64,000 nucleotides of DNA from Calditrichota bacterium (GTDB lineage Bacteria; Electryoneota; B3-LCP). Positions 1 to 64,000 of this stretch are shown in pieces. How positions within the stretch are numbered: position 1 is the stretch's first letter; each line of letters starts with the position of its first letter. The DNA lies in the NCBI GenBank assembly GCA_020051775.1, contig JAGVQJ010000069.1, positions 15,235 through 79,234 on the forward strand, read 5' to 3'. A program made the position numbers and the translations under genes. The notes under the pieces were generated by a model. That model did not search any database, was not told the origin of the DNA, and was given only the letters and a program-made list of their open reading frames with translations.

Positions 1-453
1 CAGCAGATCTTTCTGCGCTGTGATGAGCCAATCGCCGTAGCCAGGGCTGTAGCGCTTGGTCAGGATGAATCCCTGCAACCTGGCAGTGCGAGCAATTTCG
101 CGGTTCAGCTCCTCCATCAAGGCTTCGGCAGCCTCGGCGCCGTAGGCATTCAGCAGGAAGGCTCGCGTCATATCGCCGGATGACGATAACCGGGCAACCT
201 CCTCGTCAAGGGCAGGCCCAATGGTGATCGCGGAGAGATACAAACCGACGGAGCCGTTCATCCAGTCGAACACCTTCCGGCTCTGGATCTTGAATCCATC
301 GTGAACTTCGATAAGATCCGGTGGCGTCATGGCAATGGGTTGGAAACCGAAACAGGCCTGAGAAGTGATTAGTTCACGCCCCCGATGGATGGCTTCATCC
401 ACCAGGCCGCGCATCGAAGTGGGGATCTCCGCTTTTTGGGGTTTGAAACCCAT
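1..453 (-). CDS. Partial CDS (C-terminus runs off left edge); methionine-synthase (B12-dependent) activation-domain-like protein
   Basis: Not in the ORF track (open at window edge). Own translation of the minus strand from ATG at 453..451 gives MGFKPQKAEIPTSMRGLVDEAIHRGRELITSQACFGFQPIAMTPPDLIEVHDGF...LTKRYSPGYGDWLITAQKDLL. The R-x-SPGYGDW stretch resembles the Met_synt_B12 activation domain as I recall it. The frame stays open upstream to ~520 but without an ATG. Confidence 0.35.
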   Translation of the reverse strand, partial: MGFKPQKAEIPTSMRGLVDEAIHRGRELITSQACFGFQPIAMTPPDLIEVHDGFKIQSRKVFDWMNGSVGLYLSAITIGPALDEEVARLSSSGDMTRAFLLNAYGAEAAEALMEELNREIARTARLQGFILTKRYSPGYGDWLITAQKDLL

Positions 454-652
454 GCGGGCATAAACCTGTTTAAGCTCCGGTACGGCTTGAAGGCCGTTAA
501 CGATTAGCGGTTCGATGATAATCTCCGGTGATTTCGCATAATAACAAAAATTTACCCCCGGATAGGGGCAAAATCAAGTAATTTCGACGTGAATTAGAGT
601 GCATGGTGCCAATGGCACTTTTATCGGCGAATTGCTTCGCGAATTCGCCGGT

Positions 653-2440
653 TCACGCCGATAACTGCATCTCCTGCCCTTCGTACTGGAGTTGATACAA
701 GCGGTGATACAACCCCTGCTTGCGCAACAGTTCCTGGTGGGTGCCCATTTCACGCACCTCGCCCTCGTGCATGACCACAATCAGGTCGGCGCGCTGGATG
801 GTGGATAGCCGGTGTGCAATCACGATGGCCGTGCGGCCTTCCAGCAGGGCGGCAATAGCCTTCTGGATCAACTGCTCGGTTTCGGTGTCCACCGCAGAGG
901 TTGCTTCGTCCAAGATCAGAATGGGCGGATCGTGCACCAAAGCTCGGGCGAAGGCCAAAAGCTGCCGTTCGCCGGTGGACAGTGTTGCGCCTCTTTCTTC
1001 AAGTTTTTCGTCAAATTTGTCGGGCAGTTTTTCGATGAAGCGGGTAGCCGCTACGGCCTGAGCTGCCTGCTTCACCTTTTCGGACGGGATATCGCTACCC
1101 AAGCGGATATTCTCCTCCACGCTTCGCGCGAAGATGAAGACGTCCTGCTGCACGACTCCCAGCATGGATCTTAAAGCGTGCTGAGTGAAGTTGCGCACGT
1201 CCACATCATTGATGAGGATTTGCCCTTCCTGCAGATCATAAAAACGCGTTAGTAAACTGACCAGCGTGGTTTTGCCCGCCCCAGTGTGTCCCACGATAGC
1301 TACTGTTTTTCCGGCCTCTACTTTGAAACTGACGTTGCGTAGCACCCAGTCGCGCCCTTGATAAGCAAAGTTGACATTGCGGAATTCGATACTGGAGGGT
1401 TTTGCGTCCAGGTGGAGTGGTTTGGCCGGATCTTTAATTTCTTCTTCCTCATCCAGCAGTTTGAACAACCGCTCGGAGGAGGCCATGGCGCTTTGCAGGA
1501 TATTGTATTTTTCGGCCAAATCGCGGACCGGCATGTAGAAACGTTCAGCGTATTGAATGAAGGCGATCAACACGCCCAGAGTTAGTGCGCTCTTCAGGAT
1601 CATCGCACCACCCGACCAAAGGATCAATGCAATGGCCACGGCCGAGAGCAGCTCCACCACCGGGAAAAAGACGGCGAAGTAGAATACGGTTTTGACGTGC
1701 GAATCCCGCAGATCGGCGTTCAACTGCTGGTAGTGCTCCAAGTTGACTCTCTCCCGACGGAAAAGCTGCACGATGCGCATGCCGACGATGTTTTCCTGCA
1801 AGTAAGAGTTAACCCTGGCCAGCCGCTTGCGCATTTCGCGGAAACTATCCCGCACCTTGATTTTAAAAATAAAAGCCACCCAGAATAGCGCCGGTATCAC
1901 ACAGAATGTAATCAACGCCAGTTTCCAGTTCAAGAACAGCATGGCGGCGATGATGCCCAACAGAGCGAAAATATCCCCAAAAATGGCCACTACTCCCTGC
2001 GTGAACATATTGTTGATCACTTCCACATCCGACGAAATGCGGGTCATGATGCGGCCAACGGGGTTGCGGTCGAAATAAGCAATGGGCAGGCGAGCCAGCT
2101 TGTCGAACAGTTCGCTGCGCATGTCGAACATGATCTTCTGGCCCACCCAGTTGGTCAGGTAGATCTGCAGGAAACGGCAGACAAACAGGCCGATCAAAAC
2201 CAGCGAATACCAGACCAGGATGTGCAGCAGGCCGGTCATGTCTTTCTGCGGGATGAACACGTCTACGGCGTTCTTAGTCAGTAGTGGACCGATTAATTCC
2301 AAACCGGAGACGACCAGCAGCAGGAACACTCCCCCCAGCAACAGAAACCGGTAGGGTTTGCCGTAGCGCAACAATCGCTTCATCAATCGGGCGTCGTACG
2401 CTTTGCCCGTTATTTCATCATCATCGAAGGGATTTGACAT
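653..2440 (-). CDS. ABC transporter, fused permease/ATP-binding protein (MsbA-type exporter)
   Basis: 595 aa. N-terminal half hydrophobic (about 6 TM helices). Walker A GHTGAGKTT, ABC signature LSTGERQLLAFARAL, Walker B ILILDEATSAVD, H-loop IAHRLSTI. Confidence 0.9.
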   Translation of the reverse strand: MSNPFDDDEITGKAYDARLMKRLLRYGKPYRFLLLGGVFLLLVVSGLELIGPLLTKNAVDVFIPQKDMTGLLHILVWYSLVLIGLFVCRFLQIYLTNWVGQKIMFDMRSELFDKLARLPIAYFDRNPVGRIMTRISSDVEVINNMFTQGVVAIFGDIFALLGIIAAMLFLNWKLALITFCVIPALFWVAFIFKIKVRDSFREMRKRLARVNSYLQENIVGMRIVQLFRRERVNLEHYQQLNADLRDSHVKTVFYFAVFFPVVELLSAVAIALILWSGGAMILKSALTLGVLIAFIQYAERFYMPVRDLAEKYNILQSAMASSERLFKLLDEEEEIKDPAKPLHLDAKPSSIEFRNVNFAYQGRDWVLRNVSFKVEAGKTVAIVGHTGAGKTTLVSLLTRFYDLQEGQILINDVDVRNFTQHALRSMLGVVQQDVFIFARSVEENIRLGSDIPSEKVKQAAQAVAATRFIEKLPDKFDEKLEERGATLSTGERQLLAFARALVHDPPILILDEATSAVDTETEQLIQKAIAALLEGRTAIVIAHRLSTIQRADLIVVMHEGEVREMGTHQELLRKQGLYHRLYQLQYEGQEMQLSA

Positions 2441-2571
2441 GGTTTTATCCCCCCTTTATCAAGGGGGGTGGGGATCTTTCCGTAGTTATACGAGCGTTTA
2501 GAGCTATATGTGCTACGTAAAACGGGCCGCTCCCAAGCGTCGAGCGACCCGCTATTTCACAACGAATCAAT

Positions 2572-2988
2572 CTATGTGCTGCCTGATACCAGGCTTTCCG
2601 GCTGCACCATGATTTTGACTCCCGTTTTGGCGCCGGCGTCGGAAAGGCGTTGCCTGAGCACGTTCAAATCGCTGGTTGCTCCTGCTGTATCAACCAAAGC
2701 CAGCATAACCTGAAATCCACCCATGATCCTTTCCACCCGATCTGCTATTCGGCAACCGGTGTCCTGCAAGCCTTGCGACAGTGCTTCGGCATTCGCGCGG
2801 TTATCCGGCGACAGACAGATTATCAAGAGCCGTTCCGGGCGCGATCCCGGTTTTGGCGCGTCGGTCTCCATCTGTGCCACCACCCGGCTGACGATCTGGT
2901 GCAACCGCTCGTAGGTGGCGGCTTCACCCAGCTCTTCCTGGGCGGTTTTCGCGATGGCGCGAATCTGATCTTCGGTGAGTTTGGTCAT
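2572..2988 (-). CDS. Hypothetical protein (138 aa), co-transcribed downstream of the BMC-T shell gene
   Basis: Complete ORF overlapping the stop of the BMC-T gene by 4 nt. No motif I can assign; it is not a recognisable BMC, EutN or GTPase fold by eye. Confidence 0.5.
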   Translation of the reverse strand: MTKLTEDQIRAIAKTAQEELGEAATYERLHQIVSRVVAQMETDAPKPGSRPERLLIICLSPDNRANAEALSQGLQDTGCRIADRVERIMGGFQVMLALVDTAGATSDLNVLRQRLSDAGAKTGVKIMVQPESLVSGST

Positions 2989-3554
2989 GATAGTATATTA
3001 AATATCTCTTCTCTCGGCTGCGGAATCACCACTTTGCGCACCAGCAGCCCCTGATCCAACGCGGCCTGAGCGCCCGCATCCACAGCGTTGCGTACGGCAG
3101 CCACGTCGCCGGTCAGTGTGACGAAGGCTTTGCCTCCGATGCCAATTCCCATCCGGATTTCCATCAAGGCAATCTGCGCCGTCTTGCAGGCGCGGTCGGC
3201 AGCGAGCACGGCAGAAGCCGCCGAAAACGTCTCGATGACGCCGATGGCGTTGACCGTCGGATTCCAGGAGGAGGCGATCAGGGCGGGGTAGACCTGCGGG
3301 TGGACGTTGGGGATGACGAAGTCGTCCACGCAGGCGATGGCGCCCACGCTTTTGCCCTCTTCCACGGAAGCGCGCACGGCGGCGGTGTCGCCGCGCACCA
3401 GAGCGATGTACTTGCCCGAGCAGATGGTCTTGGCGATAACCAGTTCCACCTGCGAGATCTTCAGCATGGCGTCCGCCGCTTCAATCCCCACGGCGATGGA
3501 GTTGAACTCGACCATGCCTAACGCGGACGAATGAGTAGTAGTGTTATTTGGCAT
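2985..3554 (-). CDS. Tandem BMC-domain (BMC-T) shell protein, PduT-like
   Basis: 189 aa with two BMC domains: ALGMVEFNSIAVGIEAADAMLKISQVELV...RGDTAAVRASVEEG and AIGVIETFSAASAVLAADRACKTAQIALMEIRMGIGIGGKAFVTLTGDVAAVRNAVDAG. Length and the GIGGK/GDV-AV motifs match my recollection of Salmonella PduT. The PduT cluster-binding Cys in GIGGKC is Ala here (GIGGKAF). Confidence 0.75.
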   Translation of the reverse strand: MPNNTTTHSSALGMVEFNSIAVGIEAADAMLKISQVELVIAKTICSGKYIALVRGDTAAVRASVEEGKSVGAIACVDDFVIPNVHPQVYPALIASSWNPTVNAIGVIETFSAASAVLAADRACKTAQIALMEIRMGIGIGGKAFVTLTGDVAAVRNAVDAGAQAALDQGLLVRKVVIPQPREEIFNILS

Positions 3555-3606
3555 TGGGGTGATGGGTACGTTACAGTTTGTTATTAAAGAATTTATGAAT
3601 TAGGAG

Positions 3607-4026
3607 TTATGAGTTATGAAAATTCGATGATTCCTTTTGTAATTTTTCCAGCCGTTTAATTCTATCTCTAAAATTAATGAGCATGGCGATAACCACACTC
3701 TGCAGAATTATTATCAGGAATACAAGTCGCTCCGTTTTAAGCATCTCAAATATTGAATAAATAGGTGGCCCGATAACTAGTAACAGAATAGCTATTCCGA
3801 TTATTGCTAAAATCAATAAAAATAATTTCTGGATCAGCCATTCCCATGCTTTAACTATTATTCCCGTCTTCGCTCCATTATCATAAAATGGCATTTTGGT
3901 AGGATCTAATAAAAAATCCTTGTCTTTAAAGAGTTTCTTATGAAGGGATGCCATGGATTCCTCCTGGACCGTCATTGCGTACTGAGTAATTTCTGCAGGG
4001 TCAGCGATATGCAACTCAACAGTCAA
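3607..4026 (-). CDS. Hypothetical small membrane protein (2 predicted TM helices), low-GC cassette gene 2
   Basis: 139 aa. Hydrophobic stretches LFLLILAIIGIAILLLVIGPPIY and LVFLIIILQSVVIAMLI. Markedly AT-rich compared with flanking genes. Confidence 0.5.
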   Translation of the reverse strand: MTVELHIADPAEITQYAMTVQEESMASLHKKLFKDKDFLLDPTKMPFYDNGAKTGIIVKAWEWLIQKLFLLILAIIGIAILLLVIGPPIYSIFEMLKTERLVFLIIILQSVVIAMLINFRDRIKRLEKLQKESSNFHNS

Positions 4027-4088
4027 TTTTGTCCTATTTAGGATTACGCTTTGCCAGGCAAACCTAACTGATTTATCACCTACAGCAT

Positions 4089-4799
4089 TTATTGAATTGG
4101 ATCTTTAAATACCTTGTAAATATTTTTGATAATCCAAAATACTTGAAGTGCCTCATTCGCTATATTTTCAAAATACCTTGTTTCAACACAATATCCAAGC
4201 ATATGTTTCTGCTTTTTTTCATCAAACATCCACCATTGTCCAGTCCATGCAGAAGAAGGATGAATAAAAATAGAACCATCCCTAAATATGCTCGAATATT
4301 TCTCACTCATATTGTACTTATATTCTTGTTGAGAATATTGAGTAAGAAGGCGGCAGAGTGTGCAAAGATTTAAATCTTTATTATTGTACTTGAATGTTTT
4401 ATACCAAGGATGAGAGCTAATTCTTCCCTCAGACTTTGAATGCATGAAGAATCTTTCTGATCGCACTTCCCTTTTATCTTGTTCGGACAGGATAAAAAGT
4501 AACGAAGCTAGATTGTCGAATATTACTCTAAGATGTATGTAAGCCGAGGACAGATTTACTAACTTTAAGCTCACATGAAACATAATGCTATGATTATAAT
4601 GCCATAAAAGATGACTCAGCAATGCACCAGAAAAATAGTTACTCGGCTCCAATCCATTTTGAAAATGCTCCTGGATATGATTTAATATTTCTTGGTGTTC
4701 ATCAATTTCACTCTCAAGTTTTCCAATAAGCTGGTTGAATCTTTCGTTGTCCGTAAATAAATAAGGCACTCTAGTTTTTATATCATTCCAATAATCCAT
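4089..4799 (-). CDS. Hypothetical cytoplasmic protein (236 aa), low-GC cassette gene 1
   Basis: Complete ORF, AT-rich, no signal peptide. Only a weak R-x6-H stretch (RSERFFMH) reminiscent of HEPN motifs; no family assigned. Confidence 0.45.
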   Translation of the reverse strand: MDYWNDIKTRVPYLFTDNERFNQLIGKLESEIDEHQEILNHIQEHFQNGLEPSNYFSGALLSHLLWHYNHSIMFHVSLKLVNLSSAYIHLRVIFDNLASLLFILSEQDKREVRSERFFMHSKSEGRISSHPWYKTFKYNNKDLNLCTLCRLLTQYSQQEYKYNMSEKYSSIFRDGSIFIHPSSAWTGQWWMFDEKKQKHMLGYCVETRYFENIANEALQVFWIIKNIYKVFKDPIQ

Positions 4800-4878
4800 T
4801 ACTTTTCTCCATTTTCGGTGATGATGGTCTGTGTACCCCTGGCTTGCTCACATACCGGGCATATCCTATCCCATTTTT

Positions 4879-4985
4879 GTCCGGGAATGAATTCCCGGAC
4901 TACCTTCCTTCGATCCACTAAAGCGGATGTTTTACGTTCACTTAAGTGGACTGAAGCTTTTTAGCCCGGAAATTCATTTCCGGGG
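4879..4985. repeat. Pair of mutually inverted 18-bp hairpins (ccgggaatgaattcccgg / ccggaaattcatttccgg) flanking ~65 bp, plus a central near-palindrome gttcacttaagtggac
   Basis: Read directly. The second hairpin is the reverse complement of the first with a compensatory G-C to A-T change at the same stem position. Confidence 0.5.
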
Positions 4986-5027
4986 GACGGCTCTAACATA
5001 TTCCGCGACCGCGGATGCACTTCAACT

Positions 5028-5243
5028 TCACGTGTCGCACTCGATGCCCGCCTCCTTCGATTGCAGCGGCGGGCAGGGGTGATCGGCATACGAACAGAAC
5101 ACGCAGCAGTCGCCGGGTTTGGGGGTCAGGACGGCGCCGCAACCCTCGCAGGTGTAGGTGTGCAGGCAGTAATTAACCGGCATCTCCATCTCGACTTGAT
5201 GGCTGCAAACCGGGCAGGTCAAAGTAGCACGAGTGTATATCAT
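5028..5243 (-). CDS. GDCCVxC-domain zinc-ribbon protein
   Basis: 71 aa. CPVC...CEGCG...GDCCVFC cysteine pattern. Start overlaps the stop of the upstream formyltransferase gene (translational coupling). Confidence 0.6.
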   Translation of the reverse strand: MIYTRATLTCPVCSHQVEMEMPVNYCLHTYTCEGCGAVLTPKPGDCCVFCSYADHPCPPLQSKEAGIECDT

Positions 5244-6433
5244 TAGCTTTCAGGCGTTTTTAGTATTTTTTGGTCAATGAATTTTATTAAACCCGGGTGC
5301 ATGAAATAATAGGTCAATCCCTTCGTCTGATCGTTGGGAATTTTATGTTCGGGTTGTTGCGAGACTCTTTGGATCGCTTCAACAACGCGCTCGCTCAGGC
5401 GGCTTCGCACGGCCCGTTTTACCGAACGACAGGACCTGTGGATCTTCACGGCTTTATCGTAAGTGTAGATTCCAACAATGCTGCCAGTGTCCACTGACTC
5501 CTGGATGAAGTGTAGTGTCGCGCAGACCGGAAACCCGAACAGCAGCGAATATTCGATCGTAGACCGACCCCGCACAAACGGCAGCACACCCCAGTGGTCG
5601 TTCAGCAGCCCGGTATGAAAGGAGCTGATGATATTGTTCTTAATGATAAAACCCAGCTTGTGGAAGCCCAGGTCCAGATTTCGGGCTTTCAGAATGTCTG
5701 TGACCTTGGGATCTTTGTAGTGCAAGTTCAGGGTTTGGAAGGGCAGACGAACGCCCTTGATCCACAGCGCACTACGGAAGATTAATCTACTACGCAGAAT
5801 CCATCGTTTGATCTTCTGGCTATGGTGCGGGAGAAAGAAGACTTCAACTTCGTACCCGTCCCGCTTCAAGGCTGTATAAATGTCGTTAAAAAACGTTGGC
5901 GTGCCGATCAAGCCGATGCGAGGCTTGCGTGTCTGGACTTGTCTCGAATCGGGTTCTACTCTCATCGAAACCTGTTGGACGAATTGCCGCACTTCCTCCC
6001 GGCGTGCCAAGGGAAAACTGTGAAAGCCATCATGGTCCAGGCAAGAATGAAAATGCTGCACACCGAGATGCAGATAGTCATCCAGATCCGTATTTTTCTT
6101 ATAAAACCACAGCAGTTCGTTGAAATAGCGCACGTCGCTGGACAGAAGGTAACCCAGCAGGAGGAATTTCACCACATGGACTCTGGCAACCGGAATTAAA
6201 GGCGCTTTTCTTTTGAAATGAATCTGGTGAAGCAGCAGATCGAAGAATCTGAAATCACGCGGAAAGATTTTCTTCACTGAATCCCAGTGATCGAAACCTG
6301 AGCCGATCAAATCCTCCCACTGCGGAGCGGGAACCAACGATCCTGAAGTCCCTGGTGACAACAATTGCTGCTTGAATTCTGCCAGGTCGCCTCGCCGAAG
6401 CCGGGGATCGTCGAGATCAAGCGACATCGCCAT
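5243..6433 (-). CDS. Two-domain protein: unknown N-terminal domain (~170 aa) + C-terminal formyltransferase domain
   Basis: 396 aa. C-terminal half has Formyl_trans_N-like motifs (RIGLIGTPTFF..., HTGLLNDHWGVLPFVRGRSTIEYSLLFGFPVCATLHFIQESVDTGSIVG), comparable to Fmt, PurN or ArnA N-domains. Confidence 0.6.
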   Translation of the reverse strand: MAMSLDLDDPRLRRGDLAEFKQQLLSPGTSGSLVPAPQWEDLIGSGFDHWDSVKKIFPRDFRFFDLLLHQIHFKRKAPLIPVARVHVVKFLLLGYLLSSDVRYFNELLWFYKKNTDLDDYLHLGVQHFHSCLDHDGFHSFPLARREEVRQFVQQVSMRVEPDSRQVQTRKPRIGLIGTPTFFNDIYTALKRDGYEVEVFFLPHHSQKIKRWILRSRLIFRSALWIKGVRLPFQTLNLHYKDPKVTDILKARNLDLGFHKLGFIIKNNIISSFHTGLLNDHWGVLPFVRGRSTIEYSLLFGFPVCATLHFIQESVDTGSIVGIYTYDKAVKIHRSCRSVKRAVRSRLSERVVEAIQRVSQQPEHKIPNDQTKGLTYYFMHPGLIKFIDQKILKTPES

Positions 6434-7535
6434 ACCGAACGTATTGGGGATTCTCCGTCACCTCTTGCCAGAAAGAAGTCAAATCAGTGAATTCGATCTC
6501 CTCCGCATATTTATCCATGAGGTAGCGTATAAATCTTTCGACGTCAAGGTAGCTCTTTGCGTACAGCTTCGTGTGACTCTCGATAATGATGGGTATGCGC
6601 TCGGCGGGGTGCTTCCGCAACCGTTGGATGACAGCGTCGAAGGAAGATTTCAAATAACAGAAAGGCTGACCGCCGATCTTCAAGTGCGTCATATAAGGCC
6701 TTGAAGATAAATGAAGCCTTACTTTTCCCTCTAAAGGGCTTGGCCCCTCACGGGCTTCAGTTTCGGAGCAATCGTATTGATCGCGTCCCGATTGAGACTG
6801 CCCTAATTTCGCTTTCACCGCGTTAGCGGCCAACCGGGACAGAGTCCACGGATCAGGGGAGTAGTAAGCCAGAGGAATGATTACCAGGGAATTTCTTGCC
6901 CGAGACACTCGAGTGACGTCCCGCTGGTCGGGATGATACGGCAATGTATCCTCCTCCAGCGTCGTATAATCAATCTGAGCATTGGGAATTACCAGTCCTT
7001 TACGCACGCCCAAGATGATTTGAATATTGAATCGCGTGAGGTGACCCTGCAGTACTTCAAACGGTTGCAGCGCCCAGGTTCCAGCCTTGAATGCATGGAT
7101 TTTAAAGGCGGGATCAAGGTCTTGCAACAAATCCTGCAAGTATTCTACAGAATCCTTCAGGAGCTTTTCCTGAAACAGTGAATCATAAGAGGCCAGGTTC
7201 CAGTTGAGACCGACCTTGAGTCGGCCCTCCTTCAACGTGGCTTCACACCACTGGGGATGCAAATGCAACTGGACGTCGAATCCACTCTCCTTCATCAGTC
7301 TGACGGTAGCATCCCACAACTGACGTTGCAGCCGAATGCGGGGATCGGCGTCCTGAAATCGAATGAAAGCCAACTGCTGGGCTACTTCGACCATGAAGGT
7401 TAGCTTGAGGTTCAGCTTGCGAGCCAGGTTCATTAAAAAGAGCGACGGCAAATACTGATGTGAAGCCACGTTCCCAGAGCCGTTCCCCATCAGCTCCCAG
7501 TCGTCCTCGATCAGAACACAAAATTTCTTTTTCAT
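6417..7535 (-). CDS. Hypothetical protein, possibly polysaccharide-deacetylase/carbohydrate-esterase-like
   Basis: 372 aa, overlaps the formyltransferase gene by 17 nt. Assignment is a weak impression only (HLHPQWCE, HAFKAGTWAL stretches). Confidence 0.35.
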   Translation of the reverse strand: MKKKFCVLIEDDWELMGNGSGNVASHQYLPSLFLMNLARKLNLKLTFMVEVAQQLAFIRFQDADPRIRLQRQLWDATVRLMKESGFDVQLHLHPQWCEATLKEGRLKVGLNWNLASYDSLFQEKLLKDSVEYLQDLLQDLDPAFKIHAFKAGTWALQPFEVLQGHLTRFNIQIILGVRKGLVIPNAQIDYTTLEEDTLPYHPDQRDVTRVSRARNSLVIIPLAYYSPDPWTLSRLAANAVKAKLGQSQSGRDQYDCSETEAREGPSPLEGKVRLHLSSRPYMTHLKIGGQPFCYLKSSFDAVIQRLRKHPAERIPIIIESHTKLYAKSYLDVERFIRYLMDKYAEEIEFTDLTSFWQEVTENPQYVRYGDVA

Positions 7536-7573
7536 CTAAAATCATAAGTAAGATTAAGAAACTTGTATTTATT

Positions 7574-8437
7574 TCAAGTTGTAGCTTGCGCGTTATGGCG
7601 TTTGCCCTTAGTGGGCGGCGCTTTTTTTGACAGTCTCAGGTAAAGAATTATCCCTACCATCAACATGACAAAGGCCAAAACCTGGTAAACTGTGAGGTAT
7701 ATTGCGCTGGTGTGGACCAGAAACTCACTGGGGACGTATTCCCTCAGCATGTCAATGAAAAACCTCCAGATTCCGTACCCGATCAGGAAAAGCGAAAAAG
7801 TATAACCGGGAAATTTTTTCCAGCGTTCAAGCCACTGCAACCCCGCGAACAGGGCTATAGCCCAAATCGCCTCGAAAAGTTGCGTCGGTAACACGGGGAT
7901 TCCGGGGAATTCACTACCTGCCGGTGAATCCGGAGGAAAGATCATTCCCAGACCGCTGTGCGTGGGAACTCCGTAACAGCAGCCGTTGGCGAAGCAGCCA
8001 ATTCGTCCCAGGGAAATCCCCAGGGCCAGAGACGGCGCCACCACATCGGCGATCTTCCACAAATTCAGCTTCTTTCGGCGCATAAACCAGATGGACGCTG
8101 CCGCGCCTAAAGCGATACCGCCCAACAGGTCCATACCTGCGATCCCAAAGTTCCCACTTGGCTGAATGGGATTGATCGTGGATAGCCAGTTTCCTTGGAA
8201 TTCCTTGAGATGTGTCAACACGTACAGGATGCGAGCTCCAGCCAAAGAACTGAACAGGATCCACAGCGAGAGATCCCAGATAATTCCACTTTTCAGGCCG
8301 GCCTTCTCACCCCGTTTTACAGCCACTAAGATGCCCACAAAGAAAGCCAGCATCATCATCAAGCCGTACGTGTAAATGGCGAACGGACCGATTCTTACGA
8401 TTTCAGGAAACATGCGATTTTTTTGGTTTGCCCTCAA
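7574..8437 (-). CDS. lgt: Prolipoprotein diacylglyceryl transferase
   Basis: 287 aa polytopic membrane protein. GRIGCFANGCCYG and PTQLFE motifs typical of Lgt. Confidence 0.85.
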   Translation of the reverse strand: MRANQKNRMFPEIVRIGPFAIYTYGLMMMLAFFVGILVAVKRGEKAGLKSGIIWDLSLWILFSSLAGARILYVLTHLKEFQGNWLSTINPIQPSGNFGIAGMDLLGGIALGAAASIWFMRRKKLNLWKIADVVAPSLALGISLGRIGCFANGCCYGVPTHSGLGMIFPPDSPAGSEFPGIPVLPTQLFEAIWAIALFAGLQWLERWKKFPGYTFSLFLIGYGIWRFFIDMLREYVPSEFLVHTSAIYLTVYQVLAFVMLMVGIILYLRLSKKAPPTKGKRHNAQATT

Positions 8438-9104
8438 CTACCAGTGTATATTCACCGCGCGGCGCTTTTGCCTCGATTTCAACTTGCAACTCGGACAATC
8501 GTCCCCGGCGGTATTCTTCGTGTATCTTGGTTAATTCCCGCCCCCAGGCGGCACGGCGGTCGCCCAACGATTCCAACAGGTCCTTGATCGTGCGACGGAT
8601 GCGATGGGGAGCCTCGTAAAAAACCAATGTGCGGGGATCATCCTTAAGGCTTTCCAGTCTCGTCATGCGTCCTTTTTTGGCCGGCAGAAATCCTTCAAAG
8701 ATAAACCGGTCGCTGGGTAGCCCTGATCCTGTTAGTGTCACAATTGCAGCGCAAGCGCCCGGCAACGCTTCGACGAGGATGCCGGCGGCAATCGCCTCGC
8801 GTGCCAGGTAAAAGCCCGGATCACTGATTCCGGGCGTGCCCGCCTCGCTAATCTGCGCGATCACTTCGCCGCTTTTCAATCTTTCGATGAGGTGTGGCGT
8901 GCGCTGAGCTTCGTTAAAATCGTGGTGAGCTTCGCGGGGAGTGTTGATGCCATGTCTTTGGAAAAGGATGGCGGCACGGCGGGTATCTTCACACAGCACC
9001 AGACTGGCCTCCTTCAGCACGCGTAGGGCCCGCAGCGTGATGTCTTCCAAGTTGCCAATCGGAGTGGGTACGAGATAAAGTTTGCCTGCGGATTCCGGGG
9101 TCAT
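8403..9104 (-). CDS. rsmI: 16S rRNA (cytidine1402-2'-O)-methyltransferase
   Basis: 233 aa. N-terminus GKLYLVPTPIGNLEDITLRALRVLKEASLVLCEDTR is the tetrapyrrole-methylase-fold RsmI signature. Confidence 0.85.
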   Translation of the reverse strand: MTPESAGKLYLVPTPIGNLEDITLRALRVLKEASLVLCEDTRRAAILFQRHGINTPREAHHDFNEAQRTPHLIERLKSGEVIAQISEAGTPGISDPGFYLAREAIAAGILVEALPGACAAIVTLTGSGLPSDRFIFEGFLPAKKGRMTRLESLKDDPRTLVFYEAPHRIRRTIKDLLESLGDRRAAWGRELTKIHEEYRRGRLSELQVEIEAKAPRGEYTLVVEGKPKKSHVS

Positions 9105-9105
9105 A

Positions 9106-9894
9106 TTATCCCATTCCGGAGCTATTTACCTTGGGGAAAGGAGGCATCGTGCGCTTGTACTGCTGGCTGTCAACCCTCTTCATGATGCGGTCAGTAATAT
9201 CCACTGAAAATCCCTCGGCCAGCAGCTCCTCGCGACTCATTTGCCTATCTATCCACCGGATTAAAAACCGATCGGCCTCAGAGTACGTGACTCCCAGCTC
9301 GTCTTCGTCGCATTGACCATCCCACAGATCGGCGCTGGGAGCTTTATGGCGGATCTCTTCAGGTACGCCGATATGTTCGGCTAATTGCCGCACTTGAGTC
9401 TTATACAAGTCTCCCAGGTGGTCGAAGGCGCAGCCTAAATCCCCATAGAGGGTTCCATAACCCATCAGAATTTCAGACTTATTGGAAGTGCCCATCACTA
9501 AGGCTCGTTCTTCTGCTGAGATTTGGTAAAGAACGATCATGCGGCAGCGAGCCATGATATTGCCCAACTGTAATCCGGTGATTGCGGGAAAGGCAGCGCT
9601 GATCGTTTCCACCATAGGAGTGATATCCACCAGCCGGGTAAAGATGTTCAAACCGGCAGCCACGGCCTGTGCATCCTTTAAACTGTTGGGGTGACTGATG
9701 CGATGAGGCATAAAAACACCGATAACATTTTCCCGACCCAACGCCTCGACCGCCAGGTAAGCTGAAACCGTCGAATCCAAACCGCCTGAAAGTCCCAGGA
9801 CCACTTTGGAAAAACCTTGCTTCCCAGTATACTCTCGGATGAATTGCACCAACTGTCGGTGTACGGGTTCGCATTTAATCTCCAGGAGTTTCAT
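9106..9894 (-). CDS. nadE: NH3-dependent NAD+ synthetase
   Basis: 262 aa. PP-loop GLSGGLDSTV; overall NadE-like length. Confidence 0.85.
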   Translation of the reverse strand: MKLLEIKCEPVHRQLVQFIREYTGKQGFSKVVLGLSGGLDSTVSAYLAVEALGRENVIGVFMPHRISHPNSLKDAQAVAAGLNIFTRLVDITPMVETISAAFPAITGLQLGNIMARCRMIVLYQISAEERALVMGTSNKSEILMGYGTLYGDLGCAFDHLGDLYKTQVRQLAEHIGVPEEIRHKAPSADLWDGQCDEDELGVTYSEADRFLIRWIDRQMSREELLAEGFSVDITDRIMKRVDSQQYKRTMPPFPKVNSSGMG

Positions 9895-10532
9895 TCGTCC
9901 TCTCCCGGCTTGATTTTCAAATCGTCATCGGTCGTATTCTCGCGCAGATCCAGATACGCCTGGGCGCTGAAAAACATCGTCAGCATCAGCGAGAGGTTAT
10001 TATCCAGTAATTCCGTGTTCACTTCGCCTACGAGATAGTCGGAGAAGGCCATGTACTCCAGTACGCTCAAAGGGAACAGAATCTCATCACCAACCCATTT
10101 TCGCAAGTTGAAGGCAGTCGCCTCATCGTAGGGGAGATCCTTTTCGTTCACCTCGTAAAGACCATAGATTTCGTTCAGCAGAATTTCGTGCATGGCTGCC
10201 GCCGAACCCGCCCAATCTCCGCTGTGCAGGTTGACTACGGGTGCAGCGTACAACTCCTTGATCTGATCACGCTGTTCCTCGGATTCCACCCCGAAATCGT
10301 CGGCGGCTTCGTCGAAATTTTCCAGTAAATTGTGGAAATACGCCTCGATGCTGCGTTGTCCGCCAATCTTATTCAAGCGCTCGAATAATTCCCAGTCATC
10401 GGAAGGTCCGAATAGATCCCAGATGGCCGCTTTATGGGCAGTGGGATCTTTTTCATTGAAGATACGCTGGAGGATGACTTCTAAATTAACGTCGTCTTCC
10501 GGTTTCTCATTGTTTTCGTATATATCCGCCAC
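9891..10532 (-). CDS. Hypothetical acidic protein (213 aa)
   Basis: Complete ORF overlapping the nadE start by 4 nt. Highly acidic; no motif recognised. Confidence 0.5.
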   Translation of the reverse strand: MADIYENNEKPEDDVNLEVILQRIFNEKDPTAHKAAIWDLFGPSDDWELFERLNKIGGQRSIEAYFHNLLENFDEAADDFGVESEEQRDQIKELYAAPVVNLHSGDWAGSAAAMHEILLNEIYGLYEVNEKDLPYDEATAFNLRKWVGDEILFPLSVLEYMAFSDYLVGEVNTELLDNNLSLMLTMFFSAQAYLDLRENTTDDDLKIKPGEDE

Positions 10533-10556
10533 TTCAAATTTCCCTTTTTCTATTAA

Positions 10557-11312
10557 TTAGGTGGTGTCACGCTGAGCGTTAAACGAGGGGAGGGAAATGC
10601 GCTCAGCGTTCATCTTGTCTCGTAATTCCCGAATGGCCATGATAATCCTGTCGGCGATCATCTGCCAGGTTTTTGGAGAATTGGGCATCTCCATAAAATC
10701 ATCGAATGTCAGAGCTTCGCCCACGTGGATACGCACGCGCTTACCGATGCGAGGGATTTTGTGGCCTATGGGCAGAACTTCATTCAATCCGGTATGATAA
10801 CAGGGGACGACCTTAGCCCCGGTTTCGCGCACCAAGCGCCCCACACCGATCTTGCCCTTGCCGATTTCACCGGTTCGAGAGCGCGTTCCTTCCGGGAATA
10901 CATGAAGTGTGCATCCCGCCTTCAAGCGGCGAATGGATTCTTCCATGCCCGGCTGGAAAACCCCCTGGCCGCGTGTGATGGGAATGCAATTGACCGCGCG
11001 CATCAGCCAGGAGAAAAACGGGCCGCGAAAGAAATTCTTCTTTTCCGGCAAATGATAGGGGATAAAGCGGAAGTCCCAGAATGCTCGTGGAGCGAACACC
11101 AACGGCCCCACAAACGCATCATCCAGCATCGAGACATGATTGCTCACGAATAGAAACGGGGGGCGAGTATTTTGCACATGCCTACGGCCGCGCACTTCGG
11201 TGCGGTTCAGCAACTTCATGAAAAGTATGAAAGGAATCACGAAGCCCAGAATCACCACCCCGTAGGTAATCACTTGCGAGGGAAACTGGACGATTTTTTT
11301 AACAAACCCCAT
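10557..11312 (-). CDS. plsC: 1-acyl-sn-glycerol-3-phosphate acyltransferase family protein
   Basis: 251 aa. N-terminal TM helix, HxxxxD motif (NHVSMLDD), FPEGTRS motif. Confidence 0.8.
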   Translation of the reverse strand: MGFVKKIVQFPSQVITYGVVILGFVIPFILFMKLLNRTEVRGRRHVQNTRPPFLFVSNHVSMLDDAFVGPLVFAPRAFWDFRFIPYHLPEKKNFFRGPFFSWLMRAVNCIPITRGQGVFQPGMEESIRRLKAGCTLHVFPEGTRSRTGEIGKGKIGVGRLVRETGAKVVPCYHTGLNEVLPIGHKIPRIGKRVRIHVGEALTFDDFMEMPNSPKTWQMIADRIIMAIRELRDKMNAERISLPSFNAQRDTT

Positions 11313-11412
11313 GGTAGGGTCTTTATCTTTGAACGATTGGGTGTAGTTTATTGTTGCTGTTAAAGATAAGCAAAAAATCCTATGAAATCAATAACTCTTT
11401 CGACAGCTTTAT

Positions 11413-12936
11413 TCAGTAGATTTTACGGAGTTCCGATCCTCGGTAATAATGCGCCAGTATTCGCTGATAATCCATTCCCTTAGTAGCCAAGGCCGCAGCG
11501 CCGATCTGACATAATCCCACTCCATGTCCCCAGCCTAAGCCGTGCAGCGAAATGCTTTTCCCATCATGTTCAATCCAGAAGGCTGAGCTGGGCAGATGCG
11601 TGGGGGATAAGGCTCTCCGTATGGCCAGTTCGGGAGTGAGTGATAAGCGTCCCAGGCTGCCGATGATCTCCAATTCGATCAAACGCCCGGAAGGGCCGCG
11701 TCGCAGCGGCTTAAATTGCGATATTTCGCCCAGTGTTATGCCGGTTTTTATCGCGATTATTTCGGAAAGTTCTCGTGCAGTAGCTTTTTCCTGCCAACGG
11801 TAAAGTTGGGATAGTTCCTGCAATCGCCCTGTCAAAGGAGCGTATCCGGGACTACAGCACGAGTCTTCCGGCAAGTTTCGTTGCTGAAATTCCCGGAAAG
11901 CGGTTTCTTCCGATAGATCAAGAGTCGGTGTTTCCGGCAGGTCGCGGAAATGCCCCAGATACGGTTCGTTGGCAAATGCCCAGACATTACCCGCCGGTTC
12001 CATAACGCCGCCGCAGGTTTTGGCGTACCGGGCGTCGCAGACGCGCCCTTGGTACATCAGAGCCACACCCCTTGTTTGGCTGGCGGCCTCTTGGGAAGCC
12101 GCACGAATACGTCCCAGGCCATAGTAGCATTGGCAATGATCGCCGTTGCAAATCGTATAGGGTTCACCGGGATGATGACTACCCCAGTTAGCCAGCAACC
12201 AGGATCGTGCCGCCACCACCTGGCTTTTCAAAAACTCCAAAGGTGAATCCGCCGGCATCTCAGACGAATTAACGGACGTCAGGTAGTCTTCGACTCCAAG
12301 GTCTACACCAGCACACAGTTGGCCATCGGTTCCTATCGCTACCCAAGCTGGAGGCGGCAATTCTAACACTTCGGTATGTTCCCAATGGAAGCCTTCCCCC
12401 ACTGGCGCTTCCGGCGCGATGATAGTTCCGGCGGCTTCGAGCGTGATCGGTAAGGCGACTTCAAATTCCCGGTCCGCAGTGACAATCGTAGCAGTTCCTG
12501 TCCCTTGACCTTCGGACAGTTCGATTATTTCTGCCTGCAAATCCGGCTGTGTTTCACGCAGGCGAGTCTTGAGCTCATGAAGGCTTGTCTCCCCATCAGC
12601 AGGTCTGGCTAAAAGCCGATAATCCCTAACCGCCCATTCGCCTGCGGTCGGATTCAATCCCACAGGCCAAAAACCGGTGGCCCACCCATGAGACTCCAGA
12701 GCTTGAATCAAAATTGAATCAAGCTCATTCTGGCTCGCGCTCCCTAGCCAGAGCCAGGTTTGTTTTTTAGCAGGCCGGCTTGTGCCGATCTTTAATTTGA
12801 TTTCACCGGTGGGTAGATTTTCGCGGGTATCAGCGGCTCCGATGACTGTAACGGGAGAGCCACAACGCAGTCGTATGGATTCCCGACCCCAGATCAGGGC
12901 GACTCTAAGTGATGGGGGATTCATCAGGAATGGCAA
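11413..12936 (-). CDS. SpoIID/LytB-domain protein
   Basis: 507 aa. ...TICNGDHCQCYYG and C-terminal HGLGWGHGVGLCQIGAAALATKGMDYQRILAHYY match SpoIID/LytB signatures. Confidence 0.75.
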   Translation of the reverse strand: MPFLMNPPSLRVALIWGRESIRLRCGSPVTVIGAADTRENLPTGEIKLKIGTSRPAKKQTWLWLGSASQNELDSILIQALESHGWATGFWPVGLNPTAGEWAVRDYRLLARPADGETSLHELKTRLRETQPDLQAEIIELSEGQGTGTATIVTADREFEVALPITLEAAGTIIAPEAPVGEGFHWEHTEVLELPPPAWVAIGTDGQLCAGVDLGVEDYLTSVNSSEMPADSPLEFLKSQVVAARSWLLANWGSHHPGEPYTICNGDHCQCYYGLGRIRAASQEAASQTRGVALMYQGRVCDARYAKTCGGVMEPAGNVWAFANEPYLGHFRDLPETPTLDLSEETAFREFQQRNLPEDSCCSPGYAPLTGRLQELSQLYRWQEKATARELSEIIAIKTGITLGEISQFKPLRRGPSGRLIELEIIGSLGRLSLTPELAIRRALSPTHLPSSAFWIEHDGKSISLHGLGWGHGVGLCQIGAAALATKGMDYQRILAHYYRGSELRKIY

Positions 12937-13777
12937 CCTCGAGGAAGGTGTCTTCAGTTGATCTTAAGAAGAATTTTATCCCTAAAAACAGTAATGCGGC
13001 GGCTCCAATCAATACTGCCGGTGAAACATGCGTGCCGACATTATACCAACCCCACCGGGTTCCGGTGGTGTCGCCTCCGGCTGCCAGCGCCAAGCCGTTG
13101 TTCAATCCGTGCACGATCATTCCCGGCACACTGGAGGCAGATCGCCAGGAGAGGAATCCCAGGAATACCCCCAGCATGAGAATCTGCACCATCCACCAGG
13201 GATTAAAATGTACCAACGCAAAAAGCAGAGCAGTAAACAAGACCGCACGAGTCACGCCACCATGCGCCTCGAAAGAAACTTGCATGAAACCGCGAAACAA
13301 CGACTCTTCGCAAATCGCCGCAACCACCACCACGCCGGATCCGACCAATACGTAGTCTGTCCAGGTTTCCAAAACGAACAGGCCCGACAGCATCTGCTGC
13401 CATTCCTTCGGCATGGGGAAAAACTGGTTGATGATCCGATCCAGTTCATCTAGTAGAACGACCAGCGCCAAGCCAATCAGAAGGGTGGCTATCAACACCT
13501 TGAGGGATACAGCATTCCATCGCAGGCATGTTCGGATATTATATCCTTTTCGGCGAAGATAAATGAGGGGGGGAATCAGGAAGAATATCTCGGATACTAA
13601 GAGACCCACTTTGCTTATGGAGGCGGTGGCGTATCCCAGAATCAGCGTCGCTGCCAGGGTGATAAAGAGAATCATGAAAGCATCCGCTGGAGGGGGATAA
13701 GCCGGTTTCTGGGATTGAGGTTGCTCCACCGCCGGTTCAGGGGTCGTTTCAGGGTTATCCATTATCCCGTCTCTCAA
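12905..13777 (-). CDS. CPBP (CAAX) family intramembrane metalloprotease
   Basis: 290 aa polytopic. EESLFRGFM (EExxxR), FALVHFN (FxxxH), HGLNN motifs. Confidence 0.8.
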   Translation of the reverse strand: MRDGIMDNPETTPEPAVEQPQSQKPAYPPPADAFMILFITLAATLILGYATASISKVGLLVSEIFFLIPPLIYLRRKGYNIRTCLRWNAVSLKVLIATLLIGLALVVLLDELDRIINQFFPMPKEWQQMLSGLFVLETWTDYVLVGSGVVVVAAICEESLFRGFMQVSFEAHGGVTRAVLFTALLFALVHFNPWWMVQILMLGVFLGFLSWRSASSVPGMIVHGLNNGLALAAGGDTTGTRWGWYNVGTHVSPAVLIGAAALLFLGIKFFLRSTEDTFLEVAIPDESPIT

Positions 13778-14019
13778 TCATCTTTCGTTTTATCAATGAC
13801 TTTTCCGCCTTCTGAATTGGATTTTCCTGCACCGCTTTTGCGTTTGTAATCTGTCTCGTAAAAGCCGGTTCCCTTGAAAATCAAACCACCTCCGCCGGAA
13901 ATCAAACGAAATAATGGCCCCTCGCACCGTGGACAGATGGTTAGCGCATCCGCTACCATGCTTTGAAATTCTTCGAATTCGTAGCCGCACTCCTTGCAGC
14001 GGTATTCATACGTGGGCAT
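13774..14019 (-). CDS. FmdB-family zinc-ribbon regulatory protein
   Basis: 81 aa starting MPTYEYRCKECGYEFE with a second CPRC pair. Confidence 0.8.
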   Translation of the reverse strand: MPTYEYRCKECGYEFEEFQSMVADALTICPRCEGPLFRLISGGGGLIFKGTGFYETDYKRKSGAGKSNSEGGKVIDKTKDD

Positions 14020-14034
14020 AATCCGGGTTGCTCC

Positions 14035-16032
14035 TTAGGTTTTTACAGATTCCAATTCTCGAATGCGACGGCGCGCCTCATGGGCCGACAACGAATTAGG
14101 ATAATCTACCAGAATTCTTTCGTATTCGTTAATAGCGCCTCGCGTGTCTCCCAGGTCTTGTTCTCGGATTTGACCTGACAATAATAGGAATTCCGGGGCG
14201 CGTAGACTTTTCGGGAAACGATTTAGGGCGTCCTGCAAAGTGGAGATAGCGAGCGTGGGGCGAGCGGATTCACGATACAACCTAGCCAGTTTCATAACGG
14301 CTAATTCGGTCAATTCCGGCGCCTTCGATAGCTGCAAAACGGCCGTGAAAAGAGATTCTGCGCGGGCGCTTTCGCCCAGTTTTTTCTCCAGGTCGGCTCG
14401 TGCCAGATTGATTGCGGCGCTGGAATCACCTGAACTCGCGGCAAGCAAGCCCGCCAGATCGAGCGCATCATTGGCTAACTTTCCTTCAGGATTGCCGGCA
14501 GATGCCTGGCCAAGCCGCTCCATAGCCTGACTCACCTGCCCCAGACACAAATCTATCTGGGCGGCGCTGACCAAAGCCCTGGCTTTGACGTCGGGATCAT
14601 TCGCATAAACTCCCTGAGAGGCCTCCAGATAAATATTCCGCGCCTTTTCCAAATTTCGTTCGACCAGGTAGGTATCGCCGATCAATAGACTTATCTGCCC
14701 TCCGCCGCGCAGTCGAGGATTGTTCTGCAAGCCATTACTTAAGAGTTCGCGGGCAGCGGCAGGTTGTCGCAAATGATCCACTTTGAGCCGAGCCTGTAAA
14801 AGTAAGGCATCATGTTCCTGGGTCGTCCGCAGTATTTTATTGGAAGTCAATTTCGAATAGACAGAGTCCGCCGCCTGGTAGATCCCCAGCGCCTCCAAAG
14901 CCTTGGCTCGTGCCAGTATAGAGCGGGGTGATCCAGACATGGCGGGATGGGAAGCGGCCATATCGTCCAACACCTGCAAGCTCAGGCCGGGTTGTGATTC
15001 TAAAAGTAGAGTCTCGGCAAACGCGAGCATGGATTCGCCGGATCCGCCGCCTAATTGATCAGCCTCGCGCGTCTGTTCGTAGGCCTGTTCCCACTGCCGA
15101 TTGCGAAAGTAGAATTGAGCTAAAATTTGCGTAACATACAGATGTATGGATTCGCGTTTCAGGGCGTTTTTCAAGGTGGTTTCGACTTGATCTTTGGTTT
15201 CTCTGTCCTCCGGTAATGATAAAATTTGGCGCTGAATGGCCTCCGCCTGTCGCGGTTGCGACTCCATCAGACTCAACAGCTCAGTTACAGCTTTGTCGGA
15301 TTGTCCGCGCTGCGCCCAGAAGCTCGCGAGCGAAGAGGCCAACAAGGCTGGATCGCCCGTAGCCTGCCGGGCTTTGCTGACCATATCCTGCAGCGCATCT
15401 GCGTAGCGGCACTCAATCATGGCCGACATCAACCGAAAGTAGCAGTTGGAACTGGGGTGGGGAAGGGCGTAAAGGTCGTCCCAGCGCTTGAATGCTTCTT
15501 CCCTCCGATCCAAACGCCCGGCCAAGCGTCCGCCGTCAACAATTAACATGGCGAGGCGTTCCCGTTCCACGATAGACATGCCATTCAAGGAAGTTTTGGC
15601 CTGCATTTCCCGCCGCAGAGAATCAACCGTTAGCAGGCCGGATTGAAAGTTATCTGTGGCTACCCAACCACGCAACATGCCCTCATAGAACGGATCGTAT
15701 TCCGGGTAGTGGGAAAAAAGTTGCTGATAGACTGGCAGGGCTTTATCCATTTCACCGCGATTCTCGAACATCATGGCATTGCGTTGCAAGCGCATGGCTT
15801 CCTCATCCAGAGGCTTATGAAGCTCGAGAGGCATGGAAGGGGGGAAATCCCAGAACTGAGCGAATGACAAATGACTAATGACAAATGACAAAAGGCCTGC
15901 GATAAAAGCGATAGTAATCCGATTCCGGGCAAGCCGGAATGACTCGTTCTGTGTTGTTTCCGAAAGGGGTATTCCCCGTTTCCGGAATCGGTTCGGAAAT
16001 AGGTAGCATGACACCAATTTATTTCTGTTCAC
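14035..16032 (-). CDS. TPR-repeat protein with N-terminal signal/anchor
   Basis: 665 aa, repetitive helical A/L-rich repeats. The hydrophobic N-terminus is encoded by a tandem aatgaca heptamer DNA repeat. Confidence 0.7.
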   Translation of the reverse strand: MNRNKLVSCYLFPNRFRKRGIPLSETTQNESFRLARNRITIAFIAGLLSFVISHLSFAQFWDFPPSMPLELHKPLDEEAMRLQRNAMMFENRGEMDKALPVYQQLFSHYPEYDPFYEGMLRGWVATDNFQSGLLTVDSLRREMQAKTSLNGMSIVERERLAMLIVDGGRLAGRLDRREEAFKRWDDLYALPHPSSNCYFRLMSAMIECRYADALQDMVSKARQATGDPALLASSLASFWAQRGQSDKAVTELLSLMESQPRQAEAIQRQILSLPEDRETKDQVETTLKNALKRESIHLYVTQILAQFYFRNRQWEQAYEQTREADQLGGGSGESMLAFAETLLLESQPGLSLQVLDDMAASHPAMSGSPRSILARAKALEALGIYQAADSVYSKLTSNKILRTTQEHDALLLQARLKVDHLRQPAAARELLSNGLQNNPRLRGGGQISLLIGDTYLVERNLEKARNIYLEASQGVYANDPDVKARALVSAAQIDLCLGQVSQAMERLGQASAGNPEGKLANDALDLAGLLAASSGDSSAAINLARADLEKKLGESARAESLFTAVLQLSKAPELTELAVMKLARLYRESARPTLAISTLQDALNRFPKSLRAPEFLLLSGQIREQDLGDTRGAINEYERILVDYPNSLSAHEARRRIRELESVKT

Positions 16033-19000
16033 GGGCTAAAGCCTCGAAATAATCGCGAATCAATTGTTGATAATCCTTGGTGTAACCTTCTTTGAGCGCT
16101 TCCAGGAGACGTTGCCGGGCGAGATCCGGGCCGATATTACGGTCAGCCTCGCGCGGCGCGGGATTGAACAGGTTCCCCTCCGCTGTGCGGGAGATACGTT
16201 CTTTTTTATACTCGCGTTCTCGTACTGAGCGTTGAGCATCTAAAAGTCGCGTTAAAATTTTTTCCTGGCGTTTCAGGATGCGTTCATCCACCTGGCGTTC
16301 TTTTAGCGCATCCGCCACCTCTTGCATCTCCTTACCCAACTCGCCCAGACGTCCCATTGTTTGCTGCAATTCCTGATTGGCCTGGTTCATCTGATCCAGT
16401 TGCCGCGCCAAGGCTTCCTGTTCAGCCGCCAAACGTCCCATGGCCGCGGCCTGTTCCTGCGTCATGCCGCCTGGATTTCCCGGTCCTGGAATATGGGACA
16501 TAGTGCCTTGATTGATCTGCCCTTGCTGCCCAGCCATTTTGGAAAGTTGCTCCATCATTTCGGAAAAGCCGGTGGAGGAGGAGGAGCTGGACATCTGGCT
16601 TAAACTGTTGCCGATCTCCATGACGGCGCGATTCAGGCCGCCCATTGCCCATTGTTGCTGGTGCTGCACCGATTGTGGGTTGCGTGCGGTATATCCCTGC
16701 AGCGCTTGATCCATGCCTTTGAAGGCCTGATCAAGGGCCGCGCCAATCTGCGGCGTGATGAAAAAACTCTTCTGCGATTGCTTGAAAAGTTCAGCGGAGC
16801 TCTGTTCCAGGAATTTTTTCAATTCTTGCTGTTCCTGCGCTTGCGCCCGGAATCGTGGGCTGGCTTTGTCCATAGTATTGGACGTGTCCAGCAAAGATTC
16901 TTGCTGGTAGGAAAGCTCCAACAGGTCGTGAGCGATTTTCTTCAAAGCGTCGGCTAGCTCCTTCTTCGCCGCTCCCGTCATCTGATCTTTGGCTTCTTTC
17001 ATCTTCTGTGAAAGCTGCGCCAAACCACTCTGTAGCTTCGAACCTTTCTGCTGTGCTTGCTGTTTAGAGCCTTGCTGCATGTCTTGCGACATCTGTTCCA
17101 TGGTCTCGGGAAACTGATTTTCAGCCATCAAAGAGTCAGCCTGTTTCATAACCTCATCCGGATTATGGGGCGACTCTTTCAACATTTCCTTGGCTTTATT
17201 GAACTCCTGCTCGAACGCCTGCATCTCCTTTTGCAATTCGGCTTCTGCTCGGGCTTGCTCGGGATGAGGACCATTTTTTTCTAAATTATCGTTGATTTCC
17301 TGCTGTTTTTGCAGCAACTCTTCAGCTCGCTTTGCCAATTCGTCCAGCTTCATTTCCAATTGAAGCTGCTTTAAAATATTCATGGTCTTTTCGATCTTGG
17401 CCAACATCTGTTCTTGATTGAGGCTGAAATCTTCCACAGCACGACGCAACGCTTCCGGATCTTGTTTTTGCAGCGCTTCCTGCAACTTCTGCATGGCCGA
17501 CATTAATTCCGGCGTCATCACGTCCGACAGCAACTTTTGCAATTCCTGATACTTCTGTAGAGTCTCATCGGAGAGCGTGCGACTCTCTTCCATGCGCTGG
17601 ATCATTTCCTGCGCGCTCTTACTCATCTCCTCGACTTGGCGGGCTACCTCTTCCTGTTTTTTGAGCATCTCCTCGACTTTTTTCCGCTCTTCCCAGGGGA
17701 GGTTGGGATTCTTCTTCAATTCCTCTTGAAGTTTATCCAGCTCCTGTTTCAAATGTTTGGATTTTTCCAGCGCTTCCTGAGCGCTTTCCACCTGCTGCCC
17801 TTGACCCTCATCAATACGCGCGAAGATCTCCTCCAGGGAGGGGAATCGTAGACGCTGGAGCGGTGATAGTGCGAGTTTAGGGCCGGAAATCTGATCGTTA
17901 TCCTGGGCTTCCAATCGGTACAGGATTTCATCGCCCGGCAGCAGGGGCAATCCGGTTAAGTCCCAGAGGTGATCCACGAGAAAGCTGCCGCCACCCATAG
18001 CCTCGAAGCTCAAATTCGTCCAATTAAATTTATTGTCCCGAGGGCTGCTGTCGGCTGATCCGTTTTTGATGATTTCATATCCCAATCGCACTCGCGTGAT
18101 GGCAAAATCATCCTGCGCCTGTCCTTTAATCGGAATCAGCATGGACTCATTGATCTCCGCGTCGCCTGGTGGATAAATAATTTCGATGAGCGGCGGTTCA
18201 TCCTCAATGGTCCAGAGAGTGTAATCCACCGGAGTGGCTCCGGCAATACCCTCTTGGTCTTCAAGGATGAGGTTATAATGTCCGCTCTCCATCAGGGTAA
18301 ATTGCGCATTCGCTTGAGAACCCTGCACTTGCATGGGCAGACTGTCCGGTTGATCTGGGAGCGTATCTTTGACCAATCTCAGCTGTGCCTTGGCCAGGTC
18401 GCGATCGGCCTCGAGCGTGATGCTCACGCGACTCCCCTTCAATGCAGATACGTCGCCGCGTTTTTCAATGGCGGACCCAGGTGGCTGGCCGCTATAAGCT
18501 GGAGGCGTCCACTTTACTTGCAACTCCTTGATGAAGGGACGCGCCTTGACTCGCACTTCTACCGTATCGCTGGTAATATTGTTCTTAAAAGCCCAGATAG
18601 AGAGATGGTCCTGTGGATTTTCAATACTCTGCCGGGCTGTTCCGGTGCCGTCGAATTTCAATTGAAAATCGGAGGTTTCACCGTTCAATTCCCGAACGCG
18701 CAGAGTGATCCAGGCTGGTAAAGTCCCTGGCATGTTGCCCGATAATTGACCGCGCACTAAAACTTCGAAAGGTTCGCCGCGGATAGTCAACTTCGGCACC
18801 TCTTCCAACTTCAAGGTATATGGCATGACTGGCCCGAAATCCCGCCCCGGCTGCCATAACCGTGCGAATGCCGAACCAAAGCTACCCCAAGTCACCAGCA
18901 TGGCCACAACCCAACAACCCGCTTCGATCAAGACGACCCGGCGAAGAGCACGCAGCTTTCGCCGATCCAGCACCCGTTCGTAGGACGCTCCCTGCAATTG

Positions 19001-19405
19001 CTGACCGATGGCTGATAATGACAACTCCGCCAACTCCGGGGAAGCTTGGTCCGTTAGGCGATTTTCCCACACTTGTATCGCGTTCAAGAGCCGGTCGTTG
19101 ACCTCGGGCAGGGATCTACCCCAGCGTAAGGCCAGTATTTCCTCGTGAATTGGGCGAAACAGATGCTGCAACACAGGCAGGAGAATCCACACACCGGTCA
19201 GACCTGTTACCGTTGTGAGCCAAGCCCATAAAACGATCCCACGCGCCGCACTTGAGAGCGGGAATACCAGCTCTACACAAACGACCAGTAGCAGCACAGC
19301 CCCGGCAACTCCGGCAGTTCGCCACGTGCCTTCCTGTACCTGCAGAGTAACCAGCTTGCGCCGCAACTCCGCCAGCCGGTTCTTTATTTCATCATTCCAA
19401 GACAT
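16019..19405 (-). CDS. Giant membrane-anchored coiled-coil protein (DUF4175-like)
   Basis: 1128 aa. Two N-terminal TM helices, a central region with beta-rich segments, and a C-terminal ~500 aa of Q/E/K-rich coiled coil. Family assignment is from memory of Bat-like operons, not verified. Confidence 0.55.
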   Translation of the reverse strand: MSWNDEIKNRLAELRRKLVTLQVQEGTWRTAGVAGAVLLLVVCVELVFPLSSAARGIVLWAWLTTVTGLTGVWILLPVLQHLFRPIHEEILALRWGRSLPEVNDRLLNAIQVWENRLTDQASPELAELSLSAIGQQLQGASYERVLDRRKLRALRRVVLIEAGCWVVAMLVTWGSFGSAFARLWQPGRDFGPVMPYTLKLEEVPKLTIRGEPFEVLVRGQLSGNMPGTLPAWITLRVRELNGETSDFQLKFDGTGTARQSIENPQDHLSIWAFKNNITSDTVEVRVKARPFIKELQVKWTPPAYSGQPPGSAIEKRGDVSALKGSRVSITLEADRDLAKAQLRLVKDTLPDQPDSLPMQVQGSQANAQFTLMESGHYNLILEDQEGIAGATPVDYTLWTIEDEPPLIEIIYPPGDAEINESMLIPIKGQAQDDFAITRVRLGYEIIKNGSADSSPRDNKFNWTNLSFEAMGGGSFLVDHLWDLTGLPLLPGDEILYRLEAQDNDQISGPKLALSPLQRLRFPSLEEIFARIDEGQGQQVESAQEALEKSKHLKQELDKLQEELKKNPNLPWEERKKVEEMLKKQEEVARQVEEMSKSAQEMIQRMEESRTLSDETLQKYQELQKLLSDVMTPELMSAMQKLQEALQKQDPEALRRAVEDFSLNQEQMLAKIEKTMNILKQLQLEMKLDELAKRAEELLQKQQEINDNLEKNGPHPEQARAEAELQKEMQAFEQEFNKAKEMLKESPHNPDEVMKQADSLMAENQFPETMEQMSQDMQQGSKQQAQQKGSKLQSGLAQLSQKMKEAKDQMTGAAKKELADALKKIAHDLLELSYQQESLLDTSNTMDKASPRFRAQAQEQQELKKFLEQSSAELFKQSQKSFFITPQIGAALDQAFKGMDQALQGYTARNPQSVQHQQQWAMGGLNRAVMEIGNSLSQMSSSSSSTGFSEMMEQLSKMAGQQGQINQGTMSHIPGPGNPGGMTQEQAAAMGRLAAEQEALARQLDQMNQANQELQQTMGRLGELGKEMQEVADALKERQVDERILKRQEKILTRLLDAQRSVREREYKKERISRTAEGNLFNPAPREADRNIGPDLARQRLLEALKEGYTKDYQQLIRDYFEALAREQK

Positions 19406-19457
19406 TTATTTTATGACAAAGGTCCTGTGATCAATGACAGAATTGAGTTTCTGGATC

Positions 19458-20147
19458 TTAATGTAATTCGTTCCGCCGCAAGGCATAAACTACGACGTTG
19501 GTTCCCATTTGCAAGGCCTTATGGCGGATTTCCCACGGGTCATGGTGAACGTCCTCATCTTCCCAACCATCTCCCAGATCGCTCTGGTAAGTATAGTAAA
19601 CCACCAGTTGCCCCTGATAGAAAATACCAAAACCCTGTGCGGGTTTGCCGTCGTGTTCATGGATTTTGGGCGGCCCCCCGGCGAAATCGAAAAAGCTATT
19701 ATATATGGGATGATTGTATGGCACTTCCTGAAGTTCCAATTCGGGGAAAACTTTGCGTATCTCCCGTCGAAAATGTTCATCAATGCCGTAATTGTCCTCT
19801 GCGAACAGAAAGCCTCCGGAGGTTAAATGGCGCCGCAATTGAGTGGCTTCCTCCGGTGTGAAGGTAATACGTCCATGACCGGTGAGATACAGGAAAGGAA
19901 CGCTAAATATAGCTGGGTCTCCGGGAGCTACCACAATCTCCTGCGGGGCTGCGGGTATTCCGGTCTGTTCGTGCACAAATTTCAGCAGATTAGGCAACGA
20001 AGTGGGATTTGAATACCAATCCCCGCCCCCGCCGTATTTCAAACGCCCGACGGTGAAGTCATTGTCGTCGGATGGGGAGGGCGGAGTTGCAGCAGAAACG
20101 AGTATAGGTATTAATAAGATTAGAAATAGGATTTGTCGCTTATTCAT
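19458..20147 (-). CDS. Secreted DUF4159-like protein
   Basis: Start moved to MNKRQILFLILLIPILVSAA (signal peptide) at 20147 with a GGAGGGG RBS upstream. Family call is from recollection of DUF4159 (amidotransferase-like) proteins. Confidence 0.5.
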   Translation of the reverse strand: MNKRQILFLILLIPILVSAATPPSPSDDNDFTVGRLKYGGGGDWYSNPTSLPNLLKFVHEQTGIPAAPQEIVVAPGDPAIFSVPFLYLTGHGRITFTPEEATQLRRHLTSGGFLFAEDNYGIDEHFRREIRKVFPELELQEVPYNHPIYNSFFDFAGGPPKIHEHDGKPAQGFGIFYQGQLVVYYTYQSDLGDGWEDEDVHHDPWEIRHKALQMGTNVVVYALRRNELH

Positions 20148-20343
20148 GTCTTTTCCACCCCTCCAACCTCCTCCTTGTTCCATTGGAATTCGGTCAGAGT
20201 TACCATCAATGGCCATTTAACCAATGGTCGTTGGCGAGTTGTCATTTGTCATTGATCCTTGAGTGCAGCAGCCCGCCCTCCACAAAGTGGCCACCTTATG
20301 GCTGACGGGCTGTATAGCTTAGTGATGGACGGAGTCGGACGAG

Positions 20344-20658
20344 TTATTCGCCGGATTTCAGAGGGCGTTTAAGAGACCCTTTCAGCAGCTTGCCCGGTTT
20401 AAAATGCGTTTTACGACGGGGCGGCACGAAGATCTCTTCATTGGTTTTAGGATTGCGGGCTTTTGGTTTAGCCTTGGTTTTCTTCACTTCAAAGACGCCG
20501 AAATCGCGTATTTCGATGCGCGCTTCAGGATCTGCTTCGGCCATGATCTCGCGTAAAACAGTGAACACGGTGTCTACGATGCGAGAAACTTCCTTGGGAT
20601 CTTTGCCCAGTTTTTCACTTGTGCGCTCGACGACGTCTTTCTTAATGAAGGTCTTCAT
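20344..20658 (-). CDS. HU/IHF-family DNA-binding protein
   Basis: 104 aa. ...IEIRDFGVFEVKKTKAKPKARNPKTNEEIFVPPRRKTHFKPGKLLK matches the HU/IHF arm region. Confidence 0.8.
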   Translation of the reverse strand: MKTFIKKDVVERTSEKLGKDPKEVSRIVDTVFTVLREIMAEADPEARIEIRDFGVFEVKKTKAKPKARNPKTNEEIFVPPRRKTHFKPGKLLKGSLKRPLKSGE

Positions 20659-21051
20659 GGGTTGTTGCTCCTAATGGCCGGTGGCGATCCTAAGTATAAT
20701 TTAGCCTTTATCCGTTGTTAATGTTAAACATCCCCCTTATGATCCCCCAAATTAAGATGATTGCAAACCAAATGCAAGAGATTTTTATGAAATTTTATAA
20801 TAGTGATCCAAACTTATTGTTTTTGATGGTTGAAGGATGAATTTTACCGGGGGTTAAAGACAATCTCATGATACGACTGGATTTTTGGGTTCTTAGTAAA
20901 AAGTTCGGACTCTTTGACCTGCTGATTTTATTACTAGGGTTTTTCATGGCTGGGATTTGTGAATAGATTTTGTAATAGATTACACTTGAAATTTGTTCGA
21001 ATTTTTCATATATTTTGTTTGGCCCATACGCAAACATTTGAGGGAGGCATA

Positions 21052-23397
21052 ATGTCCGCTTTTTATTCCTACGATCCCAGGTCACCGGATAGCTACACTT
21101 CGCAGTGGTCCCGCTATCTGCAGCAAAAGTCCGTTATCCAAGATCTTGAACACACCATGCAAGATCAAACGGATCAAATCCGGGATTCTTTGGGTATTGT
21201 AGCAAGTACTCTGCAAGATGGATTCTATCAAATTACTGAATGCCTGAATCAATTGAACTGGGGTTTGACCATGGTGATAGAAAGGCAGCGCATAACTAAC
21301 ATCCTAGCGGAAAATATCGCGCTGCTCCTCCGCATTCCCGATGCCCAAAAAAAGCGACAATATTACCTTGAACAGGGCCTTAAGTTTTTAAAAAACGCCA
21401 CGCTCGATCCGGATCTGTATCAGGACGCACTGGAAAAACTGATGGAGGCCGAAAAGTTGGAAAAGACGGATTATTTTGTTTTGCACCGGATCGGCCTGAT
21501 TTATTTATATAGTTCCGAGCATCTTGACGTATCCAAAGCTGAGGAGTATTTCAGGCGAGCAGCCAAGTACTCCGTTGTTGAGTCAGATCCCCAGGCAGTT
21601 CGAATTGCGAATATTTTGATAGGTGATATTCGAGGACAATTTAGAAACCAGACAACTCCTGCAGAAATCATTAAACTGATGGCGGCGGAATCCTTCTTAC
21701 ATACCGGAATTGCTTGTTACGTTCAGGGGAAATTCGAAGAAGCGGCGGAATTAGCCGCGAAAGCTTTCTTGCTCGCGCCGGAAATGCTGATTGCGGGGTT
21801 TGCGCGAGCCAAATCGCTAGCAGCCGGGGGACACGATAAGGAGTCAGCAACAGTCGTACGGGATCTAGTTACGCGTGACAGGAACTACTCTATTGCGGCT
21901 GCCCTTGACGATGATCTCAGGTCTTGCCAGGCTGTACGGGAAATGTTACACCAGTTACGCGACGAGGCGCTCAACCGGATATCGCAGATCCTGAAGGATT
22001 ATAAAGCCAAAATGATTCGAGGAAGCCTAGCCACGCCGGTTTTAGCGGAAATTGAGCAGCTAATTAAAAGGGGAACGTATTTGGATTCGATGAAGGCTAT
22101 GGATGAAATGGCCAAAAGAAGGATTTGGCGAATAAATGTAATACCACCGAGATTTGTGGAAAAATTAACAATGAAGGATTTTGGAGGTGATGTGCTGGAT
22201 GTTGCTTTCAGTCCGGATGGAACACTTCTGGCCATTAGTGATATTCATGGAAAGGTATATATAAAGGGCCTAGACCAAAATCAGCTAAGTATGAATCGTG
22301 ATCTTGGTTTTGAAAACAGAATAATGAGCCTAAAGACTCCTTCACATAATAAGATCCTCGCAGGATTATCTGAAAACAATCATATTATCATATGGGACTT
22401 GAAGACAATGAGTGAAATTGCGACATTATCAGGAAATAGAAGCCATATCAGTTGTTTTGATATTAGTAGGGACGGTAACATTGTAATTGCCGGTTACAAT
22501 GACGGATCAATGATACTCTGGGATATAAATAAGAAAGATCAAGTATTTAATTCTAAGGGTCACAACAACTCAGTTTCAACTTTAGAACTCAATTGGGATT
22601 GCACTTTACTCGCATCCTGTGAAGCTGGTGAGGTACACCTTCGGCGGGTAGAAACTATGGAACCAATAAATAATTTTTGCTTAGAGTCAGGGAAACATTT
22701 TCACACTGTTACCTTTAATCCTGATGGATCAAAATTAGCTTGCGGTTCTGTTAACGAAATCGCCATATTGGATACTGTCACCGGCAAAACATTATCGCGC
22801 ATCACTGCTAACAAAGCTCCGCATTATTTATCATGCTTTAGTCCGGATGGTGAATATCTGGTTTGTACGCAAGGTGATTGGTCGGATCCAGAAATTACTA
22901 TTATTAATGTAATTAATGGGAAATCTGTTGCCAAACTAAAACGCTTTGAAGGAAAAGTTAAGTGTGTTAAATTTAGCCCAAATGGATTACTCCTAGCCTG
23001 TGTTACCGATAAAAGAATTGTACTTTGGATTAGACAATCAGGTGATGTTTCAGCTAAGCCAATCGAAATTGAATGTTCACATAGTGTAGAAAAATTTATT
23101 GATTATGAAAAGGAAAGCCTAGCGGGATTAGAATTACATAAAAAAACCAAGGTGGCAGCCAGGCAAAAGGAAATTGAACGCAAAAAAGGTATGGAGGAAC
23201 AGCGCTCATTGCTGGAAAAAGAGAAGAAAATAAAGAATCTACTGGAACTTGCGTCACAGGCGGAGAAATACCAAAACAAAAAATGGTTTGGTAAAAACTT
23301 TTCAAAAACACTGGAATTGTATTTAGAAGCGGCTAAACTGGGCTCTGATGAAGCTAAAGTAGCAGTGAACCGTTTGGGATCAAAGATGAAGAAATAA
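21052..23397 (+). CDS. Large TPR-like helical + WD40 beta-propeller + coiled-coil/Sel1-like protein, low-GC (probably horizontally acquired)
   Basis: Track ORF starts at 20959. ATG at 21052 has a GGAGG RBS 7 nt upstream. WD40-type repeats (DVAFSPDGTLLAISDIHGKVY, IIWDLKT, MILWDINKK). C-terminal KEIERKKGMEEQRSLLEKEKK coiled coil and Sel1-like ...LELYLEAAKLGSDEAKVAVNRLG. No P-loop. Confidence 0.7.
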   Translation: MSAFYSYDPRSPDSYTSQWSRYLQQKSVIQDLEHTMQDQTDQIRDSLGIVASTLQDGFYQITECLNQLNWGLTMVIERQRITNILAENIALLLRIPDAQKKRQYYLEQGLKFLKNATLDPDLYQDALEKLMEAEKLEKTDYFVLHRIGLIYLYSSEHLDVSKAEEYFRRAAKYSVVESDPQAVRIANILIGDIRGQFRNQTTPAEIIKLMAAESFLHTGIACYVQGKFEEAAELAAKAFLLAPEMLIAGFARAKSLAAGGHDKESATVVRDLVTRDRNYSIAAALDDDLRSCQAVREMLHQLRDEALNRISQILKDYKAKMIRGSLATPVLAEIEQLIKRGTYLDSMKAMDEMAKRRIWRINVIPPRFVEKLTMKDFGGDVLDVAFSPDGTLLAISDIHGKVYIKGLDQNQLSMNRDLGFENRIMSLKTPSHNKILAGLSENNHIIIWDLKTMSEIATLSGNRSHISCFDISRDGNIVIAGYNDGSMILWDINKKDQVFNSKGHNNSVSTLELNWDCTLLASCEAGEVHLRRVETMEPINNFCLESGKHFHTVTFNPDGSKLACGSVNEIAILDTVTGKTLSRITANKAPHYLSCFSPDGEYLVCTQGDWSDPEITIINVINGKSVAKLKRFEGKVKCVKFSPNGLLLACVTDKRIVLWIRQSGDVSAKPIEIECSHSVEKFIDYEKESLAGLELHKKTKVAARQKEIERKKGMEEQRSLLEKEKKIKNLLELASQAEKYQNKKWFGKNFSKTLELYLEAAKLGSDEAKVAVNRLGSKMKK

Positions 23398-23403
23398 TTG
23401 TTA

Positions 23404-24408
23404 TTATTTCTGCCGCGCCACCGCAAACCTCGCAAAATCCTCGAGCATCTGTCTTTCCAATGATTCCGGAAAGGAGCTCAGACAGACCAACGCCTCGTCG
23501 CGCAAGCGGTGAGCTACGGCCGTAGCGTATTCAATACCGTCATAGCGTTTCAGGAAATCCAGCACCGTGGCGCGCCCGGAGGGTTTCAATCCTCGCTCAA
23601 TCAATTTACGAATTTTCTTTGATTCACCGTTCTGACAGATGCGCAGGGCGTGAATCAACGGCAATGTGATTTTACGCTCTTTAACATCTCCCAATGTCGG
23701 TTTGCCCAGCAACGACCGCCGCCCCTCAAAATCGAGCACATCATCGCGAATCTGAAAGGCCAATCCCAGCTTTTCCCCGAAGCATCGTAGATGCTCTCGC
23801 GCTGTCGTGTCGGTTCCGGAAGTAATAGCTGCCAATTCACAACAAGCTGAGAATAATGCCGCGGTCTTGTCGGAGATCATGTCGAAATAGACTTCTTCGG
23901 TAATATCCAGTTTGCGCACCTTGGCAATTTGGAGAAGTTCACCCCGGCTCATGCGCCTTGCGGTTGTCCCCATGATTTCCAGGACGGCAAAGTCGCGCAG
24001 ATCGAGCATATTGGCCAGCGCCTTAGCCAGCAGGTAATCTCCTACCAGCACCGACACCTTGTTCTTCCAGATGGCATTTAAGGAAGGAAACCCCCGCCGC
24101 ACCGGAGAATCGTCCACAACGTCGTCATGTACCAAGGTGGCGGTATGCAACAACTCTGTTATGACTGCGACCTTGACTGTTTCTTCTCTGATCGATCCGA
24201 ATAATCGCGCGCCTAACAGCGTCATCAAGGGTCTAAGTGATTTTCCCTTATGCTTAACCAGGTAGCGAACGACTTTATCCACCAGCAACACGTCGCTGGA
24301 GAGCAGTCGGCGCATCTCTTGATCTACGCGCTTCAGGTCGTCAGATAGAAAGGAATGGAAGTGGTCCAAGTTCATTGGAGGTGAGATAAAAGCAGGTTGA
24401 CTGTCCAT
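23404..24408 (-). CDS. ispB: Polyprenyl diphosphate synthase (octaprenyl/heptaprenyl type)
   Basis: 334 aa. First DDxxD LVHDDVVDDS with GDYLLA; second FQIRDDVLDF. Confidence 0.85.
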   Translation of the reverse strand: MDSQPAFISPPMNLDHFHSFLSDDLKRVDQEMRRLLSSDVLLVDKVVRYLVKHKGKSLRPLMTLLGARLFGSIREETVKVAVITELLHTATLVHDDVVDDSPVRRGFPSLNAIWKNKVSVLVGDYLLAKALANMLDLRDFAVLEIMGTTARRMSRGELLQIAKVRKLDITEEVYFDMISDKTAALFSACCELAAITSGTDTTAREHLRCFGEKLGLAFQIRDDVLDFEGRRSLLGKPTLGDVKERKITLPLIHALRICQNGESKKIRKLIERGLKPSGRATVLDFLKRYDGIEYATAVAHRLRDEALVCLSSFPESLERQMLEDFARFAVARQK

Positions 24409-25634
24409 CAGACCTTTTTCAATCGGAATATTTTGCGCTTGCCAACCTTCAGGATCTGGTCATTTTGCACTTGGATCGCTTGTCGGAAATCAGTAATTTT
24501 CTGCTCCTCCAAATACACAGCGCCCTCTTCAATTTTGCGACGAGCTTCTGATTTGCTGGAGGTTGCGCCAGCCTTCACCAACAAATCTATAATATTAATA
24601 TCACCGGTGATAAACAGATCTGGGACGTCCTGCGGTATGCCTCCATCCTGGAAACGAACCCGGAAATTATCGTCTGCCAGCTTCGCCGCTTTCTGTGAAT
24701 GATACAACCCAACCATTTCCCTCGCCAGTCGTTTCTTATGTTCCATGGGATTGACTCGGCCGGTTTTCAGATCCTCCTCGACTTTCAAGATTTCAAACGA
24801 TGGCGCATCCGTGGCCAGCGTGAAGTACTGTACGATCAGGTTGTCGGGAATGGACATCACGCGGCCATAAATTTCGTCAGGAGGATCGGAGATGGCTACA
24901 TAATTACCGAGCGACTTAGACATCTTCTCCTTACCGTCCGTACCTATCAGGATGGGCATCATGAACGCTACCTGGGCTTCCAGGCCGTACTCCTCCTGGA
25001 TTTTTCGACCCAGCAGCAGGTTGTATTTCTGATCTGTACCGCCTAACTCAACATCAGCCCGCAAAGCCACGGAATCGTAGGCTTGTAAAAGTGGATAGAG
25101 AAATTCCAAAATGGAGATCGTTTCACCGGTTTGGTAGCGTTTGAGAAAGTCATCTCGTTCCAACATGCGCGCCACGGTGTGCTTGCCGGTCAATTCAAGA
25201 AATTGATAAATGTCCCGAGTGCCATGCCATTCCGAGTTGAAGCGGATCACGGTAGCCTCAGGATCGAGAATCTTGAACACCTGCGCCTTATATGTCTCTG
25301 CATTACGTAGAACGTCCGCGCGCGAAAGTCTCGGACGGGTTTTAGATTTGCCCGAAGGATCGCCTACCATGCCCGTAAAATCACCGATCAGAAAGGTGAC
25401 CGTATGCCCCAATTGCTGGAATTGTCTCAACTTACGGATGCTCACGGCATGTCCGATGTGTAGATCCGGCGCCGAGGGGTCGAATCCCTGCTTGACGATC
25501 AAGGGAGTGCCGGTTGTGAAAGACCGCAGCAGTTTTTTCTCGAGTTCTTCCGCCGAGATGACTTCCGAGGTGCCTCGCAGAAGGAGGTCCATTTGATCTT
25601 TAACCGGCGGGAATTTCTGTCTTGCCTGGTTCAT
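24408..25634 (-). CDS. tyrS: Tyrosine--tRNA ligase
   Basis: 408 aa. HIGH motif (DLHIGHAV), KMSKS (KMSKSLGN), C-terminal S4-like domain. Confidence 0.9.
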
Positions 25635-26095
25635 TTGCGTTTCGAGTACTCCTTCATGACTCGATCCAGTGATCGTTTTTCCTCGCGTTTGGCGATGGAC
25701 GCGCGCTTATCGTACTGCCGTTTGCCTCTCACCAGCGCCAGCTCGACCTTGACACGGTTGTTCTTCCAGTATAGGGACAGGGGAATCAAGGTCAATCCCT
25801 TTTCTTGGACCGAGGCTTCGAGTTTGCGGATTTGCCGTCTTTGCAGCAGGAGCTTACGGATCCTCAACGGATCATGATTAGCGATATTGCCTTTATCATA
25901 AGGCCCAATGTGCACGTTATACAGGAAGACTTCCGCATGATGGATGGAGGCGTAACTATCCCGTAGACTAGCGCTGCCGGCACGCAGACTTTTCACTTCA
26001 GTGCCTAGAAGCGAAATGCCGGCCTCAAGCTTGTCCACCACGTGGTAGTCGTGTAAAGCCTTGCGATTTCGAGCGATTGACGGGTTATTCACCAT
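25631..26095 (-). CDS. smpB: SsrA-binding protein
   Basis: Track ORF extends to 26194. Conserved SmpB core begins at [19 protein letters not shown], so start placed at 26095. ...GTEVKSLR...[11 protein letters not shown] typical. Confidence 0.85.
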
Positions 26096-26437
26096 TTTAC
26101 GGATCTCAAGATTGGAATTTAATCTAACCCATTTAAAGGCGGATGTCAAGCGGTTTTTGGATTTGTACGCATAATTTTGCAAAAAACCTCGCATTTAACC
26201 AACAAATAGCGTATCATGACTTAGGGAGAATCTTGATGTGATCTAAATACGACCAAAAAAATGAAATAATGTGATTTGGATCTTGACTTTTGTTGAAAAT
26301 GTTATTATATTGTACCACTTAATAATGAGATTTCGCACCGCACCCGCTAACCTTATATCCTGGTGAGGGGATTTTTGTGGGCAGTAAAAGCCCATCAATA
26401 AAGCCTTACAACCATAACTTCCTGCGGAGAGGGCCAG

Positions 26438-27892
26438 TTGCGTAGAGAAACGCTAAAGACCTGGTTCTCGCACTGCCTGCTTTTGATCGCCCTACCCCTA
26501 TGCGTCTGGGGCGAGACGCACGTTAAAGGTTTCGTTTCCGGAACTTGGGATATTCTGGGAACCCCTTACATCGTGGATAGCTCCCTGGTCATCGAAGAAA
26601 ACGACACTTTATTTATCGAGCCAGGTGTAACTATCCTCTTCCAGGGGCCTTTTTTCATTAAAATCAATGGCTGTCTCCGAGCTCAAGGAACGGTCTCTGA
26701 TTCCATCAGAATTTGGGATGAAAATAAAGCCAACTGGACCGGACTCCATTTTATGCCCTCCTCGCACGACTGCATTATAAATTATGTGTCTATTAAGTAC
26801 CCGGTTTGGGGTATTTATGCCTATTATTGTAGTGAAACGTCACCTTTAAATATATTACACTCAAATATTTACGCACAATCGGTTGCTGTCTGGGGTGCAT
26901 TCTCCAAGTTTAATCTTTTAAATTCCACAGTGATATGCGATTCTTTGGATGCTAAAGCTATCTATTTAAATCATTCCGATGCTCATATACAGGAATGCTA
27001 TATCCAGGCCAGCCGGTATCAAGACCAGGGAGTGGCTATGGGTATCTATAAGGTTAATTCAAAGCCGGAAATTTGGCAAAATACCATACGGGTTGACGCC
27101 TCGCAGAGAGCCCACGGAATTTGGTCGCAGACCAGCCCTAAAGCAGATATATCCTTCAACTTGATTCACATCACCTCATCCTATTATGCCAATGGAGGTT
27201 TCTTCCTAGCCAGCAGCCCCGATTTCGTGAACAATACGGTCATTATGGAATCCGAATTTGCCTTTTGCGACGGGCTGCACCTTTTGCAAAATGCCAGTCC
27301 TATCGTAGATAACAATATATTTGCCGGCGATGGTCCGAATTCTTTTGGTATCTATGTGGCGGAAGGCTGTGAACCGGATATTTTATATAGTGATTTTTTC
27401 AACCTGACGCCAACCTCCGCCGGTTACAGTTTGGGAACCGGTTGCATTGATGAAGACCCCATTTTTGAAGGACCCGAACAGGGTAATTTTACCTTGGAAC
27501 GACATTCGCCTTGCATTAATGCCGGCAATCCCGCCCGCGTTGAGGATCCTGACTCCACGGTCTCAGATATGGGCTGTTTTTACTTCAATACACAGGTCGG
27601 CGTAGAACCCGAGCCGTTCGTCCCACCGGCCTCATTCACCTTGATTCAAGCCTTTCCAAATCCTTTCAACGCTCAAAGTGTCATTCGCTTGACGCTCCCC
27701 ACCACCCAGACCGGATCGCTGGTTATTTATGACCAACAAGGTCGCATCGTTGAAACCATCAAGACAGGGATCTTCTTCACCGGGGAAAGTCGCTTTAGTT
27801 GGGACGCTTCTAGATTCGGCTCTGGTATCTACTGGGCAACATTGAGAACCGATCGTGGAACTCAAGTTCTCCAACTTACACTCATCAAATAA
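26438..27892 (+). CDS. Secreted protein with T9SS C-terminal sorting domain
   Basis: 484 aa. N-terminal signal peptide. C-terminal ~80 aa FPNPFNAQSVIRLTL...IYDQQGRIV...GIYWATLRTD matches the T9SS CTD (Por secretion tail). Confidence 0.65.
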   Translation: MRRETLKTWFSHCLLLIALPLCVWGETHVKGFVSGTWDILGTPYIVDSSLVIEENDTLFIEPGVTILFQGPFFIKINGCLRAQGTVSDSIRIWDENKANWTGLHFMPSSHDCIINYVSIKYPVWGIYAYYCSETSPLNILHSNIYAQSVAVWGAFSKFNLLNSTVICDSLDAKAIYLNHSDAHIQECYIQASRYQDQGVAMGIYKVNSKPEIWQNTIRVDASQRAHGIWSQTSPKADISFNLIHITSSYYANGGFFLASSPDFVNNTVIMESEFAFCDGLHLLQNASPIVDNNIFAGDGPNSFGIYVAEGCEPDILYSDFFNLTPTSAGYSLGTGCIDEDPIFEGPEQGNFTLERHSPCINAGNPARVEDPDSTVSDMGCFYFNTQVGVEPEPFVPPASFTLIQAFPNPFNAQSVIRLTLPTTQTGSLVIYDQQGRIVETIKTGIFFTGESRFSWDASRFGSGIYWATLRTDRGTQVLQLTLIK

Positions 27893-27916
27893 TTCATGGA
27901 TAGAATAGATATATGG

Positions 27917-27943
27917 AAAAACCGGCTATGGCCGGTTTTTTTG
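27917..27943 (+). terminator. Rho-independent terminator
   Basis: aaaaaccggctatggccggttttttt: 6-bp GC stem followed by T7, immediately after the stop at 27892. Confidence 0.7.
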
Positions 27944-28056
27944 TGCAATTTTTTCATCCACGAGAAAAATCGCACAATTTTCCTTGCATTGTGTGCAAAT
28001 TAATATTAAATTTAATCGCAAAGCAATTGCACATTGTGCATTTTATGCAGGAATAT

Positions 28057-29046
28057 ATGCGGCGATTTATCCTACTCCTGGTTCTCAGCGCTGAGCTGCT
28101 GATTTGGGGTTGTGACGTTCCTCGCAACAATCCTTATGATCCAGACGCTGAAAATTACCTCGGGCCAATGGGATCAATACAGGGGCAAGCAACTAGCCTC
28201 TCCGGAATCGGCCTCGATAGCGCACTTGTCAGCAGCCTGGCCGATACGAACGGGTATGTTGTCTCCGCCACCACCAATTCACAGGGATTTTTCACAATTT
28301 CAAATATTCAAACCGGCTCTTATCAACTGGTTTGCACTCGAGCCGGTTACATAGCCGATACTCTGACTTGCCTGGTAAATCTCGGATTGCCTACTATTAT
28401 AAATTTCCGTATTGACGCTATACCTGTTATCCAGAATTTCAGGATTACTTCCCAATATATTGATTGGGGCGACGTCCCGCCGTTCCTGGATCGCGCATTT
28501 TTCGCCCTGATAACAGTGTTCGATGCTGACGGCTTTTCCAACATAAGTTCCCTGAATTTACTGCGTGACGGCTATATTGATACTAATTTTGTGGCCCTGG
28601 ATTCCGCTTCGGGATCGCTCTCTTATCATTCTCTTCGATTACCACAAACCGTTTTTCCGGGTGACAGTATCGGATTGAATCTGGTCGGCGATCTTTTCGC
28701 TTGCACCGTCTGGGATGATTCCGGTGCCTCTGATGTCGCTGTTGACTATGTCGAAAGACTACTCCCCGAGATTCCGACCTTGCCTCCCAATAATCCCATC
28801 ATTCAACAACAGCCATTTCTGCGCGAATGGAATTCTTACAATGTTTCTTATCCCTATGTTTACAATGTCAGAATCTTCGATGATTCCAGTAATTTACTGG
28901 TTTGGTCCCAAATGGGGATTCCCAGCACTACTTTAAGTGTCAGTTTATCTTTGCCGCTGGAGTCGTATTATTGGACCCTTGAGATCGAAGACGAATATGG
29001 TAACACAGCCCGATCACGTCCGGATAATTTCGTCGTGTATAATTGA
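28057..29046 (+). CDS. Putative lipoprotein with carboxypeptidase-regulatory-like beta-sandwich domain
   Basis: Track ORF starts at 27913. Plausible start MRRFILLLVLSAELLIWGC (lipobox-like) at 28057 or 28045. SATTNSQGFFTISNIQTGSYQLVCTRAGYIAD resembles CarboxypepD_reg. Confidence 0.5.
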   Translation: MRRFILLLVLSAELLIWGCDVPRNNPYDPDAENYLGPMGSIQGQATSLSGIGLDSALVSSLADTNGYVVSATTNSQGFFTISNIQTGSYQLVCTRAGYIADTLTCLVNLGLPTIINFRIDAIPVIQNFRITSQYIDWGDVPPFLDRAFFALITVFDADGFSNISSLNLLRDGYIDTNFVALDSASGSLSYHSLRLPQTVFPGDSIGLNLVGDLFACTVWDDSGASDVAVDYVERLLPEIPTLPPNNPIIQQQPFLREWNSYNVSYPYVYNVRIFDDSSNLLVWSQMGIPSTTLSVSLSLPLESYYWTLEIEDEYGNTARSRPDNFVVYN

Positions 29047-29107
29047 TCCCCTTTAATTCATATCATCATCATTTGACTGTATAATATCAACAAGCAATAG
29101 CGTCCCC

Positions 29108-30607
29108 ATGGCAGAAAATAACTCTTTGATGGATCCTCAGCAGCTTAAGGCCTTGGTCGAAGTGGGGCAGGCGATTAACTCCATTTCGCAGAAGGAGCCC
29201 CTTCTGCAGAAGGTTTTGGATATTGCCACTGAGGCGATTCAAGCTGAACGCGGATTTCTGCTTTTACGCAACGACTCCACGCATGAAATGCGGATCGTTG
29301 TGGCTCGCAATATCAGCGAGCATCAAGCAGCGGATATCCTACGGCCCTCCTCCAGCGTCGTCAATCAGGTTTTGGATAGCAACGTCGGCGTGTGGTCGGT
29401 TAAACCTCTGGAGGATTTTGGAGGCTCCCAATCAGTAATGAACATGAAACTAACTGCAGTGGCTTGCGTCCCCTTGGTGTTGAAAGGGACGCCCATTGGC
29501 GCCATTTACCTGGATAGCACCATCAACCGCCAGCAGTTTAACAATACTACGTTGAACTTTTTACAGGCCTTCGCCAATCAGGCGGCCATCGCCATCGAAA
29601 ACGCCAATTTTATCGAAGAGCTACAACTTGAAAAAAATTGGCTGCAATCCGAACTGGAACGCACTTATGCCTTCCGCGAGATTATCGGGGCCAGTCCTAA
29701 GATGCAGGCCGTTTTCGACATCATGCGCAAGATCCTGAATTCCGATATCTCCGTTCTTCTGGAAGGCGAATCCGGCACCGGTAAGGAATTGGTCGCCAGG
29801 GCTATCCATTACAATAGCCACCGCAAGGACAAGTCCTTTGTGGCACAGTTTTGCGGCAACCTGTCGGAGAATTTGCTGGAAAGCGAATTGTTCGGTCATA
29901 AGAAGGGTTCCTTCACTGGGGCCATCAACGACAAACGCGGATTGTTCGAGGTGGCCGATGGGGGCACTTTCTTCTTAGATGAGATCGCCGATATCAGCCC
30001 GGTCATACAGGCCAAGTTGCTGCGCGTCCTGCAGGAAGGTACCTTCCGGCGTGTGGGCGATACCGAATATCGCAAGGTGGACGTGCGCATTATTTCTGCC
30101 ACCAATAAAAATCTCAAGGTCGAAGTAAAGAAAAGCAATTTTCGCGAAGACCTATTCTATCGTTTGAATGTCATCACTATCACCATGCCGCCGCTGCGCG
30201 AGCGCCGCAGTGACATCCCGCTCTTGGTGCAACACTTCCTGCGTAAAATCGCCGATAAATCAGGCCAGAAAGTCAAACGGCTTGCGCCCGAAGCGATCCG
30301 CGCTCTGACTAACTATAACTGGCCGGGAAACGTTCGCGAGTTGGAAAACACGATCGAACGTGCCGTCGTTCTCTCCGGGGAAGAGTCCATCACTTTGAAA
30401 GAATTGATCATACCGGAATCTGACGGCGACGGACTGAAGTCCAAAACGCTTAAAGAACAGGAAAAAGAGATAGTGATCAAGGTGTTGGACGAGTGCGAAG
30501 GCAACAAAACCAAGACCGCCGAAGTTCTAGGAGTGTCACTGCGCTGGCTGCATTATAAACTAAATGAATGGCAGGTAGTCAAACCCGTACGATCCATTCA
30601 GGAATGA
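29108..30607 (+). CDS. Sigma54-dependent transcriptional activator, GAF-AAA+-HTH (Fis family)
   Basis: 499 aa. N-terminal GAF-like region, Walker A GESGTGKE, GAFTGA-type loop (GSFTGA), Walker B FFLDEI, C-terminal HTH. Confidence 0.9.
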   Translation: MAENNSLMDPQQLKALVEVGQAINSISQKEPLLQKVLDIATEAIQAERGFLLLRNDSTHEMRIVVARNISEHQAADILRPSSSVVNQVLDSNVGVWSVKPLEDFGGSQSVMNMKLTAVACVPLVLKGTPIGAIYLDSTINRQQFNNTTLNFLQAFANQAAIAIENANFIEELQLEKNWLQSELERTYAFREIIGASPKMQAVFDIMRKILNSDISVLLEGESGTGKELVARAIHYNSHRKDKSFVAQFCGNLSENLLESELFGHKKGSFTGAINDKRGLFEVADGGTFFLDEIADISPVIQAKLLRVLQEGTFRRVGDTEYRKVDVRIISATNKNLKVEVKKSNFREDLFYRLNVITITMPPLRERRSDIPLLVQHFLRKIADKSGQKVKRLAPEAIRALTNYNWPGNVRELENTIERAVVLSGEESITLKELIIPESDGDGLKSKTLKEQEKEIVIKVLDECEGNKTKTAEVLGVSLRWLHYKLNEWQVVKPVRSIQE

Positions 30608-30644
30608 CCCTGAAAAACTTGAATTTCCACAACCTGCAGAAAGA

Positions 30645-32459
30645 ATGATCCCGGAAGGAGAATTCGAGGGCTTCCGCGTTGAGGAGGTGCTTTCGCGCAG
30701 CAGCACAGCAACGGTTTATCGCGCCTTCCAGCATTCATTGAAGCGTCCCGTACTGATCAAGGAATTGCGTCCCGAACTCATCCAGGATAAGGATGTCCTG
30801 GAGCGATTTGAGCGCGAGGCTCAAGTATGCGCTCGAATCAAGCACGAGAACATCGTGGATATCTACGACCGTTCCATGCAGAAAGACCGCATTTTCTTGA
30901 TAATGGAGTACGTTAAGGGAGGTTCGCTGGAATCGTTGCTGGCGGATTATCCTCGCGTGCCTCCCACATTGGCGCTGGCGATCATTCTTCAGACCCTGCG
31001 AGGCTTGGCTTATGCCCATTCCCAGGGCGTTATACATCGCGACATCAAACCCGGTAATATTCTTATATCCCGAGACGGCTGGGTTAAAATCACAGACTTT
31101 GGCTTGTCTATGCTGGAAGGCGCGCCCGGCATCACGCAACCGGGAGCGGTGGTGGGGACGCCGGCCTATCTGGCGCCTGAAGCCATCAGCGGTGCCGCTA
31201 TCACCCAAGCCAGCGATATTTTTTCTTTGGGCGTCACTTTCTACCAGCTATTGACAGGCCAGAAAATATTCTACGCGGAACACTTCTCGGACAGCCTGAA
31301 AAAGGTCTTGAACTATCATCCCCCGCCGCTGGGACAATGGCGCGATGATCTTTCTCCTGAACTTGACCGCATCGTCCTGCGGATGCTGGAAAAGCAGCCA
31401 TCCAAACGTTGGTCAAACGCCGGCGACATTCTCAGCGCACTGGAAAATCAAGGATTGACCGCGAATTTAAGCAATCCAAAGCAGATAATCCGCGAATATT
31501 GGGAGAATCCGAATGACCACCAGCAAGAGGTAACACCTTCACCCACAAACCACTACTTAAAAGTCCGAAAACGCGGAAAGTTAATCCGTTGGCTGTCTCT
31601 CGCCATATTCGTTCTGGCGGTAATAGTATTTGTAATGATGCGTCGTGAGCCTGTTCCGATAATTAACGAAGGCTTGAAATCCCAGACCCCCGGGATTATG
31701 ACCACCGATACGGTAAAGAGCCTCACAGCCCGACCGCAATCGGATACCCTCAATCGTGAAACCATTAATCAAGATACCTTGGCCATTCGAGCCGGTGCCA
31801 AGCCGGACGCCAATCAAAGTGGTGATCGGTCTTCGGTTTCTCGGACCGATCCCATTAAGATCGAACCCAAACCAACACCGATAAAAGCGCCGTCAAAACA
31901 GGAACCCCCACCGGTCCAGCTTGCCGACGCTCGTCCGGCTCGTCTCAAAGTGCAGTGCGACCCCTGGGCGGACGTCTATATGGATGATGTGTTGATTGAT
32001 AAAACTCCCTTTGAATCGGCTTCGATAACTCCCGGCCGACACCAATTGGCCTTTCGTCACCCTGCTTTCCCCCCGGTTTTTCGAGAAATTGACGCCAAAC
32101 CTGGTCAGGATATTCAATTGAATGTCAACCTCTGGAGTACTGTGGGGCGCATTTATGTTTTGGTGGATACTTGGGCAGAAATTCACGTTGATGGCCGCAA
32201 AGTAGGTGTGACGCCTCTTCAGGAACCCTTGATTGTCCCCCTTGGAGTCCATAAAATAGAGTTGAAAAATCCCAATTTTCCTCTCTGGGAAAGGGATATA
32301 ACTTTTCAACGGGATGATCCTCCCTGTACCTTGAAAGTGGATTTTAAAACCCCTCATGGATTACTTACACCTCAAGAACATCCCGTCCAGTCCCCAGCGG
32401 ATTCTCTGCGGTTGGGCAGCAATGTTGGCACTGTGGGCGGTGATTCCCTGCGTCCTTAG
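30645..32459 (+). CDS. Ser/Thr protein kinase with C-terminal PEGA domains
   Basis: 604 aa. HRDIKPGNIL, DFGLS, APE motifs; a TM segment; two C-terminal PEGA-like modules (KVQCDPWADVYMDDVLIDKTPF..ITPGRHQLAF; IYVLVDTWAEIHVDGRKVGVTPL). Confidence 0.85.
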   Translation: MIPEGEFEGFRVEEVLSRSSTATVYRAFQHSLKRPVLIKELRPELIQDKDVLERFEREAQVCARIKHENIVDIYDRSMQKDRIFLIMEYVKGGSLESLLADYPRVPPTLALAIILQTLRGLAYAHSQGVIHRDIKPGNILISRDGWVKITDFGLSMLEGAPGITQPGAVVGTPAYLAPEAISGAAITQASDIFSLGVTFYQLLTGQKIFYAEHFSDSLKKVLNYHPPPLGQWRDDLSPELDRIVLRMLEKQPSKRWSNAGDILSALENQGLTANLSNPKQIIREYWENPNDHQQEVTPSPTNHYLKVRKRGKLIRWLSLAIFVLAVIVFVMMRREPVPIINEGLKSQTPGIMTTDTVKSLTARPQSDTLNRETINQDTLAIRAGAKPDANQSGDRSSVSRTDPIKIEPKPTPIKAPSKQEPPPVQLADARPARLKVQCDPWADVYMDDVLIDKTPFESASITPGRHQLAFRHPAFPPVFREIDAKPGQDIQLNVNLWSTVGRIYVLVDTWAEIHVDGRKVGVTPLQEPLIVPLGVHKIELKNPNFPLWERDITFQRDDPPCTLKVDFKTPHGLLTPQEHPVQSPADSLRLGSNVGTVGGDSLRP

Positions 32460-33198
32460 TTTGACCACGGAACTTCAGGCACAGGCAGAAAAATCCAGCG
32501 CTGTAGAAGTGGTGGAATCGCTCTACAATGAAGGGCGTTTCCGCGACGCCGAGCTCACCGCTCTTCGAACTCTTCAGGAGCCTTCTGACTTGGCCGCCGT
32601 AGATCGGGGACGGATTCACAGAGCGTTGGGATTTACCTACGTGGCTATGGGTGAAAATGACAAAGCTCGCAGTCAGTTCACCGAATGGCTGGTCATTGAT
32701 CCTCTGGCGCAATTGGATTCGGTCTATGTATCACCGAAGATCATTACTGTATTTCGCGAAGCGCAAACCGCCTTAAAACAGATGCGCGAACCAGCCCGCG
32801 ACCCAGCGGGATTGAGGACCCAACTTTCCGCTACGAAGCGTTCGATGCTGTTCCCCGGCTTGGGTCAGCTTTACACTGGGAAACAGACCAAAGGTATTGC
32901 CATGTTTGCTTCCGAAATATTGCTGTTAGGCGCTTTCGCATACTGTCAGGTTCAATATAGCCAGGCGCGGGACGATTATTTTCAAGAGCGCGATCCTGCT
33001 CAAATGTCCGACCGATACTCTACATACAATAATTATAACCGGGCACGGTATGCCACTCTGGCTTTAGCGGCCGGTGTCTATTTTTATTCTCTTTACGATG
33101 CCCTCTCCAATGAACCTCCCAAGCCGGTGACCAGCCCGCTCACTTTATCCATCTGGCCACAGCCGAATCGAATGGTCACACTCACTTTGCGCTATTAA
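32422..33198 (+). CDS. Hypothetical secreted/membrane TPR-like protein (DUF5683-like C-terminus)
   Basis: Track ORF from 32356 overlaps the kinase gene. ATG at 32422 gives MLALWAVIPCVLSL signal. C-terminal LFPGLGQLYTGKQTKG motif. Confidence 0.45.
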   Translation: MLALWAVIPCVLSLTTELQAQAEKSSAVEVVESLYNEGRFRDAELTALRTLQEPSDLAAVDRGRIHRALGFTYVAMGENDKARSQFTEWLVIDPLAQLDSVYVSPKIITVFREAQTALKQMREPARDPAGLRTQLSATKRSMLFPGLGQLYTGKQTKGIAMFASEILLLGAFAYCQVQYSQARDDYFQERDPAQMSDRYSTYNNYNRARYATLALAAGVYFYSLYDALSNEPPKPVTSPLTLSIWPQPNRMVTLTLRY

Positions 33199-33289
33199 AT
33201 TGTGCATATCTTGCAGACTCTACATCCAATTCGCAGGCATGGTTATAGGTAACGAACGCAAACCATGCGAAGTTACCCGTATTAGCAAT

Positions 33290-33305
33290 TGGCACAGGTT
33301 TTGTA
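33290..33305 (+). promoter_or_regulatory. Candidate sigma54 (-24/-12) promoter TGGCAC-N5-TTGTA
   Basis: TGGCACaggttTTGTA: -24 element perfect, -12 element has GT instead of the consensus GC. A sigma54 activator gene lies 3 kb upstream. Confidence 0.3.
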
Positions 33306-33340
33306 ATTACTTGCAGGTGAACAGGAGGTCCAAGCACTGA

Positions 33341-33480
33341 AACGGTTGCGGTAGCCAAGCACTGAGTACAACACGGTTAACACGGATTGAATTCGGCACG
33401 GTTCGCTTTGGTTTGAAAACGGCACGGTTCTCACGAGCTGAATGAAGCACGGTTTCCTTGATTTGCATGACTTAACGGTT
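33341..33480 (+). repeat. Array of 7 direct repeats with core (G)CACGGTT; the last four are phased at 25-26 nt
   Basis: Cores at 33341, 33372, 33381, 33396, 33422, 33447, 33473. Non-coding; lies between the candidate sigma54 promoter and a strong terminator. Confidence 0.6.
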
Positions 33481-33560
33481 TACGACCTCAAAAGCCGAGG
33501 GGAGATCACCTGCAGTGAGATGATGGACGGGATACCTTGTTGCACCTCCCACTTCGGGAA

Positions 33561-33596
33561 CACCGATGCGCACATGGCGCATCGGTGTTTTTTTTG
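33561..33596 (+). terminator. Rho-independent terminator
   Basis: caccgatgcgc-acatg-gcgcatcggtg followed by T8. Confidence 0.8.
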
Positions 33597-33670
33597 ATGT
33601 ACCTCTTGCGTAGGCGCGGTTAATTTCGTATTTTAATACTATAACACGAATCCTAATCCAGGGTAATACC

Positions 33671-35680
33671 ATGAAATGCACCATGATCTTGCTTACTGTT
33701 GCGGCGCTCGCAATACTTTCCTTACCGCAATTCTCAATCCAGGCCGGCAGCATTCATCCCGCACTGATGGGTCCCAATCGGTTTATCCTGGAAGGCGATT
33801 CGGTGGACGTATGGGTATTGTTTCGTGACCGGGGGTTTGAAAGCTCCCAGGCTCTGGAAGATGCCCTTCTCAGAGCGGAGCGCAGCCTGTCACTCCGTGC
33901 CGCTGATCGCCGAGCGAAAATGCGCAGGGGATCATTGGTTACTGAAAGCGATTTGCCTGTAAATGCTGAATTTGTGCGACAAATTCTCGACGTGGGTGGA
34001 CGCTTTCGCACTGTCAGCCGTACGATCAATGGTCTATCGGTGAGACTACCGCGAATACTCCTGGAAAAGGTAGCCAAATTCCCCTTTGTCGCCAAGATCC
34101 AACCGGTGGCCAAAGGCTGGCGATATGAACCGCAGACTGAATGGATCGAGGGGATGGGGGAGACCCCCAACCAAATGGATGAGACTGATCGGCTCAACTA
34201 TGGCAATTCCCTAAACCAGTTGAATCAGATCAACGTGGTGGCAGCGCATGACGCCGGATGGACCGGCCTGGGGGTTCTCGTCGGCATGCTCGACACCGGC
34301 TTTTACCGCCCGCACCAGGCGCTGGTCAATCAACCGGTCATTGCCCAATATGATTTCATCCAAGGGGACACCACGGTCATAAATCAGACTGGCGATGACC
34401 CGAATCAGCACAATCATGGCACCTATACCTGGTCAACCCTGGGAGGAGCCTATTCCGGCAGTTTATACGGTCCTGCCTATCAATCCCAATTTATTTTAGG
34501 AAAGACAGAAAGCGTTGCATTTGAACAACCGGTCGAAGAGGATTGGTATGTGGCTGGTATGGAATGGGAAGATAGCTTGGGAGTCGCCGTGATCTCCACC
34601 TCGTTGGGTTATCTGGACTGGTATCAATTCTCCAACATGAACGGTTTAACGGCGGTAACGACCATCTGCGTGAATCAGACGGTGGCCAATGGCGTGGTCT
34701 GCGTAACGGCCAACGGCAACGAGAACGGCTCATCCTGGGATCACATTATCGCCCCATCCGATGCCTTTGCAGTCATTGCCTGCGGAGCTGTCAACAGTAC
34801 CGGCACGATCGCCAGCTTCAGCTCGCATGGCCCCACCTACGACGGACGCATCAAGCCGGAGGTCTGCGCCCGCGGCGTCAGCACCTGGTGCGCAACACCC
34901 ACCTCCATCAGCAGCTATAGCGGAGTAAGCGGCACCTCGCTGTCTACACCGTTGGTTGGGGGAGCTTGCGCCCTGGTAGTGCAGGCGCATCCTACCTGGA
35001 CGCCCATTCAAATCCGTGCCGCCCTCATGAATACGGCCGATAATCACACCTCCCCCGATAATATTTACGGTTGGGGTGTCATTGATGTCATGGCGGCCAT
35101 CGCCTACAACTTCCCGCCCAACATTCTGGTACAGAATCCTCAAGCCGGCCCCCTCGTTGTCCCCACGGATAGCATCGTCAACTTCAGCGTGATTGTGATG
35201 GATTCCCTGGGCGGCAGCCTGACTTATCACTGGTGGATTGATGAGAACGAATTGGTAGCCGGTCCGGATTCAACGTTCCGGTATCGGTGGCAACAGGCGG
35301 ATACCAGTGTAGTCAAATGCGTAGTGATCAACGAAGAAGGCGGCAGCGATAGCACCGACTGGGACGTTCAGGTTTATATGCCTCTGGGGGTAGTCAATCC
35401 TGAATTGGCCGCGCCGCAGGAGTTTGCGCTGCACAACCCACATCCAAACCCCTTCAATCCTTCCACCACCCTCAGATATCAGGTATCAGCTTTCAGCCAT
35501 GTCAACTTAAAGGTCTACGATACTGCCGGGCGGTTGGTCAGTACCCTGGTGGATAACTGGCAGCCGGCAGGAACTCACCAGGTTAATTTCGATGCTTCCA
35601 GTCTAGCAGCCGGCGTCTATCTGGCGCGGATGACAGCGGGGGACTTCACAGCGACGCAGAAATTGGTGCTGGTGAAATAG
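33671..35680 (+). CDS. Subtilisin-like serine peptidase (S8) with T9SS C-terminal domain
   Basis: 669 aa. Signal peptide. Asp (VGMLDTG), His (NHGTY) and Ser (GTSLSTPLVGG) catalytic motifs. C-terminal FPNPFNPSTTLRYQV...KLVLVK sorting domain. Confidence 0.85.
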   Translation: MKCTMILLTVAALAILSLPQFSIQAGSIHPALMGPNRFILEGDSVDVWVLFRDRGFESSQALEDALLRAERSLSLRAADRRAKMRRGSLVTESDLPVNAEFVRQILDVGGRFRTVSRTINGLSVRLPRILLEKVAKFPFVAKIQPVAKGWRYEPQTEWIEGMGETPNQMDETDRLNYGNSLNQLNQINVVAAHDAGWTGLGVLVGMLDTGFYRPHQALVNQPVIAQYDFIQGDTTVINQTGDDPNQHNHGTYTWSTLGGAYSGSLYGPAYQSQFILGKTESVAFEQPVEEDWYVAGMEWEDSLGVAVISTSLGYLDWYQFSNMNGLTAVTTICVNQTVANGVVCVTANGNENGSSWDHIIAPSDAFAVIACGAVNSTGTIASFSSHGPTYDGRIKPEVCARGVSTWCATPTSISSYSGVSGTSLSTPLVGGACALVVQAHPTWTPIQIRAALMNTADNHTSPDNIYGWGVIDVMAAIAYNFPPNILVQNPQAGPLVVPTDSIVNFSVIVMDSLGGSLTYHWWIDENELVAGPDSTFRYRWQQADTSVVKCVVINEEGGSDSTDWDVQVYMPLGVVNPELAAPQEFALHNPHPNPFNPSTTLRYQVSAFSHVNLKVYDTAGRLVSTLVDNWQPAGTHQVNFDASSLAAGVYLARMTAGDFTATQKLVLVK

Positions 35681-35709
35681 TCACCTGATTCAAAATACAA
35701 GATCATTGT

Positions 35710-35745
35710 GAGGGTGCAGGGAAATGCGCCCTCTTTTTATTTTTG
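35710..35745 (+). terminator. Rho-independent terminator
   Basis: gagggtgcagggaaatgcgccctc followed by ttttt atttttg. Confidence 0.7.
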
Positions 35746-35906
35746 TACGCTCAGAAGTCTTGTCCTGCGCTTTATCAGTGATAAGTGGGGACGTTTGCCA
35801 TAGCGAAAATATTTTAGTAAATTACTTGATTTTGTCAATTTCTTCATGTAAATTGCAGTCTATTGTAACCTCAAAACTCTCAAATCACTGATCTTGGGAG
35901 CATATC

Positions 35907-38546
35907 ATGCGAAAAATCCCACCTTTAATTCTATCCTTGGTCCTGATTACCATCCCTGTCCATGCAGATACCCATATTCCCGCTGGACCGGTGTCAGGTT
36001 TTTGGGCTGCTTCCGGTTCACCCTACCTGATTGAAGGAACCATTACTGTGCTGGCCGGTGATTCGCTGACGATAGCTCCGGCATGTACGATTCTTTTTCA
36101 AGGGAACTACAAATTGATCGTGCAGGGCTGGCTCCTGGCGGTCGGTACTCAAGGTGATTCCATAATCTTTACCTCGAACAGTGCGAGCGCAAGCTGGCAT
36201 GGGCTCCGGTTCGAGAACTCCGCCGACAGCAGCCGACTCTCTTATTGTGTTATTCGCTATGGGGAAGCTTCCGGCGCGCACCCGGAATGCCGGGGGGGCG
36301 GCATATATTGCGATCATTCTCATCCCGTGATAGCCCATTGCAGTATCCGGCAAAACACGGCGGTGGATGGTGGAGGCCTATCCTGCTATAACTATTCCAA
36401 TCCCGTGATATCCCAATGTGCCATAACCGGCAACCAGGCCGGGATGGGAGGAGGCGTTCGACTAAAAGTCAACTCCAGTCCCTCTATCACCAATTGCCAA
36501 ATTCAAGGCAATGTGGCAGAATTCAATGGTGGAGGCATCAATTGCACTCAAAACTGCAATTCGATTATTCGATCCTGCGTTATCACCGGAAATCAGATCA
36601 CAGGAAGCCCGAGGAAGGGCGGCGGCATCTACTGTGATGCTTCGAGTCCCGTCGTAACCAATTGCACTATTACCAATAATTCTGCCTATAACGGCGGAGG
36701 AATCTTTCTTTATAATTCGACGGCGGTCATTGATAGCAACACGGTCACCGATAACATCGGAGCGGGATTGTACTACAAAGCAGCCGGCCCAGTCATTAGC
36801 CATGATCTGATTGCCGATAATTCGGTGGAAGGGATATTCGCAGATTCGTTAGGTTCCGGGATCATAACTGAATGCACGATTCAACATAACGCATGCGGCA
36901 TCCATTTAAACCATTCCAGCCCGGGAATTGTAAATTCCATTGTGACAGAGAATTTTAGTTTCATAGGCGCCGGGATATTATGCGAAAACGATTCCGATCC
37001 GCTAATCAGCCGCTGCCTTATTTCCAACAATGAAGCTTGGTACTCTGGCGGTGGCATCGCCATCGAAGGTTACTGCGATCCTCTGATTCAGTATTGTATA
37101 ATTTATAATAATAGCGCTGATGGAGTTTGGGGTGATATGGGCGGCGGTGGAATTTATTGCGGCTGGGAACAGGCGCCACAACCCACCATTAATAACTGTG
37201 TCCTCTATGGGAATACCACAGCTTGTAACGGTGGAGGCATCGGATATGACAACTTCTCGATTCCGCATGTTAGCGATTGCCTCTTTCAGAATAATTCTGC
37301 TGGAGGATATGGTGGTGGAATGAGTTGTATCCCTTCAACTTACGCTCAAATCAATCGCTGCCGATTCGTAGGAAATTCAGCGGCAAACGGCGGAGGAATT
37401 CGCATAAATTGCAGTCCGGTGTGTTTCTTGACAACATGCTCATTTGTTGATAACCAGGCGAATTCAGGTGGCGGTATGTACATTTTTGGGTATGAATCAA
37501 GTAACAGTCGTACAGTTGACAAATGTACCTTTTATGCAAATCGGGCGGCTGTCGGCAGTGGTATATATTGTTACTATAGTTGCGCAACTTTGTGGTTAAC
37601 TAACAGCATCCTCTGGGGTAATAGTCCTGTAAGCAACCAGTTGGTCTACAGTAGCGGAGGCGTCAGTTACAGTGATGTCCAGGGCGGATGGACAGGGGTG
37701 GGAAATATTAACGAAGACCCCGAATTTATAAGCGCCGCGAATTATGATACTCGTTTGTTGTCTAATTCGCCCTGCATTGATTCTGGAAATGCCAGCGTAA
37801 TCTACAACGATCCTGACGGAACTCGCGCTGATATGGGCGCTTTCTATTACGATCAGTCCCTGCCGCTGCGAGTATCCTTAAGGCCGCACGAGATCCCATC
37901 CTTGATTCCGACGGAAGGGGGGCGCTTGGATTACACCATATACCTGAGTAATCGAGAAAATGTCTCGCATCTGGCCCGAGTTTGGTGTGACCTCACTCTG
38001 CCTGATGGAACTATTTTCGGCCCGGTGCAGGACCCGCTGATAGTTACAGTCGGTCCTGGCCTGAATCTCAGTCGCAAGCGCAATCAGGCAATACCCGCCA
38101 CGGCTGCAATGGGGGTCTATCTTTTCAATGTATACGCCGTAGTTGGATCAGATACCTCAAAGGATAGCTTCATATTCGGGAAGTTGGGATCGGGGGCTCA
38201 GGGTTTGGGATGCGGCGGTTGGGCGATCACGGGTGATGATTTTGTCGGAGGGACAAACGCTACCGTGTCAACGTCGGGGTCGAGGATGCCCTCGACTATG
38301 ATGATTTTCCCCAACCCCTTCAATCCATCCACAGCTATCAGCTACCAGTTAACAGCTTTCAGCCACGTCAACTTAAAGGTCTACGATACGGCCGGGCGGT
38401 TGGTCACGACGCTGGTGGATAAGCAGGGGGAGGCGGGAGCGCACGAAGTAACATTTGATGGATCAGCGTTGGCTTCCGGGATTTATCTCGCGCGTCTAAC
38501 GGCAGGGGATTTCACCGCAACACAGAAATTGGTGTTGGTGAAGTAG
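35907..38546 (+). CDS. Secreted right-handed parallel beta-helix repeat protein with T9SS C-terminal domain
   Basis: 879 aa. Signal peptide. Many NxxGGGI(y/f) and CxITxN repeats. C-terminal ~80 aa nearly identical to the S8 peptidase CTD. Confidence 0.75.
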   Translation: MRKIPPLILSLVLITIPVHADTHIPAGPVSGFWAASGSPYLIEGTITVLAGDSLTIAPACTILFQGNYKLIVQGWLLAVGTQGDSIIFTSNSASASWHGLRFENSADSSRLSYCVIRYGEASGAHPECRGGGIYCDHSHPVIAHCSIRQNTAVDGGGLSCYNYSNPVISQCAITGNQAGMGGGVRLKVNSSPSITNCQIQGNVAEFNGGGINCTQNCNSIIRSCVITGNQITGSPRKGGGIYCDASSPVVTNCTITNNSAYNGGGIFLYNSTAVIDSNTVTDNIGAGLYYKAAGPVISHDLIADNSVEGIFADSLGSGIITECTIQHNACGIHLNHSSPGIVNSIVTENFSFIGAGILCENDSDPLISRCLISNNEAWYSGGGIAIEGYCDPLIQYCIIYNNSADGVWGDMGGGGIYCGWEQAPQPTINNCVLYGNTTACNGGGIGYDNFSIPHVSDCLFQNNSAGGYGGGMSCIPSTYAQINRCRFVGNSAANGGGIRINCSPVCFLTTCSFVDNQANSGGGMYIFGYESSNSRTVDKCTFYANRAAVGSGIYCYYSCATLWLTNSILWGNSPVSNQLVYSSGGVSYSDVQGGWTGVGNINEDPEFISAANYDTRLLSNSPCIDSGNASVIYNDPDGTRADMGAFYYDQSLPLRVSLRPHEIPSLIPTEGGRLDYTIYLSNRENVSHLARVWCDLTLPDGTIFGPVQDPLIVTVGPGLNLSRKRNQAIPATAAMGVYLFNVYAVVGSDTSKDSFIFGKLGSGAQGLGCGGWAITGDDFVGGTNATVSTSGSRMPSTMMIFPNPFNPSTAISYQLTAFSHVNLKVYDTAGRLVTTLVDKQGEAGAHEVTFDGSALASGIYLARLTAGDFTATQKLVLVK

Positions 38547-38561
38547 TTACAAGATCCCCCA

Positions 38562-38612
38562 GTCCCCCTTAATAGGGGGGAAAAAAACCGCAGCCTTTAC
38601 CGGCTGCGGTTT
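38562..38612. terminator. Bidirectional intrinsic terminator between convergent genes
   Basis: cccccttaatagggggg-aaaaaaa-ccgcagcctttaccggctgcggtttt. On the minus strand this reads as stem + T7 directly after the hydrogenase protease gene. Confidence 0.75.
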
Positions 38613-38666
38613 TCGATCTCCAGGGTGTCCGAAGCGCTTGGTCGCCTCGGATTGCGGGTCGAGCAT

Positions 38667-39128
38667 CTAATGCTCCTCCACCAAGTCCTCCTTGATCCTC
38701 TTTACGGCTTCCCCTACGCCATCCAGGACTGCCGACGAACATCCTTCTTGTAAAGTATAGGGATCTGCAACTTCAATTCCGTAAATTGTAATTTGCTCGG
38801 GGATCATCATCCCCATCATTTTCCCCAATTTCAGCGCTTCGGAAAAGCTCAAATCATGAAGGCAGGAGGCATGGAGATCGCCACTCAGCTCCTCCACTGA
38901 CATTTTCGTCACAGTTCCCGGTTCAGTGCGTCCGGTCATAAGGGCATCAATGATTATAGCTTTATCGAAACCGGTTATTTCATCCAGAATGCGCAATCCT
39001 CCGACGGAAGCGGTGCGAATTTCCACCTCTGGTGCGACGACCCATCTCCTCAATTGTTCCGCCGCCTCGCAACCAGCGCCGTCGTCGTAGAGGATGGGAT
39101 TACCCAAGCCCAGGATGACGGTTTTCAT
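38667..39128 (-). CDS. Hydrogenase maturation endopeptidase (HycI/HoxW family)
   Basis: 153 aa. MKTVILGLGNPILYDDGAGCEAAEQL typical of the family. Last gene of the hydrogenase operon. Confidence 0.8.
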   Translation of the reverse strand: MKTVILGLGNPILYDDGAGCEAAEQLRRWVVAPEVEIRTASVGGLRILDEITGFDKAIIIDALMTGRTEPGTVTKMSVEELSGDLHASCLHDLSFSEALKLGKMMGMMIPEQITIYGIEVADPYTLQEGCSSAVLDGVGEAVKRIKEDLVEEH

Positions 39129-40603
39129 GATCGCCGGAATACCTTCACGATTTCGCCGCGCGGATTTCGCAGATTAATTTCCAGCGGCATTTGCCCCGCT
39201 AAAGTATGCGTGGCACAACCGAAGCAGGGATCGTATGCGCGGAAGGCCATCTCCACCATGTTCAGAATGCCCTCAGTGACTTCCACGCCCGGTTTGATTA
39301 CCCCCTGCGCCGCTTTTTTGATGGACATGCTGATGGCGGCATTGTTGTTGGTCGTCCCTACAATCAAGTTGGCGTCGGTAACGATGCCTTTGTTATCGGT
39401 CACGTAGTGATGGTACAAAGTTCCTCGGGGAGCTTCCACCACACCCACGCCTTCATGCGGGATGTTCTTTGGGATAGTGCGAATGTCGGTGTCGCAGACG
39501 GAAGGATCTGACATCAATTCCAGGGCATGCTCGGCGGCATAAAGAAGCTCAATGACCCGCGCCCAATGAGTCGCCAGAGTTTGATGCACGGGAGTGCGGC
39601 CGGTTTTGTCGCCGGTCAGAGTTTCATAGAATTTTTCGTATTCGGCCTGTGCCAGCGGAGTAGCCATGCCCTCGGAAGCATTTAAGCGCGATAGCGGTGT
39701 AGCCCGATATACACCCGATTGCGGGCCGTCTACCAAACCCTTCCAACCGACCTGCTTTAAGTACGGATATTTCAGATAACTATACGATTCGACATGTTCG
39801 GCGATATGCTGCAAGTAGTCCTTGGCTTCGAACTTGGCGAATTCCTTGCCATCCGGCCCTACCACGCGGATCATGCCATCGTAGAAGTTCACTTTGTTGT
39901 TCTGATCCACCATACCCATATAATAGGTCTTGTGGGTATAAGCGTCAGAGAGGATCAGATCCACATAACCTTTATTGGCGATGACGATGTCGTGGAGCAC
40001 CTTAATAGTGAACTGCCCAAATTCCACAAAATCCTTGCAGTAACCAATCCACTTTTGGCGATCTTCATCCTTTAAACCGATGGTTACACCGCCCGGAATT
40101 GAGGAGACCTGGTGAATCTTCTTACCACCCAGCGCTTGAATGATCTCCTGAGCCTGCGCCCTATGCTTGATGACCCGCTTGCCGGCATCAATACCCACCT
40201 TGGCAATCAATCCCAGGATGTTGCGCTCCGCAACCGGCGCGCTCGGGCCGCAGACAAAATCTGGCCCCGCCAGGATATAGAAGTGCACGGCATGGTCGGC
40301 GGCGAAAAAGACGCTGTACAGAAGCTCGCGCAATTTCTTGGCGGTGGGAGGAATGTCCACGCCGTAAACGGCGTCGCAGGCCTTGGCGGAGGCCAGGTGG
40401 TGAGCTTCCGGACAGACTCCGCACAATCGCGTCGTGATGCGCGGCAGTTCCTCCACCGGACGTCCCTGGCAGAATTTCTCGAAGCCGCGCAATTCCGGCA
40501 CCTGGAAATACGCGTTGGCCACACTGCCATCGTCGTTAAGGAAGATATCTATCTTACCGTGACCTTCCAGTCGCGTTATGGGATCAATCTTGATCTGCTT
40601 CAT
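39125..40603 (-). CDS. [NiFe] hydrogenase large subunit, group 3 (MvhA-like)
   Basis: 492 aa. RLEGHGKIDIF, N-terminal RLCGVCPEAH (CxxC) and C-terminal DPCFGCATH Ni-Fe ligand motifs. Confidence 0.9.
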   Translation of the reverse strand: MKQIKIDPITRLEGHGKIDIFLNDDGSVANAYFQVPELRGFEKFCQGRPVEELPRITTRLCGVCPEAHHLASAKACDAVYGVDIPPTAKKLRELLYSVFFAADHAVHFYILAGPDFVCGPSAPVAERNILGLIAKVGIDAGKRVIKHRAQAQEIIQALGGKKIHQVSSIPGGVTIGLKDEDRQKWIGYCKDFVEFGQFTIKVLHDIVIANKGYVDLILSDAYTHKTYYMGMVDQNNKVNFYDGMIRVVGPDGKEFAKFEAKDYLQHIAEHVESYSYLKYPYLKQVGWKGLVDGPQSGVYRATPLSRLNASEGMATPLAQAEYEKFYETLTGDKTGRTPVHQTLATHWARVIELLYAAEHALELMSDPSVCDTDIRTIPKNIPHEGVGVVEAPRGTLYHHYVTDNKGIVTDANLIVGTTNNNAAISMSIKKAAQGVIKPGVEVTEGILNMVEMAFRAYDPCFGCATHTLAGQMPLEINLRNPRGEIVKVFRRS

Positions 40604-41586
40604 GATTGTTTCCTCACCTCCATCTGCCCGCGCCCCAATATGGACGCCGCCAGGTTAAAGCGGTAGAATGTCCCTACTGGATCGGTTAAAGTGGCCAGTA
40701 TGCTGTCAATCTCCTCCGGTTCAGAGGCGTCAATGACTGAGGACAATGCTGAAATCATCTTCGCGCCGGGATCGAGGCAGTCCGGAGGCGGCCCGTAGCA
40801 TCCTCGACAAGGGACATTGACGGCTGTGCACTTGGCTCCGCAACCGGATCGTGTCGCCGGCCCACAGCAGACGATCCCCTGATCCATAAGGCATTCTTTT
40901 GGGTTAGGAATGATTTCATGTGGGCGGACGAACTTCTTGATCTTTTTCTCCTTCCGCTCACGGCCGCATTCATCACAACAGGTTTTATCGCCGGCGCCCA
41001 GGATGGTTCCCTTGGGCGGTAACGGTTGGCCGTTTTTTAGGATGTCAATGACCGCTACGACTACGTTCAGGATTTGATCCGATTGGGGTGGGCAGCCTGG
41101 GACATAGTAATCAACATCCACAACCTGATTCAGCGGTTTCACAGTATCCCACATGGTGGGGATTTCAATCGTCCCTTCCGGCATCTTGTTGATCGGCTGC
41201 GGGAAGATGCCGCTCTCATTCACCGTGGAAGGCGATTGTTTGTAGACGTAATCCCAGATCTGCTGCTTGGTGAAGAGGTTGGCCAAGCCAGGAATGCAAC
41301 CTTCTTGAGCGCAGGATCCGAACGCCACCAACACTTTGGACTTGGCGCGCAGCAGTTTGGCCATGTGCTCGTTCTCGGAATTACGGATGGATCCATTGAA
41401 GAGGCACAGAGTGATTTCCCCATCGGGCATAGCTTCCACGTCTTTGTATTTAAAATCCATAGCCACTGGCCACAGCACGATATCGAAGAAGTCCGCGATG
41501 GTCAGGATATGCTCTTCAACGTCCACGACGGCTATTTCACAGCCGCCACAGGACGCCGCCCAATATAAGGCCAGTTTTGGTTTCAC
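40600..41586 (-). CDS. [NiFe] hydrogenase small subunit (MvhG-like) with extra C-terminal Cys-rich extension
   Basis: 328 aa. LALYWAASCGGCEIAVVD proximal-cluster motif plus further Cys clusters (GCPP, CCDECG, CCGPATRSGCGAKC). Confidence 0.8.
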   Translation of the reverse strand: MKPKLALYWAASCGGCEIAVVDVEEHILTIADFFDIVLWPVAMDFKYKDVEAMPDGEITLCLFNGSIRNSENEHMAKLLRAKSKVLVAFGSCAQEGCIPGLANLFTKQQIWDYVYKQSPSTVNESGIFPQPINKMPEGTIEIPTMWDTVKPLNQVVDVDYYVPGCPPQSDQILNVVVAVIDILKNGQPLPPKGTILGAGDKTCCDECGRERKEKKIKKFVRPHEIIPNPKECLMDQGIVCCGPATRSGCGAKCTAVNVPCRGCYGPPPDCLDPGAKMISALSSVIDASEPEEIDSILATLTDPVGTFYRFNLAASILGRGQMEVRKQS

Positions 41587-41695
41587 AGGTTATCTCCACT
41601 TATGTCATTGCGAGGAAGCCCTTCAGGGCTAACGAAGCAATCTCCTTCGGACCAGATTGCTTCACCGGCTAAAGTCGGGTTCGCAAAGACTTGTT

Positions 41696-42136
41696 TTATG
41701 CTGCGTTATAGGTGCCTTCAAGAATGCTGTCGCTGGTCAATTTCAAGGGACCCAGGGTTCGTATGGTCTGCGTGAAATCCGCTGAAAATCGAGCCCAGCG
41801 GTCGCCCTCGCTAGCGCTGACCCAGGTCAGGCGGAAGCGATCCGGATGAATGCCCAGATCGGCCAACACCCGTTTAATTAAGTGCGCTCGGCGCAGCATT
41901 TTGAAATTGCCTTCCTGATAATGGCAATCTCCGGGATGGCAGCCCGATACGATCACGCCGTCAGCGCCCGCCTGGAAAGCTTTGAACACGAAGACCGGAT
42001 CCATTCGCCCGGTGCACATCATGCGAATAACGCGAATATTGGGTGGATAGTGCAACCTGGAAGTGCCTGCCAGGTCGGCGCCGGTGTAAGAACACCAGTT
42101 GCACAGAAATCCGGCAATCTTGGGTTCCCAGCTCAT
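41696..42136 (-). CDS. mvhD: MvhD/FlpD-type hydrogenase iron-sulfur subunit
   Basis: 146 aa. FLCNWCSYTGADLAG...CTGRMDP...VSGCHPGDCHY conserved pattern. Confidence 0.85.
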   Translation of the reverse strand: MSWEPKIAGFLCNWCSYTGADLAGTSRLHYPPNIRVIRMMCTGRMDPVFVFKAFQAGADGVIVSGCHPGDCHYQEGNFKMLRRAHLIKRVLADLGIHPDRFRLTWVSASEGDRWARFSADFTQTIRTLGPLKLTSDSILEGTYNAA

Positions 42137-43938
42137 GCTTTCGCTCCTTGAGTCGGTTTGGCGAACAGTCCGTCAATTTCCGCCATGATCTGGGCGTTGG
42201 TGAAGCCTTTACCGGTGATAGCACCGGCGGGGCAAGCGGCTACACAGGTTCCGCACCCTTTGCACAGGGCGTCGTTGACGCGGGATATCTTTTTGTCCAG
42301 AACGAATTCGATGGCCCCATAAGGGCACAGGTTATTGCACATGCGGCACCCGCCGCAGAGCTCTTCGACTACCTCGGCGCGAATCGGATCCACTTCCACA
42401 TAACCACGGCTGATTAGCTGCAGGATGCGCGCCGCTGCTCCTTGTGCCTGAGCCACGCTGTCGGGAATGTCTTTAGGGCTTTGGCAGGCGCCGGCCAGGT
42501 AAATCCCATCCGTCATGGTGCTGGTGGGGTCCAGTTTGGGGTGACGTTCCAGGAAAAAACCGTCGGGGCTGCGCGATATTGAGAAGAGGCGACCCACTTC
42601 GTCGGCGTCATGCTGCGGTTCCATGGCTGCGCAAAGCACTACCATGTCCACGGGTATTTCTCGGAACTTACCGATCAAAGTGTCTTCAGCCCGAATCAGA
42701 AGCACGCCTTCATCCCGTTGCCCCCAACCGGCTTCCACGACTTCAGCCGCCTTGCCGCGAATCATGGTCACGCCTTCATCCAGCAGGCGGTGATAGAATT
42801 CTTCGTAGCCTTTCCCGAACGCGCGCATGTCAATGTAGAATTGATAGACCGCCGCCTTGGTGCGATCCTTGATTAAATGCGCCATCTTCAGAGCGTACAT
42901 GCAGCATACTCGCGAACAATACCGGTGGTGGTTCTCATCGCGGCTGCCGATGCAGTGGATGATTCCCACCGCGCGCGGTTCTTGCCCGTTCTTTAACACG
43001 ACCTGGCTGCCGGTCGGGCCGGTGGCATTCAACATGCGCTCGAATTCCAAAGCGCTGTAAACATTATCCAAGCGCCCATACCCATACTGGGCGAATTTCT
43101 TCAGGTCAATGGTCTGGAAGCCGGTTGAAATCAGGATCTGCCCCACGTCTACTTCGATCTCTTCCGGTTTTTGATTATAATTGATGGCGCCCGGTTCGCA
43201 ATATGTGGCGCAGACGCCGCAGCCGCCGGTCTGCATCTTAATGCAGGACTCCACGTCAATGACCGGCACTTTGGGGACGGATTGCAGCGTCTTGACGTAA
43301 ATGGAAGTTGTTGGCCCGGTGGGAAATTCCAGCGGCACCCCCTTTTCCGTGCGAGTGTCATCTATGACCTTGATGTACCCGGTGGGGCAAACAGCCGCGC
43401 AAGCACCGCAGGCAATGCACGTCTTGGATTCTTCATCGTATGGAGTCGCCACGCGACGTTTGATGCCGCGCCCGTCCATAGCGATGGCGCCCACACCCAC
43501 GATCTCATCGCAGACCCGAGTACACAGTCCGCATAAGATGCAGCCTTCCGTGCCCTCGCCAAAGCGTGATTTTTCCACGCCATACTGTTTGCCCAGCTCC
43601 TGCAGGAGAGGCACGTTGGAACTGCGGCCTAACAACAGCTCGATGATCATGGCGCGCACCCGACGGATGCGGTCGTTGATCGTCTCGATGACGATTCTAT
43701 CGGACACAGGGTAGTTGCAGGCAGTCACCAGGCGGCGGCGTTTGCCTTTGATTACTTCTACGCTGCATAACCGACAGGCGCCGTAGGGCTCCATCCAATC
43801 CACGTGGCATAAGGTTGGGATCTCGATACCCAGCTTATGCGCAGCTTGCAACACAGTGGAATTCTTTTCGATTTCCACCGAGCGCCCATCAATCGTCAAA
43901 TTAACCAATTTCTTATCCCCGGAAGCTTCACTTGACAT
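42133..43938 (-). CDS. Fusion protein: HydA/NuoG-type N-terminal [2Fe-2S]+[4Fe-4S] relay domain + C-terminal half of HdrA (second inserted-ferredoxin cluster, FAD domain part 2, C-terminal ferredoxin)
   Basis: 601 aa. N-terminus LVNLTIDGRSVEI...CHVDW..GACRLCSVEV, CILCGLCTRVCDE, CIACGACAAVCPTG. Then CIKMQTGGCGVCATYCEPGAI followed by HdrA hallmarks YGYGRLDNVYSALEFERML, CIGSRDENHHRYCSRVCCMYALK, DGIYLAGACQSPKDIPDSVAQA, and 2x CxxCxxCxxxCP at the C-terminus. Confidence 0.8.
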   Translation of the reverse strand: MSSEASGDKKLVNLTIDGRSVEIEKNSTVLQAAHKLGIEIPTLCHVDWMEPYGACRLCSVEVIKGKRRRLVTACNYPVSDRIVIETINDRIRRVRAMIIELLLGRSSNVPLLQELGKQYGVEKSRFGEGTEGCILCGLCTRVCDEIVGVGAIAMDGRGIKRRVATPYDEESKTCIACGACAAVCPTGYIKVIDDTRTEKGVPLEFPTGPTTSIYVKTLQSVPKVPVIDVESCIKMQTGGCGVCATYCEPGAINYNQKPEEIEVDVGQILISTGFQTIDLKKFAQYGYGRLDNVYSALEFERMLNATGPTGSQVVLKNGQEPRAVGIIHCIGSRDENHHRYCSRVCCMYALKMAHLIKDRTKAAVYQFYIDMRAFGKGYEEFYHRLLDEGVTMIRGKAAEVVEAGWGQRDEGVLLIRAEDTLIGKFREIPVDMVVLCAAMEPQHDADEVGRLFSISRSPDGFFLERHPKLDPTSTMTDGIYLAGACQSPKDIPDSVAQAQGAAARILQLISRGYVEVDPIRAEVVEELCGGCRMCNNLCPYGAIEFVLDKKISRVNDALCKGCGTCVAACPAGAITGKGFTNAQIMAEIDGLFAKPTQGAKA

Positions 43939-44008
43939 TACAATCCTCCGTACAGGTCACGGATTCAGAGGGACATCCACGGTAGTGTCCTTGCGTATCC
44001 AATAGTTA

Positions 44009-45889
44009 TCAGGCGGCTATGTCCGCGCCAATCCTCTTGGCGAAATCCTTGAACACATCAACAGCATCAACTTTGATCACTGCATGACGTTTGCAGATGG
44101 CGGCACAAGACCCGCATTTGACGCAGGTTTCAGGATTGATGCTATGCGGCTGTTTCAAATCGCCAACGATGCAGTTTTCCACTTTGCAAACGCGTTTGCA
44201 GATGGTGCAACCATTGCATTTATCTGCTTCAATAGTGTAGACAATCAGCGATCGGCAGGCTTTGCCCGGACAGCGCAGTTCCTTGATGTGAGTCTCGTAC
44301 TCATGAGCGAAATAACGGATGGTGGACATGACCGGATTAGGCGCCGATCCGCCTAAAGCACACAGGCTGGCTTCGGCGATGATCTGTGACATCTCCTCCA
44401 GCAATTGAATATCGCTGGGATGACCCAGTCCAGAGCAGATGCGGCCCAGGATGTTAGACATACTTTTCAGGCCTTCCCTGCAGGGGACGCATTTGCCACA
44501 GGATTCTCTGGATAGGAAGTCCACGTAATACTTGGCCATGTCAATCATGCAGTCAGTCTCGTCTAAGACAACCATACCGCCTGATCCCATCATGGAACCA
44601 GCCTCGGTCAGAGCATCGAAGTCCACCGGCAGGTCAAGCTGAGCTTCCGGCAGAAATCCGCCTGAGGGGCCGCCGGTCTGCACCGACTTGAACTTCTTGC
44701 CGTCCAGGATGCCGCCGCCGATATCGAAGATCATCTTGCGCAGGGTGATACCCATAGGGACTTCCACCAAACCGGTATTGGACACTTTACCGGCCAGCGA
44801 AAATACTTTAGTGCCGGTGCTTCCACCCCAGGGATTTTCAGACACATCACCGGTGCCGATGGACGCGAACCATTTTGCTCCTCGAGTCATGATGACGGGC
44901 ACATTGGCCCAGGTTTCCACGTTGTTCAACACGGTGGGTTTGTCCCACAGCCCATGCTCGACGGTGTGGATGTATTTCGCGCGGGGTTCACCCGTGCGGC
45001 CTTCGATGGAAGCCATCAACGCAGTGCTCTCCCCGCAAACGAAGGCGCCGGCGCCGCGTCGAACAGTGATATCGAAACTGAAATCCGTACCAAGAATATT
45101 TTTGCCCAGCAGACCGAATTCACGGGCTTGCTTAATGGCCGTGTGAAAGCGTTTGACGGCCAGAGGGTATTCCTTGCGTACGTAGATATAACCGTTGCTT
45201 GATCCCACTGCATAAGCGCCGATCAGCATCCCCTCGATAACCGAATGCGGGTCGCCTTCTACGATGCTGCGATCCATGAAAGCGCCGGGATCGCCTTCGT
45301 CAGCGTTGCAGATAACGTAGCGTACACCGTCTTCGCTATGCGCCTCCCGACAGGATAACCATTTAACGCCCGTGGGGAATCCGCCGCCGCCGCGCCCTCG
45401 CAATCCTGAACGATTAATCTCTTGTATGACTTCTTCCGGCTTCATAGAGGTCAGAACCCGTGCCAGCGCCTGGTAGCCGTCACGAGCGACATAATCCTCG
45501 ATCTTCTCCGGGTCAATGATGCCGCGATTACGCATGGCGATGAGCATTTGATCGCTGAAAAAGGGGATCTGGGACATCATGGGGACGACATCCTTGGTCA
45601 CCGGCTTCTTATACATCTTCTTAACCGCCGGACGCCCTTTCAATAAATGCTCTTCGGTGATGTAGGGGACATCGCCGATTTTCACCCGCGTGTAGAAGAT
45701 TTCCCCCGGCTGGACCAGCACGGTGGGGCCGCGGCCACAGAGAGCGTTGCAACCAGTAGGAACAACCAGGATTTCATCCTGTAGGTGATGCTTTTCGATC
45801 TCCTTTTGAAAAGCCTCCAACACCAGCAGGGAATCCTTCTCAACGCAGTTCTGACCGCTGCAGACCAACACGTGAAGTCTGAATGGCAT
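44009..45889 (-). CDS. NuoF-like NAD(P)H-binding flavoprotein (HydB-type, with N-terminal Trx-like [2Fe-2S] and C-terminal 2x[4Fe-4S])
   Basis: 626 aa. GLRGRGGGGFPTGVKW FMN/NADH motifs, ESCGKCVPCREG N3 cluster, C-terminal CNGCTIC..CVKCGSC ferredoxin. Confidence 0.9.
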   Translation of the reverse strand: MPFRLHVLVCSGQNCVEKDSLLVLEAFQKEIEKHHLQDEILVVPTGCNALCGRGPTVLVQPGEIFYTRVKIGDVPYITEEHLLKGRPAVKKMYKKPVTKDVVPMMSQIPFFSDQMLIAMRNRGIIDPEKIEDYVARDGYQALARVLTSMKPEEVIQEINRSGLRGRGGGGFPTGVKWLSCREAHSEDGVRYVICNADEGDPGAFMDRSIVEGDPHSVIEGMLIGAYAVGSSNGYIYVRKEYPLAVKRFHTAIKQAREFGLLGKNILGTDFSFDITVRRGAGAFVCGESTALMASIEGRTGEPRAKYIHTVEHGLWDKPTVLNNVETWANVPVIMTRGAKWFASIGTGDVSENPWGGSTGTKVFSLAGKVSNTGLVEVPMGITLRKMIFDIGGGILDGKKFKSVQTGGPSGGFLPEAQLDLPVDFDALTEAGSMMGSGGMVVLDETDCMIDMAKYYVDFLSRESCGKCVPCREGLKSMSNILGRICSGLGHPSDIQLLEEMSQIIAEASLCALGGSAPNPVMSTIRYFAHEYETHIKELRCPGKACRSLIVYTIEADKCNGCTICKRVCKVENCIVGDLKQPHSINPETCVKCGSCAAICKRHAVIKVDAVDVFKDFAKRIGADIAA

Positions 45890-45894
45890 GACTT

Positions 45895-46281
45895 CTATCC
45901 TCTCCGTTCGCTGCCGATCGCCAGCGCGAACTCCATGATGGGTTTGCCCGCCAACAGATGCTCGCCGAAAATTTTGCGGGTCTTCTCAGGCGTTAGATCA
46001 ATGTACTTTACCGGCGTTTCATCCGCCAACTCGACGGTGGCCATCGGTTCGTGGCTGCATAATCCTCCGCAACCGCTGGTAGTCACCAGGATATCGCCCA
46101 CGCCAGCCTTCTCCACTTCTTCTAAGACCGTCTTCATAATATCGCGAGCGCCGGCGGCAATGCCGCACGTGCCCATGTGCACGGTGATCCGGGCGCGGTG
46201 CTCGCCGCCTTCGCGCAGGGCGATGTGCTTGCGAGCGTCATCCCGCATTTTCGCCAGATCTTGAATCGTCAACTTAGGCAT
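45895..46281 (-). CDS. Thioredoxin-like [2Fe-2S] ferredoxin
   Basis: 128 aa. MGTCGIAAGA...SGCGGLCSHEP pattern. Confidence 0.7.
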   Translation of the reverse strand: MPKLTIQDLAKMRDDARKHIALREGGEHRARITVHMGTCGIAAGARDIMKTVLEEVEKAGVGDILVTTSGCGGLCSHEPMATVELADETPVKYIDLTPEKTRKIFGEHLLAGKPIMEFALAIGSERRG

Positions 46282-46396
46282 GATAGATCCTCTTGCTGTT
46301 CGTGCCGGGGTCGGTAATGACCCCGACTACAAAATCAGTGGATGACGTGATTTAATTCCGTAGTCAAGGTTGTCCCTGACCTTGACATGCTGCACT

Positions 46397-46915
46397 TTAA
46401 TCATCCCGTTCCTTGGGATGATGCTTTTCCGCTTCGGCGCGGCCTCGCAGTTCTTCGATTAACCTCGGAATCCGCTCCTGAGTTATCCGACCGATAACTT
46501 CCTCGCCGTTTATGATCATCACCGGAGCCAGACCACAAACACCCAGACAGGCCGCTGTCTCAAGACCGAAAAGCTTGTCCTCGGACACCTCGCCGACCTT
46601 CATCTTCAGCTCCTCCTCAAGCCTGTCAATAATCAGCGGCGATTGCTTGACATAGCAGAGCGTACCGTTGCACATGAGCATGTTGTACTTGGCCACGCCC
46701 CTGGGCTTGGTGCTGAAGGCGTTGTAGAAGGTGGCAATCTCCAGGATTTTGGGAACCGAAACCTTCAGATCCCCGGAAACTTCTTCCAAGATCTCCCGGG
46801 GCAAGTAATTATAATCCGATTGAACGTCGTGGAGCATTTCGATTAAGCATTCCTGCTTATGCTCCCAACGATCGAGAACTTCTTGTGCTGTTACCGGCAT
46901 ATCCTCAACCTCCAC
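46397..46915 (-). CDS. NuoE-like [2Fe-2S] subunit (HydC-type)
   Basis: 172 aa. ...MLMCNGTLCYVKQS...AACLGVCGLAPVMIING matches the NuoE/HndA fold. Confidence 0.85.
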   Translation of the reverse strand: MEVEDMPVTAQEVLDRWEHKQECLIEMLHDVQSDYNYLPREILEEVSGDLKVSVPKILEIATFYNAFSTKPRGVAKYNMLMCNGTLCYVKQSPLIIDRLEEELKMKVGEVSEDKLFGLETAACLGVCGLAPVMIINGEEVIGRITQERIPRLIEELRGRAEAEKHHPKERDD

Positions 46916-46918
46916 CAG

Positions 46919-47461
46919 TTATCGTAAACCGGCTTCGCCTTGCGCCAGGGATTCTTTCAAGGCGCGAATACCGGCTGCCGAACTTAGGCTGGTATGATTT
47001 AATTTTTCTTTAAATTCCCAGGTGGTGAAAATATATTCTCTGTTTTCCACCACATGGCTAAACCGAAATTCGACCTTTGGATTGCCTATGACCAGTGTGG
47101 TGATCGTCGCTCTCAAATCACCCAGCGGTCTACGGTCTATATGGTGGTATCCCATAGTGGCCGTGATTCGGGTTCCTGCTCCGAGAATTGATTCGATCTG
47201 CAAATCCCCGCCCGATATTTGCGCTGATTCCGCCAGAAAGGGCAGACCTAATCCGACCTGCTTAATCTTCTTCTTCGTGGTCATGAAGGGATCCCTGGCC
47301 GCTTGGAGGGTTGCTTCATCCATGCCCTTGCCGTCGTCGGTAATTTCGATGATCAAGCGGTCAGCAACAGGATCTTCCACCACCCTGATTTCCAATACCG
47401 TTGCCCCTGCCGTTACAGAATTCTCGGCAACGTCCAATATATGAAGGGAAAGATCATTCAT
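46919..47461 (-). CDS. Histidine-kinase-like ATPase domain protein (HATPase_c only)
   Basis: 180 aa. IIEITDDGKGMDE...GLGLPFL...GAGTRITA G-box motifs; no HisKA or sensor domain. Confidence 0.7.
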   Translation of the reverse strand: MNDLSLHILDVAENSVTAGATVLEIRVVEDPVADRLIIEITDDGKGMDEATLQAARDPFMTTKKKIKQVGLGLPFLAESAQISGGDLQIESILGAGTRITATMGYHHIDRRPLGDLRATITTLVIGNPKVEFRFSHVVENREYIFTTWEFKEKLNHTSLSSAAGIRALKESLAQGEAGLR

Positions 47462-48183
47462 TATTTACTTAGCGCGGCTTTTAATCCTTCAAATGAAATT
47501 TCATTCGTCTCCAATTCCGTCACGCCCCGCCCAATGGCCTCCAGCTCATGCGCATCCGAAGAACACACAAAGGGAAATGACTCATATTCCGGAAAGGTTT
47601 CTCGTGCCTTGGCTACGCTAAAATTCCAACTAATTTCCAGAGCGTCCAGCTTCAGGTCCGGCGGAATGAAACCCAACTGCGTTATGATGCCGAATCCTTC
47701 CCGGTCTATATGCGCTGCGACTGCCAACCCCTCCGCGCGGTGGATCACTCGCACGATATCCTCGAGGCTCAGCGTCGTTGCCCCAATCAACAGACGCTGG
47801 GAGAAATCTGTTATGTTATCCTTTTCGTCTGCCACGATCTGCATGCCGAAGCGTTCGGGATCGTTTTGGCCGGGTAGAGCGCCGTAGACCTTGGCTTGCA
47901 CTTCCAGTGCAGCTTCCACCGCTGGAAACCACCCCAGGATGTGCACTTCCTCTCGGCTGGTGATTTCCATTCCGGGGATGACCAACACACCGGTCTTGCG
48001 CCCTGCCTTTACGGCGGCCCAGGTGTTCTCGGCGCTATTGTGATCACACACCGCAATCACTTTTAAATCTTTTTGAGCAGACGCCTGAACAATCGCCTTG
48101 GGTGACATGAGCAAGTCAGCGCAGGGTGACAGGCACGTGTGAATGTGCAGGTCAGCTCGGATGCGCTTCAGCACGGTTGGCAT
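47461..48183 (-). CDS. PHP-domain metal-dependent phosphoesterase
   Basis: 240 aa. DLHIHTCLSPCADL...VIAVCDHNS His/Asp motifs of the PHP family. Confidence 0.75.
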   Translation of the reverse strand: MPTVLKRIRADLHIHTCLSPCADLLMSPKAIVQASAQKDLKVIAVCDHNSAENTWAAVKAGRKTGVLVIPGMEITSREEVHILGWFPAVEAALEVQAKVYGALPGQNDPERFGMQIVADEKDNITDFSQRLLIGATTLSLEDIVRVIHRAEGLAVAAHIDREGFGIITQLGFIPPDLKLDALEISWNFSVAKARETFPEYESFPFVCSSDAHELEAIGRGVTELETNEISFEGLKAALSK

Positions 48184-48520
48184 TTGTCGCCAGCAACCGG
48201 TTTAACCTGAAGGCCAGCTCGAAAGCGGACAGCGGGCTACCCAAGAGCGGAATCTTTTCCGCCTCGGCCTTTTGTAGAGTCTCAGGTAGTGGCTCTCGAC
48301 CATTGGCTAATAGGATTGCAGTAAGCTCTTTTAGACTGGCCACTGCAGCGATGTTGGGATGTGCCTGGATCGTGATCCATATTTCACCCGCTCGGGTATT
48401 GGCCATCACATCGGAGAGCAGATCCCCGCAGTATCCACCCACGACGGGTCGCTCGGTCAGCTCCTTGCAACAAAAGACCTTCAGTTCCAATGAGCCGATG
48501 ATTTGTTTCAGCATAGTCAT
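48152..48520 (-). CDS. DRTGG-domain protein
   Basis: 122 aa. Similar to the second DRTGG-like ORF at 50295-50654 (GDLLSDVMA vs ADLMSDVLA; IPLLGSPLSAFE vs IPLLCTSLGMFE). Confidence 0.6.
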   Translation of the reverse strand: MTMLKQIIGSLELKVFCCKELTERPVVGGYCGDLLSDVMANTRAGEIWITIQAHPNIAAVASLKELTAILLANGREPLPETLQKAEAEKIPLLGSPLSAFELAFRLNRLLATNANRAEAHPS

Positions 48521-48556
48521 AGTAGACTCATCCCATTCGTATAATCCAAGTGTAAC

Positions 48557-49849
48557 CTATTCTTTATCGCCTTCGGCAGGCACCTTGTAAATTCTTTTTA
48601 ATTCTTCCAGGTGAGCCTGGCCGTGAAAGATGCAATCGCTCACCTCTGCCTGGCCTCGCGAAATGTCTTCGGCCAGCGTATTACAATCGGGAGCGCCACA
48701 GACTCCGCAATTGATCATGGGAAAGAGCGCCAAGGCCTGCTCCTTAACCCGCCGCCGCGCCAGAGCCTCGATTAGGTTGACTTCAGGTCCGGAATAGCTC
48801 TTGGGCTTCTGCCGCTCCTCCAGGTGAAAGAACCCTTGATGGTAGAGCTTGCGAAGCTGATCTACCTCCAAGGGCGAAGTGTGGATTTTGCGTTGTTCTA
48901 AAAGAATGACTTTGTGGTAGGCCATGTAATAATTCTCTACCGTTAAGGGGCCACCGATGCAACCGCCCCGGCAACTCCAGCATTCAGCATAATCGGTATC
49001 TTTTAATTTGCCCGATTCAATATCATCCAAAACTCGGACTATCTCATAGAGTCCGGAGACCGTAATCCAGGATTGTTCTCTTAAGGCTGATCCCGATCCC
49101 CCCAACCGCGCCCAGCGCAGTCCAGTTCCCATGGTGGGCATGGGCCAACGATAAGCATCTGGTTGTTGATTGAGGAATGCCAACAAAGGATTATAGAGGT
49201 CGCGGATCGAGACTGCGCCCGAGATCGTTTGGTGATCCGGGTCATTTTCTCCCTGAGTTACCATGGCCGGACAAGGCGTTAAATAAATAGCATTGAAATC
49301 TTTTGGGCCTTTCATCTGCCCATTGCTGCGCTTTTGGCGCAAGGCCTCTACAGCGATCACCTCCGGCCCCTTCAAGGGAATCAACTGGTTGATCAGTGAC
49401 GGGTAGCGAATCTGTATCAACCGCACAATCGCCGGGCAAAAGCTGGAGATCAGCGGTTTGGGCCCGCGGTAGCTCAGGATAAACTCCCGGATCGCCCAAC
49501 TCACCCAGTCGCAATACTGAGTGATATCTACTGCTTCTTGAAAACCAATGCGCGAAAGGGCCTGCAAAATTTCTTCGGGTGAATATTCTCGCGGGAACTG
49601 TCCCAATAACGCCGGCGAAGGTACGGCCACGCGATATTTCAATTTCTCCAACTGCACCCAAGCATCGGTTTGGGGCGCAATGGCCTGATGGGGGCATACT
49701 TGCAGACATCGGCCGCAATCCACACACCGTTCTTCGATATTAATCGCCTTCCCATTGCGAATGCGAATAGCCTGAGTGGGACAGATTCTCAGGCAGTGCA
49801 TTTTCCCATCACAAAGTTCGGGAATGATTTTCAACATCGGAGAATGCAT
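48557..49849 (-). CDS. [FeFe]-hydrogenase-like protein with degenerate H-cluster motifs (HydS-type putative sensory hydrogenase)
   Basis: 430 aa. Two N-terminal ferredoxin motifs (CLRICPTQAI, CVDCGRCLQVCPHQAI). L1 SFCPA instead of TSCCP, L2 TPCPAM, L3 ECWSCRGGCIGGP retained. Extra C-terminal CGVCGAPDC. Confidence 0.7.
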   Translation of the reverse strand: MHSPMLKIIPELCDGKMHCLRICPTQAIRIRNGKAINIEERCVDCGRCLQVCPHQAIAPQTDAWVQLEKLKYRVAVPSPALLGQFPREYSPEEILQALSRIGFQEAVDITQYCDWVSWAIREFILSYRGPKPLISSFCPAIVRLIQIRYPSLINQLIPLKGPEVIAVEALRQKRSNGQMKGPKDFNAIYLTPCPAMVTQGENDPDHQTISGAVSIRDLYNPLLAFLNQQPDAYRWPMPTMGTGLRWARLGGSGSALREQSWITVSGLYEIVRVLDDIESGKLKDTDYAECWSCRGGCIGGPLTVENYYMAYHKVILLEQRKIHTSPLEVDQLRKLYHQGFFHLEERQKPKSYSGPEVNLIEALARRRVKEQALALFPMINCGVCGAPDCNTLAEDISRGQAEVSDCIFHGQAHLEELKRIYKVPAEGDKE

Positions 49850-49855
49850 GCTTGT

Positions 49856-50308
49856 TTATGTCAAAGTGATGGAGACTCTTAAGGTGGTTCCCTGCCCTAA
49901 TTTTGAGGTTAAGTCGAACTTGTCAGCATTACGCTTGATATTGGGTAAACCCATCCCCGCGCCAAACCCTTTTTCACGCATTGCTTCGGTCGCGGTTGAC
50001 CACCCTTCCTGCATGGCTAAATTGATATCGGGAATGCCCTGCCCCTGATCTTCTACAATCAAAACTAATTCTGAAGAGTGGATTTCCAGCGTCATGGAGC
50101 CTTTACCGGCGTACATGACTATGTTCATTTCGGCTTCATAGCAGCAGATAGCCAATCGCCGGATCAGGTCCGGAGAAATCTGGATTTCTTTCAGTAAATC
50201 TTTGATTTTGGTCGAGACATTACCCGCGGTGATGAAATTCCCGCCCTGTACTTCCCAACGCTGCTTCAGGAGCGGAACCCGATCACTTTGTCGGTCATCG
50301 GGCCGCAT
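49856..50308 (-). CDS. Histidine-kinase-like ATPase domain protein (second copy)
   Basis: Start placed at MRPDDRQ (50308). ...LIVEDQGQGIPD...GFGAGMGLPNI...GQGTTLRV. Confidence 0.65.
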   Translation of the reverse strand: MRPDDRQSDRVPLLKQRWEVQGGNFITAGNVSTKIKDLLKEIQISPDLIRRLAICCYEAEMNIVMYAGKGSMTLEIHSSELVLIVEDQGQGIPDINLAMQEGWSTATEAMREKGFGAGMGLPNIKRNADKFDLTSKLGQGTTLRVSITLT

Positions 50309-50654
50309 GGCCGTCGTCCCGAATTCCGGCGCGGTATAACCGGCCGCAACATTCAAACATGCCCAAGGAGGTGCACAACAATGGGATACCCCGCTCCTCC
50401 GCTTTCGTAACCACCTCGATGTCGGGATGTTTGCCCCGCACATATATAATAGCCTTGATATCAGCGATGTCTGCCGTCGAGATGGATTGCACGGTAGCCA
50501 GGCCGGTCAGCAGCAAAGTTCCCGGATGAGAAAAGGCGAGTACATCGCTCATCAGATCGGCAGCGCCGGCGGTTTCTATCACCAGGTCATCCAGGCGCTG
50601 AGTCCCAGCAAGAGTCTGGGCTTCCAGCAATTTTTCTACTTCGCGAAGTTTCAT
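50295..50654 (-). CDS. DRTGG-domain protein (second copy)
   Basis: 119 aa. Paralogous to 48152-48520; overlaps the downstream ATPase gene start by 14 nt. Confidence 0.6.
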   Translation of the reverse strand: MKLREVEKLLEAQTLAGTQRLDDLVIETAGAADLMSDVLAFSHPGTLLLTGLATVQSISTADIADIKAIIYVRGKHPDIEVVTKAEERGIPLLCTSLGMFECCGRLYRAGIRDDGHAAR

Positions 50655-50661
50655 GGAAATT

Positions 50662-51548
50662 CTATCCGAGTAATCTTCCCGGGTCTTTGCGGGTACGATA
50701 GATAACCTGTTTTTCCCCCAGCATTATGGTGCGACGGTGGGGGATCCGCACCGAAGGACAGTTAGACCAGCACTGCCCGCAGCCGGTACAGATTTCCGGG
50801 TCCACATAACGAGCCTTCTTGTGGATTTTCACCTTGAAATTGCCAATGTAACCCGATATTCCCACCACCTCAGACCAAGTGAAGAGTTTGATATTCTTAC
50901 GATGCCCCACCGAAACCATCTTGGGGGTTAGAATGCAGGCGGAACAATCCAAAGTGGGGAATGTCTTGTCGAAGTACGCCATATTCCCGCCAATGGTCGG
51001 CTCACGATCCACCAGGTACACAGGGTATCCGGCATTAGCAATTTCCAGCGCCGCCTGAATGCCGGAAATGCCTCCTCCCAGGATCAGCGAATTGGCGTTG
51101 ATGGGGACGCGGGATACTTGCATCGGTTCGTGCAGTCGCACCCGGAAAACCGCGGCGCGTCCCAAGTCGGTAGCCTTGGCCGTGGCTTCGACCCGGTCAT
51201 TATGCACCCAGGAACAATGCTCGCGCACATTAGCCATTTGAAATAGATAGCGATTCAGTCCGGCCTCCTCGCAGGCGGTACGAAACGTTAGCTCGTGCAT
51301 TAATGGCGAACATGCTGCCACAACCACACGCGTCAATCCCAGCGTGCGGATATCCTCTTTGATCAAATCCTGGCGGTGTTGGAACACATGAATTTGTAAT
51401 CCCGCGAAACGACGACATCGGGGATTTGCCTCATGGCGTCGCGTACTTTGGTAACGTCAACCGTTGTGGATATGTTGACGCCGCAGTGGCAGATATAAAA
51501 GCCAATCTTCTCCGGGGATTTCTTGCCGTTACCATTACCGTTGCTCAT
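50662..51548 (-). pseudogene. hdrA: hdrA N-terminal half (N-domain, FAD-binding part 1, first cluster of inserted ferredoxin) interrupted by an apparent -1 frameshift near 51365-51372; gene ends inside the inserted-ferredoxin domain
   Basis: Track ORFs 51363-51548 (…GFYICHCGVNISTTVDV…DYKFMCSNTARI*) and 50662-51387 (…QDLIKEDI…NVREHCSWVH…LILGGGISGIQAALEIANAGYPVYLVDREPTIGG…CTGCGQCWSNCP) are consecutive HdrA segments in different frames. Restoring one C in the run ccgcc(c)agg gives FMCSNTAQDLIKEDI, which matches the canonical HdrA order. Confidence 0.65.
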
Positions 51549-52423
51549 ATTTTCGTCTCCAAAAGCTTGGCTACGTTTGCGGCTAAGGGTACCAGGTGTT
51601 TATCAATTCCCATTTGTGAAATACTGCTACCCATTGCCACACCCAACAGTTCGGTAAAGAATAGGGTGGGGATGGTATAGGAATGGCCATAGGATTGTTG
51701 GAGTTCATCCATGTGCATGTCCAGGTTTGCCTGGCACATGGGACAAGTTGTCAGAATGACATCGGCGCCGTTCTCCTGCGCGCAACGGAGCAGTTCATCG
51801 GTCAATTTCAAGGCGACGTCTGCAAAGGTGAACATGAGCATGCCTCCACAGCAGCGTACTTTATTGGGGTAGTAAACCGACTCAGCCCCCAGCGCTTCGA
51901 ACAGTTTGTCCATGGTGACTGGATTCTCAGCGTCGTCAAATGTGGCATAAGGGCGCACGATTTGGCAGCCATAGTACTGCGCAATTTTCAAACCCTTCAG
52001 CGATACTTTGGCTTTTTGCGCGATGGCTTCGATTCCCACGTCGTTGACCAGCACGTCTAAGGGATGACGCACCCGGCAACCTAGGTTATAGGATAAACCA
52101 ACCTGACTCAAGGCTGAATTTACATGATCGAAGAGCTGCGACTTCTCCGCCATGATTTTATGCGTCTTGGCCAATACCGTGTAACAGGCGCTGCATGGCG
52201 CCACGATGTCCAATCCAGCTTTCTCCGCCAAAGCTAAATTGCGCGCTGAAATGGCCAACGAGACCGTTTCCTTGACGGACATGTAAGCAGTCGCGCCGCA
52301 GCAATTCCAATCAACGATTTCGCTTAAACCCAATCCCAAGTCGGAAAACACCGACTTAAGTGATTTATCGTAGGAATCGGCCGAAGCCTCCAGGCTGCAG
52401 CCAGGATAGTAGGTATAATTCAT
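51545..52423 (-). CDS. hdrB: Heterodisulfide reductase subunit B (two CCG domains)
   Basis: 292 aa. YYPGCSL...NCCG and YYGCQ...RCCGG patterns. Confidence 0.85.
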   Translation of the reverse strand: MNYTYYPGCSLEASADSYDKSLKSVFSDLGLGLSEIVDWNCCGATAYMSVKETVSLAISARNLALAEKAGLDIVAPCSACYTVLAKTHKIMAEKSQLFDHVNSALSQVGLSYNLGCRVRHPLDVLVNDVGIEAIAQKAKVSLKGLKIAQYYGCQIVRPYATFDDAENPVTMDKLFEALGAESVYYPNKVRCCGGMLMFTFADVALKLTDELLRCAQENGADVILTTCPMCQANLDMHMDELQQSYGHSYTIPTLFFTELLGVAMGSSISQMGIDKHLVPLAANVAKLLETKI

Positions 52424-53142
52424 CTTTGGACTCCGCCGGAATCCGGGACCTCGCCATCAACGGCGCGATACCCGATCATTCCTTCAATATATTCCTTTTT
52501 ATGGGTTTCACGCGGTACGGCGAAAGTGTCTGCCTTGGCGATGATCTTGCGGATATCTTCGAGGGCGCGAATGCGTTTGGGTGCGATGGAAATCCTTCCC
52601 AATTTCATCAACTTGAAGCCCATTGGCGCCATCCGGAATAACCTCATGAGGTCGGTCTTCAGGTAAAACTGCATCATCAATCCCAACTCGAAGTTTCGAC
52701 CATACCGGTTTACATTATCCACGAACTTGGCAGAGAGGGCATACACGGGGAATTTATCGGGGTAAATTTTGCGCTCCATCGCGATGCGCTTCAGAGCATA
52801 TATGATATCAGTAACTTTGATGCTTGAAGGACAGCGGGAAGTGCATTGGTAGCAGGAGGCGCAAATCCAGATGGAGCGGGATTGTAATATCTTCTCGATT
52901 AATCCAGCGCGAAACAGAGCAATTAATTCACGGGGTTGAACATCCATGGCATAGGATACCGGACAGGAACCGGAGCAAGTACCACATTGAATACAGCGAT
53001 TGATCTTCTCGCCACCGGGGATGTCCATGACCTGATTAAGAAATTCCAGCCGCAGTTCGGATTCCTTGCGCGTCACCATGCCAGGTTTGCGGTCATCCAG
53101 TTGCTGTACTGTTTTCGGAGCCACAGCGGATCTCTCCTTCAT
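52420..53142 (-). CDS. hdrC: Heterodisulfide reductase subunit C
   Basis: 240 aa. CIQCGTCSGSCP and CASCYQCTSRCP [4Fe-4S] motifs. First gene of the operon. Confidence 0.85.
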   Translation of the reverse strand: MKERSAVAPKTVQQLDDRKPGMVTRKESELRLEFLNQVMDIPGGEKINRCIQCGTCSGSCPVSYAMDVQPRELIALFRAGLIEKILQSRSIWICASCYQCTSRCPSSIKVTDIIYALKRIAMERKIYPDKFPVYALSAKFVDNVNRYGRNFELGLMMQFYLKTDLMRLFRMAPMGFKLMKLGRISIAPKRIRALEDIRKIIAKADTFAVPRETHKKEYIEGMIGYRAVDGEVPDSGGVQR

Positions 53143-53231
53143 GTACCTGTTATTTAATTTTAAGAGATTATATTCATCAGTATGAGGTAAAAATGGTTGC
53201 AGATGAAACCATGTGAACTATATCGCATAAT

Positions 53232-53249
53232 ATGTTAGTAATATAACAT
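53232..53249. promoter_or_regulatory. Perfect 18-bp palindrome ATGTTA-gtaata-TAACAT, candidate operator ~90 bp upstream of hdrC
   Basis: Read directly in the AT-rich divergent intergenic region 53143-53607. Confidence 0.5.
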
Positions 53250-53346
53250 GTACTGCCGATTTTGTCAAGCATTTTCTTATTTTTTTTCAATAGGCTTAAA
53301 GTGCCGTATTGGAGCTATTCGAGAGAAGGCACTAATTGTTCATACT

Positions 53347-53373
53347 ATAACATTATAATATTAATTATGTTAT
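53347..53373. promoter_or_regulatory. Inverted repeat ATAACAT-N13-ATGTTAT (same half-site, opposite arrangement)
   Basis: Read directly in the same intergenic region. Confidence 0.4.
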
Positions 53374-53450
53374 GAAATATACAGGAATCATTAAATAATT
53401 AACAATTGTTTATATAAGAAAACACAGAGGATCTTCCCTGCTTGCAAATA

Positions 53451-53468
53451 ATGTTAATATAATAACAT
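53451..53468. promoter_or_regulatory. Second perfect palindrome ATGTTA-atataa-TAACAT, ~140 bp upstream of the UbiA-family gene
   Basis: Same 6-6-6 architecture as the site at 53232. Confidence 0.5.
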
Positions 53469-53607
53469 TATCTATTTGATAATCACTATCGAACGTCGGA
53501 AAATTTTACTGGATTTCGCTCTTCACACTCTGGAACGAGCAATTTTTTATTGTATTTCCTTTGACAAATACTTATATTTAGGTACTAAGCAAAGAGGGAA
53601 TAGGGAT

Positions 53608-54492
53608 ATGTTCACCGCGCTTGTTGCGGCCATGCGGCCCAGGCAATGGACCAAGAACCTGATTATCTTCGCGGGATTGGTGTTTTCGCAACAGTTTTTC
53701 CACCTGGATCATCTGCGGACCACTGTTTTAGCGTTTATCGCATTCTGCCTGAATGCCAGTGCTGTATATCTGATTAATGATCTGAAAGATCTTGAGCAGG
53801 ACAAACTTCACCCCATCAAGAGGCTTCGTCCGCTGCCGGCGAGGCGGATCACCCAGACTCATGCCATTATAGCAGCCGTATTTCTTTCGGCATTTTCCCT
53901 TGCACTGGCTTTCAAATTGAATGTGAGCTTTGGTGTGCTCCTAGCAATTTATTGGAGCATGATGATTTTATATACCTACCGACTCAAGCACATTGTCATC
54001 GTGGATATCCTGATTATTTCCGGTGGTTTCATCATTCGAGCGATCTCCGGGGCTGTGGTGTTGGATGTGATGATCTCCCGGTGGCTTATTGCCTGCGCTA
54101 TCTTTCTATCGCTGTTTCTCATTCTGGCCAAGCGGCGCAATGAGATTATCGAATTGGGCTCTGATGCTGCCGGTCACCGTTCCATCCTCCAGGAATATGG
54201 CCAGAACTTTCTGGACCAAATGATCGCGGTGGTCACTGCCTGCACGATTTTCAGTTACGTACTATATACTGTAGATCCAGAAACCATCGCCAAGTTTCAT
54301 ACCCAAAATCTAATTTTCACCGTTCCCTTCGTAATTTACGGCATTTTTCGGTACTTGTATCTTGTCTATCAGCGCAATTTGGGTGGCCGTCCGGAAGTGC
54401 TGCTGCTATCAGATCGTCCCTTGAGGCTCTGCGTTTTCTTGTGGATTATAACGGCTATGGGTATTGTGTACAGGCTGGATTGGCTTAAATAG
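53608..54492 (+). CDS. UbiA-family prenyltransferase (decaprenyl-phosphate phosphoribosyltransferase-like)
   Basis: Start at ATG 53608 with AGAGGGA RBS. NDLKDLEQDKLHPIKRLRPLPARRI motif; ~8 TM helices. Confidence 0.75.
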   Translation: MFTALVAAMRPRQWTKNLIIFAGLVFSQQFFHLDHLRTTVLAFIAFCLNASAVYLINDLKDLEQDKLHPIKRLRPLPARRITQTHAIIAAVFLSAFSLALAFKLNVSFGVLLAIYWSMMILYTYRLKHIVIVDILIISGGFIIRAISGAVVLDVMISRWLIACAIFLSLFLILAKRRNEIIELGSDAAGHRSILQEYGQNFLDQMIAVVTACTIFSYVLYTVDPETIAKFHTQNLIFTVPFVIYGIFRYLYLVYQRNLGGRPEVLLLSDRPLRLCVFLWIITAMGIVYRLDWLK

Positions 54493-54545
54493 TCTTCCCG
54501 TCACCAAGCCAGCGCTAAAAACCGTACTGAAATACCTGTAACCCA

Positions 54546-55802
54546 ATGATGGCTTGGGGAGAAGAGATAGATGAGCTTCGTATGCCCTCGACAGTTCGTA
54601 TAGTTCACCGAGACTTCGTTCCCGGCGCTCCGGGAGATTTCAGTGCTGAATCTCTTTTAGCGGTGCAGGAGATGACCGCTTTGGCGCTGGGTAACCAATT
54701 TGCCGATCTGGTTCGCGATCGCAGTGTGCTGATCAAACCCAATCTTGTGCGTCCCAATCCTGATTTCCCCACCGCTACTACCACAGATTCTCGCGTCCTG
54801 ATCGCTATATTGCGGCTGTGCCGTGATGCCGGAGCTCGTGAAATTGGTTTGGGTGACAAGCCCGGCATAGGCCTCTCCTGCCGCGGCGCCGAAAAGTTAC
54901 TGGGGCTTCAAGATTACCTGGCCGAAACCAACGCGCATTTCGTCTATTTCGACGAGTCAGAGGAAGTTTGGGAGGATAATCCGCAGGCGCGCGTTTGCGA
55001 TAAGGTCCCCATCCCTTCGGAGCTGCGTCGTTGGGAAATTCTTCTGGACGTTCCCAAGATGAAGTTGCACATGCACGTGGGCGTCTCTCTGGGGATCAAG
55101 AATTTGTTCGGATTGGTGCCCGAACATTTTCGCATGAAACACCACCGCGAAGATTTGCAGCGTTTCCTGGTGGATTACCTCTACCTGGTCAAACCTGATT
55201 TGACTTTAATTGACGGTTTATGGGCCTTGGAAGGGCAAGCTCCGATTTGCGGTACGCCGGTGAAGGATTTCAACCTCCTGGTTGCTTCTCAAGACGTAGT
55301 TGCCGCCGATGCGGTGGGCGCTTGGTTAATGGGATACGATCCTGCGGAAATCGCCATGATCCGCATGGCGGCCGCCGAAGGACTGGGGGTAGCCGATCTT
55401 TCGCAGATCAATATTGATGGAGCCCCTTTAGAACCCCTGCGCCGTTTCTTTCATCGTCCCGTCCTGTCCTCGCAGGATGTGTATCCGGGCATTGACGTCA
55501 TGGTGCGGGGAGCCTGCGTCGGATGTTTATCGTCCTTGCGCCATGCGTTGGATCGCTTGAATCTTGCCGGCAAGCTGAAAGATGACCCTCAGACAATTCT
55601 ACTGGGAATGAGGGATCAAGCACAATCTCCGAATTTGAAAAATGAACAGGGAAATATTTGGTGCTACGGGAACTGTAGCCTTGATTTATTCATAAAACAG
55701 TTTGAGGGCACGGAGGGCGCCCAGTGGCTGAAAGGCTGTCCGCCGCATTTTATGGATTTTTATCGCGCGTACTGCCAGGCCTTGGGGCTTGATCCACCTT
55801 AA
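54546..55802 (+). CDS. DUF362-domain protein
   Basis: 418 aa. LIKPNLVRPNP...TTTDSRVLIAILRLCRDAGAREIGLGDKPG matches my recollection of DUF362. Confidence 0.6.
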   Translation: MMAWGEEIDELRMPSTVRIVHRDFVPGAPGDFSAESLLAVQEMTALALGNQFADLVRDRSVLIKPNLVRPNPDFPTATTTDSRVLIAILRLCRDAGAREIGLGDKPGIGLSCRGAEKLLGLQDYLAETNAHFVYFDESEEVWEDNPQARVCDKVPIPSELRRWEILLDVPKMKLHMHVGVSLGIKNLFGLVPEHFRMKHHREDLQRFLVDYLYLVKPDLTLIDGLWALEGQAPICGTPVKDFNLLVASQDVVAADAVGAWLMGYDPAEIAMIRMAAAEGLGVADLSQINIDGAPLEPLRRFFHRPVLSSQDVYPGIDVMVRGACVGCLSSLRHALDRLNLAGKLKDDPQTILLGMRDQAQSPNLKNEQGNIWCYGNCSLDLFIKQFEGTEGAQWLKGCPPHFMDFYRAYCQALGLDPP

Positions 55803-55858
55803 GTCGAATTGAATTTAATGCACCGGTGGGCCGAATATTTTTTTTAGGAGGTACCGGT

Positions 55859-57427
55859 ATGAAACCCACAATAATCCTTCAATTTTGGAGAGGTCTACTA
55901 CTCAACGCACTGCTCGTCGTAATTTTAAGTCTCACCTCTTCGGTCGCTCTGGCTCGTGTTTGGCACGTTAGAGCCGACGCTCCACCGAATGGAAACGGTT
56001 CCCCTGAATCACCTTTCACCATGATATCCTCGGCGACTTATGCCGCTCTGGCCGGCGACACCGTTCTGGTTCACGGAGGAACCTACTACGAAACTGTGAA
56101 ATCCTACAATTCCGGCGAGGCCGATCCCGGAGGCGCGATCCGGTATATCTATTTTCTCGCCGCCGGCGATGGCCCTTCCATTATCAAAGCACAAGAGAGC
56201 TTTTGCTTCCTGGTGGATACCTCCGACGATTATATCTGGATCGAAGGCTTCTACCTGACCCAATCCTACCCCACTTCCACCGCGCATGGGGCCGCAGTGC
56301 GCACCTTCGGCAGCCACGGCGTCATCATCAACAATCGCATTTACGACAACGACGTTGGCGTCTTTTGTGAAGGCAACGGTGGCTACGCGGAATTCAACAA
56401 TAATCGCAGCAATTACATCGCGCATAACGTCATCAGCAATTCGCGTGAAGCCGGAGTGAGGTTGAAACACTCCTCGGAAAATGACGTGGTCTTCAACCTG
56501 TTTTATGACAACGGCCGCGAAGAGACTTGTGGAGCGGTCACCTACTATTGCGGCACGGGTAATCGCGTTATCAACAACACTTTCTGGAACAATCGCGGCC
56601 CGGCCGTAAGCGTTTACAATGGCACCGCTTCAGATTCCTGTATGGCCTCGGCCTTTTCCGACGTGCGCGACAACATCTTCGCGCGGCCTGATCCCGGCTT
56701 GTTATTGCAAGTACAGGAAAAAACTGCGCAGGACAGCACCAGTACGTACTCCTATAATCTCTTCTGGGCGCCGGATTCTGGGGCAGGGCTGGTTGACTGG
56801 GGATCGAATGAATGGGGGCAGGGAGGATCGTCCTGGAACTTGAATCAGTACAAATACTACGCTGGTCAGATTAATCCGCTTAACAGCGTTGGAGTGGTTT
56901 TTGCCGATCCTGAATTCGTCAACCCTGGGACGTACCAGTTGGAACTACAGCCCTTCAGCCCGGCGGTGGATGCCGGATCGCGACCAGCCGACCAGGCGCC
57001 TTACCGGAATCCAGTGCTGACGCCGTTGCTTAATCCCCCGGATGCCATGTACGCCTCGCAATTAACCGCTGTAGCCAACCAGATGCTGGATATAGTCGTG
57101 GTGGATCTCGGCTATCACCACTCGCCCAATCAATACTCGATCAATCCGCTGCTGGTTAACCAGTTGGAGATGAATATTTTCCCCAATCCTTACAACGGGA
57201 ATGGAGAACTGGCCTTCGTTCTGCCTAATGTCGCTTATGCGCGTTCAATTCATGGTGCGATATTCAATTTACAAGGTCGCATCGTCCAGCGGTTCACCAT
57301 GCCGGATGCGCCTCTTAACGTTTTCAAACTCCACTGGGACACCCGCTTTCTGTCCAGCGGCAATTACTTCTTCGTGATGAATGTGGATGGGCACGTTTTA
57401 CGCCAAAAAATCATGCTGGTAAAATAA
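55859..57427 (+). CDS. Secreted beta-helix-like protein with T9SS C-terminal domain
   Basis: Start at ATG 55859 (AGGAGG RBS). Signal peptide. C-terminal IFPNPYNGNGELAFVL...KIMLVK. Confidence 0.65.
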   Translation: MKPTIILQFWRGLLLNALLVVILSLTSSVALARVWHVRADAPPNGNGSPESPFTMISSATYAALAGDTVLVHGGTYYETVKSYNSGEADPGGAIRYIYFLAAGDGPSIIKAQESFCFLVDTSDDYIWIEGFYLTQSYPTSTAHGAAVRTFGSHGVIINNRIYDNDVGVFCEGNGGYAEFNNNRSNYIAHNVISNSREAGVRLKHSSENDVVFNLFYDNGREETCGAVTYYCGTGNRVINNTFWNNRGPAVSVYNGTASDSCMASAFSDVRDNIFARPDPGLLLQVQEKTAQDSTSTYSYNLFWAPDSGAGLVDWGSNEWGQGGSSWNLNQYKYYAGQINPLNSVGVVFADPEFVNPGTYQLELQPFSPAVDAGSRPADQAPYRNPVLTPLLNPPDAMYASQLTAVANQMLDIVVVDLGYHHSPNQYSINPLLVNQLEMNIFPNPYNGNGELAFVLPNVAYARSIHGAIFNLQGRIVQRFTMPDAPLNVFKLHWDTRFLSSGNYFFVMNVDGHVLRQKIMLVK

Positions 57428-57521
57428 AACATCGCTGGAGACCCCCTATCCTTTCACATACCAGCGCGAGAAGTTGTGATTTGGCTTGACAACTCGATCG
57501 GAATTATATATATTTAATAGT

Positions 57522-57715
57522 AAGTCGTCTACGGGGCGGGGTGAAAGACCCCACCGGCGGTGAAAGCCCGCGAGTCTGCTACTTCCTGGTCACCCTTTAT
57601 AATGGGCGATGGGGGATCAATACAATCATCATTTTCCCCTTTTGTAAAGGATCTGGCAGACAGAGCCGGTGTAATTCCGGCGCCGACGGTTATAGTCCGG
57701 ATGAGAGCAGACGGC
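57522..57715 (+). promoter_or_regulatory. FMN riboswitch (RFN element) aptamer
   Basis: CGGGGCGGGGTGAAAGACCCCACCGGCGGTGAAAGCCCGCGAG ... GCCGGTGTAATTCCGGCGCCGACGGTTATAGTCCGGATGAGAGCAGACGG match conserved RFN blocks. Sits upstream of ribD. Confidence 0.8.
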
Positions 57716-57751
57716 CATGGGACAGTTACGTTCCCACGATGGATAATTACG

Positions 57752-57780
57752 CCCCGAAGACAGCCTCTTCGGGTTTTTTT
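57752..57780 (+). terminator. Riboswitch expression-platform terminator (attenuator)
   Basis: ccgaagacagcctcttcgg followed by T7, 12 nt before the ribD start. Confidence 0.7.
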
Positions 57781-57791
57781 GTGAGTGCTCG

Positions 57792-58919
57792 GTGACGGAA
57801 GACGTTCGCTTTATGAAAATGGCGCTCCGATTGGCGCGACGCGGCTTGGGAACCACCAGCCCCAATCCTCGTGTCGGAGCGGTTTTAATGCGCGGTGGCA
57901 AGATCCTTTCGCGCGGTTTTCATCGCGCCTTCGGCGAGCCTCATGCCGAAGTGGATGCCTTGAGCAAGCTGCCTCTCCGGGCTGCCGAAGGAGCCACGCT
58001 GTACGTCAACCTGGAACCTTGCTGTCATCATGGTAAGACCCCGCCCTGCACCGAGGCGATCACCAGAGCGGGTGTTCAACGTGTTGTGTACGGCCTCGCC
58101 GATCCCAATCCTCAGGTCAATAAACAGGGATTGGATCAGTTGACCAAAGCGGGGGTGAAGGTTCACGGGCCTGTTTTGGAATCGGACTGTCGAGAGATCA
58201 ATCGCGGTTATTTGAAACATCGTCAGACCGGGCTTCCCTGGGTGACCCTTAAATGGGCTCAGAGTCTGGACGGGCGCATCGCAACGTTCACCGGAGATTC
58301 ACGCTGGATTAGCGGTCCGGAGAGCTTGAAATTAGCCCACGTCTTGCGCGCCGAACACGACGCTGTGCTGGCGGGGATCAACACCGTTTTAACCGATGAT
58401 CCGCAACTGACCGTGCGTCATATCCGCGGCCATCACCCCACTCGCGTGATCCTGGATTCGGCCTTACGTTTCCCGACCAAAGCGGCCATGCTGACTGATG
58501 GGAAAGCCCGCATCCTGATAGCCACAAGTCAAAGTGCCCCCGAAGATAAGATTCGAGCGCTGAAGATTCTCGGCGCGGAAGTATTGACTGTTCCCGGCGA
58601 AAGAGGACAACTGGATTTGAACGCTTTGTTGAAGGAACTGGGCCAACGTGGGATTTTGTATCTTCTGGTGGAGGGTGGCTCAAAAGTAATCGCTTCTTTC
58701 ATTCAGCAGGGGCTTTTCGACGAAATCGTGTGTATCATAGCGCCAAGTTTAATCGGCGCTGACGGCATTGCCAGCACCGGGGCTTTTGCCGTCGCGCGAA
58801 TGGATAATGTGGTGAAATTGCAAACCGTCCAGAGGAAAGCCTTTGGTCGAGATATAGTAGTCTGGCTAAGACCTCAATTGAGAACTACCAACGACCAACG
58901 ACTATGTTCACCGGCCTGA
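57792..58919 (+). CDS. ribD: Bifunctional riboflavin biosynthesis protein RibD (deaminase/reductase)
   Basis: 375 aa. HAEVDAL and PCCHHGKTPPC deaminase zinc motifs; C-terminal RibD reductase domain. GTG start at 57792 or ATG at 57813. Confidence 0.9.
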   Translation: MTEDVRFMKMALRLARRGLGTTSPNPRVGAVLMRGGKILSRGFHRAFGEPHAEVDALSKLPLRAAEGATLYVNLEPCCHHGKTPPCTEAITRAGVQRVVYGLADPNPQVNKQGLDQLTKAGVKVHGPVLESDCREINRGYLKHRQTGLPWVTLKWAQSLDGRIATFTGDSRWISGPESLKLAHVLRAEHDAVLAGINTVLTDDPQLTVRHIRGHHPTRVILDSALRFPTKAAMLTDGKARILIATSQSAPEDKIRALKILGAEVLTVPGERGQLDLNALLKELGQRGILYLLVEGGSKVIASFIQQGLFDEIVCIIAPSLIGADGIASTGAFAVARMDNVVKLQTVQRKAFGRDIVVWLRPQLRTTNDQRLCSPA

Positions 58920-59536
58920 TCGAAACCATCGGTGTGATTAAATCCGCACGCACGCTGTCCGAAGGCAAGTCGTATGCCATCACCGCTCGCTTCGAAGGTG
59001 AGAATCTCCGGGTGGGGGAGAGCATCGCAGTGGATGGAATATGTTTGACGGTCGAAAGTTACACTGATAATGGTTTCAGTTGCACCGCCTCCGCCGAAAC
59101 CCAGAGGCGAGGAACATTGGAGGCTAAAAAAGTTGGCGAAAAGGTGCACCTGGAAAGAGCGCTGCGTTTGGGCGACCGATTGGGCGGCCACTTGGTGCAA
59201 GGTCATGTTGATGGCATAGGGATAGTGCGCCAACTCATTCCGCGAGGCGTCGGGGTTGATTTGGTGATTGAAATACCCGAAAACCTTCAAGCTTATGTAG
59301 TCGAAAAAGGTTCGCTGGCGGTGCAGGGCGTCAGCCTCACAGTGGCGAAAATGGAAACGGGATTGGCGACCATCGCCGTCATCCCGGAAACCTTGCGGCG
59401 GACTTACCTGGCGAAATTGCGAGTCGGTAGCCACGTAAATCTGGAAGTGGATGTATTGGCTAAGTATGTGGAATCCCTCCTGAGCCGTAATACTGGTATT
59501 GATGCGGAGAAATTACGGAATTGGGGTTTTGATTAG
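58904..59536 (+). CDS. ribE: Riboflavin synthase
   Basis: 210 aa beginning [12 protein letters not shown], with the duplicated lumazine-binding repeat. Confidence 0.85.
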
Positions 59537-59564
59537 GAATGACTCACTAACTCATGGACATATC

Positions 59565-60815
59565 ATGGATGATATCGAAAAAGTTTCCAGTTTGAATTCC
59601 ATAGAGGAAGCCCTGAACGACTATCGGCAGGGAAAGATCATGATTGTGGTAGACGATGAAGATCGCGAAAACGAAGGCGACTTCATCATGGCAGCCCAGA
59701 AAGTGACTCCTGAGGCCATTAACTTCATGACAAAACATGGCCGCGGCATGGTCTGTCTGCCGATGACGGGTAAACGCGCGGACGAACTCGGTCTGGATTT
59801 GATGGTGGACAAGAATACCGCCCTACACGGCACCTCGTTCACCGTCAGCATAGACGCGGTAAAGAACACGACTACGGGCATTTCTGCGCATGACCGCGCC
59901 ATCACCATCCAGACGTGCGTCAACCCCGATTCCAAGCCTGATGAATTGGCTCGTCCCGGTCACATTTTCCCCTTAAGAGCGGCCGAAGGCGGCGTCCTGA
60001 AGCGTGCCGGACACACTGAAGCCGTGGTGGATTTAGCGCGTCTGTCAGACCTGGCTCCTATGGGCGTCCTGTGCGAAATCATGAGCGATGACGGGTCCAT
60101 GGCGCGCCTTCCGGAACTGCTGAAAATCTCCAAGCGCTTTGACTTGAAAATCATCTCCATCAAGGATCTGATCGAGTTCCGCCAGCGAACCGAATGCTTC
60201 GTCGAACGACTCGTCAGTGTGGATTTTCCCACGGCATACGGACATTTTCGCCTGATACAGTACCGCAATTGCCTGGACAACAACAGCCATTTGGCTATAC
60301 TGAAAGGCAAGATCAAGCCTGACGAAGCGGTGCTGGTGCGAGTTCATTCTCAATGTATGACCGGCGACATCTTCGGATCCATGCGTTGCGATTGCGGCCA
60401 GCAATTGGAACGGGCACTGGAAATGATCGAGCGAGAGGGCTGCGGCGTCTTGCTCTATATGAATCAGGAAGGTCGCGGCATCGGTCTGGACAATAAACTC
60501 CTGGCCTATAAACTACAGGATGAAGGCCACGATACAGTCGAGGCGAATTTGGCCTTGGGCTTTAAACCTGATCTGCGCGATTACGGTATCGGCGCCCAGA
60601 TACTTTACGATCTGGGAGTACGTCGCATTCGCCTGCTGACCAACAACCCTCGCAAAGTCATCGGTCTTCAGGGTTATCATTTGGACATCATAGAAAGAGT
60701 TCCCATCGAGATTCCCCCCAACGCCGTCAATACTCGATACTTGCGGACCAAGAAAGAGAAAATGGGCCATATGATCATGGCCGCTGCACCGGTTCTACCC
60801 AAGGAGAAATCATGA
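59565..60815 (+). CDS. ribBA: Bifunctional 3,4-dihydroxy-2-butanone-4-phosphate synthase / GTP cyclohydrolase II
   Basis: Start at ATG 59565 (MDDIEKV). DHBP synthase motifs (RENEGD, HTEA) and GTP cyclohydrolase II CxxGxxxxSxRCDCG (SMRCDCG). Confidence 0.9.
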
Positions 60816-61315
60816 GTCCCAAAGCTGCTCCCGACGCCACCGCTACAACGGAAATCCGTACCGTTCAGGGTCATCTGGAAGCGAGAGGGCGTAAATTTGC
60901 CCTGATCGTTTCACGATTCAACGAATTGATTTCGCGAAAATTACTGGATGGCGCAATTGATTGTTTGCTTCGACACGGCGCCACTTCGGAAGATCTAACA
61001 GTGATTTGGGTTCCCGGATCATTCGAGATTCCGGTCACCGCCGCGCGACTGGCAGCCGGCAAGAAATTTCAGGCGATCATCTGCCTGGGCGCTGTGATTC
61101 GCGGGGGTACGCCGCATTTCGATTACATCGCCGCGGAGGTCACCAAAGGTATCGCTCAGGCCGGCCTGCAAAACCTGCTTCCGGTCTCTTTTGGAGTGCT
61201 AACCACCGATACCCTCGAGCAAGCGCTGGAACGAGCCGGCACTAAAGCGGGTAATAAAGGGTGGGACGCCGCAATTTCGGCGCTTGAAATGTCTGACCTC
61301 TGGGAGAAGCTTTAA
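60812..61315 (+). CDS. ribH: 6,7-dimethyl-8-ribityllumazine synthase
   Basis: 167 aa. ...[12 protein letters not shown]...VPGSFEIP... Confidence 0.85.
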
Positions 61316-61318
61316 TCC

Positions 61319-63706
61319 ATGATGCGCCTCTACTCTTTATTACTGATCGCTTGCCTGATCCTGCCGGCGTCGGGATTCGGTGCTGCGGCGGACTGGGAAG
61401 TGTTCTTTTCACTGCATACAGTACGATCGTTAATCCGGGTTGGACCCGATCTGTGGGGAGCCAGCAACGGAGGTCTATTCAGATTCCATTTGCCGGACAA
61501 GACCTTCCAGACCTTCACCAACGCTGAGGGGCTGTCTTCCAATGATATCCGCGCCATGACGTTGGATGGGCGCGGGAATCTTGTTCTGGGCATGGGTAAT
61601 GCTTACGTGGACATGTTTAATCTGACGACTCACCAGGTGACGCACATCCCCGATTTTCGCTCCAATAGTCAGATTTTTCAAATCTATGCTCTGTACAATG
61701 ATCAAGGCACCATTTACGCCGGCACAGACTTGGGTGTCAGTCGCTTGACGTTTAATGCCGGCATAGGGCGGTATTTGATCCAAGGCAATTTTAATCACCT
61801 GATCCCGGAACATCCCGAAGTCCCAGTTAAAGCCATCTCTGTCTTCGATGGCGATCTTTGGGCCGGCACCAGCGAAGGCTTGGCCAGAGGCGATTTAAGC
61901 TCCTCCTACCTGGAATCGCCGGAAGCTTGGACAAATTTCACGACTGCCAACGGCCTTTCCGGCAACGACATCTCCGCCCTGGAAATTTTCCACGATACGC
62001 TGTATATCGCCGTGACCGGGGCGCCTTTCAGCCTGAATAAGATGTCTGGATCGAGTTTCATTAACCTGCAAGTGCCCAACGATGCGGGTATTTCTTTTTT
62101 GAAGGTTCATGCCGACACCTTGGTTCTGGGGCGTATCGGCGGTATCTACTGGCTGGAAAATGGGGCAATCTCAATCTATGGAACCGTGCAAGCGACGGGA
62201 TTAGCCGCCGAGTTCGATGAAGATGGGAGCATGTGGGGAGGTTTCCAGACTGAATGGAACTACCACGGCGGGCTGGCGCAGTATATGGGCAGTTCTGAAG
62301 GTTGGACCTTCTACCGCCCCGAGGGGCCCAGGTTCGAGCAGATCAGCGACATTTTAGTGGAAAACGATGGTTCGGTCTGGGTAACGGGACGCCAGGTCGC
62401 CCCGGAGAATTTCAATAATGGCGGATTAGCCCATTACGATGGCCGGCACTGGGTGAATCTGACTCGACCGGATGACATTCCGCTTTTCAATCCGGTCAGC
62501 AGCGACAGTTTATTTTGGGATGAAGGCAAATCTTTGACCAAGGATTTGGACGGGAATCTCTGGTTGGGCGTTTACGGTCGAGGCGTCGGTTGGTTTCGCT
62601 GGACGGGAGATACTATTCTGGCCAACGGATACTACGGAGCCGCCTCCGGTCGTTTGTGGGGCATTGACATCAGCGCGAATTACTGTGTGGTTCAGTCTCT
62701 GCTAACGGACACCCAGGGTAATATCTGGATCTGTAACAGCTTTGCTACGGGTGCGGGAGCCCAGCCTATTGCCATTGTCCCAGCCGATTTTATCCAAGAT
62801 ACTGCTGCTTTTCCCAACTGGGCCTATTTGACGCCGAAGTACTCCTCGGGTTCCACCATTGAAGATGGCAATCTGTGCGTGGATCGCATTTCACAGGACT
62901 CATTCGGAAACAAATGGTTCGGAGCGTACAACAACGCCGCCCCCTTAAACAATGACCACCTCACTTTGCGCGTTCTGGATGACAATGGCACACTATCGGA
63001 AAGTGACGACCACTGGTATGCGTTAACGAACCTGCCCTCTGACTCTGTGAGCGCCATGGCTCTAGATCGCGACGGTATCATGTGGGTAGGAACCTCGGCG
63101 GGAGTTCGCTACTATTACACCACCGCCAATCCCCAATTATTGATCGGATATAACTTGGTCATCCCTGTCAGCCAAAATGTTCGCACCATTGTTGTAGATC
63201 CACAGAATAATAAATGGTTCGGCACCACTGATGGCCTCAGCGTGCTGGGCGCTGACGACTATACCTGGCTGGCCAATTACACGACCATTGACGGCGACTT
63301 CCCCAGCCCTCTGCCCGGAAGCGTTGTCAATGCCATTGATTTCGATCCCAGCTCCGGCGACGCTTATATCGGCACCGATAAAGGTTTGGTGCGCCTGAAG
63401 ACTCCCTATCAGGCCACCGGTCCCAACGTCGTTTCGGTGAATCTCTGGCCTAACCCCTTTATCGTCGGCGAGGGCTTAACAGGCCGATTGAACTTCGATA
63501 TGATGGGCATGACCGGCGATACCAAAATCAAGATCTTCACAACTTCCGGACTGCTGGTGCGCCAGTTATCCACGACGGACGTCGGGTACGGTTGGGATGG
63601 GCGGAACGGCAGCGGTGATCTGGTTGCCTCCGGCGTCTACCTGCTTCTCGCTTACTCCTCCAACGGCAGCGCCCATACCGGCAAAGTTGCAGTAGTTCAC
63701 CAATAG
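61319..63706 (+). CDS. Secreted beta-propeller (two-component-regulator-propeller-like repeats) protein with T9SS C-terminal domain
   Basis: 795 aa. Signal peptide. Repeated ...GLSSNDIRAM / GLSGNDISAL ... GTDKGL modules. C-terminal sorting domain. Confidence 0.65.
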   Translation: MMRLYSLLLIACLILPASGFGAAADWEVFFSLHTVRSLIRVGPDLWGASNGGLFRFHLPDKTFQTFTNAEGLSSNDIRAMTLDGRGNLVLGMGNAYVDMFNLTTHQVTHIPDFRSNSQIFQIYALYNDQGTIYAGTDLGVSRLTFNAGIGRYLIQGNFNHLIPEHPEVPVKAISVFDGDLWAGTSEGLARGDLSSSYLESPEAWTNFTTANGLSGNDISALEIFHDTLYIAVTGAPFSLNKMSGSSFINLQVPNDAGISFLKVHADTLVLGRIGGIYWLENGAISIYGTVQATGLAAEFDEDGSMWGGFQTEWNYHGGLAQYMGSSEGWTFYRPEGPRFEQISDILVENDGSVWVTGRQVAPENFNNGGLAHYDGRHWVNLTRPDDIPLFNPVSSDSLFWDEGKSLTKDLDGNLWLGVYGRGVGWFRWTGDTILANGYYGAASGRLWGIDISANYCVVQSLLTDTQGNIWICNSFATGAGAQPIAIVPADFIQDTAAFPNWAYLTPKYSSGSTIEDGNLCVDRISQDSFGNKWFGAYNNAAPLNNDHLTLRVLDDNGTLSESDDHWYALTNLPSDSVSAMALDRDGIMWVGTSAGVRYYYTTANPQLLIGYNLVIPVSQNVRTIVVDPQNNKWFGTTDGLSVLGADDYTWLANYTTIDGDFPSPLPGSVVNAIDFDPSSGDAYIGTDKGLVRLKTPYQATGPNVVSVNLWPNPFIVGEGLTGRLNFDMMGMTGDTKIKIFTTSGLLVRQLSTTDVGYGWDGRNGSGDLVASGVYLLLAYSSNGSAHTGKVAVVHQ

Positions 63707-63745
63707 CTATGAAAAGGTTTCTGCGAGCGAAGCGAAGCAATCGCC

Positions 63746-64000
63746 ATGCTGCACAAGCTTAGGGTCGAAAACTACACGATTATGCCCCGGGCGGAGGTCG
63801 TTTTCTCATCGGGGCTAAATATCATCACCGGCGAAACCGGCGCCGGTAAATCCTTGCTCCTGGACGCGGTAGGCTTCCTTCTGGGGGAGAGGCGATCAGG
63901 ATATCCAATTCGCGCTGGAGCCGGTCGTGCCGTCATTGAGGCCGAATTTGTCGAAAATCTATCCAAATCTATTCCACTTTGGTTGGAAGAGAATGGCTTC
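63746..64000 (+). CDS. recN: DNA repair protein RecN (5' partial; continues beyond window)
   Basis: Not in track (no stop). Own translation from ATG 63746: MLHKLRVENYTIMPRAEVVFSSGLNIITGETGAGKSLLLDAVGFLLGERR..., the canonical RecN N-terminus with Walker A. Confidence 0.7.
   Translation, partial: MLHKLRVENYTIMPRAEVVFSSGLNIITGETGAGKSLLLDAVGFLLGERRSGYPIRAGAGRAVIEAEFVENLSKSIPLWLEENGF

What the first reader, a model, noticed from the sequence alone, without database searches (positions are those of the whole stretch)
2572..3554. Orphan PduT-like tandem-BMC shell protein with no other microcompartment genes nearby
The 189-aa protein has two clear BMC domains and PduT-like length. There is no hexameric BMC-H, pentameric EutN/CcmL-type, signature aldehyde dehydrogenase or encapsulation-peptide gene anywhere in the 64 kb. 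It is co-transcribed with an unassigned 138-aa protein and sits upstream of an ABC exporter. The Cys that ligates the [4Fe-4S] cluster in PduT is Ala here. This is either a satellite shell gene of a distant BMC locus or a BMC-T used outside a canonical microcompartment.
Basis: partly seen in the sequence, partly recalled or inferred. Interest (0 to 1): 0.55.

Follow-up and report, generated by a model that had tools for sequence, protein, structure and literature searches.

The report
Satellite microcompartment shell gene pair
This is a real PduT-type microcompartment shell gene, translationally coupled to a small ACT-domain protein; the same pair sits inside a complete microcompartment locus in another bacterium, so here it is most likely a scattered piece of a "fragmented" microcompartment gene set, which is a known pattern, not a free-standing oddity.

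Summary
The 189-aa ORF (2985-3554, minus strand) is a genuine tandem-BMC (BMC-T, PduT-type) shell protein. No other shell or core microcompartment gene lies in the 64 kb. The PduT pore cysteine is present (Cys45, KTICSGKY) and is invariant in the 120 closest homologues.

The 138-aa partner overlaps the BMC-T stop by 4 nt. It is not a BMC protein. It has two conserved amphipathic N-terminal helices, a variable linker, and a degenerate ACT domain of the UPF0237 type ("N-ACT").

The BMC-T/N-ACT/ABC block is conserved in about ten lineages related to candidate division LCP-89. PduL usually lies just upstream. In one metagenomic contig (L100) the order is AldDH, BMC-H, PduL, BMC-P, PduS, BMC-T, N-ACT, DUF711. 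Other N-ACT genes overlap a BMC-P gene.

Sutter et al. 2021 already catalogue fragmented "FRAG" BMCs. These include an LCP-89 genome (FRAG3) and an ACT-domain protein with a unique N-terminus (FRAG4).

Best reading: a satellite shell module of a fragmented metabolosome. N-ACT probably docks to the shell through encapsulation-peptide-like helices. I could not scan the rest of this genome for BMC-H and BMC-P. This is a new member of a known kind, of modest interest.

The parts
2985..3554 (-). BMC-T(s) shell protein of the PduT type, 189 aa. It has two non-permuted PF00936 domains, the pore cysteine Cys45 (KTICSGKY) and both edge lysines (K32 in DAMLK, K124 in DRACK).
   Evidence: Pfam, E 8e-45. 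PDB 3nwg, 3pac and 3n79 alignments over residues 8-185. Cys45, Gly47, Lys48, His85, Asp120 and Lys124 are invariant in 120 homologues. It is 84-89% identical to the nearest relatives, whereas the neighbouring genes are 38-77% identical.
2572..2988 (-). N-ACT, 138 aa. It has amphipathic helices 6-20 and 26-41, a variable linker 42-52, and a beta-alpha-beta-beta-alpha-beta ACT domain 53-130. The start overlaps the BMC-T stop (ATGA).
   Evidence: NCBIfam PRK00194, E 1e-7, below cut-off. AlphaFold2: ACT part pLDDT 84-92, N-terminal helices 55-64. Foldseek 1zpv, TM 0.83. Family alignments A1 and A3. Hydrophobic moments 0.51 and 0.57; mean pairwise identity is 0.65 for the N-terminus, 0.16 for the linker and 0.56 for the ACT part.
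2441..2571 (-). Structured intergenic spacer. A 12-bp GC-rich hairpin followed by UUUU lies directly after the N-ACT stop (terminator- or attenuator-like). An 8-bp C6/G6 hairpin lies 11 nt before the ABC start.
   Evidence: RNA fold: -52.7 kcal/mol against -35.9 +/- 3.8 for shuffles, z = -4.4. Sequence read.
653..2440 (-). Homodimer-type ABC exporter (transmembrane domain plus nucleotide-binding domain, MsbA-like, below all equivalog cut-offs). It is a conserved syntenic neighbour. A functional link to the shell module is not shown.
   Evidence: PF00664 and PF00005. NCBIfam hits are all below cut-off. It sits downstream of BMC-T/N-ACT in all ten related lineages whose contig reaches that far (L013 ends just after N-ACT), with a spacing that ranges from a 4-nt overlap to 866 nt (in L099, around a 224-aa gene on the opposite strand).
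551..572 (-). Terminator-like hairpin with a T-run after the ABC gene.
   Evidence: Consensus scan. The count of such sites in the region is not above the shuffle expectation, so this is weak evidence.

Best explanation
The two overlapping genes form a conserved shell-associated module. It belongs to a fragmented (FRAG-type) metabolosome gene set in an uncultivated FCB-superphylum bacterium related to candidate division LCP-89.

The 189-aa protein would form a PduT-like pseudohexameric trimer. Its three Cys45 residues would hold a [4Fe-4S] cluster at the central pore. The trimer would be one tile in a shell whose BMC-H and BMC-P tiles are encoded elsewhere in the genome.

The 138-aa partner is made in step with it through translational coupling. 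It consists of encapsulation-peptide-like amphipathic helices on a flexible linker, followed by an ACT fold. I infer that the helices dock it to the shell, most simply to the BMC-T it is co-expressed with. There it would serve as a small-molecule-sensing or adaptor subunit. In relatives, the same protein is followed by DUF711/UPF0210, a protein of unknown function with a PFL/RNR-like barrel, which it may recruit or regulate.

In this clade the ACT domain has lost the G-x-x-P-G ligand loop and the QHEDVF..MHR tail. DUF711 is not adjacent. PduS, the usual partner of a pore-Cys BMC-T, is not next to it either.

The ABC exporter is most likely only a syntenic neighbour.

Shown: the domain identities, the conserved Cys, the gene coupling, the conservation across lineages, and the occurrence of the pair inside a full BMC locus elsewhere.

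Inferred: Fe-S binding, shell incorporation, helix-mediated docking, and the existence of BMC-H and BMC-P in this genome.
For: (1) It is a tandem BMC protein colinear with PduT and 3nwg, with an invariant pore Cys and invariant edge lysines.

(2) Purifying selection is strong. BMC-T is 84-89% identical to its closest relatives, against 75-77% for the ABC gene and 38-50% for N-ACT.

(3) BMC-T and N-ACT are adjacent and co-directional in all 11 related lineages (window, L001/L002/L003, L008-L014, L099). The gap is at most 5 nt in six of them and 37-127 nt in L001, L009 and L099. PduL lies just upstream in L008, L010, L011, L012, L014 and L099.

(4) L100 carries AldDH, BMC-H, PduL, BMC-P, PduS, BMC-T, N-ACT and DUF711 on one strand. 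Its BMC-T is 51% identical to the window protein. Its N-ACT matches at E 8e-14.

(5) N-ACT genes overlap a BMC-P gene in L017-L020 and sit beside a BMC-T in L087. A shell gene lies nearby in 5/26 loci whose ACT protein has the N-terminal extension, against 0/54 loci with plain UPF0237 (Fisher p = 0.003).

(6) The architecture is encapsulation-peptide-like: conserved amphipathic helices, a poorly conserved linker, then the domain.

(7) Sutter et al. 2021 (PMC8217296, Supplementary Data 2) describe FRAG loci scattered over up to six genomic sites. [quoted passage not shown] FRAG4 has a PduT-type BMC-T satellite and an ACT-domain protein with a unique N-terminus.

(8) Named N-ACT relatives come from Ignavibacteriales, the main FRAG1 phylum.
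Against: No BMC-H, BMC-P, AldDH, PduL or PduS is present in 64 kb. The rest of the source genome could not be reached.

In the catalogue, a pore cysteine goes together with an adjacent PduS. Here, and in all LCP-89-like loci, PduS is absent within 10 kb.

FRAG3 as published lists no BMC-T.

Many N-ACT/DUF711 pairs (L022-L036) have no shell gene within up to 10 kb.

An HMM of the N-terminal helices gives only non-significant hits to genuine encapsulation peptides (E 0.4 and 4). Sutter et al. report that their encapsulation-peptide HMMs found nothing in FRAG genomes.

The N-terminal helices have low model confidence (pLDDT 55-64).
Confidence: 0.62

Rival explanations
1. The shell protein is used outside a compartment. 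The BMC-T trimer (Fe-S tile) plus N-ACT would work on their own, for example as a soluble or membrane-apposed redox or sensor complex. It might be functionally tied to the downstream ABC exporter. The genome would have no BMC-H or BMC-P genes.
For: No other shell gene lies in 64 kb or within +/-10 kb in any LCP-89-like locus. The BMC-T/N-ACT/ABC order is kept in about ten lineages while the upstream genes change. In L001 the N-ACT stop overlaps the ABC start. PduS is absent.
Against: Downstream synteny beyond the ABC gene is also conserved (CSD, Se/S carrier, metH-related genes), so adjacency may be simple lineage synteny. The N-ACT to ABC spacing varies from -4 to 866 nt. In L099 the spacer holds a gene on the opposite strand. 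In the window it holds a terminator-like hairpin. [quoted passage not shown] The homologous pair lies within a full BMC locus in L100. The edge lysines used for tiling are invariant.
Confidence: 0.15
2. The shell assignment stays as in the best explanation, but the N-terminal helices of N-ACT are not an encapsulation or docking signal. They would form a small helical hairpin domain for binding DUF711 or another partner, or for oligomerisation. N-ACT would be a cytosolic ligand-sensing regulator that merely shares an operon with shell genes.
For: Across the family, L20, G21 and A24 between the two helices are almost invariant, which suggests a folded hairpin. In 14 of 24 loci N-ACT is followed by DUF711 with no shell gene nearby. 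ACT domains are typical regulatory ligand binders, as Sutter's supplement also states. There is no significant similarity to known encapsulation peptides.
Against: Plain UPF0237 proteins pair with UPF0210 without any N-terminal extension (short matches; SP0238/SP0239 = 1zpv/2ha9). The extension is therefore not needed for that pairing. Extension-bearing genes are the ones found next to BMC-P or BMC-T (p = 0.003). In the window clade DUF711 is absent, yet the N-terminus is the best-conserved part of the protein.
Confidence: 0.2
3. It is a decaying remnant of a lost BMC locus with no present function.
For: The pair is isolated from other BMC genes. A lineage-specific low-GC insertion lies immediately upstream (3607-7535). 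The ACT domain has lost its canonical motifs.
Against: Both reading frames are intact. BMC-T is the most conserved gene of the block (84-89% identity), and all key residues are invariant. The pair is retained in at least 11 lineages.
Confidence: 0.03

Closest known systems
PduT (Salmonella and Citrobacter Pdu microcompartment; PDB 3n79, 3pac) and the Desulfitobacterium hafniense BMC-T (3nwg)
   Same: It is a tandem, non-permuted BMC protein of about 185 aa. It is colinear with these proteins over residues 8-185. The pore motif K-T-I-C-[PS]-G-K carries the cluster-ligating Cys, and the edge lysines are conserved.
   Different: It scores 130 bits against the 250-bit equivalog cut-off of TIGR02526. 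No PduS and no Pdu or Eut genes are nearby. Residue 46 is Ser rather than Pro. Fe-S binding is not shown.
FRAG-type (fragmented) BMCs of Sutter et al. 2021, especially FRAG3 (Calditrichaeota, one LCP-89 genome) and FRAG4 (Marinimicrobia)
   Same: The shell gene is remote from BMC-H and BMC-P genes and from known enzymes. The host is an FCB or candidate-phylum bacterium. FRAG4 has a PduT-type BMC-T satellite and an ACT-domain protein (about 90-aa C-terminal ACT) with a BMC-specific N-terminus.
   Different: The FRAG3 description lists no BMC-T. FRAG4 was reported only in Marinimicrobia. The BMC-P triplet that defines FRAG types could not be looked for here. The published note says the N-terminal domain has no homologues, whereas a family of roughly 35 clusters was found here.
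Isolated PduS-PduT satellite pairs (FRAG1, FRAG6, FRAG7 and HO types; here L004, L101, L102)
   Same: These are the nearest outgroup BMC-Ts (55-59% identity). They also carry the pore Cys and also lie far from other shell genes.
   Different: They are preceded by PduS (RnfC_N + Complex1_51K + Fer4). The window clade has no PduS, and N-ACT follows the BMC-T instead.
UPF0237 ACT protein and UPF0210/DUF711 pair (S. pneumoniae SP0238/SP0239; PDB 1zpv, 2ha9)
   Same: The ACT domain is the best structural match (TM 0.83). More distant N-ACT relatives keep the UPF0237 motifs and are followed by DUF711.
   Different: The window protein adds a 50-residue N-terminal helical extension. It lacks the G-x-x-P-G loop and the QHEDVF..MHR tail. 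It scores 32 bits against a 74-bit cut-off. It has no DUF711 neighbour.
BMC encapsulation peptides (for example the N-termini of PduP, PduD and PduL)
   Same: They are amphipathic helices of about 15 residues at a terminus, joined to the domain by a poorly conserved linker. The hydrophobic moment here is at least as high as for the peptides of L006 PduL, L100 PduL and L100 AldDH.
   Different: There are two helices with a conserved L-G-x-x-A turn between them. There is no significant sequence match to known encapsulation peptides. Targeting was not tested.

Membership tests
BMC-T(s), PduT type | Two tandem, non-permuted PF00936 domains in one chain of about 180-190 aa | tested here: met
   Pfam finds two stretches, E 8e-45. 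The protein aligns colinearly with 3nwg, 3pac and 3n79 over residues 8-185.
BMC-T(s), PduT type | Pore cysteine (Cys38 of PduT) that ligates the [4Fe-4S] cluster | tested here: met
   Cys45 aligns with Cys38 of 3pac and with the C38S position of 3n79. It is invariant in 120/120 homologues.
BMC-T(s), PduT type | Actual binding of an Fe-S cluster, and trimer (pseudohexamer) formation | not testable with these tools
   Only monomer prediction is available. This needs expression with UV-vis or EPR, or a multimer model.
BMC-T(s), PduT type | Co-occurrence with an adjacent PduS homologue (the rule noted in the catalogue for pore-Cys BMC-Ts) | tested here: not met
   No PduS lies in the window. The only Complex1_51K protein (44009-45889) has a NuoF-type domain set (NADH_4Fe-4S, no RnfC_N) and lies in a hydrogenase cluster. 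None lies within 10 kb in L001 or L008-L014.
BMC-T(s), PduT type | NCBIfam equivalog TIGR02526 (eut_PduT) curated cut-off | tested here: not met
   130 bits against a cut-off of 250. It is a homologue, not an equivalog of Eut/Pdu PduT.
Satellite locus of a fragmented (FRAG) BMC | Shell gene(s) located away from any locus that holds BMC-H plus BMC-P | tested here: met
   No PF03319 gene and no second PF00936 gene lies in 64 kb.
Satellite locus of a fragmented (FRAG) BMC | BMC-H and BMC-P (typically a BMC-P triplet) encoded elsewhere in the same genome | not testable with these tools
The only support is indirect: an LCP-89 genome is listed under FRAG3.
FRAG4-type BMC-associated ACT protein | C-terminal ACT domain of about 90 aa plus an N-terminal region specific to BMC contexts | tested here: met
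   ACT fold at residues 53-130. The N-terminal motif is shared with proteins whose genes overlap BMC-P (L017-L020) or follow PduS-PduT (L100). Identity with the published FRAG4 protein itself was not checked, because no sequence was available.
FRAG4-type BMC-associated ACT protein | Restricted to Candidatus Marinimicrobia (as published) | tested here: not met
   The closest relatives are LCP-89 and unclassified FCB MAGs. Other family members are Ignavibacteriales.
UPF0237 ACT family (PRK00194) | Curated score cut-off and conserved motifs (G-x-x-P-G loop, QHEDVF..MHR tail) | tested here: not met
   32 bits against a cut-off of 74. Both motifs are absent in the window clade but present in distant relatives.
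UPF0237 ACT family (PRK00194) | Adjacent UPF0210/DUF711 gene | tested here: not met
   No DUF711 lies in the window or in L001-L016.
Encapsulation peptide | Terminal amphipathic helix joined to the cargo domain by a poorly conserved linker | tested here: met
   Helices 6-20 and 26-41 have hydrophobic moments of 0.51 and 0.57. The linker has a mean pairwise identity of 0.16, against 0.65 for the N-terminus.
Encapsulation peptide | Sufficient to bind the shell or target cargo to the lumen | not testable with these tools
   This needs an experiment or multimer modelling.
   There is no Pfam hit at E <= 0.1. The best fold matches are ACT proteins. PduA and EutM appear only at E of about 2e-3 with TMq about 0.39.

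The most novel reading that the evidence does not exclude
The N-terminally extended ACT protein, together with DUF711/UPF0210 where that is present, is the long-sought cargo or signature module of the enigmatic 'shell-only' FRAG microcompartments of FCB bacteria. DUF711 is a protein of unknown function with the ten-stranded barrel of glycyl-radical enzymes and ribonucleotide reductases. In the LCP-89-like clade, a pore-Cys, Fe-S-bearing BMC-T has exchanged its usual redox partner PduS for a degenerate ACT subunit that docks on the tile. This would give a ligand- or redox-gated shell pore.
Probability: 0.25. Interest if true: 0.65.

Novelty: new member of a known kind. Interest (0 to 1): 0.36.

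Why it matters
Fragmented BMC loci are catalogued but functionally blank. The catalogue states that no enzymes or encapsulation peptides could be found for several of them.

This work ties the window's gene pair to a small, recurrent family: an ACT protein with a conserved amphipathic N-terminus. That family turns up next to BMC-T, next to BMC-P, and inside a full AldDH/PduL/PduS/PduT locus followed by DUF711. This gives a concrete, testable candidate for what these compartments bind or enclose.

It also identifies a clade in which a cysteine-bearing PduT-type tile occurs without PduS.

For the finding as it was posed, an orphan shell gene, the answer is ordinary. It is a satellite of a scattered gene set, and the claimed loss of the Fe-S cysteine is an error.

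Tried and rejected
- **Source contig.** I tried to retrieve it by exact-protein look-up with both proteins. Nothing was on record, so the remaining 18 kb of the 82-kb contig and the rest of the genome were not seen.
- **138-aa ORF as a permuted BMC domain.** Rejected.
- **Metagenome scan with the full, diverse N-ACT alignment (A3).** I redid it with a narrower alignment (A4), which also pulled in many plain UPF0237 genes. These served as a control.
- **HMM of the N-terminal helices against all ORFs of all fetched loci.** Only N-ACT proteins were significant. Hits on genuine encapsulation peptides (L015 AldDH, L006 PduL) were at E 0.4-4 and do not count as evidence.
- **Pfam on the about 58-aa C-terminal extension of LCP-89 PduL.** No family.
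- **PADLOC on the five island genes 3607-7535.** No hits.
- **Literature.** No paper in the library links DUF711, UPF0210 or UPF0237, or 'ACT domain' plus FRAG, to microcompartments. Youssef et al. 2019 (LCP-89 genomics; its title says 'microcompartment production') is not held and was used only through its title.
- **Decaying remnant.** Rejected because BMC-T is conserved more strongly than its neighbours.
- **Functional link to the ABC exporter.** Considered and ranked low, because of the variable spacing, the intervening gene in L099, the terminator-like hairpin, and the conserved synteny further downstream.
Not possible, because only monomer prediction is offered. The 58%-identical crystal structure 3nwg makes a monomer model redundant.
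Full report
**What is there**

On the minus strand there are three consecutive genes:
- a 189-aa ORF at 2985-3554;
- a 138-aa ORF at 2572-2988, whose ATG overlaps the previous stop (ATGA);
- a 595-aa ORF at 653-2440, after a 131-nt spacer.

The 189-aa protein has two PF00936 BMC domains (E 8e-45). It aligns colinearly with the solved BMC-T trimers: 3nwg (Desulfitobacterium, E 5e-59), 3pac (Citrobacter PduT) and 3n79 (Salmonella PduT C38S). It scores below the equivalog cut-off for Eut/Pdu PduT, 130 bits against 250. It is therefore a PduT-type homologue, not a Pdu or Eut orthologue.

The 595-aa protein is a generic MsbA-like ABC exporter, with a transmembrane domain and a nucleotide-binding domain. 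It is below every curated cut-off.

The absence of other microcompartment genes in the 64 kb holds. I ran tblastn with real BMC-H, BMC-P, AldDH, PduL, PduS, EutQ, EutJ and DUF711 proteins taken from fetched BMC loci. It found only the 189-aa gene, plus a remote NuoF-type match at 44.5-45.4 kb. A Pfam scan of 55 of the 56 non-overlapping ORFs of at least 70 aa found housekeeping genes, a hydrogenase cluster, a riboflavin operon and type IX secretion substrates. It found no shell, aldehyde dehydrogenase, phosphotransacylase, aldolase or DUF711 gene.

The statement that the Fe-S-ligating cysteine is replaced by alanine is wrong. Cys45 (KTICSGKY) aligns with Cys38 of PduT (KTICPGKF). The C-[SP]-G-K motif is invariant in the 120 nearest homologues, as are His85, Asp120 and the edge lysine Lys124.

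**The 138-aa partner**

Pfam finds nothing in it. NCBIfam gives a sub-threshold ACT hit (PRK00194/UPF0237, E 1e-7, residues 68-132).

An AlphaFold2 model built from eight family sequences shows three parts:
- two helices, 6-20 and 26-41, with pLDDT 55-64;
- a disordered linker, 42-52;
- a confident beta-alpha-beta-beta-alpha-beta domain, 53-130, with pLDDT 84-92.

The best structural match of that domain is the S. pneumoniae ACT protein 1zpv (TM 0.83, rmsd 2.0 Å). It is not a permuted BMC domain.

Within the clade the N-terminal 41 residues are the best-conserved part. Mean pairwise identity is 0.65 there, 0.16 in the linker and 0.56 in the ACT domain. Both helices are amphipathic, with hydrophobic moments of 0.51 and 0.57. 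Three bona fide encapsulation peptides taken from fetched BMC loci give 0.40-0.44. I call this protein N-ACT.

**Relatives of the locus**

The closest BMC-T homologues (70-89% identity) come from MAGs labelled candidate division LCP-89 or unclassified bacteria. In every one of these lineages BMC-T is followed directly by N-ACT. Wherever the contig reaches that far, the ABC exporter comes next.

In the LCP-89 branch (L008, L010, L011, L012, L014) a PduL phosphotransacylase lies just upstream of BMC-T.

In L099 (BMC-T 89% identical) the order is aconitase, PduL, a HicB-like gene plus AIPR insertion, BMC-T, N-ACT, a reverse-strand gene, then ABC.

In the organism of L001/L002, PduL has stayed with serS and aconitase, about 130 kb from BMC-T on the same contig.

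The window has none of PduL, aconitase, serS or alaS. Instead, a block at 3607-7535, low in GC over roughly 4-6 kb and with no counterpart in any relative, lies upstream of BMC-T.

Identity to the nearest relatives differs sharply between the three genes: BMC-T 84-89%, ABC 75-77%, N-ACT 38-50%. The shell gene is therefore under the tightest constraint and is not a relic.

**More distant BMC-T homologues**

At 55-60% identity, the homologues are PduS-PduT pairs:
- inside a glycyl-radical BMC locus (L006, Firmicutes);
- as isolated pairs far from other shell genes (L004 Terriglobia, L101 Calditrichaeota, L102);
- next to a BMC-P triplet (L015, L016 Bacteroidota).

The window clade differs in having no PduS beside a cysteine-bearing BMC-T.

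**The N-ACT family**

A profile search over 1.84 billion representative proteins found only 88 hits. About 35 clusters share both the N-terminal helices and the ACT domain. The N-terminal motif is E..IR.I.......LG..A(T/S)...V...V..V.

Most of these relatives keep the UPF0237 hallmarks: a G-x-N-x-P-G loop after strand 1 and a QHEDVF..MHR tail. The window clade has lost both.

A metagenome scan returned 80 loci. In 14 of the 24 loci first scored as carrying the N-terminal extension, the ACT gene is followed by DUF711/UPF0210 (PF05167). In four loci (L017-L020) a BMC-P gene overlaps the start of the ACT gene, giving BMC-P, N-ACT, DUF711. In L087 a BMC-T lies beside it. None of 54 loci with a plain UPF0237 gene has a shell gene, against 5 of the 26 extension-bearing loci (L077 and L085 were added after the HMM search) (Fisher p = 0.003). 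Named members are from Ignavibacteriales.

The most informative locus came from a shared contig length between an N-ACT hit and a PduL hit. L100 encodes, on one strand:
- AldDH, with a C-terminal encapsulation-like helix;
- BMC-H;
- PduL, with an N-terminal encapsulation peptide;
- BMC-P;
- PduS;
- BMC-T, with the pore Cys, 51% identical to the window protein;
- N-ACT, 195 aa, E 8e-14 to the window protein;
- DUF711.

The BMC-T/N-ACT adjacency therefore exists inside a complete metabolosome locus.

DUF711 is the UPF0210 protein solved as 2ha9. It is classed with pyruvate formate-lyase and ribonucleotide reductases in the ten-stranded barrel superfamily (PMC4390871). Its function is unknown.

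**Comparison with the literature**

Sutter et al. 2021 (PMC8217296) define satellite loci and FRAG BMCs. In FRAG BMCs the shell genes are scattered over up to six sites, mostly far from enzymes. They occur in Ignavibacteriae and related phyla and in many candidate phyla.

Their Supplementary Data 2 states the following:
- FRAG3 is mainly in Calditrichaeota, with one LCP-89 genome. [quoted passage not shown]
- FRAG4 is in Marinimicrobia. Its only BMC-typical non-shell protein has a C-terminal ACT domain of about 90 aa and an N-terminal domain with no known homologues.
- Encapsulation-peptide HMMs found nothing in FRAG genomes.
- BMC-T(s) proteins with the pore cysteine sit next to PduS, and those without it do not.

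Their BMC-T(s) tree lists a 183-aa PduT-type satellite for FRAG4, in a clade with Caldithrix, Ignavibacteriae and Planctomycetes members.

The title of Youssef et al. 2019 (not held in the library) says that LCP-89 genomes encode microcompartment production.

An isolated PduT-type gene in this part of the tree is thus a known pattern, and an ACT-domain companion has been noted once. The new points are:
- the pairing in the LCP-89-like clade;
- the link of the ACT protein to the UPF0237/UPF0210 pair;
- its presence in a complete locus;
- the absence of PduS beside a pore-Cys tile.

**Mechanism**

Shown: domain identities, the invariant pore cysteine and edge lysines, the translational coupling of the two genes, conservation of the pair, and its occurrence in full and partial BMC loci.

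Inferred from established knowledge of PduT: a pseudohexameric trimer with a [4Fe-4S] cluster on the three-fold axis, serving electron or cluster passage across the shell.

Inferred from the anatomy:
- The BMC-T is a minor tile of a shell whose BMC-H and BMC-P are encoded elsewhere.
- N-ACT uses its conserved amphipathic helices on a flexible linker to attach to the shell, most simply to the tile it is co-translated with.
- The ACT domain acts as a ligand-sensing or adaptor unit. In this clade it is degenerate, and DUF711 is not adjacent.

**The ABC exporter**

It is probably only a neighbour, for four reasons:
- Its spacing from N-ACT ranges from a 4-nt overlap to 866 nt.
- In L099 a reverse-strand gene intervenes.
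- Synteny continues beyond it.
- In the window the spacer folds into a 12-bp GC hairpin followed by UUUU, directly after the N-ACT stop (z = -4.4).

**Limits**

The source contig and genome could not be retrieved. The presence of BMC-H and BMC-P in this organism therefore rests on a related genome in the literature. Use of the tile outside a shell cannot be excluded; I put it at about 0.15. The docking role of the N-terminal helices is a hypothesis. They have low model confidence, and they have no significant similarity to known encapsulation peptides.

**Verdict**

This is a real and well-conserved PduT-type shell gene with an ACT-domain companion. It is best read as a satellite module of a fragmented metabolosome. 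The useful side lead is the N-ACT/DUF711 family as a candidate FRAG-BMC component. Interest 0.36.

Noticed in passing
L100:1-10264 (Logan SRR15070234 contig): A compact metabolosome locus reads AldDH, BMC-H, PduL, BMC-P, PduS, BMC-T, N-ACT (195 aa), DUF711/UPF0210. DUF711 has a PFL/RNR-type barrel and unknown function. It sits where a signature enzyme would be expected, and no other candidate signature enzyme is on the contig.
   Followed up: partly
L008:9166-9948, L010, L012, L100:2316-3212, L006:10589-11215, P0145: PduL of the LCP-89 clade lacks an N-terminal encapsulation peptide. It carries a C-terminal extension of about 50 aa (…LYSEFDVRKA…ILTPSALDLGREKGL…). By eye, the same short motif occurs at the C-terminus of L100 PduL, the N-terminus of EutQ in a GRM locus, and the N-terminus of the 195-aa N-ACT. 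Pfam has no model for it.
   Followed up: partly
window 3607-7535 (minus strand): A block of five genes (GC 0.44 in the 4001-6000 bin) lies between BMC-T and lgt and has no counterpart in any related locus. The genes are a 139-aa putative membrane protein, a 236-aa protein with a weak DUF5677 hit, a 71-aa Cys-rich protein (…GDCCVFCSY…), a 396-aa formyltransferase-like protein and a 372-aa protein with no family. PADLOC gives no hits. In L099 the same position (between PduL and BMC-T) holds a HicB-like gene and an AIPR abortive-infection gene, so this may be an insertion hot spot.
   Followed up: partly
L097:8076-10774 and L099:1069-3957: In the window's relatives, PduL follows an aconitase-family gene (642 aa). 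In L097/L098 the two overlap by 4 nt. This is an unusual partner for a phosphotransacylase.
   Followed up: no
window 57523-57716 (+): An FMN riboswitch (RF00050, 103 bits) lies upstream of the riboflavin operon ribD, ribE, ribBA, ribH (57792-61315). The 84-aa ORF at 57541-57795 lies over the riboswitch and is probably not a gene.
   Followed up: yes
window 38667-53142 (minus strand): A large redox cluster holds: the HycI protease; NiFe hydrogenase large and small subunits; an MvhD-like protein; a 2Fe-2S/4Fe-4S protein; NuoF-like and NuoE-like subunits; a [FeFe]-hydrogenase-like protein with HATPase-domain partners (sensory type?); and HdrB/C-like CCG and Fer4 proteins. The NuoF-like gene is the only weak 'PduS-like' match in the window. 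It is not a PduS.
   Followed up: partly
window 26438-27892, 33671-35680, 35907-38546, 55826-57427, 61319-63706: Several secreted beta-helix and subtilase proteins carry type IX secretion C-terminal sorting domains, and there is a PorZ-like protein. This fits an FCB-superphylum host.
   Followed up: no
window 2572-2988, residue Cys79 (TGCRI): A cysteine at the start of strand 2 of the ACT domain is invariant in the window clade and is the consensus residue across the whole N-ACT family (…C.I.D…). Its role is unknown. It is notable in a protein paired with a putative Fe-S tile.
   Followed up: no
L004/L005:1-20552 (Terriglobia): An isolated PduS-PduT pair is embedded among genes for a xanthine-dehydrogenase-like protein, amidohydrolases, ornithine or aspartate carbamoyltransferase, carbamate kinase and PPK2. 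No other shell gene lies within 10 kb.
   Followed up: no
window 2985-3554: Gene-start ambiguity. One public annotation of the same contig calls a 176-aa product starting at Met14. Relatives conserve the longer N-terminus (MP…; L099, L010), so the 189-aa start is favoured.
   Followed up: partly

What the first reader, a model, noticed from the sequence alone, without database searches (positions are those of the whole stretch)
3560..4830. Low-GC two-gene cassette (soluble 236-aa protein + small 2-TM protein) inserted between housekeeping genes
Composition drops sharply to roughly 35% GC compared with flanks. Both genes lack recognisable homologues by eye, and the downstream junction (4800-5030) is full of hairpins. 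The architecture of an unknown cytoplasmic protein followed by a small membrane protein is common in abortive-infection and other phage-defence pairs and in toxin/immunity modules. A weak HEPN-like R-x6-H stretch is present in the larger protein.
Basis: inference. Interest (0 to 1): 0.5.

Follow-up and report, generated by a model that had tools for sequence, protein, structure and literature searches.

The report
Foreign low-GC DUF5677 plus membrane-protein cassette
A 1.25-kb piece of foreign, AT-rich DNA carrying a very rare member of the uncharacterised DUF5677 protein family and an orphan two-helix membrane protein sits in a gene slot where related bacteria carry an abortive-infection gene, so it may be a defence or conflict module, but its function is not shown.

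Summary
Genes 4089-4799(-) (236 aa) and 3607-3954(-) (115 aa, two hydrophobic helices) have GC 0.33 and GC3 0.31-0.34. The other 48 genes of the window average GC 0.52 (z about -5.8).

- **Large protein:** it is not an orphan. It belongs to a very rare branch of Pfam DUF5677, with only five relatives (40-45% identity) among billions of proteins. Four of the five were scored individually and pass the Pfam threshold.
- **HEPN idea:** it fails. R113 is not conserved and the profile comparison gives 0.3% probability.
- **Small protein:** it has no relative anywhere, and the pairing is unique to this contig.
- **Hairpin junction:** it is a 103-nt composite palindrome. A relative has a homologous copy at a different site, next to a Y1 transposase and a repeat array.
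- **The slot:** four close relatives have four different genes directly upstream of the conserved microcompartment shell gene. One is a low-GC AbiU/AIPR gene with HicB.
- **Counter-evidence:** in another lineage the DUF5677 gene is a stable, native-composition resident.

Verdict: a horizontally acquired accessory cassette in a variable slot. A conflict role is plausible but unproven. Interest is modest.

The parts
4089..4799 (-). 236-aa cytoplasmic all-alpha protein, a divergent member of a rare branch of the DUF5677 (PF18928) family. GGAG lies 8 bases upstream of the ATG.
   Evidence: ORF. GC 0.329 and GC3 0.308. Pfam DUF5677 score is 17.2 bits, below the 27.1 threshold. Homologues P0013-P0017 are 40-45% identical over the full length. 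P0013-P0016 score 29-34 bits on DUF5677; P0017 matches it too, but its own score was not listed. The AF2 model is a helical bundle, pLDDT 65, pTM 0.66. No hydrophobic segment.
3607..3954 (-). 115-aa orphan membrane protein with a two-helix hairpin and basic N- and C-terminal tails. The longest possible ORF starts at TTG 4026 (139 aa).
   Evidence: ORF. GGAGG five bases before ATG 3954. NCBI aa and JGI aa. ORF length exceeds chance, p about 0.002. Two hydrophobic windows with KD above 2.3. No homologue in 5.8 billion proteins. No family hit beyond compositional ones.
4881..4983 (.). 103-nt composite palindrome made of four short hairpins (CCGGGAATGAATTCCCGG ... ATCCACTAAAGCGGAT ... TCACTTAAGTGGA ... 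CCCGGAAATTCATTTCCGG). It looks like a REP/MITE-type dispersed element and sits about 80 nt beyond the distal end of the low-GC segment.
   Evidence: Inverted repeat I1. Fold z = -4.96. Only miRNA-precursor-like chance hits in Rfam, on both strands. 81% identical copy in relative L004 4575-4679, at a different site between the BMC and ACT genes. Stem positions differ by paired changes between the two copies. L004 has a Y1 transposase and an array of hairpin repeats nearby. No second copy in the window.
3593..3622 (-). Native sequence upstream of the BMC gene, retained in the window (TTTTCATAACTCATAACTCCTAATTCATAA). It marks the BMC-side edge of the insertion at about 3623-3630. The last codons and the stop of the small ORF lie inside it.
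   Evidence: 16-nt exact and about 31/37 overall match to the sequence just upstream of the BMC gene in L004. The TTTT(C/G)ATAA core is conserved in L015 and L001.
2985..3554 (-). Conserved flank: tandem-BMC (BMC-T type) microcompartment shell protein. Its upstream side is the variable slot.
   Evidence: Pfam BMC E 8e-45, two domains. 89-94% identical proteins in L001 and L004. L015 carries a cluster member at 90% or more, 88% nucleotide identity. Each relative has a different upstream neighbour.
5028..5243 (-). Distal flank: 71-aa GDCCVxC-domain protein of native composition, followed by a short GC hairpin at 5002-5017.
   Evidence: NCBIfam NF041374 E 1e-24. GC3 0.76. Hairpin in the fold.

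Best explanation
A segment of about 1.25 kb (roughly 3625-4815) was acquired horizontally from an unknown low-GC donor. It inserted directly upstream of a conserved microcompartment shell gene, in a slot that turns over between close relatives.

It carries two co-oriented genes. The first encodes a cytoplasmic all-alpha protein of a very rare branch of the uncharacterised DUF5677 family. It has a conserved histidine-rich face (H63, H67, H70 on one helix, plus H120 and H180) that suggests metal or ligand binding. The second encodes an orphan 115-aa two-helix membrane protein.

The most likely role is a small accessory conflict module of the phage-defence / abortive-infection or toxin-partner type. 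In this reading the DUF5677 protein is the sensing or enzymatic part, and the membrane hairpin is the effector or partner acting on the membrane.

Shown: foreign composition, absence from relatives, family assignment, slot variability, and an Abi gene in the same slot in relatives. Inferred: any defence activity, the functional coupling of the two genes, and the division of roles.
For: - Composition: z about -5.8 for both genes, GC3 0.31-0.34 against 0.59-0.77 in neighbours.
- Absence from relatives whose BMC, ACT and ABC genes are syntenic.
- Four different upstream neighbours of the BMC gene in four kinds of relatives. One is a low-GC (0.39) AIPR gene that matches PADLOC AbiU (E 5e-28), with HicB and a hicA remnant. 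Another is a Y1 transposase with a hairpin-repeat array.
- Family: homologues pass the DUF5677 gathering score.
- Literature: DUF5677 is statistically enriched in contigs with defence-linked serine recombinases in Bacillota (PMC12632615). It is among the variable-genome Pfam markers in Salmonella, listed alongside EcoRII, DndE, PemK and HEPN_RES_NTD1 (PMC12440251).
- In other metagenomes, two unrelated MNT-HEPN/HepT toxin-antitoxin pairs sit directly downstream of DUF5677 homologues.
- One locus (L005) has a low-GC, 46%-identical allele in the same slot while its neighbours are 69% identical.
- Both genes share the same foreign composition, which fits co-acquisition.
Against: - No PADLOC, PHROG or NCBIfam model matches either protein.
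- The pairing occurs only on this contig, because the small protein has no homologue.
- No relative was found in phage, plasmid or IMG/VR collections, nor in 185,579 species genomes.
- In one FCB-group lineage the DUF5677 gene sits between rhomboid and a 274-aa membrane protein. It has native GC3 (0.67-0.73) and diverges at the same rate as its neighbours (75-86% against 74-87%). That looks like a resident cellular gene.
- The one DUF5677 ORF tested experimentally was not among the five ORFs that protected E. faecalis from six phages (PMC12632615).
- Structure searches give only generic helical bundles.
- The two genes are 62-134 nt apart and show no translational coupling.
Confidence: 0.4

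Rival explanations
1. The DUF5677 protein has an ordinary cellular role, for example linked to membrane or envelope proteins. The window simply holds a xenologous copy acquired by transfer. It is not a defence or toxin module, and the adjacent small membrane protein is an incidental or unrelated passenger.
For: In L006, L007, L008, L010 and L012 the gene lies next to a 274-aa membrane protein, and L009 holds the start of a homologue of it. Rhomboid is seen upstream wherever the contig reaches that far (L006, L008, L009, L010). The locus is followed by DHH and the nuo operon. GC3 is native and divergence equals that of the neighbours. Every homologue locus long enough to show it has a membrane protein downstream, sometimes after an inserted TA pair. 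The single DUF5677 defence test was negative. No PADLOC hits.
Against: The subfamily is extremely rare: six clusters in 5.8 billion proteins and none in GTDB representative genomes. That is unusual for a cellular function. In this genome and in L005 the gene is strongly foreign in composition. It is absent from this organism's close relatives, where the slot holds an Abi gene or a transposase. The membrane partners in the two lineages are not homologous.
Confidence: 0.3
2. The segment is a decaying remnant of a mobile element with no current function. The 236-aa gene is a passenger, and the small ORF is not a real gene or is a junction artefact.
For: The last codons and the stop of the small ORF lie in native BMC-upstream sequence, so its 3' end was created by the junction. 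The small protein has no homologue at all. No integrase, transposase or target duplication occurs at the edges. No convincing promoter or terminator was found. A dispersed palindromic element lies about 80 nt beyond one edge.
Against: The 236-aa ORF is intact, full length relative to homologues, and keeps all 58 columns that are invariant across the six aligned sequences. The small ORF is much longer than chance (p about 0.002), has a good GGAGG and two clean hydrophobic helices.
Confidence: 0.15
3. It is a two-gene toxin-antitoxin or addiction module. The small membrane hairpin is a membrane-damaging toxin, and the DUF5677 protein is its antidote or regulator. It would act to stabilise the island rather than defend against phage.
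For: Small hydrophobic hairpin proteins are a common toxin type (established knowledge). The slot in relative L001 holds HicB and a hicA remnant. TA pairs cluster next to DUF5677 homologues.
Against: No TA family hit for either protein. At 236 aa with conserved His residues, the large protein is unlike typical antitoxins. The genes are not overlapping or tightly coupled. The pairing is not conserved.
Confidence: 0.1
4. The large protein is a HEPN-type RNase.
Confidence: 0.02

Closest known systems
Pfam PF18928 (DUF5677), an uncharacterised family
   Same: Close relatives of the 236-aa protein pass the family's gathering score over residues of about 75-190. The window protein gives a sub-threshold hit to the same model region. 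It is all-alpha and soluble. The family is reported as enriched on defence-associated mobile contigs (PMC12632615).
   Different: The window protein itself scores only 17.2 bits against a threshold of 27.1. It belongs to a tiny, divergent branch (six clusters) found only in metagenomes. No function is known for any member, so the assignment does not explain the mechanism.
AbiU / AIPR (PF10592) single-gene abortive-infection loci, as found in the same slot of relatives L001/L002
   Same: Same genomic position, directly upstream of the BMC-T gene. Same orientation and the same low-GC foreign signature.
   Different: No sequence relationship. AIPR is a 555-aa single protein, whereas this is a 236-aa DUF5677 protein plus a membrane hairpin.
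Defence systems with small 2-TM membrane effectors (for example SLATT or S_2TMBeta-type effectors in CBASS, Pycsar and retron systems; established knowledge)
   Same: The architecture is similar: a cytoplasmic protein followed by a small two-helix membrane protein with basic tails.
   Different: No Pfam or PADLOC hit to any such effector family at E up to 1. There is no cyclase, reverse transcriptase or other signal-generating partner. The pairing is seen only once.
REP/BIME-type extragenic palindromes mobilised by RAYT (Y1) transposases; this applies to the hairpin junction only
   Same: An imperfect composite palindrome in an intergenic position. A homologous copy sits at a different locus in a relative, which also carries a Y1 transposase and an array of hairpin repeats.
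   Different: Only one copy in this 64-kb window and no Y1 transposase in the window. Copy number in the genome is unknown.

Membership tests
DUF5677 (PF18928) | The protein scores at or above the Pfam gathering threshold (27.1 bits). | tested here: not met
   17.2 bits, E 0.0055, residues 82-124 against profile positions 26-66.
DUF5677 (PF18928) | Full-length homology to proteins that do pass the threshold (membership by transitivity). | tested here: met
   P0013 E 1e-55 (45% identity over 1-231) and P0014 E 5e-51. P0013-P0016 score 29.2-33.8 bits on PF18928. All six members hit the model.
HEPN superfamily | A conserved R-x4-6-H catalytic motif. | tested here: not met
   R113 is Leu in P0013 and P0014, and R116 is Ile or Leu. 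The only invariant Arg is R91, with no nearby His.
HEPN superfamily | Profile or sequence similarity to HEPN families. | tested here: not met
   hhalign of A2 against a HEPN (PF05168) alignment gives probability 0.3%. No HEPN-clan family at E up to 0.1 in any member.
HEPN superfamily | A four-helix up-down bundle fold. | tested here: inconclusive
Known anti-phage defence systems (PADLOC-DB v2) | A match to a model of a known or candidate defence protein. | tested here: not met
   No hits for either window protein. One chance-level DrmC hit (E 0.033) in one of six homologues.
Two-gene abortive-infection or defence pair (cytoplasmic protein + small membrane protein) | The two genes co-occur across genomes. 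| tested here: not met
   The small protein has no homologue. DUF5677 homologues are followed by MNT-HEPN pairs or by a non-homologous 274-aa membrane protein.
Two-gene abortive-infection or defence pair (cytoplasmic protein + small membrane protein) | Location in a defence island or variable hotspot. | tested here: met
   The same slot holds a low-GC AIPR gene in L001/L002 (the L001 copy matches PADLOC AbiU, E 5e-28). L001 also has HicB there. L004 has a Y1 transposase, and L015 has an unrelated gene.
Two-gene abortive-infection or defence pair (cytoplasmic protein + small membrane protein) | Protection against phage, or infection-triggered cell death. | not testable with these tools
   This needs an experiment. 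The only published test of a DUF5677 ORF was not among the protective ones (PMC12632615).
Toxin-antitoxin module | Recognisable toxin or antitoxin domains and tight gene coupling. | tested here: not met
   No TA family hits. The genes are separated by 62-134 nt.
REP/MITE-like dispersed palindromic element (4881-4983) | An imperfect palindrome, intergenic, with homologous copies at different loci. | tested here: met
   50-nt arms, 72% complementary. 81% identical copy at a different site in L004.
REP/MITE-like dispersed palindromic element (4881-4983) | Many copies per genome and a cognate RAYT transposase. | tested here: inconclusive
   A single copy in the 64-kb window and no Y1 transposase in the window. 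L004 has a Y1_Tnp gene about 1.4 kb from its copy. The rest of the genome was not available.

The most novel reading that the evidence does not exclude
The rare DUF5677 branch, together with a membrane-hairpin partner, is a new kind of abortive-infection or defence module. A His-cluster helical sensor or enzyme would trigger a small membrane effector. The family's slot behaviour would reflect an arms race: an in-situ replacement by a 46%-identical low-GC allele in L005, and repeated capture of MNT-HEPN pairs next to it.
Probability: 0.2. Interest if true: 0.55.

Novelty: new member of a known kind. Interest (0 to 1): 0.3.

Why it matters
If the cassette is active, it would give a first functional handle on DUF5677. 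That Pfam family has no known role, is enriched on defence-linked mobile DNA, and failed its only published test.

The locus also documents a small turnover hotspot directly upstream of a conserved microcompartment shell gene. In different relatives this slot holds an Abi gene, a toxin-antitoxin remnant, a Y1 transposase, or this cassette.

As it stands, the finding is an ordinary example of a foreign accessory insertion of unknown function, seen on one contig only.

Tried and rejected
- **Large protein, family libraries:** Pfam, NCBIfam, PHROGs and PADLOC gave only a sub-threshold DUF5677 hit. PADLOC and NCBIfam on all six family members gave nothing.
- **Small protein, family libraries:** only weak compositional hits, to phrog_2203 'membrane protein' (E 0.008) and CD3337/EF1877 (15 bits against a cut-off of 120). 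I treated these as hydrophobic-segment noise.
- **HEPN hypothesis:** rejected.
- **Searches for relatives:** none in GTDB genomes, IMG/VR, phages or plasmids.
- **Source contig:** not indexed for context look-up.
- **L014:** fetched through a 32-aa cluster representative, it turned out to be unrelated to the window.
- **Insertion edges:** no target-site duplication or direct repeat of 8 nt or more.
- **Transcription signals:** no convincing promoter or terminator. Rfam gives only chance miRNA-like hits on the palindrome.
- **Small protein against other loci:** no similarity to the 274-aa membrane protein or to anything in the related loci.

Full report
**Observation**

The minus strand of 3560-4830 holds two ORFs. 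One is 4089-4799 (236 aa). The other is 3607-4026 (139 aa from a TTG start). The small gene more likely starts at ATG 3954, giving 115 aa. A GGAGG lies five bases upstream of that ATG, and it is the start NCBI called.

Both genes have GC 0.33. The other 48 long ORFs of the window have mean 0.520, sd 0.033 and minimum 0.414, so z is about -5.8. This is the lowest-GC 1.2-kb stretch of the 64 kb. Third-position GC is 0.31-0.34, against 0.59-0.77 in the neighbours.

The small ORF is longer than chance allows in this AT-rich DNA: 0.2% of 5000 shuffles reach 115 aa. It has two clear hydrophobic helices, at about residues 40-66 and 75-95, with basic tails. The large protein has no hydrophobic segment.

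The junction 4800-5030 folds with z = -4.96. This is due to a 103-nt composite palindrome at 4881-4983.

**The large protein**

It is not homologue-less, but it is close to it. A word-indexed search of 5.8 billion proteins found only the protein itself. A full HMMER scan of 1.84 billion cluster representatives found two relatives, P0013 (45% identity) and P0014 (40%). A profile search added three more.

All six sequences hit Pfam DUF5677. P0013-P0016 were scored individually and pass the gathering score (29-34 bits against 27.1) over residues of about 75-190. The window protein alone scores 17.2 bits. It is thus a divergent member of a very rare DUF5677 branch.

Nothing related was found in 185,579 species genomes, IMG/VR, phage records or plasmid records. 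PADLOC, NCBIfam and PHROGs give nothing.

Invariant residues include H63, W66, H67, N69 and H70, which lie on one helical face. Others are R91, N96, H120, C149, H180-P181 and E216. I read this as a possible metal or ligand site. That is inference only, because the six sequences represent about three independent lineages.

**The HEPN hint**

R113-x6-H120 exists, but R113 is Leu in both P0013 and P0014, and R116 is Ile or Leu. A profile-profile comparison with HEPN proteins gives probability 0.3%. I reject the HEPN reading.

**The small protein**

It has no relative in any search. Its family hits are weak and compositional.

Its last codons and stop lie inside a motif (TTTTCATAACTCATAA...) that is also found just upstream of the BMC gene in relative L004. 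The core of that motif is conserved in L015 and L001. The BMC-side edge of the insertion is therefore at about 3623-3630, and the 3' end of the small ORF was set by the junction.

**The hairpin junction**

The palindrome 4881-4983 has an 81%-identical copy in relative L004, but at another site, between the BMC and ACT genes. Paired changes between the two copies keep the inner hairpins intact.

L004 also carries a Y1 (IS200/RAYT-type) transposase gene, followed by an 800-nt array of short hairpin repeats. The junction is therefore best read as a REP/MITE-like dispersed element. It is not a regulatory structure specific to the cassette. The window has only one copy and no Y1 transposase.

**The slot in close relatives**

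Contigs encoding a BMC protein in the same 90%-identity cluster keep the BMC-ACT-ABC synteny. Each has something different directly upstream of the BMC gene:

- L001 has HicB, a hicA remnant and a low-GC (0.39) AIPR gene that matches the PADLOC AbiU model at E 5e-28. L002 carries the same AIPR gene.
- L004 has the Y1 transposase and its repeat array.
- L015 has an NAD-binding protein and another palindrome.
- The window has this cassette.

This is shown. The cassette is thus absent from relatives and sits in a turnover hotspot that elsewhere holds an abortive-infection gene and a TA remnant. This is the strongest support for a conflict role.

**Contexts of the homologues**

In one FCB-group lineage (L006, L007, L008, L010, L011, L012) the DUF5677 gene lies between rhomboid and a 274-aa multi-pass membrane protein, followed by DHH and the nuo operon. 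There it has native GC3 (0.67-0.73). It diverges at the same rate as its neighbours: 75-86%, against 76-81% for the membrane protein, 74-84% for rhomboid and 86-87% for DHH. That is the behaviour of a resident cellular gene, and it argues against a fast-turnover defence gene.

Other features of the same lineage point the other way:

- Two unrelated MNT-HEPN/HepT toxin-antitoxin pairs are inserted right after the DUF5677 gene in L010 and L009.
- L005 has a low-GC (0.32) allele only 46% identical to the L010 copy.
- In L005 the following MNT and HEPN genes are 69% identical to those of L010, and the start of the 274-aa gene is retained. This looks like an in-situ xenologous replacement.

The window gene and the L005 gene are the only two low-GC members, and they are 44-45% identical to each other.

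**Literature**

DUF5677 appears in two papers in the library.

- One reports the domain as significantly enriched in contigs with defence-associated serine recombinases in Bacillota. That study tested one DUF5677 ORF in E. faecalis against six phages. It was not among the five ORFs that protected (PMC12632615).
- The other lists DUF5677 among variable-genome Pfam markers in Salmonella, next to EcoRII, DndE, PemK and HEPN_RES_NTD1 (PMC12440251).

**Conclusion**

Three things are shown. The cassette is a foreign, recently acquired two-gene insertion. It lies in a variable slot. Its large gene belongs to DUF5677.

The function is inferred only. I favour a small conflict module, with the DUF5677 protein as sensor or enzyme and the membrane hairpin as effector or partner, at about 0.4. 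The rivals are:

- an ordinary cellular role for DUF5677 with an incidental neighbour (0.3);
- a non-functional remnant (0.15);
- a membrane-toxin TA pair (0.1);
- a HEPN RNase (0.02).

The pairing is seen once, the family is known but uncharacterised, and no mechanism can be read from sequence or model. Novelty is 'new member of a known kind' and interest is modest.

Noticed in passing
window 4881-4983; L004 4575-4679 and 3186-3999: A 103-nt four-hairpin palindrome is shared at 81% identity with a relative, but at a different locus. That relative has a Y1 (RAYT-like) transposase followed by an 800-nt tandem array of short GC hairpins. These genomes seem rich in REP-type elements.
   Followed up: partly
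L001 3982-6563 (also L002 65-1732): In close relatives the slot upstream of the BMC-T gene holds a low-GC AIPR gene. The L001 copy matches PADLOC AbiU at E 5e-28, and L001 also has HicB there. By eye, the DNA after hicB encodes a HicA-like peptide (..VLEKHGWKLKRIHGSHNIYVKSGRKARYQFP..) preceded by a stop, so it is probably a hicA pseudogene.
   Followed up: partly
L005 1-2037 against L010 9983-11716: L005 carries a low-GC (0.32) DUF5677 allele only 46% identical to the L010 copy, while the adjacent MNT and HEPN genes are 69% identical. This looks like an in-situ xenologous replacement of one gene.
   Followed up: partly
L009 1240-2056; L010 10728-11502: Two unrelated nucleotidyltransferase/HEPN-type TA pairs (Polbeta+HepT and MNT+HEPN) are inserted at the same intergenic spot, between the DUF5677 gene and the 274-aa membrane-protein gene, in sister genomes.
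   Followed up: partly
window 20959-23397 (+): The second lowest-GC gene of the window (0.41; GC3 0.39) encodes an 812-aa protein with a C-terminal WD40 propeller and an unassigned N-terminal region of about 400 aa. It has no PADLOC hit and may be another foreign gene.
   Followed up: partly
window 5028-5243 (-): A 71-aa GDCCVxC-domain protein (NF041374, E 1e-24), here with Cys-Cys rather than selenocysteine. It overlaps by one base the stop of a 396-aa gene that has a borderline formyltransferase domain. That gene and the next one (372 aa, no family hit) are themselves nearly unique in the databases.
   Followed up: no
window 57523-57716 (+): An FMN riboswitch (Rfam RF00050, 103 bits) lies upstream of the gene starting at 57792.
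   Followed up: no
window 26438-27892 (+): A beta-helix protein with a Por_Secre_tail (T9SS sorting) domain. This suggests the host belongs to the FCB group, as do the hosts of the DUF5677 homologues (L006 has a C25 peptidase with the same tail).
   Followed up: no
L004 3900-3960; L015 1660-1745: A second shared palindrome (GTAGGTTGGGTTAGCCCGC...GCTAACCCAACCTAC) lies about 50-110 nt upstream of the BMC gene in two relatives. It is missing in the window, where the cassette sits.
   Followed up: no

Follow-up and report, generated by a model that had tools for sequence, protein, structure and literature searches.

The gene described here is real, intact and stand-alone. No enzyme domain is recognisable in its product, which begins with a TPR-like head and continues with a WD40 propeller, a long helix and one Sel1-like repeat. 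The helix and the Sel1-like repeat form a cap that is inherited together with the head, and head and cap define an undescribed, phylogenetically patchy protein family. The composition of the gene is foreign-looking, and its horizontal acquisition is supported. The preferred reading, with a probability of roughly 0.4, is that the gene was acquired horizontally and encodes an oligomeric adaptor or sensor whose WD40 recognition module can be swapped; inter-genomic conflict would be its most likely setting.

The gene and the domains of its product

In the window (i.e., the whole 64-kb stretch of DNA that was analysed), the ORF containing the gene extends from 20959 to 23397, and the start was assigned to the ATG at 21052, which gives exactly the 781 aa of the sequence-only reading. 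The protein is identical to a 781-aa product on record, P0001, which comes from an 82-kb contig. The gene and ispB are convergent, and their stop codons are separated by 6 nt. The small ORFs upstream of the gene are unrelated to those upstream of its homologue P0009. The features of the locus are collected in Table 1.

Table 1. Coordinates in the window of the gene, its upstream region and the segments of its product
Feature	Position	Strand	Basis or description
AT-rich intergenic stretch that separates the target gene from the divergent HU-like gene	20659..21051		393 bp, GC 0.354
Sigma-70-like promoter match	20986..21014	+	TTGAAA-17-TATATT, 10/12 positions, consensus match only
Ribosome-binding site GAGGGAGG	21040..21047		Sequence read directly, ahead of the ATG
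Complete CDS, 781 aa and stop	21052..23397	+	ORF call, direct sequence reading
Conserved family head, aa 1–355	21052..22116	+	N-terminal peptide, coiled-coil/amphipathic segment, LLRIPDxQKxRQ loop, TPR-like solenoid
Seven-bladed WD40 beta-propeller, aa 356–678	22117..23085	+	Pfam WD40, AlphaFold2 strands
Single Lys/Glu-rich alpha-helix of 64 residues, aa 679–742	23086..23277	+	AlphaFold2 helix, homologous to the tails of other members
Sel1-like single-repeat cap, aa 743–781, then stop	23278..23397	+	Motif KKWFxKNFxxxLxLYxxAAxLGSxxA

First of all, the head contains only helices in the AlphaFold2 model, so that the all-helical N-terminal domain claimed earlier stands, with its end at aa 355. Its coiled-coil/amphipathic segment is short, and the LLRIPDxQKxRQ loop (aa 92–103) is invariant in the family. 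From about aa 100 to aa 355, the helix-turn-helix solenoid resembles solved TPR proteins in fold, while the best Pfam TPR match (TPR_2, a single repeat, E 0.003) reaches 17.9 bits against a gathering score of 27. PADLOC, PHROGs and NCBIfam returned no informative match for the head. A match of the N-terminal region to apolipoproteins was taken as similarity between amphipathic/coiled-coil repeats and was rejected as homology.

The WD40 segment is recognised by Pfam (PF00400) over aa ~370–680, where it scores 86 bits (cutoff 27), and by Beta-prop_THOC3 with an E of 8.9e-33. AlphaFold2 places about 28 strands, that is, seven blades, in aa 357–677, mostly with a pLDDT around 90, in keeping with the closed propeller expected of a WD40 protein. 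TolB gave a weak match, with an E of 2.4e-4 and 20 bits against a 343-bit cutoff.

After the propeller, AlphaFold2 gives one helix (aa 679–742), which is presumably a coiled-coil stalk, and a helix hairpin (aa 751–780). Pfam Sel1 (PF08238) does not match the 119-aa tail alone even at E ≤ 10; the Sel1-like character is seen at the profile level, since a profile of 25 homologous tails (A6) matches the solved Sel1-like repeat (SLR) structures of EsiB (4bwr, 1.9e-9) and HcpB (1klx, 2.8e-5) as well as several chains named Sel1 repeat protein, and the tail carries the SLR motif. Precomputed PF08238 matches exist in the homologues P0009 and P0012. The confidence of AlphaFold2 is high for all domains, and the geometry between the domains is uncertain (pTM 0.58).

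For the 781-aa protein, Pfam, NCBIfam and PADLOC contain no NTPase or enzyme family match, and none of the P-loop NTPase domains NACHT, NB-ARC and AAA_16 that mark STAND proteins was found in the same three collections. The propeller, the Sel1-like C-terminus and the want of any NTPase or catalytic motif, all of which had been read from the letters, are therefore upheld. That reading overlooked the head and the Sel1 cap as one framework with the WD40 propeller inserted between them.

The family defined by head and cap

At E ≤ 1e-3 the family comprises 803 clusters, with phmmer E values against other members down to 1e-101; counted as robust members are at least 300 clusters at 50% identity. 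It is spread patchily over about ten phyla, and the 42 loci found in genomes belong to Bacteroidota, Acidobacteriota, Verrucomicrobiota, Sericytochromatia, Latescibacterota, Gemmatimonadota, Planctomycetota, Patescibacteria, a Chlorobi-type lineage and Bacillota. The combination of head and cap carries no name in Pfam, NCBIfam, PADLOC or PHROGs.

The family motifs are LLRIPDxQKxRQ...GLKFLKNA...DYFVLHRIGxIY...KAExYFxxAAKY in the head and KKWF...LYxxAAxLGS in the cap. Among the head residues, N83, R94, K100, R102, N115, D140, H145, K172 and E177 form an invariant polar constellation. The target protein keeps every invariant and near-invariant residue of the head, and its cap aligns with those of 30 others. 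The tail occurs in 31 of the 246 fetched proteins, every one of which (31/31) also has the head, and in most of the 31 no more than 10 residues separate the end of the tail from the C-terminus.

The segment between head and cap varies in length between about 0 and about 750 residues, and a WD40 or PQQ propeller can occupy it. Members that lack the cap end instead in TM hairpins, C-type-lectin-like domains (Lcl_C, Fib_succ_major, FGE-sulfatase), TerB or FtsK-gamma, and some members are a head with nothing beyond. In the target protein, the WD40 propeller is the variable cassette between the two constant parts. Its best BLAST relatives are the WD40 segments of other multidomain proteins and not those of head-bearing homologues; the nearest of them share 26–32% identity with it, several being labelled Ser/Thr kinases by their sources, and WD40 proteins named as BTAD regulators or NB-ARC proteins come lower in the lists of relatives.

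Composition, neighbourhood and probable acquisition

The GC content of the window is 0.511, which is lower than the ~57% taken as background in the sequence-only reading. Against this background the gene is nevertheless low, as had been claimed: its GC is 0.418 versus 0.515 ± 0.040 in the other 46 ORFs (z −2.5), its GC3 is 0.399 versus 0.585 ± 0.068 (z −2.7), and it ranks second lowest of the 47 ORFs. The low-GC region of ~2.7 kb including the promoter holds for the gene and its upstream region as averages and not for every part, since 300-nt windows range from 0.34 to 0.54, with a host-like stretch at 21550–22000. GC3 is 0.50–0.51 in the head and 0.38 in the tail; in the WD40 segment, where the GC of the gene is lowest, it is 0.291. 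This step in GC3 within one gene is a clean candidate example of the exchange of domain cassettes.

Codon usage and tetranucleotide composition, whose comparison had been proposed as checks, were also measured. The codon-usage distance of the gene is 0.205 versus 0.132 ± 0.036 (z +2.0), and only three short genes have a higher one. The tetranucleotide distance is 0.365 versus 0.219 ± 0.037, a value reached by none of the sliding 2346-nt windows, so that the gene is the most deviant stretch in 64 kb; this deviation is due mainly to the WD40 part. The gene is thus atypical in GC3, codon usage and oligonucleotide composition alike, as an acquired islet would be. In the family as a whole, GC lies below that of the flanks in 23 of 26 loci (mean −6.4 points, p 2e-5), and the tail has a lower GC3 than the head in 22 of 31 loci.

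In the window, the gene is surrounded by housekeeping genes (HU, DUF4159, DUF4175, ispB, tyrS and smpB), with no recombinase among them. A link to an upstream vWA-MoxR/Bat operon was considered and rejected, the genes upstream being Lgt, NAD synthase, an acyltransferase, SpoIID, a Rce1-like gene, a TPR gene, DUF4175 and DUF4159. In the host chromosome, which belongs to a relative of candidate division LCP-89, synteny with four relatives (L051, L052, L053 and L055) ends exactly at the stop codon of ispB, past which the relatives differ, carrying PHO4/PhoU or a DUF2283 pair. The comparison with relatives gave a mixed answer: the gene is absent after ispB in L052, L053 and L055, and the sites hold different DNA instead of being empty. 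In a relative of 82% identity, on a 3459-bp contig of JGI sample 3300075153, a convergent 778-aa gene that may be an orthologue follows ispB.

Among 5.8 billion protein clusters there is no full-length homologue above 34% identity, the value of the next-best match, and the nearest heads belong to other phyla. A metagenome scan for a close orthologue returned only one unrelated WD40; because it required exact 8-mers, an orthologue of about 80% identity could have escaped it. Taken together, the atypical composition, the synteny breakpoint, the lack of a closer homologue, the position of the nearest heads and the GC deficit across the family support the horizontal acquisition suspected earlier.

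No mobility signature accompanies the gene: there are no meaningful flanking repeats, no tRNA in the 64 kb, no insertion signature in an ncRNA search, and no integrase or other recombinase among the neighbours. The family is absent from the PLSDB plasmids and from the INPHARED phages, and integrases or transposases adjoin some of its other loci. Family genes are solitary. No conserved partner gene was found in the all-against-all clustering of 474 ORFs from the 42 genome loci, in four annotated metagenome contexts, or in Pfam and PADLOC censuses of 140 neighbours.

Possible function and comparison with known systems

According to the preferred reading, the protein would be a cytoplasmic adaptor or sensor that forms oligomers. 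The constant head, with its polar constellation, and the cap may engage one conserved partner or drive self-assembly, the latter by way of the N-terminal coiled coil, the stalk of 64 aa and the stacking of TPR and Sel1 elements. The propeller, an exchangeable module, would recognise one specific protein as its target. The argument is weakest where it names the most likely setting, which would be inter-genomic conflict, that is, the sensing or exclusion of invaders. Defence is a plausible role; as the protein has no effector domain, such a mechanism would need a partner beyond this gene. In PADLOC-DB 2.0, the protein has zero matches and eight homologues have weak matches only, mostly over the coiled-coil, and neither a defence model nor its cognate partner genes are found at the locus. 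The association with anti-phage systems that the sequence-only reading drew from WD40 and TPR fusions is accordingly not demonstrated, given the lack of a PADLOC model, the housekeeping neighbours and the absence of a partner gene kept at other loci. If the preferred reading is right, the gene is an entry point to a mobile, modular family of at least 300 robust clusters.

Among the alternatives, the strongest, though unlikely in itself, is an accessory cytoplasmic scaffold without a part in conflict, whose head would dock on a conserved structure of the cell (for instance membrane, nucleoid or division apparatus) and whose tails would localise it or recruit cargo; the WD40 version would then organise a host complex. 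The chromosomal position among core genes suits such a scaffold, as do the silence of the defence models and the likeness of the N-terminal region to amphipathic apolipoprotein-type repeats. TM helices terminate about 45% of the sampled members and could simply be anchors, and some members carry FtsK-gamma or FtsK-like fusions. However, the patchy distribution without an orthologue in close relatives, the family-wide GC deficit and the rapid turnover of tails are atypical of housekeeping scaffolds, and one member is inserted within a xanthine-dehydrogenase-type operon. If the gene is merely a lineage-specific scaffold, it is an ordinary accessory gene.

Less probable still is a reading in which head–cap proteins would form a new, single-gene and NTPase-free class of proteins for surveillance or exclusion. 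The constant TPR-like head, alone or joined by the Sel1 cap, would either promote assembly or bind a host target that is universal. The cassettes for recognition or effector function, exchanged by recombination, would be WD40 or PQQ propellers, C-type-lectin-like domains, FtsK-gamma and TM hairpins, and the gene in the window would be a recent chimera that gained a low-GC WD40 cassette.

It is improbable that the gene was acquired recently and is a passenger without a role in this host, i.e., a chimera of an older head and a newer WD40 that drifts towards loss. The gene seems to be a singleton within its lineage, its locus is variable and carries other cargo in relatives, and the split of GC3 between head and propeller (0.50 versus 0.29) is sharp; yet the 2346-nt ORF is intact behind a strong ribosome-binding site, the domains are modelled with high confidence, and the invariant family residues are all kept.

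The explanation that the low GC is not foreign, being a by-product of Asn/Lys/Ile-rich repeats, of low expression or of chance, is already largely refuted. GC2 is only mildly low (0.355 versus 0.402, z about −1), the tail is Lys/Glu-rich, and one other gene and four other intergenic regions of the window (below 0.40 GC) are AT-rich too; the anomaly is nevertheless strongest at synonymous third positions, the gene is the tetranucleotide extreme of the 64 kb, and it coincides with the synteny break. Finally, it is very improbable that the gene is left over from a prophage or integrative element, for although one family member lies near a head-maturation protease in a phage-like IMG/VR contig, tyrosine recombinases occur near three Flavobacteriales loci and transposases adjoin P0012 and P0072, the surroundings of the gene show no phage, integrase, tRNA or repeat signature, and 50,697 phage records gave zero matches.

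The preferred reading of an adaptor or sensor can be compared with several known systems. For generic TPR adaptors (Rap/RRNPP, LGN/Pins, NASP and MamA), no membership of the head was found at the sequence level, and its LLRIPDxQKxRQ loop, N-terminal peptide and coiled-coil segment have no counterpart there; the score against Rap-type proteins does not exceed that against designed consensus TPRs. In the Tol-Pal system, CpoB (YbgF) combines a coiled coil with TPR and its partner TolB is a beta-propeller, but both are periplasmic, separate from each other and each with a signal peptide, and the likeness is one of parts only. The SLR proteins HcpB and EsiB are matched by the cap profile, and AxxLYxxAAxLGSxxA fits the SLR consensus; unlike them, the target has one repeat, which follows the 64-aa helix, and no signal peptide.

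Prokaryotic conflict systems make use of TPR, beta-propeller, coiled coil, FGS lectin and inactive FtsK modules (Kaur et al. 2020, PMC7159879). The superstructure-forming modules at the effector position of the vWA-MoxR and related systems in that work are the same set as in the variable region of the target family, but the target genes are solitary, with no vWA, MoxR or other partner linked, and the head seems not to be among the domains named there. In STAND sensors (APAF-1 and the bacterial Avs/NLR-like proteins, with C-terminal WD40/TPR arrays) and in WD40-tailed Ser/Thr kinases, the propeller is likewise presumed to be a protein-recognition module, and the modular build and patchy distribution are common to the target family. 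Unlike these, the target contains no P-loop NTPase, kinase or effector, and its constant part is the TPR-like head with the Sel1 cap. If true, a design in which the constant TPR-like head is joined to exchangeable cassettes (propeller, lectin or TM), free of any NTPase, would be unlike that of STAND-type sensors.

Architecture of the window gene product

The ORF list contains a single long plus-strand ORF (20959-23397) within a run of minus-strand genes. Its ATG at 21052, preceded by GAGGGAGG as read at 21040-21047, yields exactly the 781 residues claimed by the sequence-only reading, and an identical protein (P0001) is recorded from one 82-kb contig. The WD40 propeller proposed in that reading is recovered by Pfam at aa ~370-680 (86 bits against a cutoff of 27), while the first 375 residues match TPR_2 only, below threshold, the last 119 residues have no Pfam match, and the head gets no further annotation from NCBIfam, PADLOC or PHROGs. 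The full-length AlphaFold2 model (pLDDT 84.8, pTM 0.58) divides the protein as shown in the table. The C-terminus described as Sel1-like is correctly named at the family level, because the profile built from 25 homologous tails matches the Sel1-like repeat proteins EsiB (4bwr, 1.9e-9) and HcpB (2.8e-5) and several 'Sel1 repeat' chains, but the query itself has a single repeat only. Neither a signal peptide nor a TM segment is found in the query, which is a cytoplasmic, non-enzymatic protein built of interaction modules; its two elongated helical segments are candidates for oligomerisation.

Features of the protein (aa), the window and other loci (nt; L-numbers denote contigs of relatives or of family members)
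Feature	Position	Strand	Remark
Head	aa 1-355		full-length model
Propeller	aa 357-677		full-length model: seven blades, about 28 strands
Stalk	aa 679-742		full-length model: one unbroken helix
Cap	aa 751-780		full-length model: helix hairpin
5′ neighbours of window gene		opposite	HU-like gene, DUF4159, DUF4175, TPR, Rce1-like; SpoIID, acyltransferase, NAD synthase, Lgt
3′ neighbours of window gene		convergent	ispB, tyrS, smpB, then T9SS-tailed protein
Past ispB stop, L052 and L053			PHO4/PhoU
Past ispB stop, L051			sequence ends
Past ispB stop, L055	2719-3253	-	small DUF2283 pair, directly past ispB: DUF2283 protein and 106-aa protein
Y1 transposase gene, L051	6406-6849		IspB 85% identical to the window's
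Y1 transposase gene, L055	1138-1581		IspB 78% identical to the window's
P0009 gene	L043 8001-10139; L044 5735-7873		GC 0.36, flanks 0.42
Fib_succ_major-like proteins beside L034 member	9131-9745; 11862-12809		both without signal peptide
ORF of 236 aa	4089-4799	-	GC 0.329, GC3 0.308; no Pfam match; listed with 3555-4088; AT-rich upstream spacer (0.36); adjoins BMC-domain gene (2985-3554)
FMN riboswitch RF00050	57523-57716	+	103 bits, gathering score 66; upstream of ORF 57792-58919
Very AT-rich intergenic region	53143-53475		between divergent genes; GC 0.27
DUF4175 protein, 1128 aa	16019-19405	-	long Gln/Glu/Lys-rich coiled-coil region

The head family and its variable region

In a full HMMER scan with aa 1-375 against 1.84 billion representatives, 803 clusters of the head family pass E<=1e-3, and 305 of them reach E<=1e-30. 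The proteins are about 400 to 1200 aa long, the head match nearly always begins no more than about 100 residues from the N-terminus, and precomputed Pfam domains are absent altogether from many of them. The near-invariant positions are N83, L92-L93-R94-x-P96, K100, R102, G109, N115, A133, D140, H145, G148, Y151, Y166-F167, K172 and E177; part of them are TPR structural positions, and the polar ones suggest, by their conservation, a putative binding site. N-terminal to these motifs lie a conserved peptide and a coiled-coil/amphipathic segment of variable length, which is shortest in the query. The profile of this segment resembles apolipoprotein A-IV (3e-6); the match was taken as repeat-type similarity, and homology was set aside.

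C-terminal to the head the family diverges. Other members carry WD40 or PQQ propellers, more TPRs, TerB, an FtsK-like region, FtsK-gamma or C-type-lectin-like modules (Lcl_C, Fib_succ_major, FGE-sulfatase), and of 166 sampled members whose tails are 60 aa or longer, 75 show one to three TM helices close to the C-terminal end in a crude hydropathy scan. The tail of the query (aa 679-781) is present in 31 of 246 fetched proteins, all 31 of which have the head, and most of these place its end no more than 10 residues from the C-terminus. The head-to-tail distance is about 0 in P0132, P0014 and P0133, and elsewhere about 300 residues (WD40) or about 650-750 residues (PQQ-type). For the query WD40, the WD40s of head-bearing proteins are no nearer relatives than those of other multidomain proteins (26-32% identity to the latter), some of which carry kinase labels. 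Since the tail tracks the head and this WD40 is not closest to head-bearing ones, sequence comparison indicates a family framework of head and cap into which the propeller is inserted. At L034 the family member has a Fib_succ_major-like protein on either side, one with a BRCT-like N-terminus; this type of lectin-like domain also occurs as a fusion to the head, in P0055, P0056 and P0067.

Composition, locus and origin

The window gene had been described as a low-GC island on a background of ~57% GC. The window mean is 51.1%, so the background figure falls, and the deviation itself stands: GC is 0.418 and GC3 0.399, against 0.515 +/- 0.040 and 0.585 +/- 0.068 for 46 other window ORFs (z = -2.5 and -2.7). 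The 393-bp spacer 5′ of the gene has a GC of 0.354. Measured against the pooled window, the codon usage of the gene lies at a distance of 0.205 (against 0.132 +/- 0.036), which only three genes exceed, each below 240 codons; the tetranucleotide distance reaches 0.365, and none of the same-length sliding windows (0.219 +/- 0.037) comes up to it. Because both distances stand out, the atypical composition is real once the background GC is corrected. Only the short ORF 4089-4799 ranks below the gene in GC, being still more GC-poor, and its codon-usage distance is the largest in the window. The DUF4175 gene is one of the more tetranucleotide-deviant stretches and, with its coiled-coil region, gives rise to the strongly negative AT skew at 16-18 kb.

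The anomaly is uneven along the window gene: the head lies at a codon-usage distance of 0.166 and WD40 plus tail at 0.268, and GC3 is 0.50-0.51 over aa 1-355, 0.29 in the WD40 part and 0.38 in the tail. This step from 0.50 to 0.29, together with the insertion of the propeller, suggests that the cassette is the younger part. Family-wide, tails lie slightly below heads in GC3 (22/31 loci, p 0.001).

The neighbours are housekeeping genes. The window IspB shares 67% identity with its counterpart in candidate division LCP-89 bacterium B3_LCP and 73-85% with those of closer relatives, and a block collinear with four relatives runs from ~31400 to 23404, terminating exactly at the ispB stop codon. In the 78% relative (L055), the pair found past this stop looks like a toxin-antitoxin module, which points to the site after ispB as a possible hotspot for cargo. 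On a 3459-bp contig (JGI 3300075153; IspB 82% identical), the gene after ispB is convergent and cut off by the contig end at 778 codons; in size and orientation it agrees with the window gene, of which it is a possible orthologue. Two relatives have, between tyrS and ispB, an IS200-type Y1 transposase gene that the window lacks.

No homologue above 34% full-length identity was found among 5.8 billion protein clusters, and Sericytochromatia and Acidobacteriota supply the nearest heads (46-52% identity). The 42 genome loci of the family span about ten phyla; family genes lie below their flanks in GC at 23 of 26 loci (mean -6.4 points, Wilcoxon p 2e-5) and in 3 of 4 metagenome contexts. They are solitary, with no recurrent neighbour family across the loci; P0009 is encoded within a xanthine-dehydrogenase-type operon, co-oriented with it and placed between the genes for the FAD/2Fe-2S and molybdopterin subunits. 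Some adjoin transposases, a serine recombinase or tyrosine recombinases, and one is in an IMG/VR contig close to a head-maturation protease; PLSDB and INPHARED hold no member, and flanking repeats, tRNA genes and Rfam elements are absent around the window gene. The horizontal acquisition proposed earlier is well supported by the composition, the synteny break at ispB, the nearest heads in other phyla, the lack of closer homologues and the family-wide GC deficit.

Possible mechanism and comparison with known systems

The head, as the constant part, would bind one conserved partner or self-assemble, either alone or together with the cap, and the middle or C-terminal cassette would give specificity (propellers, lectin-like domains, FtsK-gamma) or, when it consists of TM hairpins, act at the membrane. 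Such an adaptor with a swappable cassette is a tentative reading as a whole (probability about 0.4), and a defence or exclusion function specifically, though plausible, is less likely still. The patchy spread, AT-richness and occasional mobile-element linkage of the family fit an accessory conflict role; against it, no PADLOC defence model is matched, neither effector nor partner is evident, and the local context of the window gene is housekeeping, so that the suggested link to anti-phage systems is not shown.

The component parts (TPR, WD40, Sel1) are of known kinds. Pfam, NCBIfam, PADLOC and PHROGs contain no model of this particular head or of a head-[cassette]-stalk-cap framework, and no description of either was found in the work on prokaryotic conflict systems by Kaur et al. 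2020 (PMC7159879). 'Superstructure-forming' and FGS/FtsK modules are described there, and the module set of the head family agrees with these. STAND sensors are defined by an NTPase; since the query has none, it falls outside them and belongs among repeat scaffolds and sensors.
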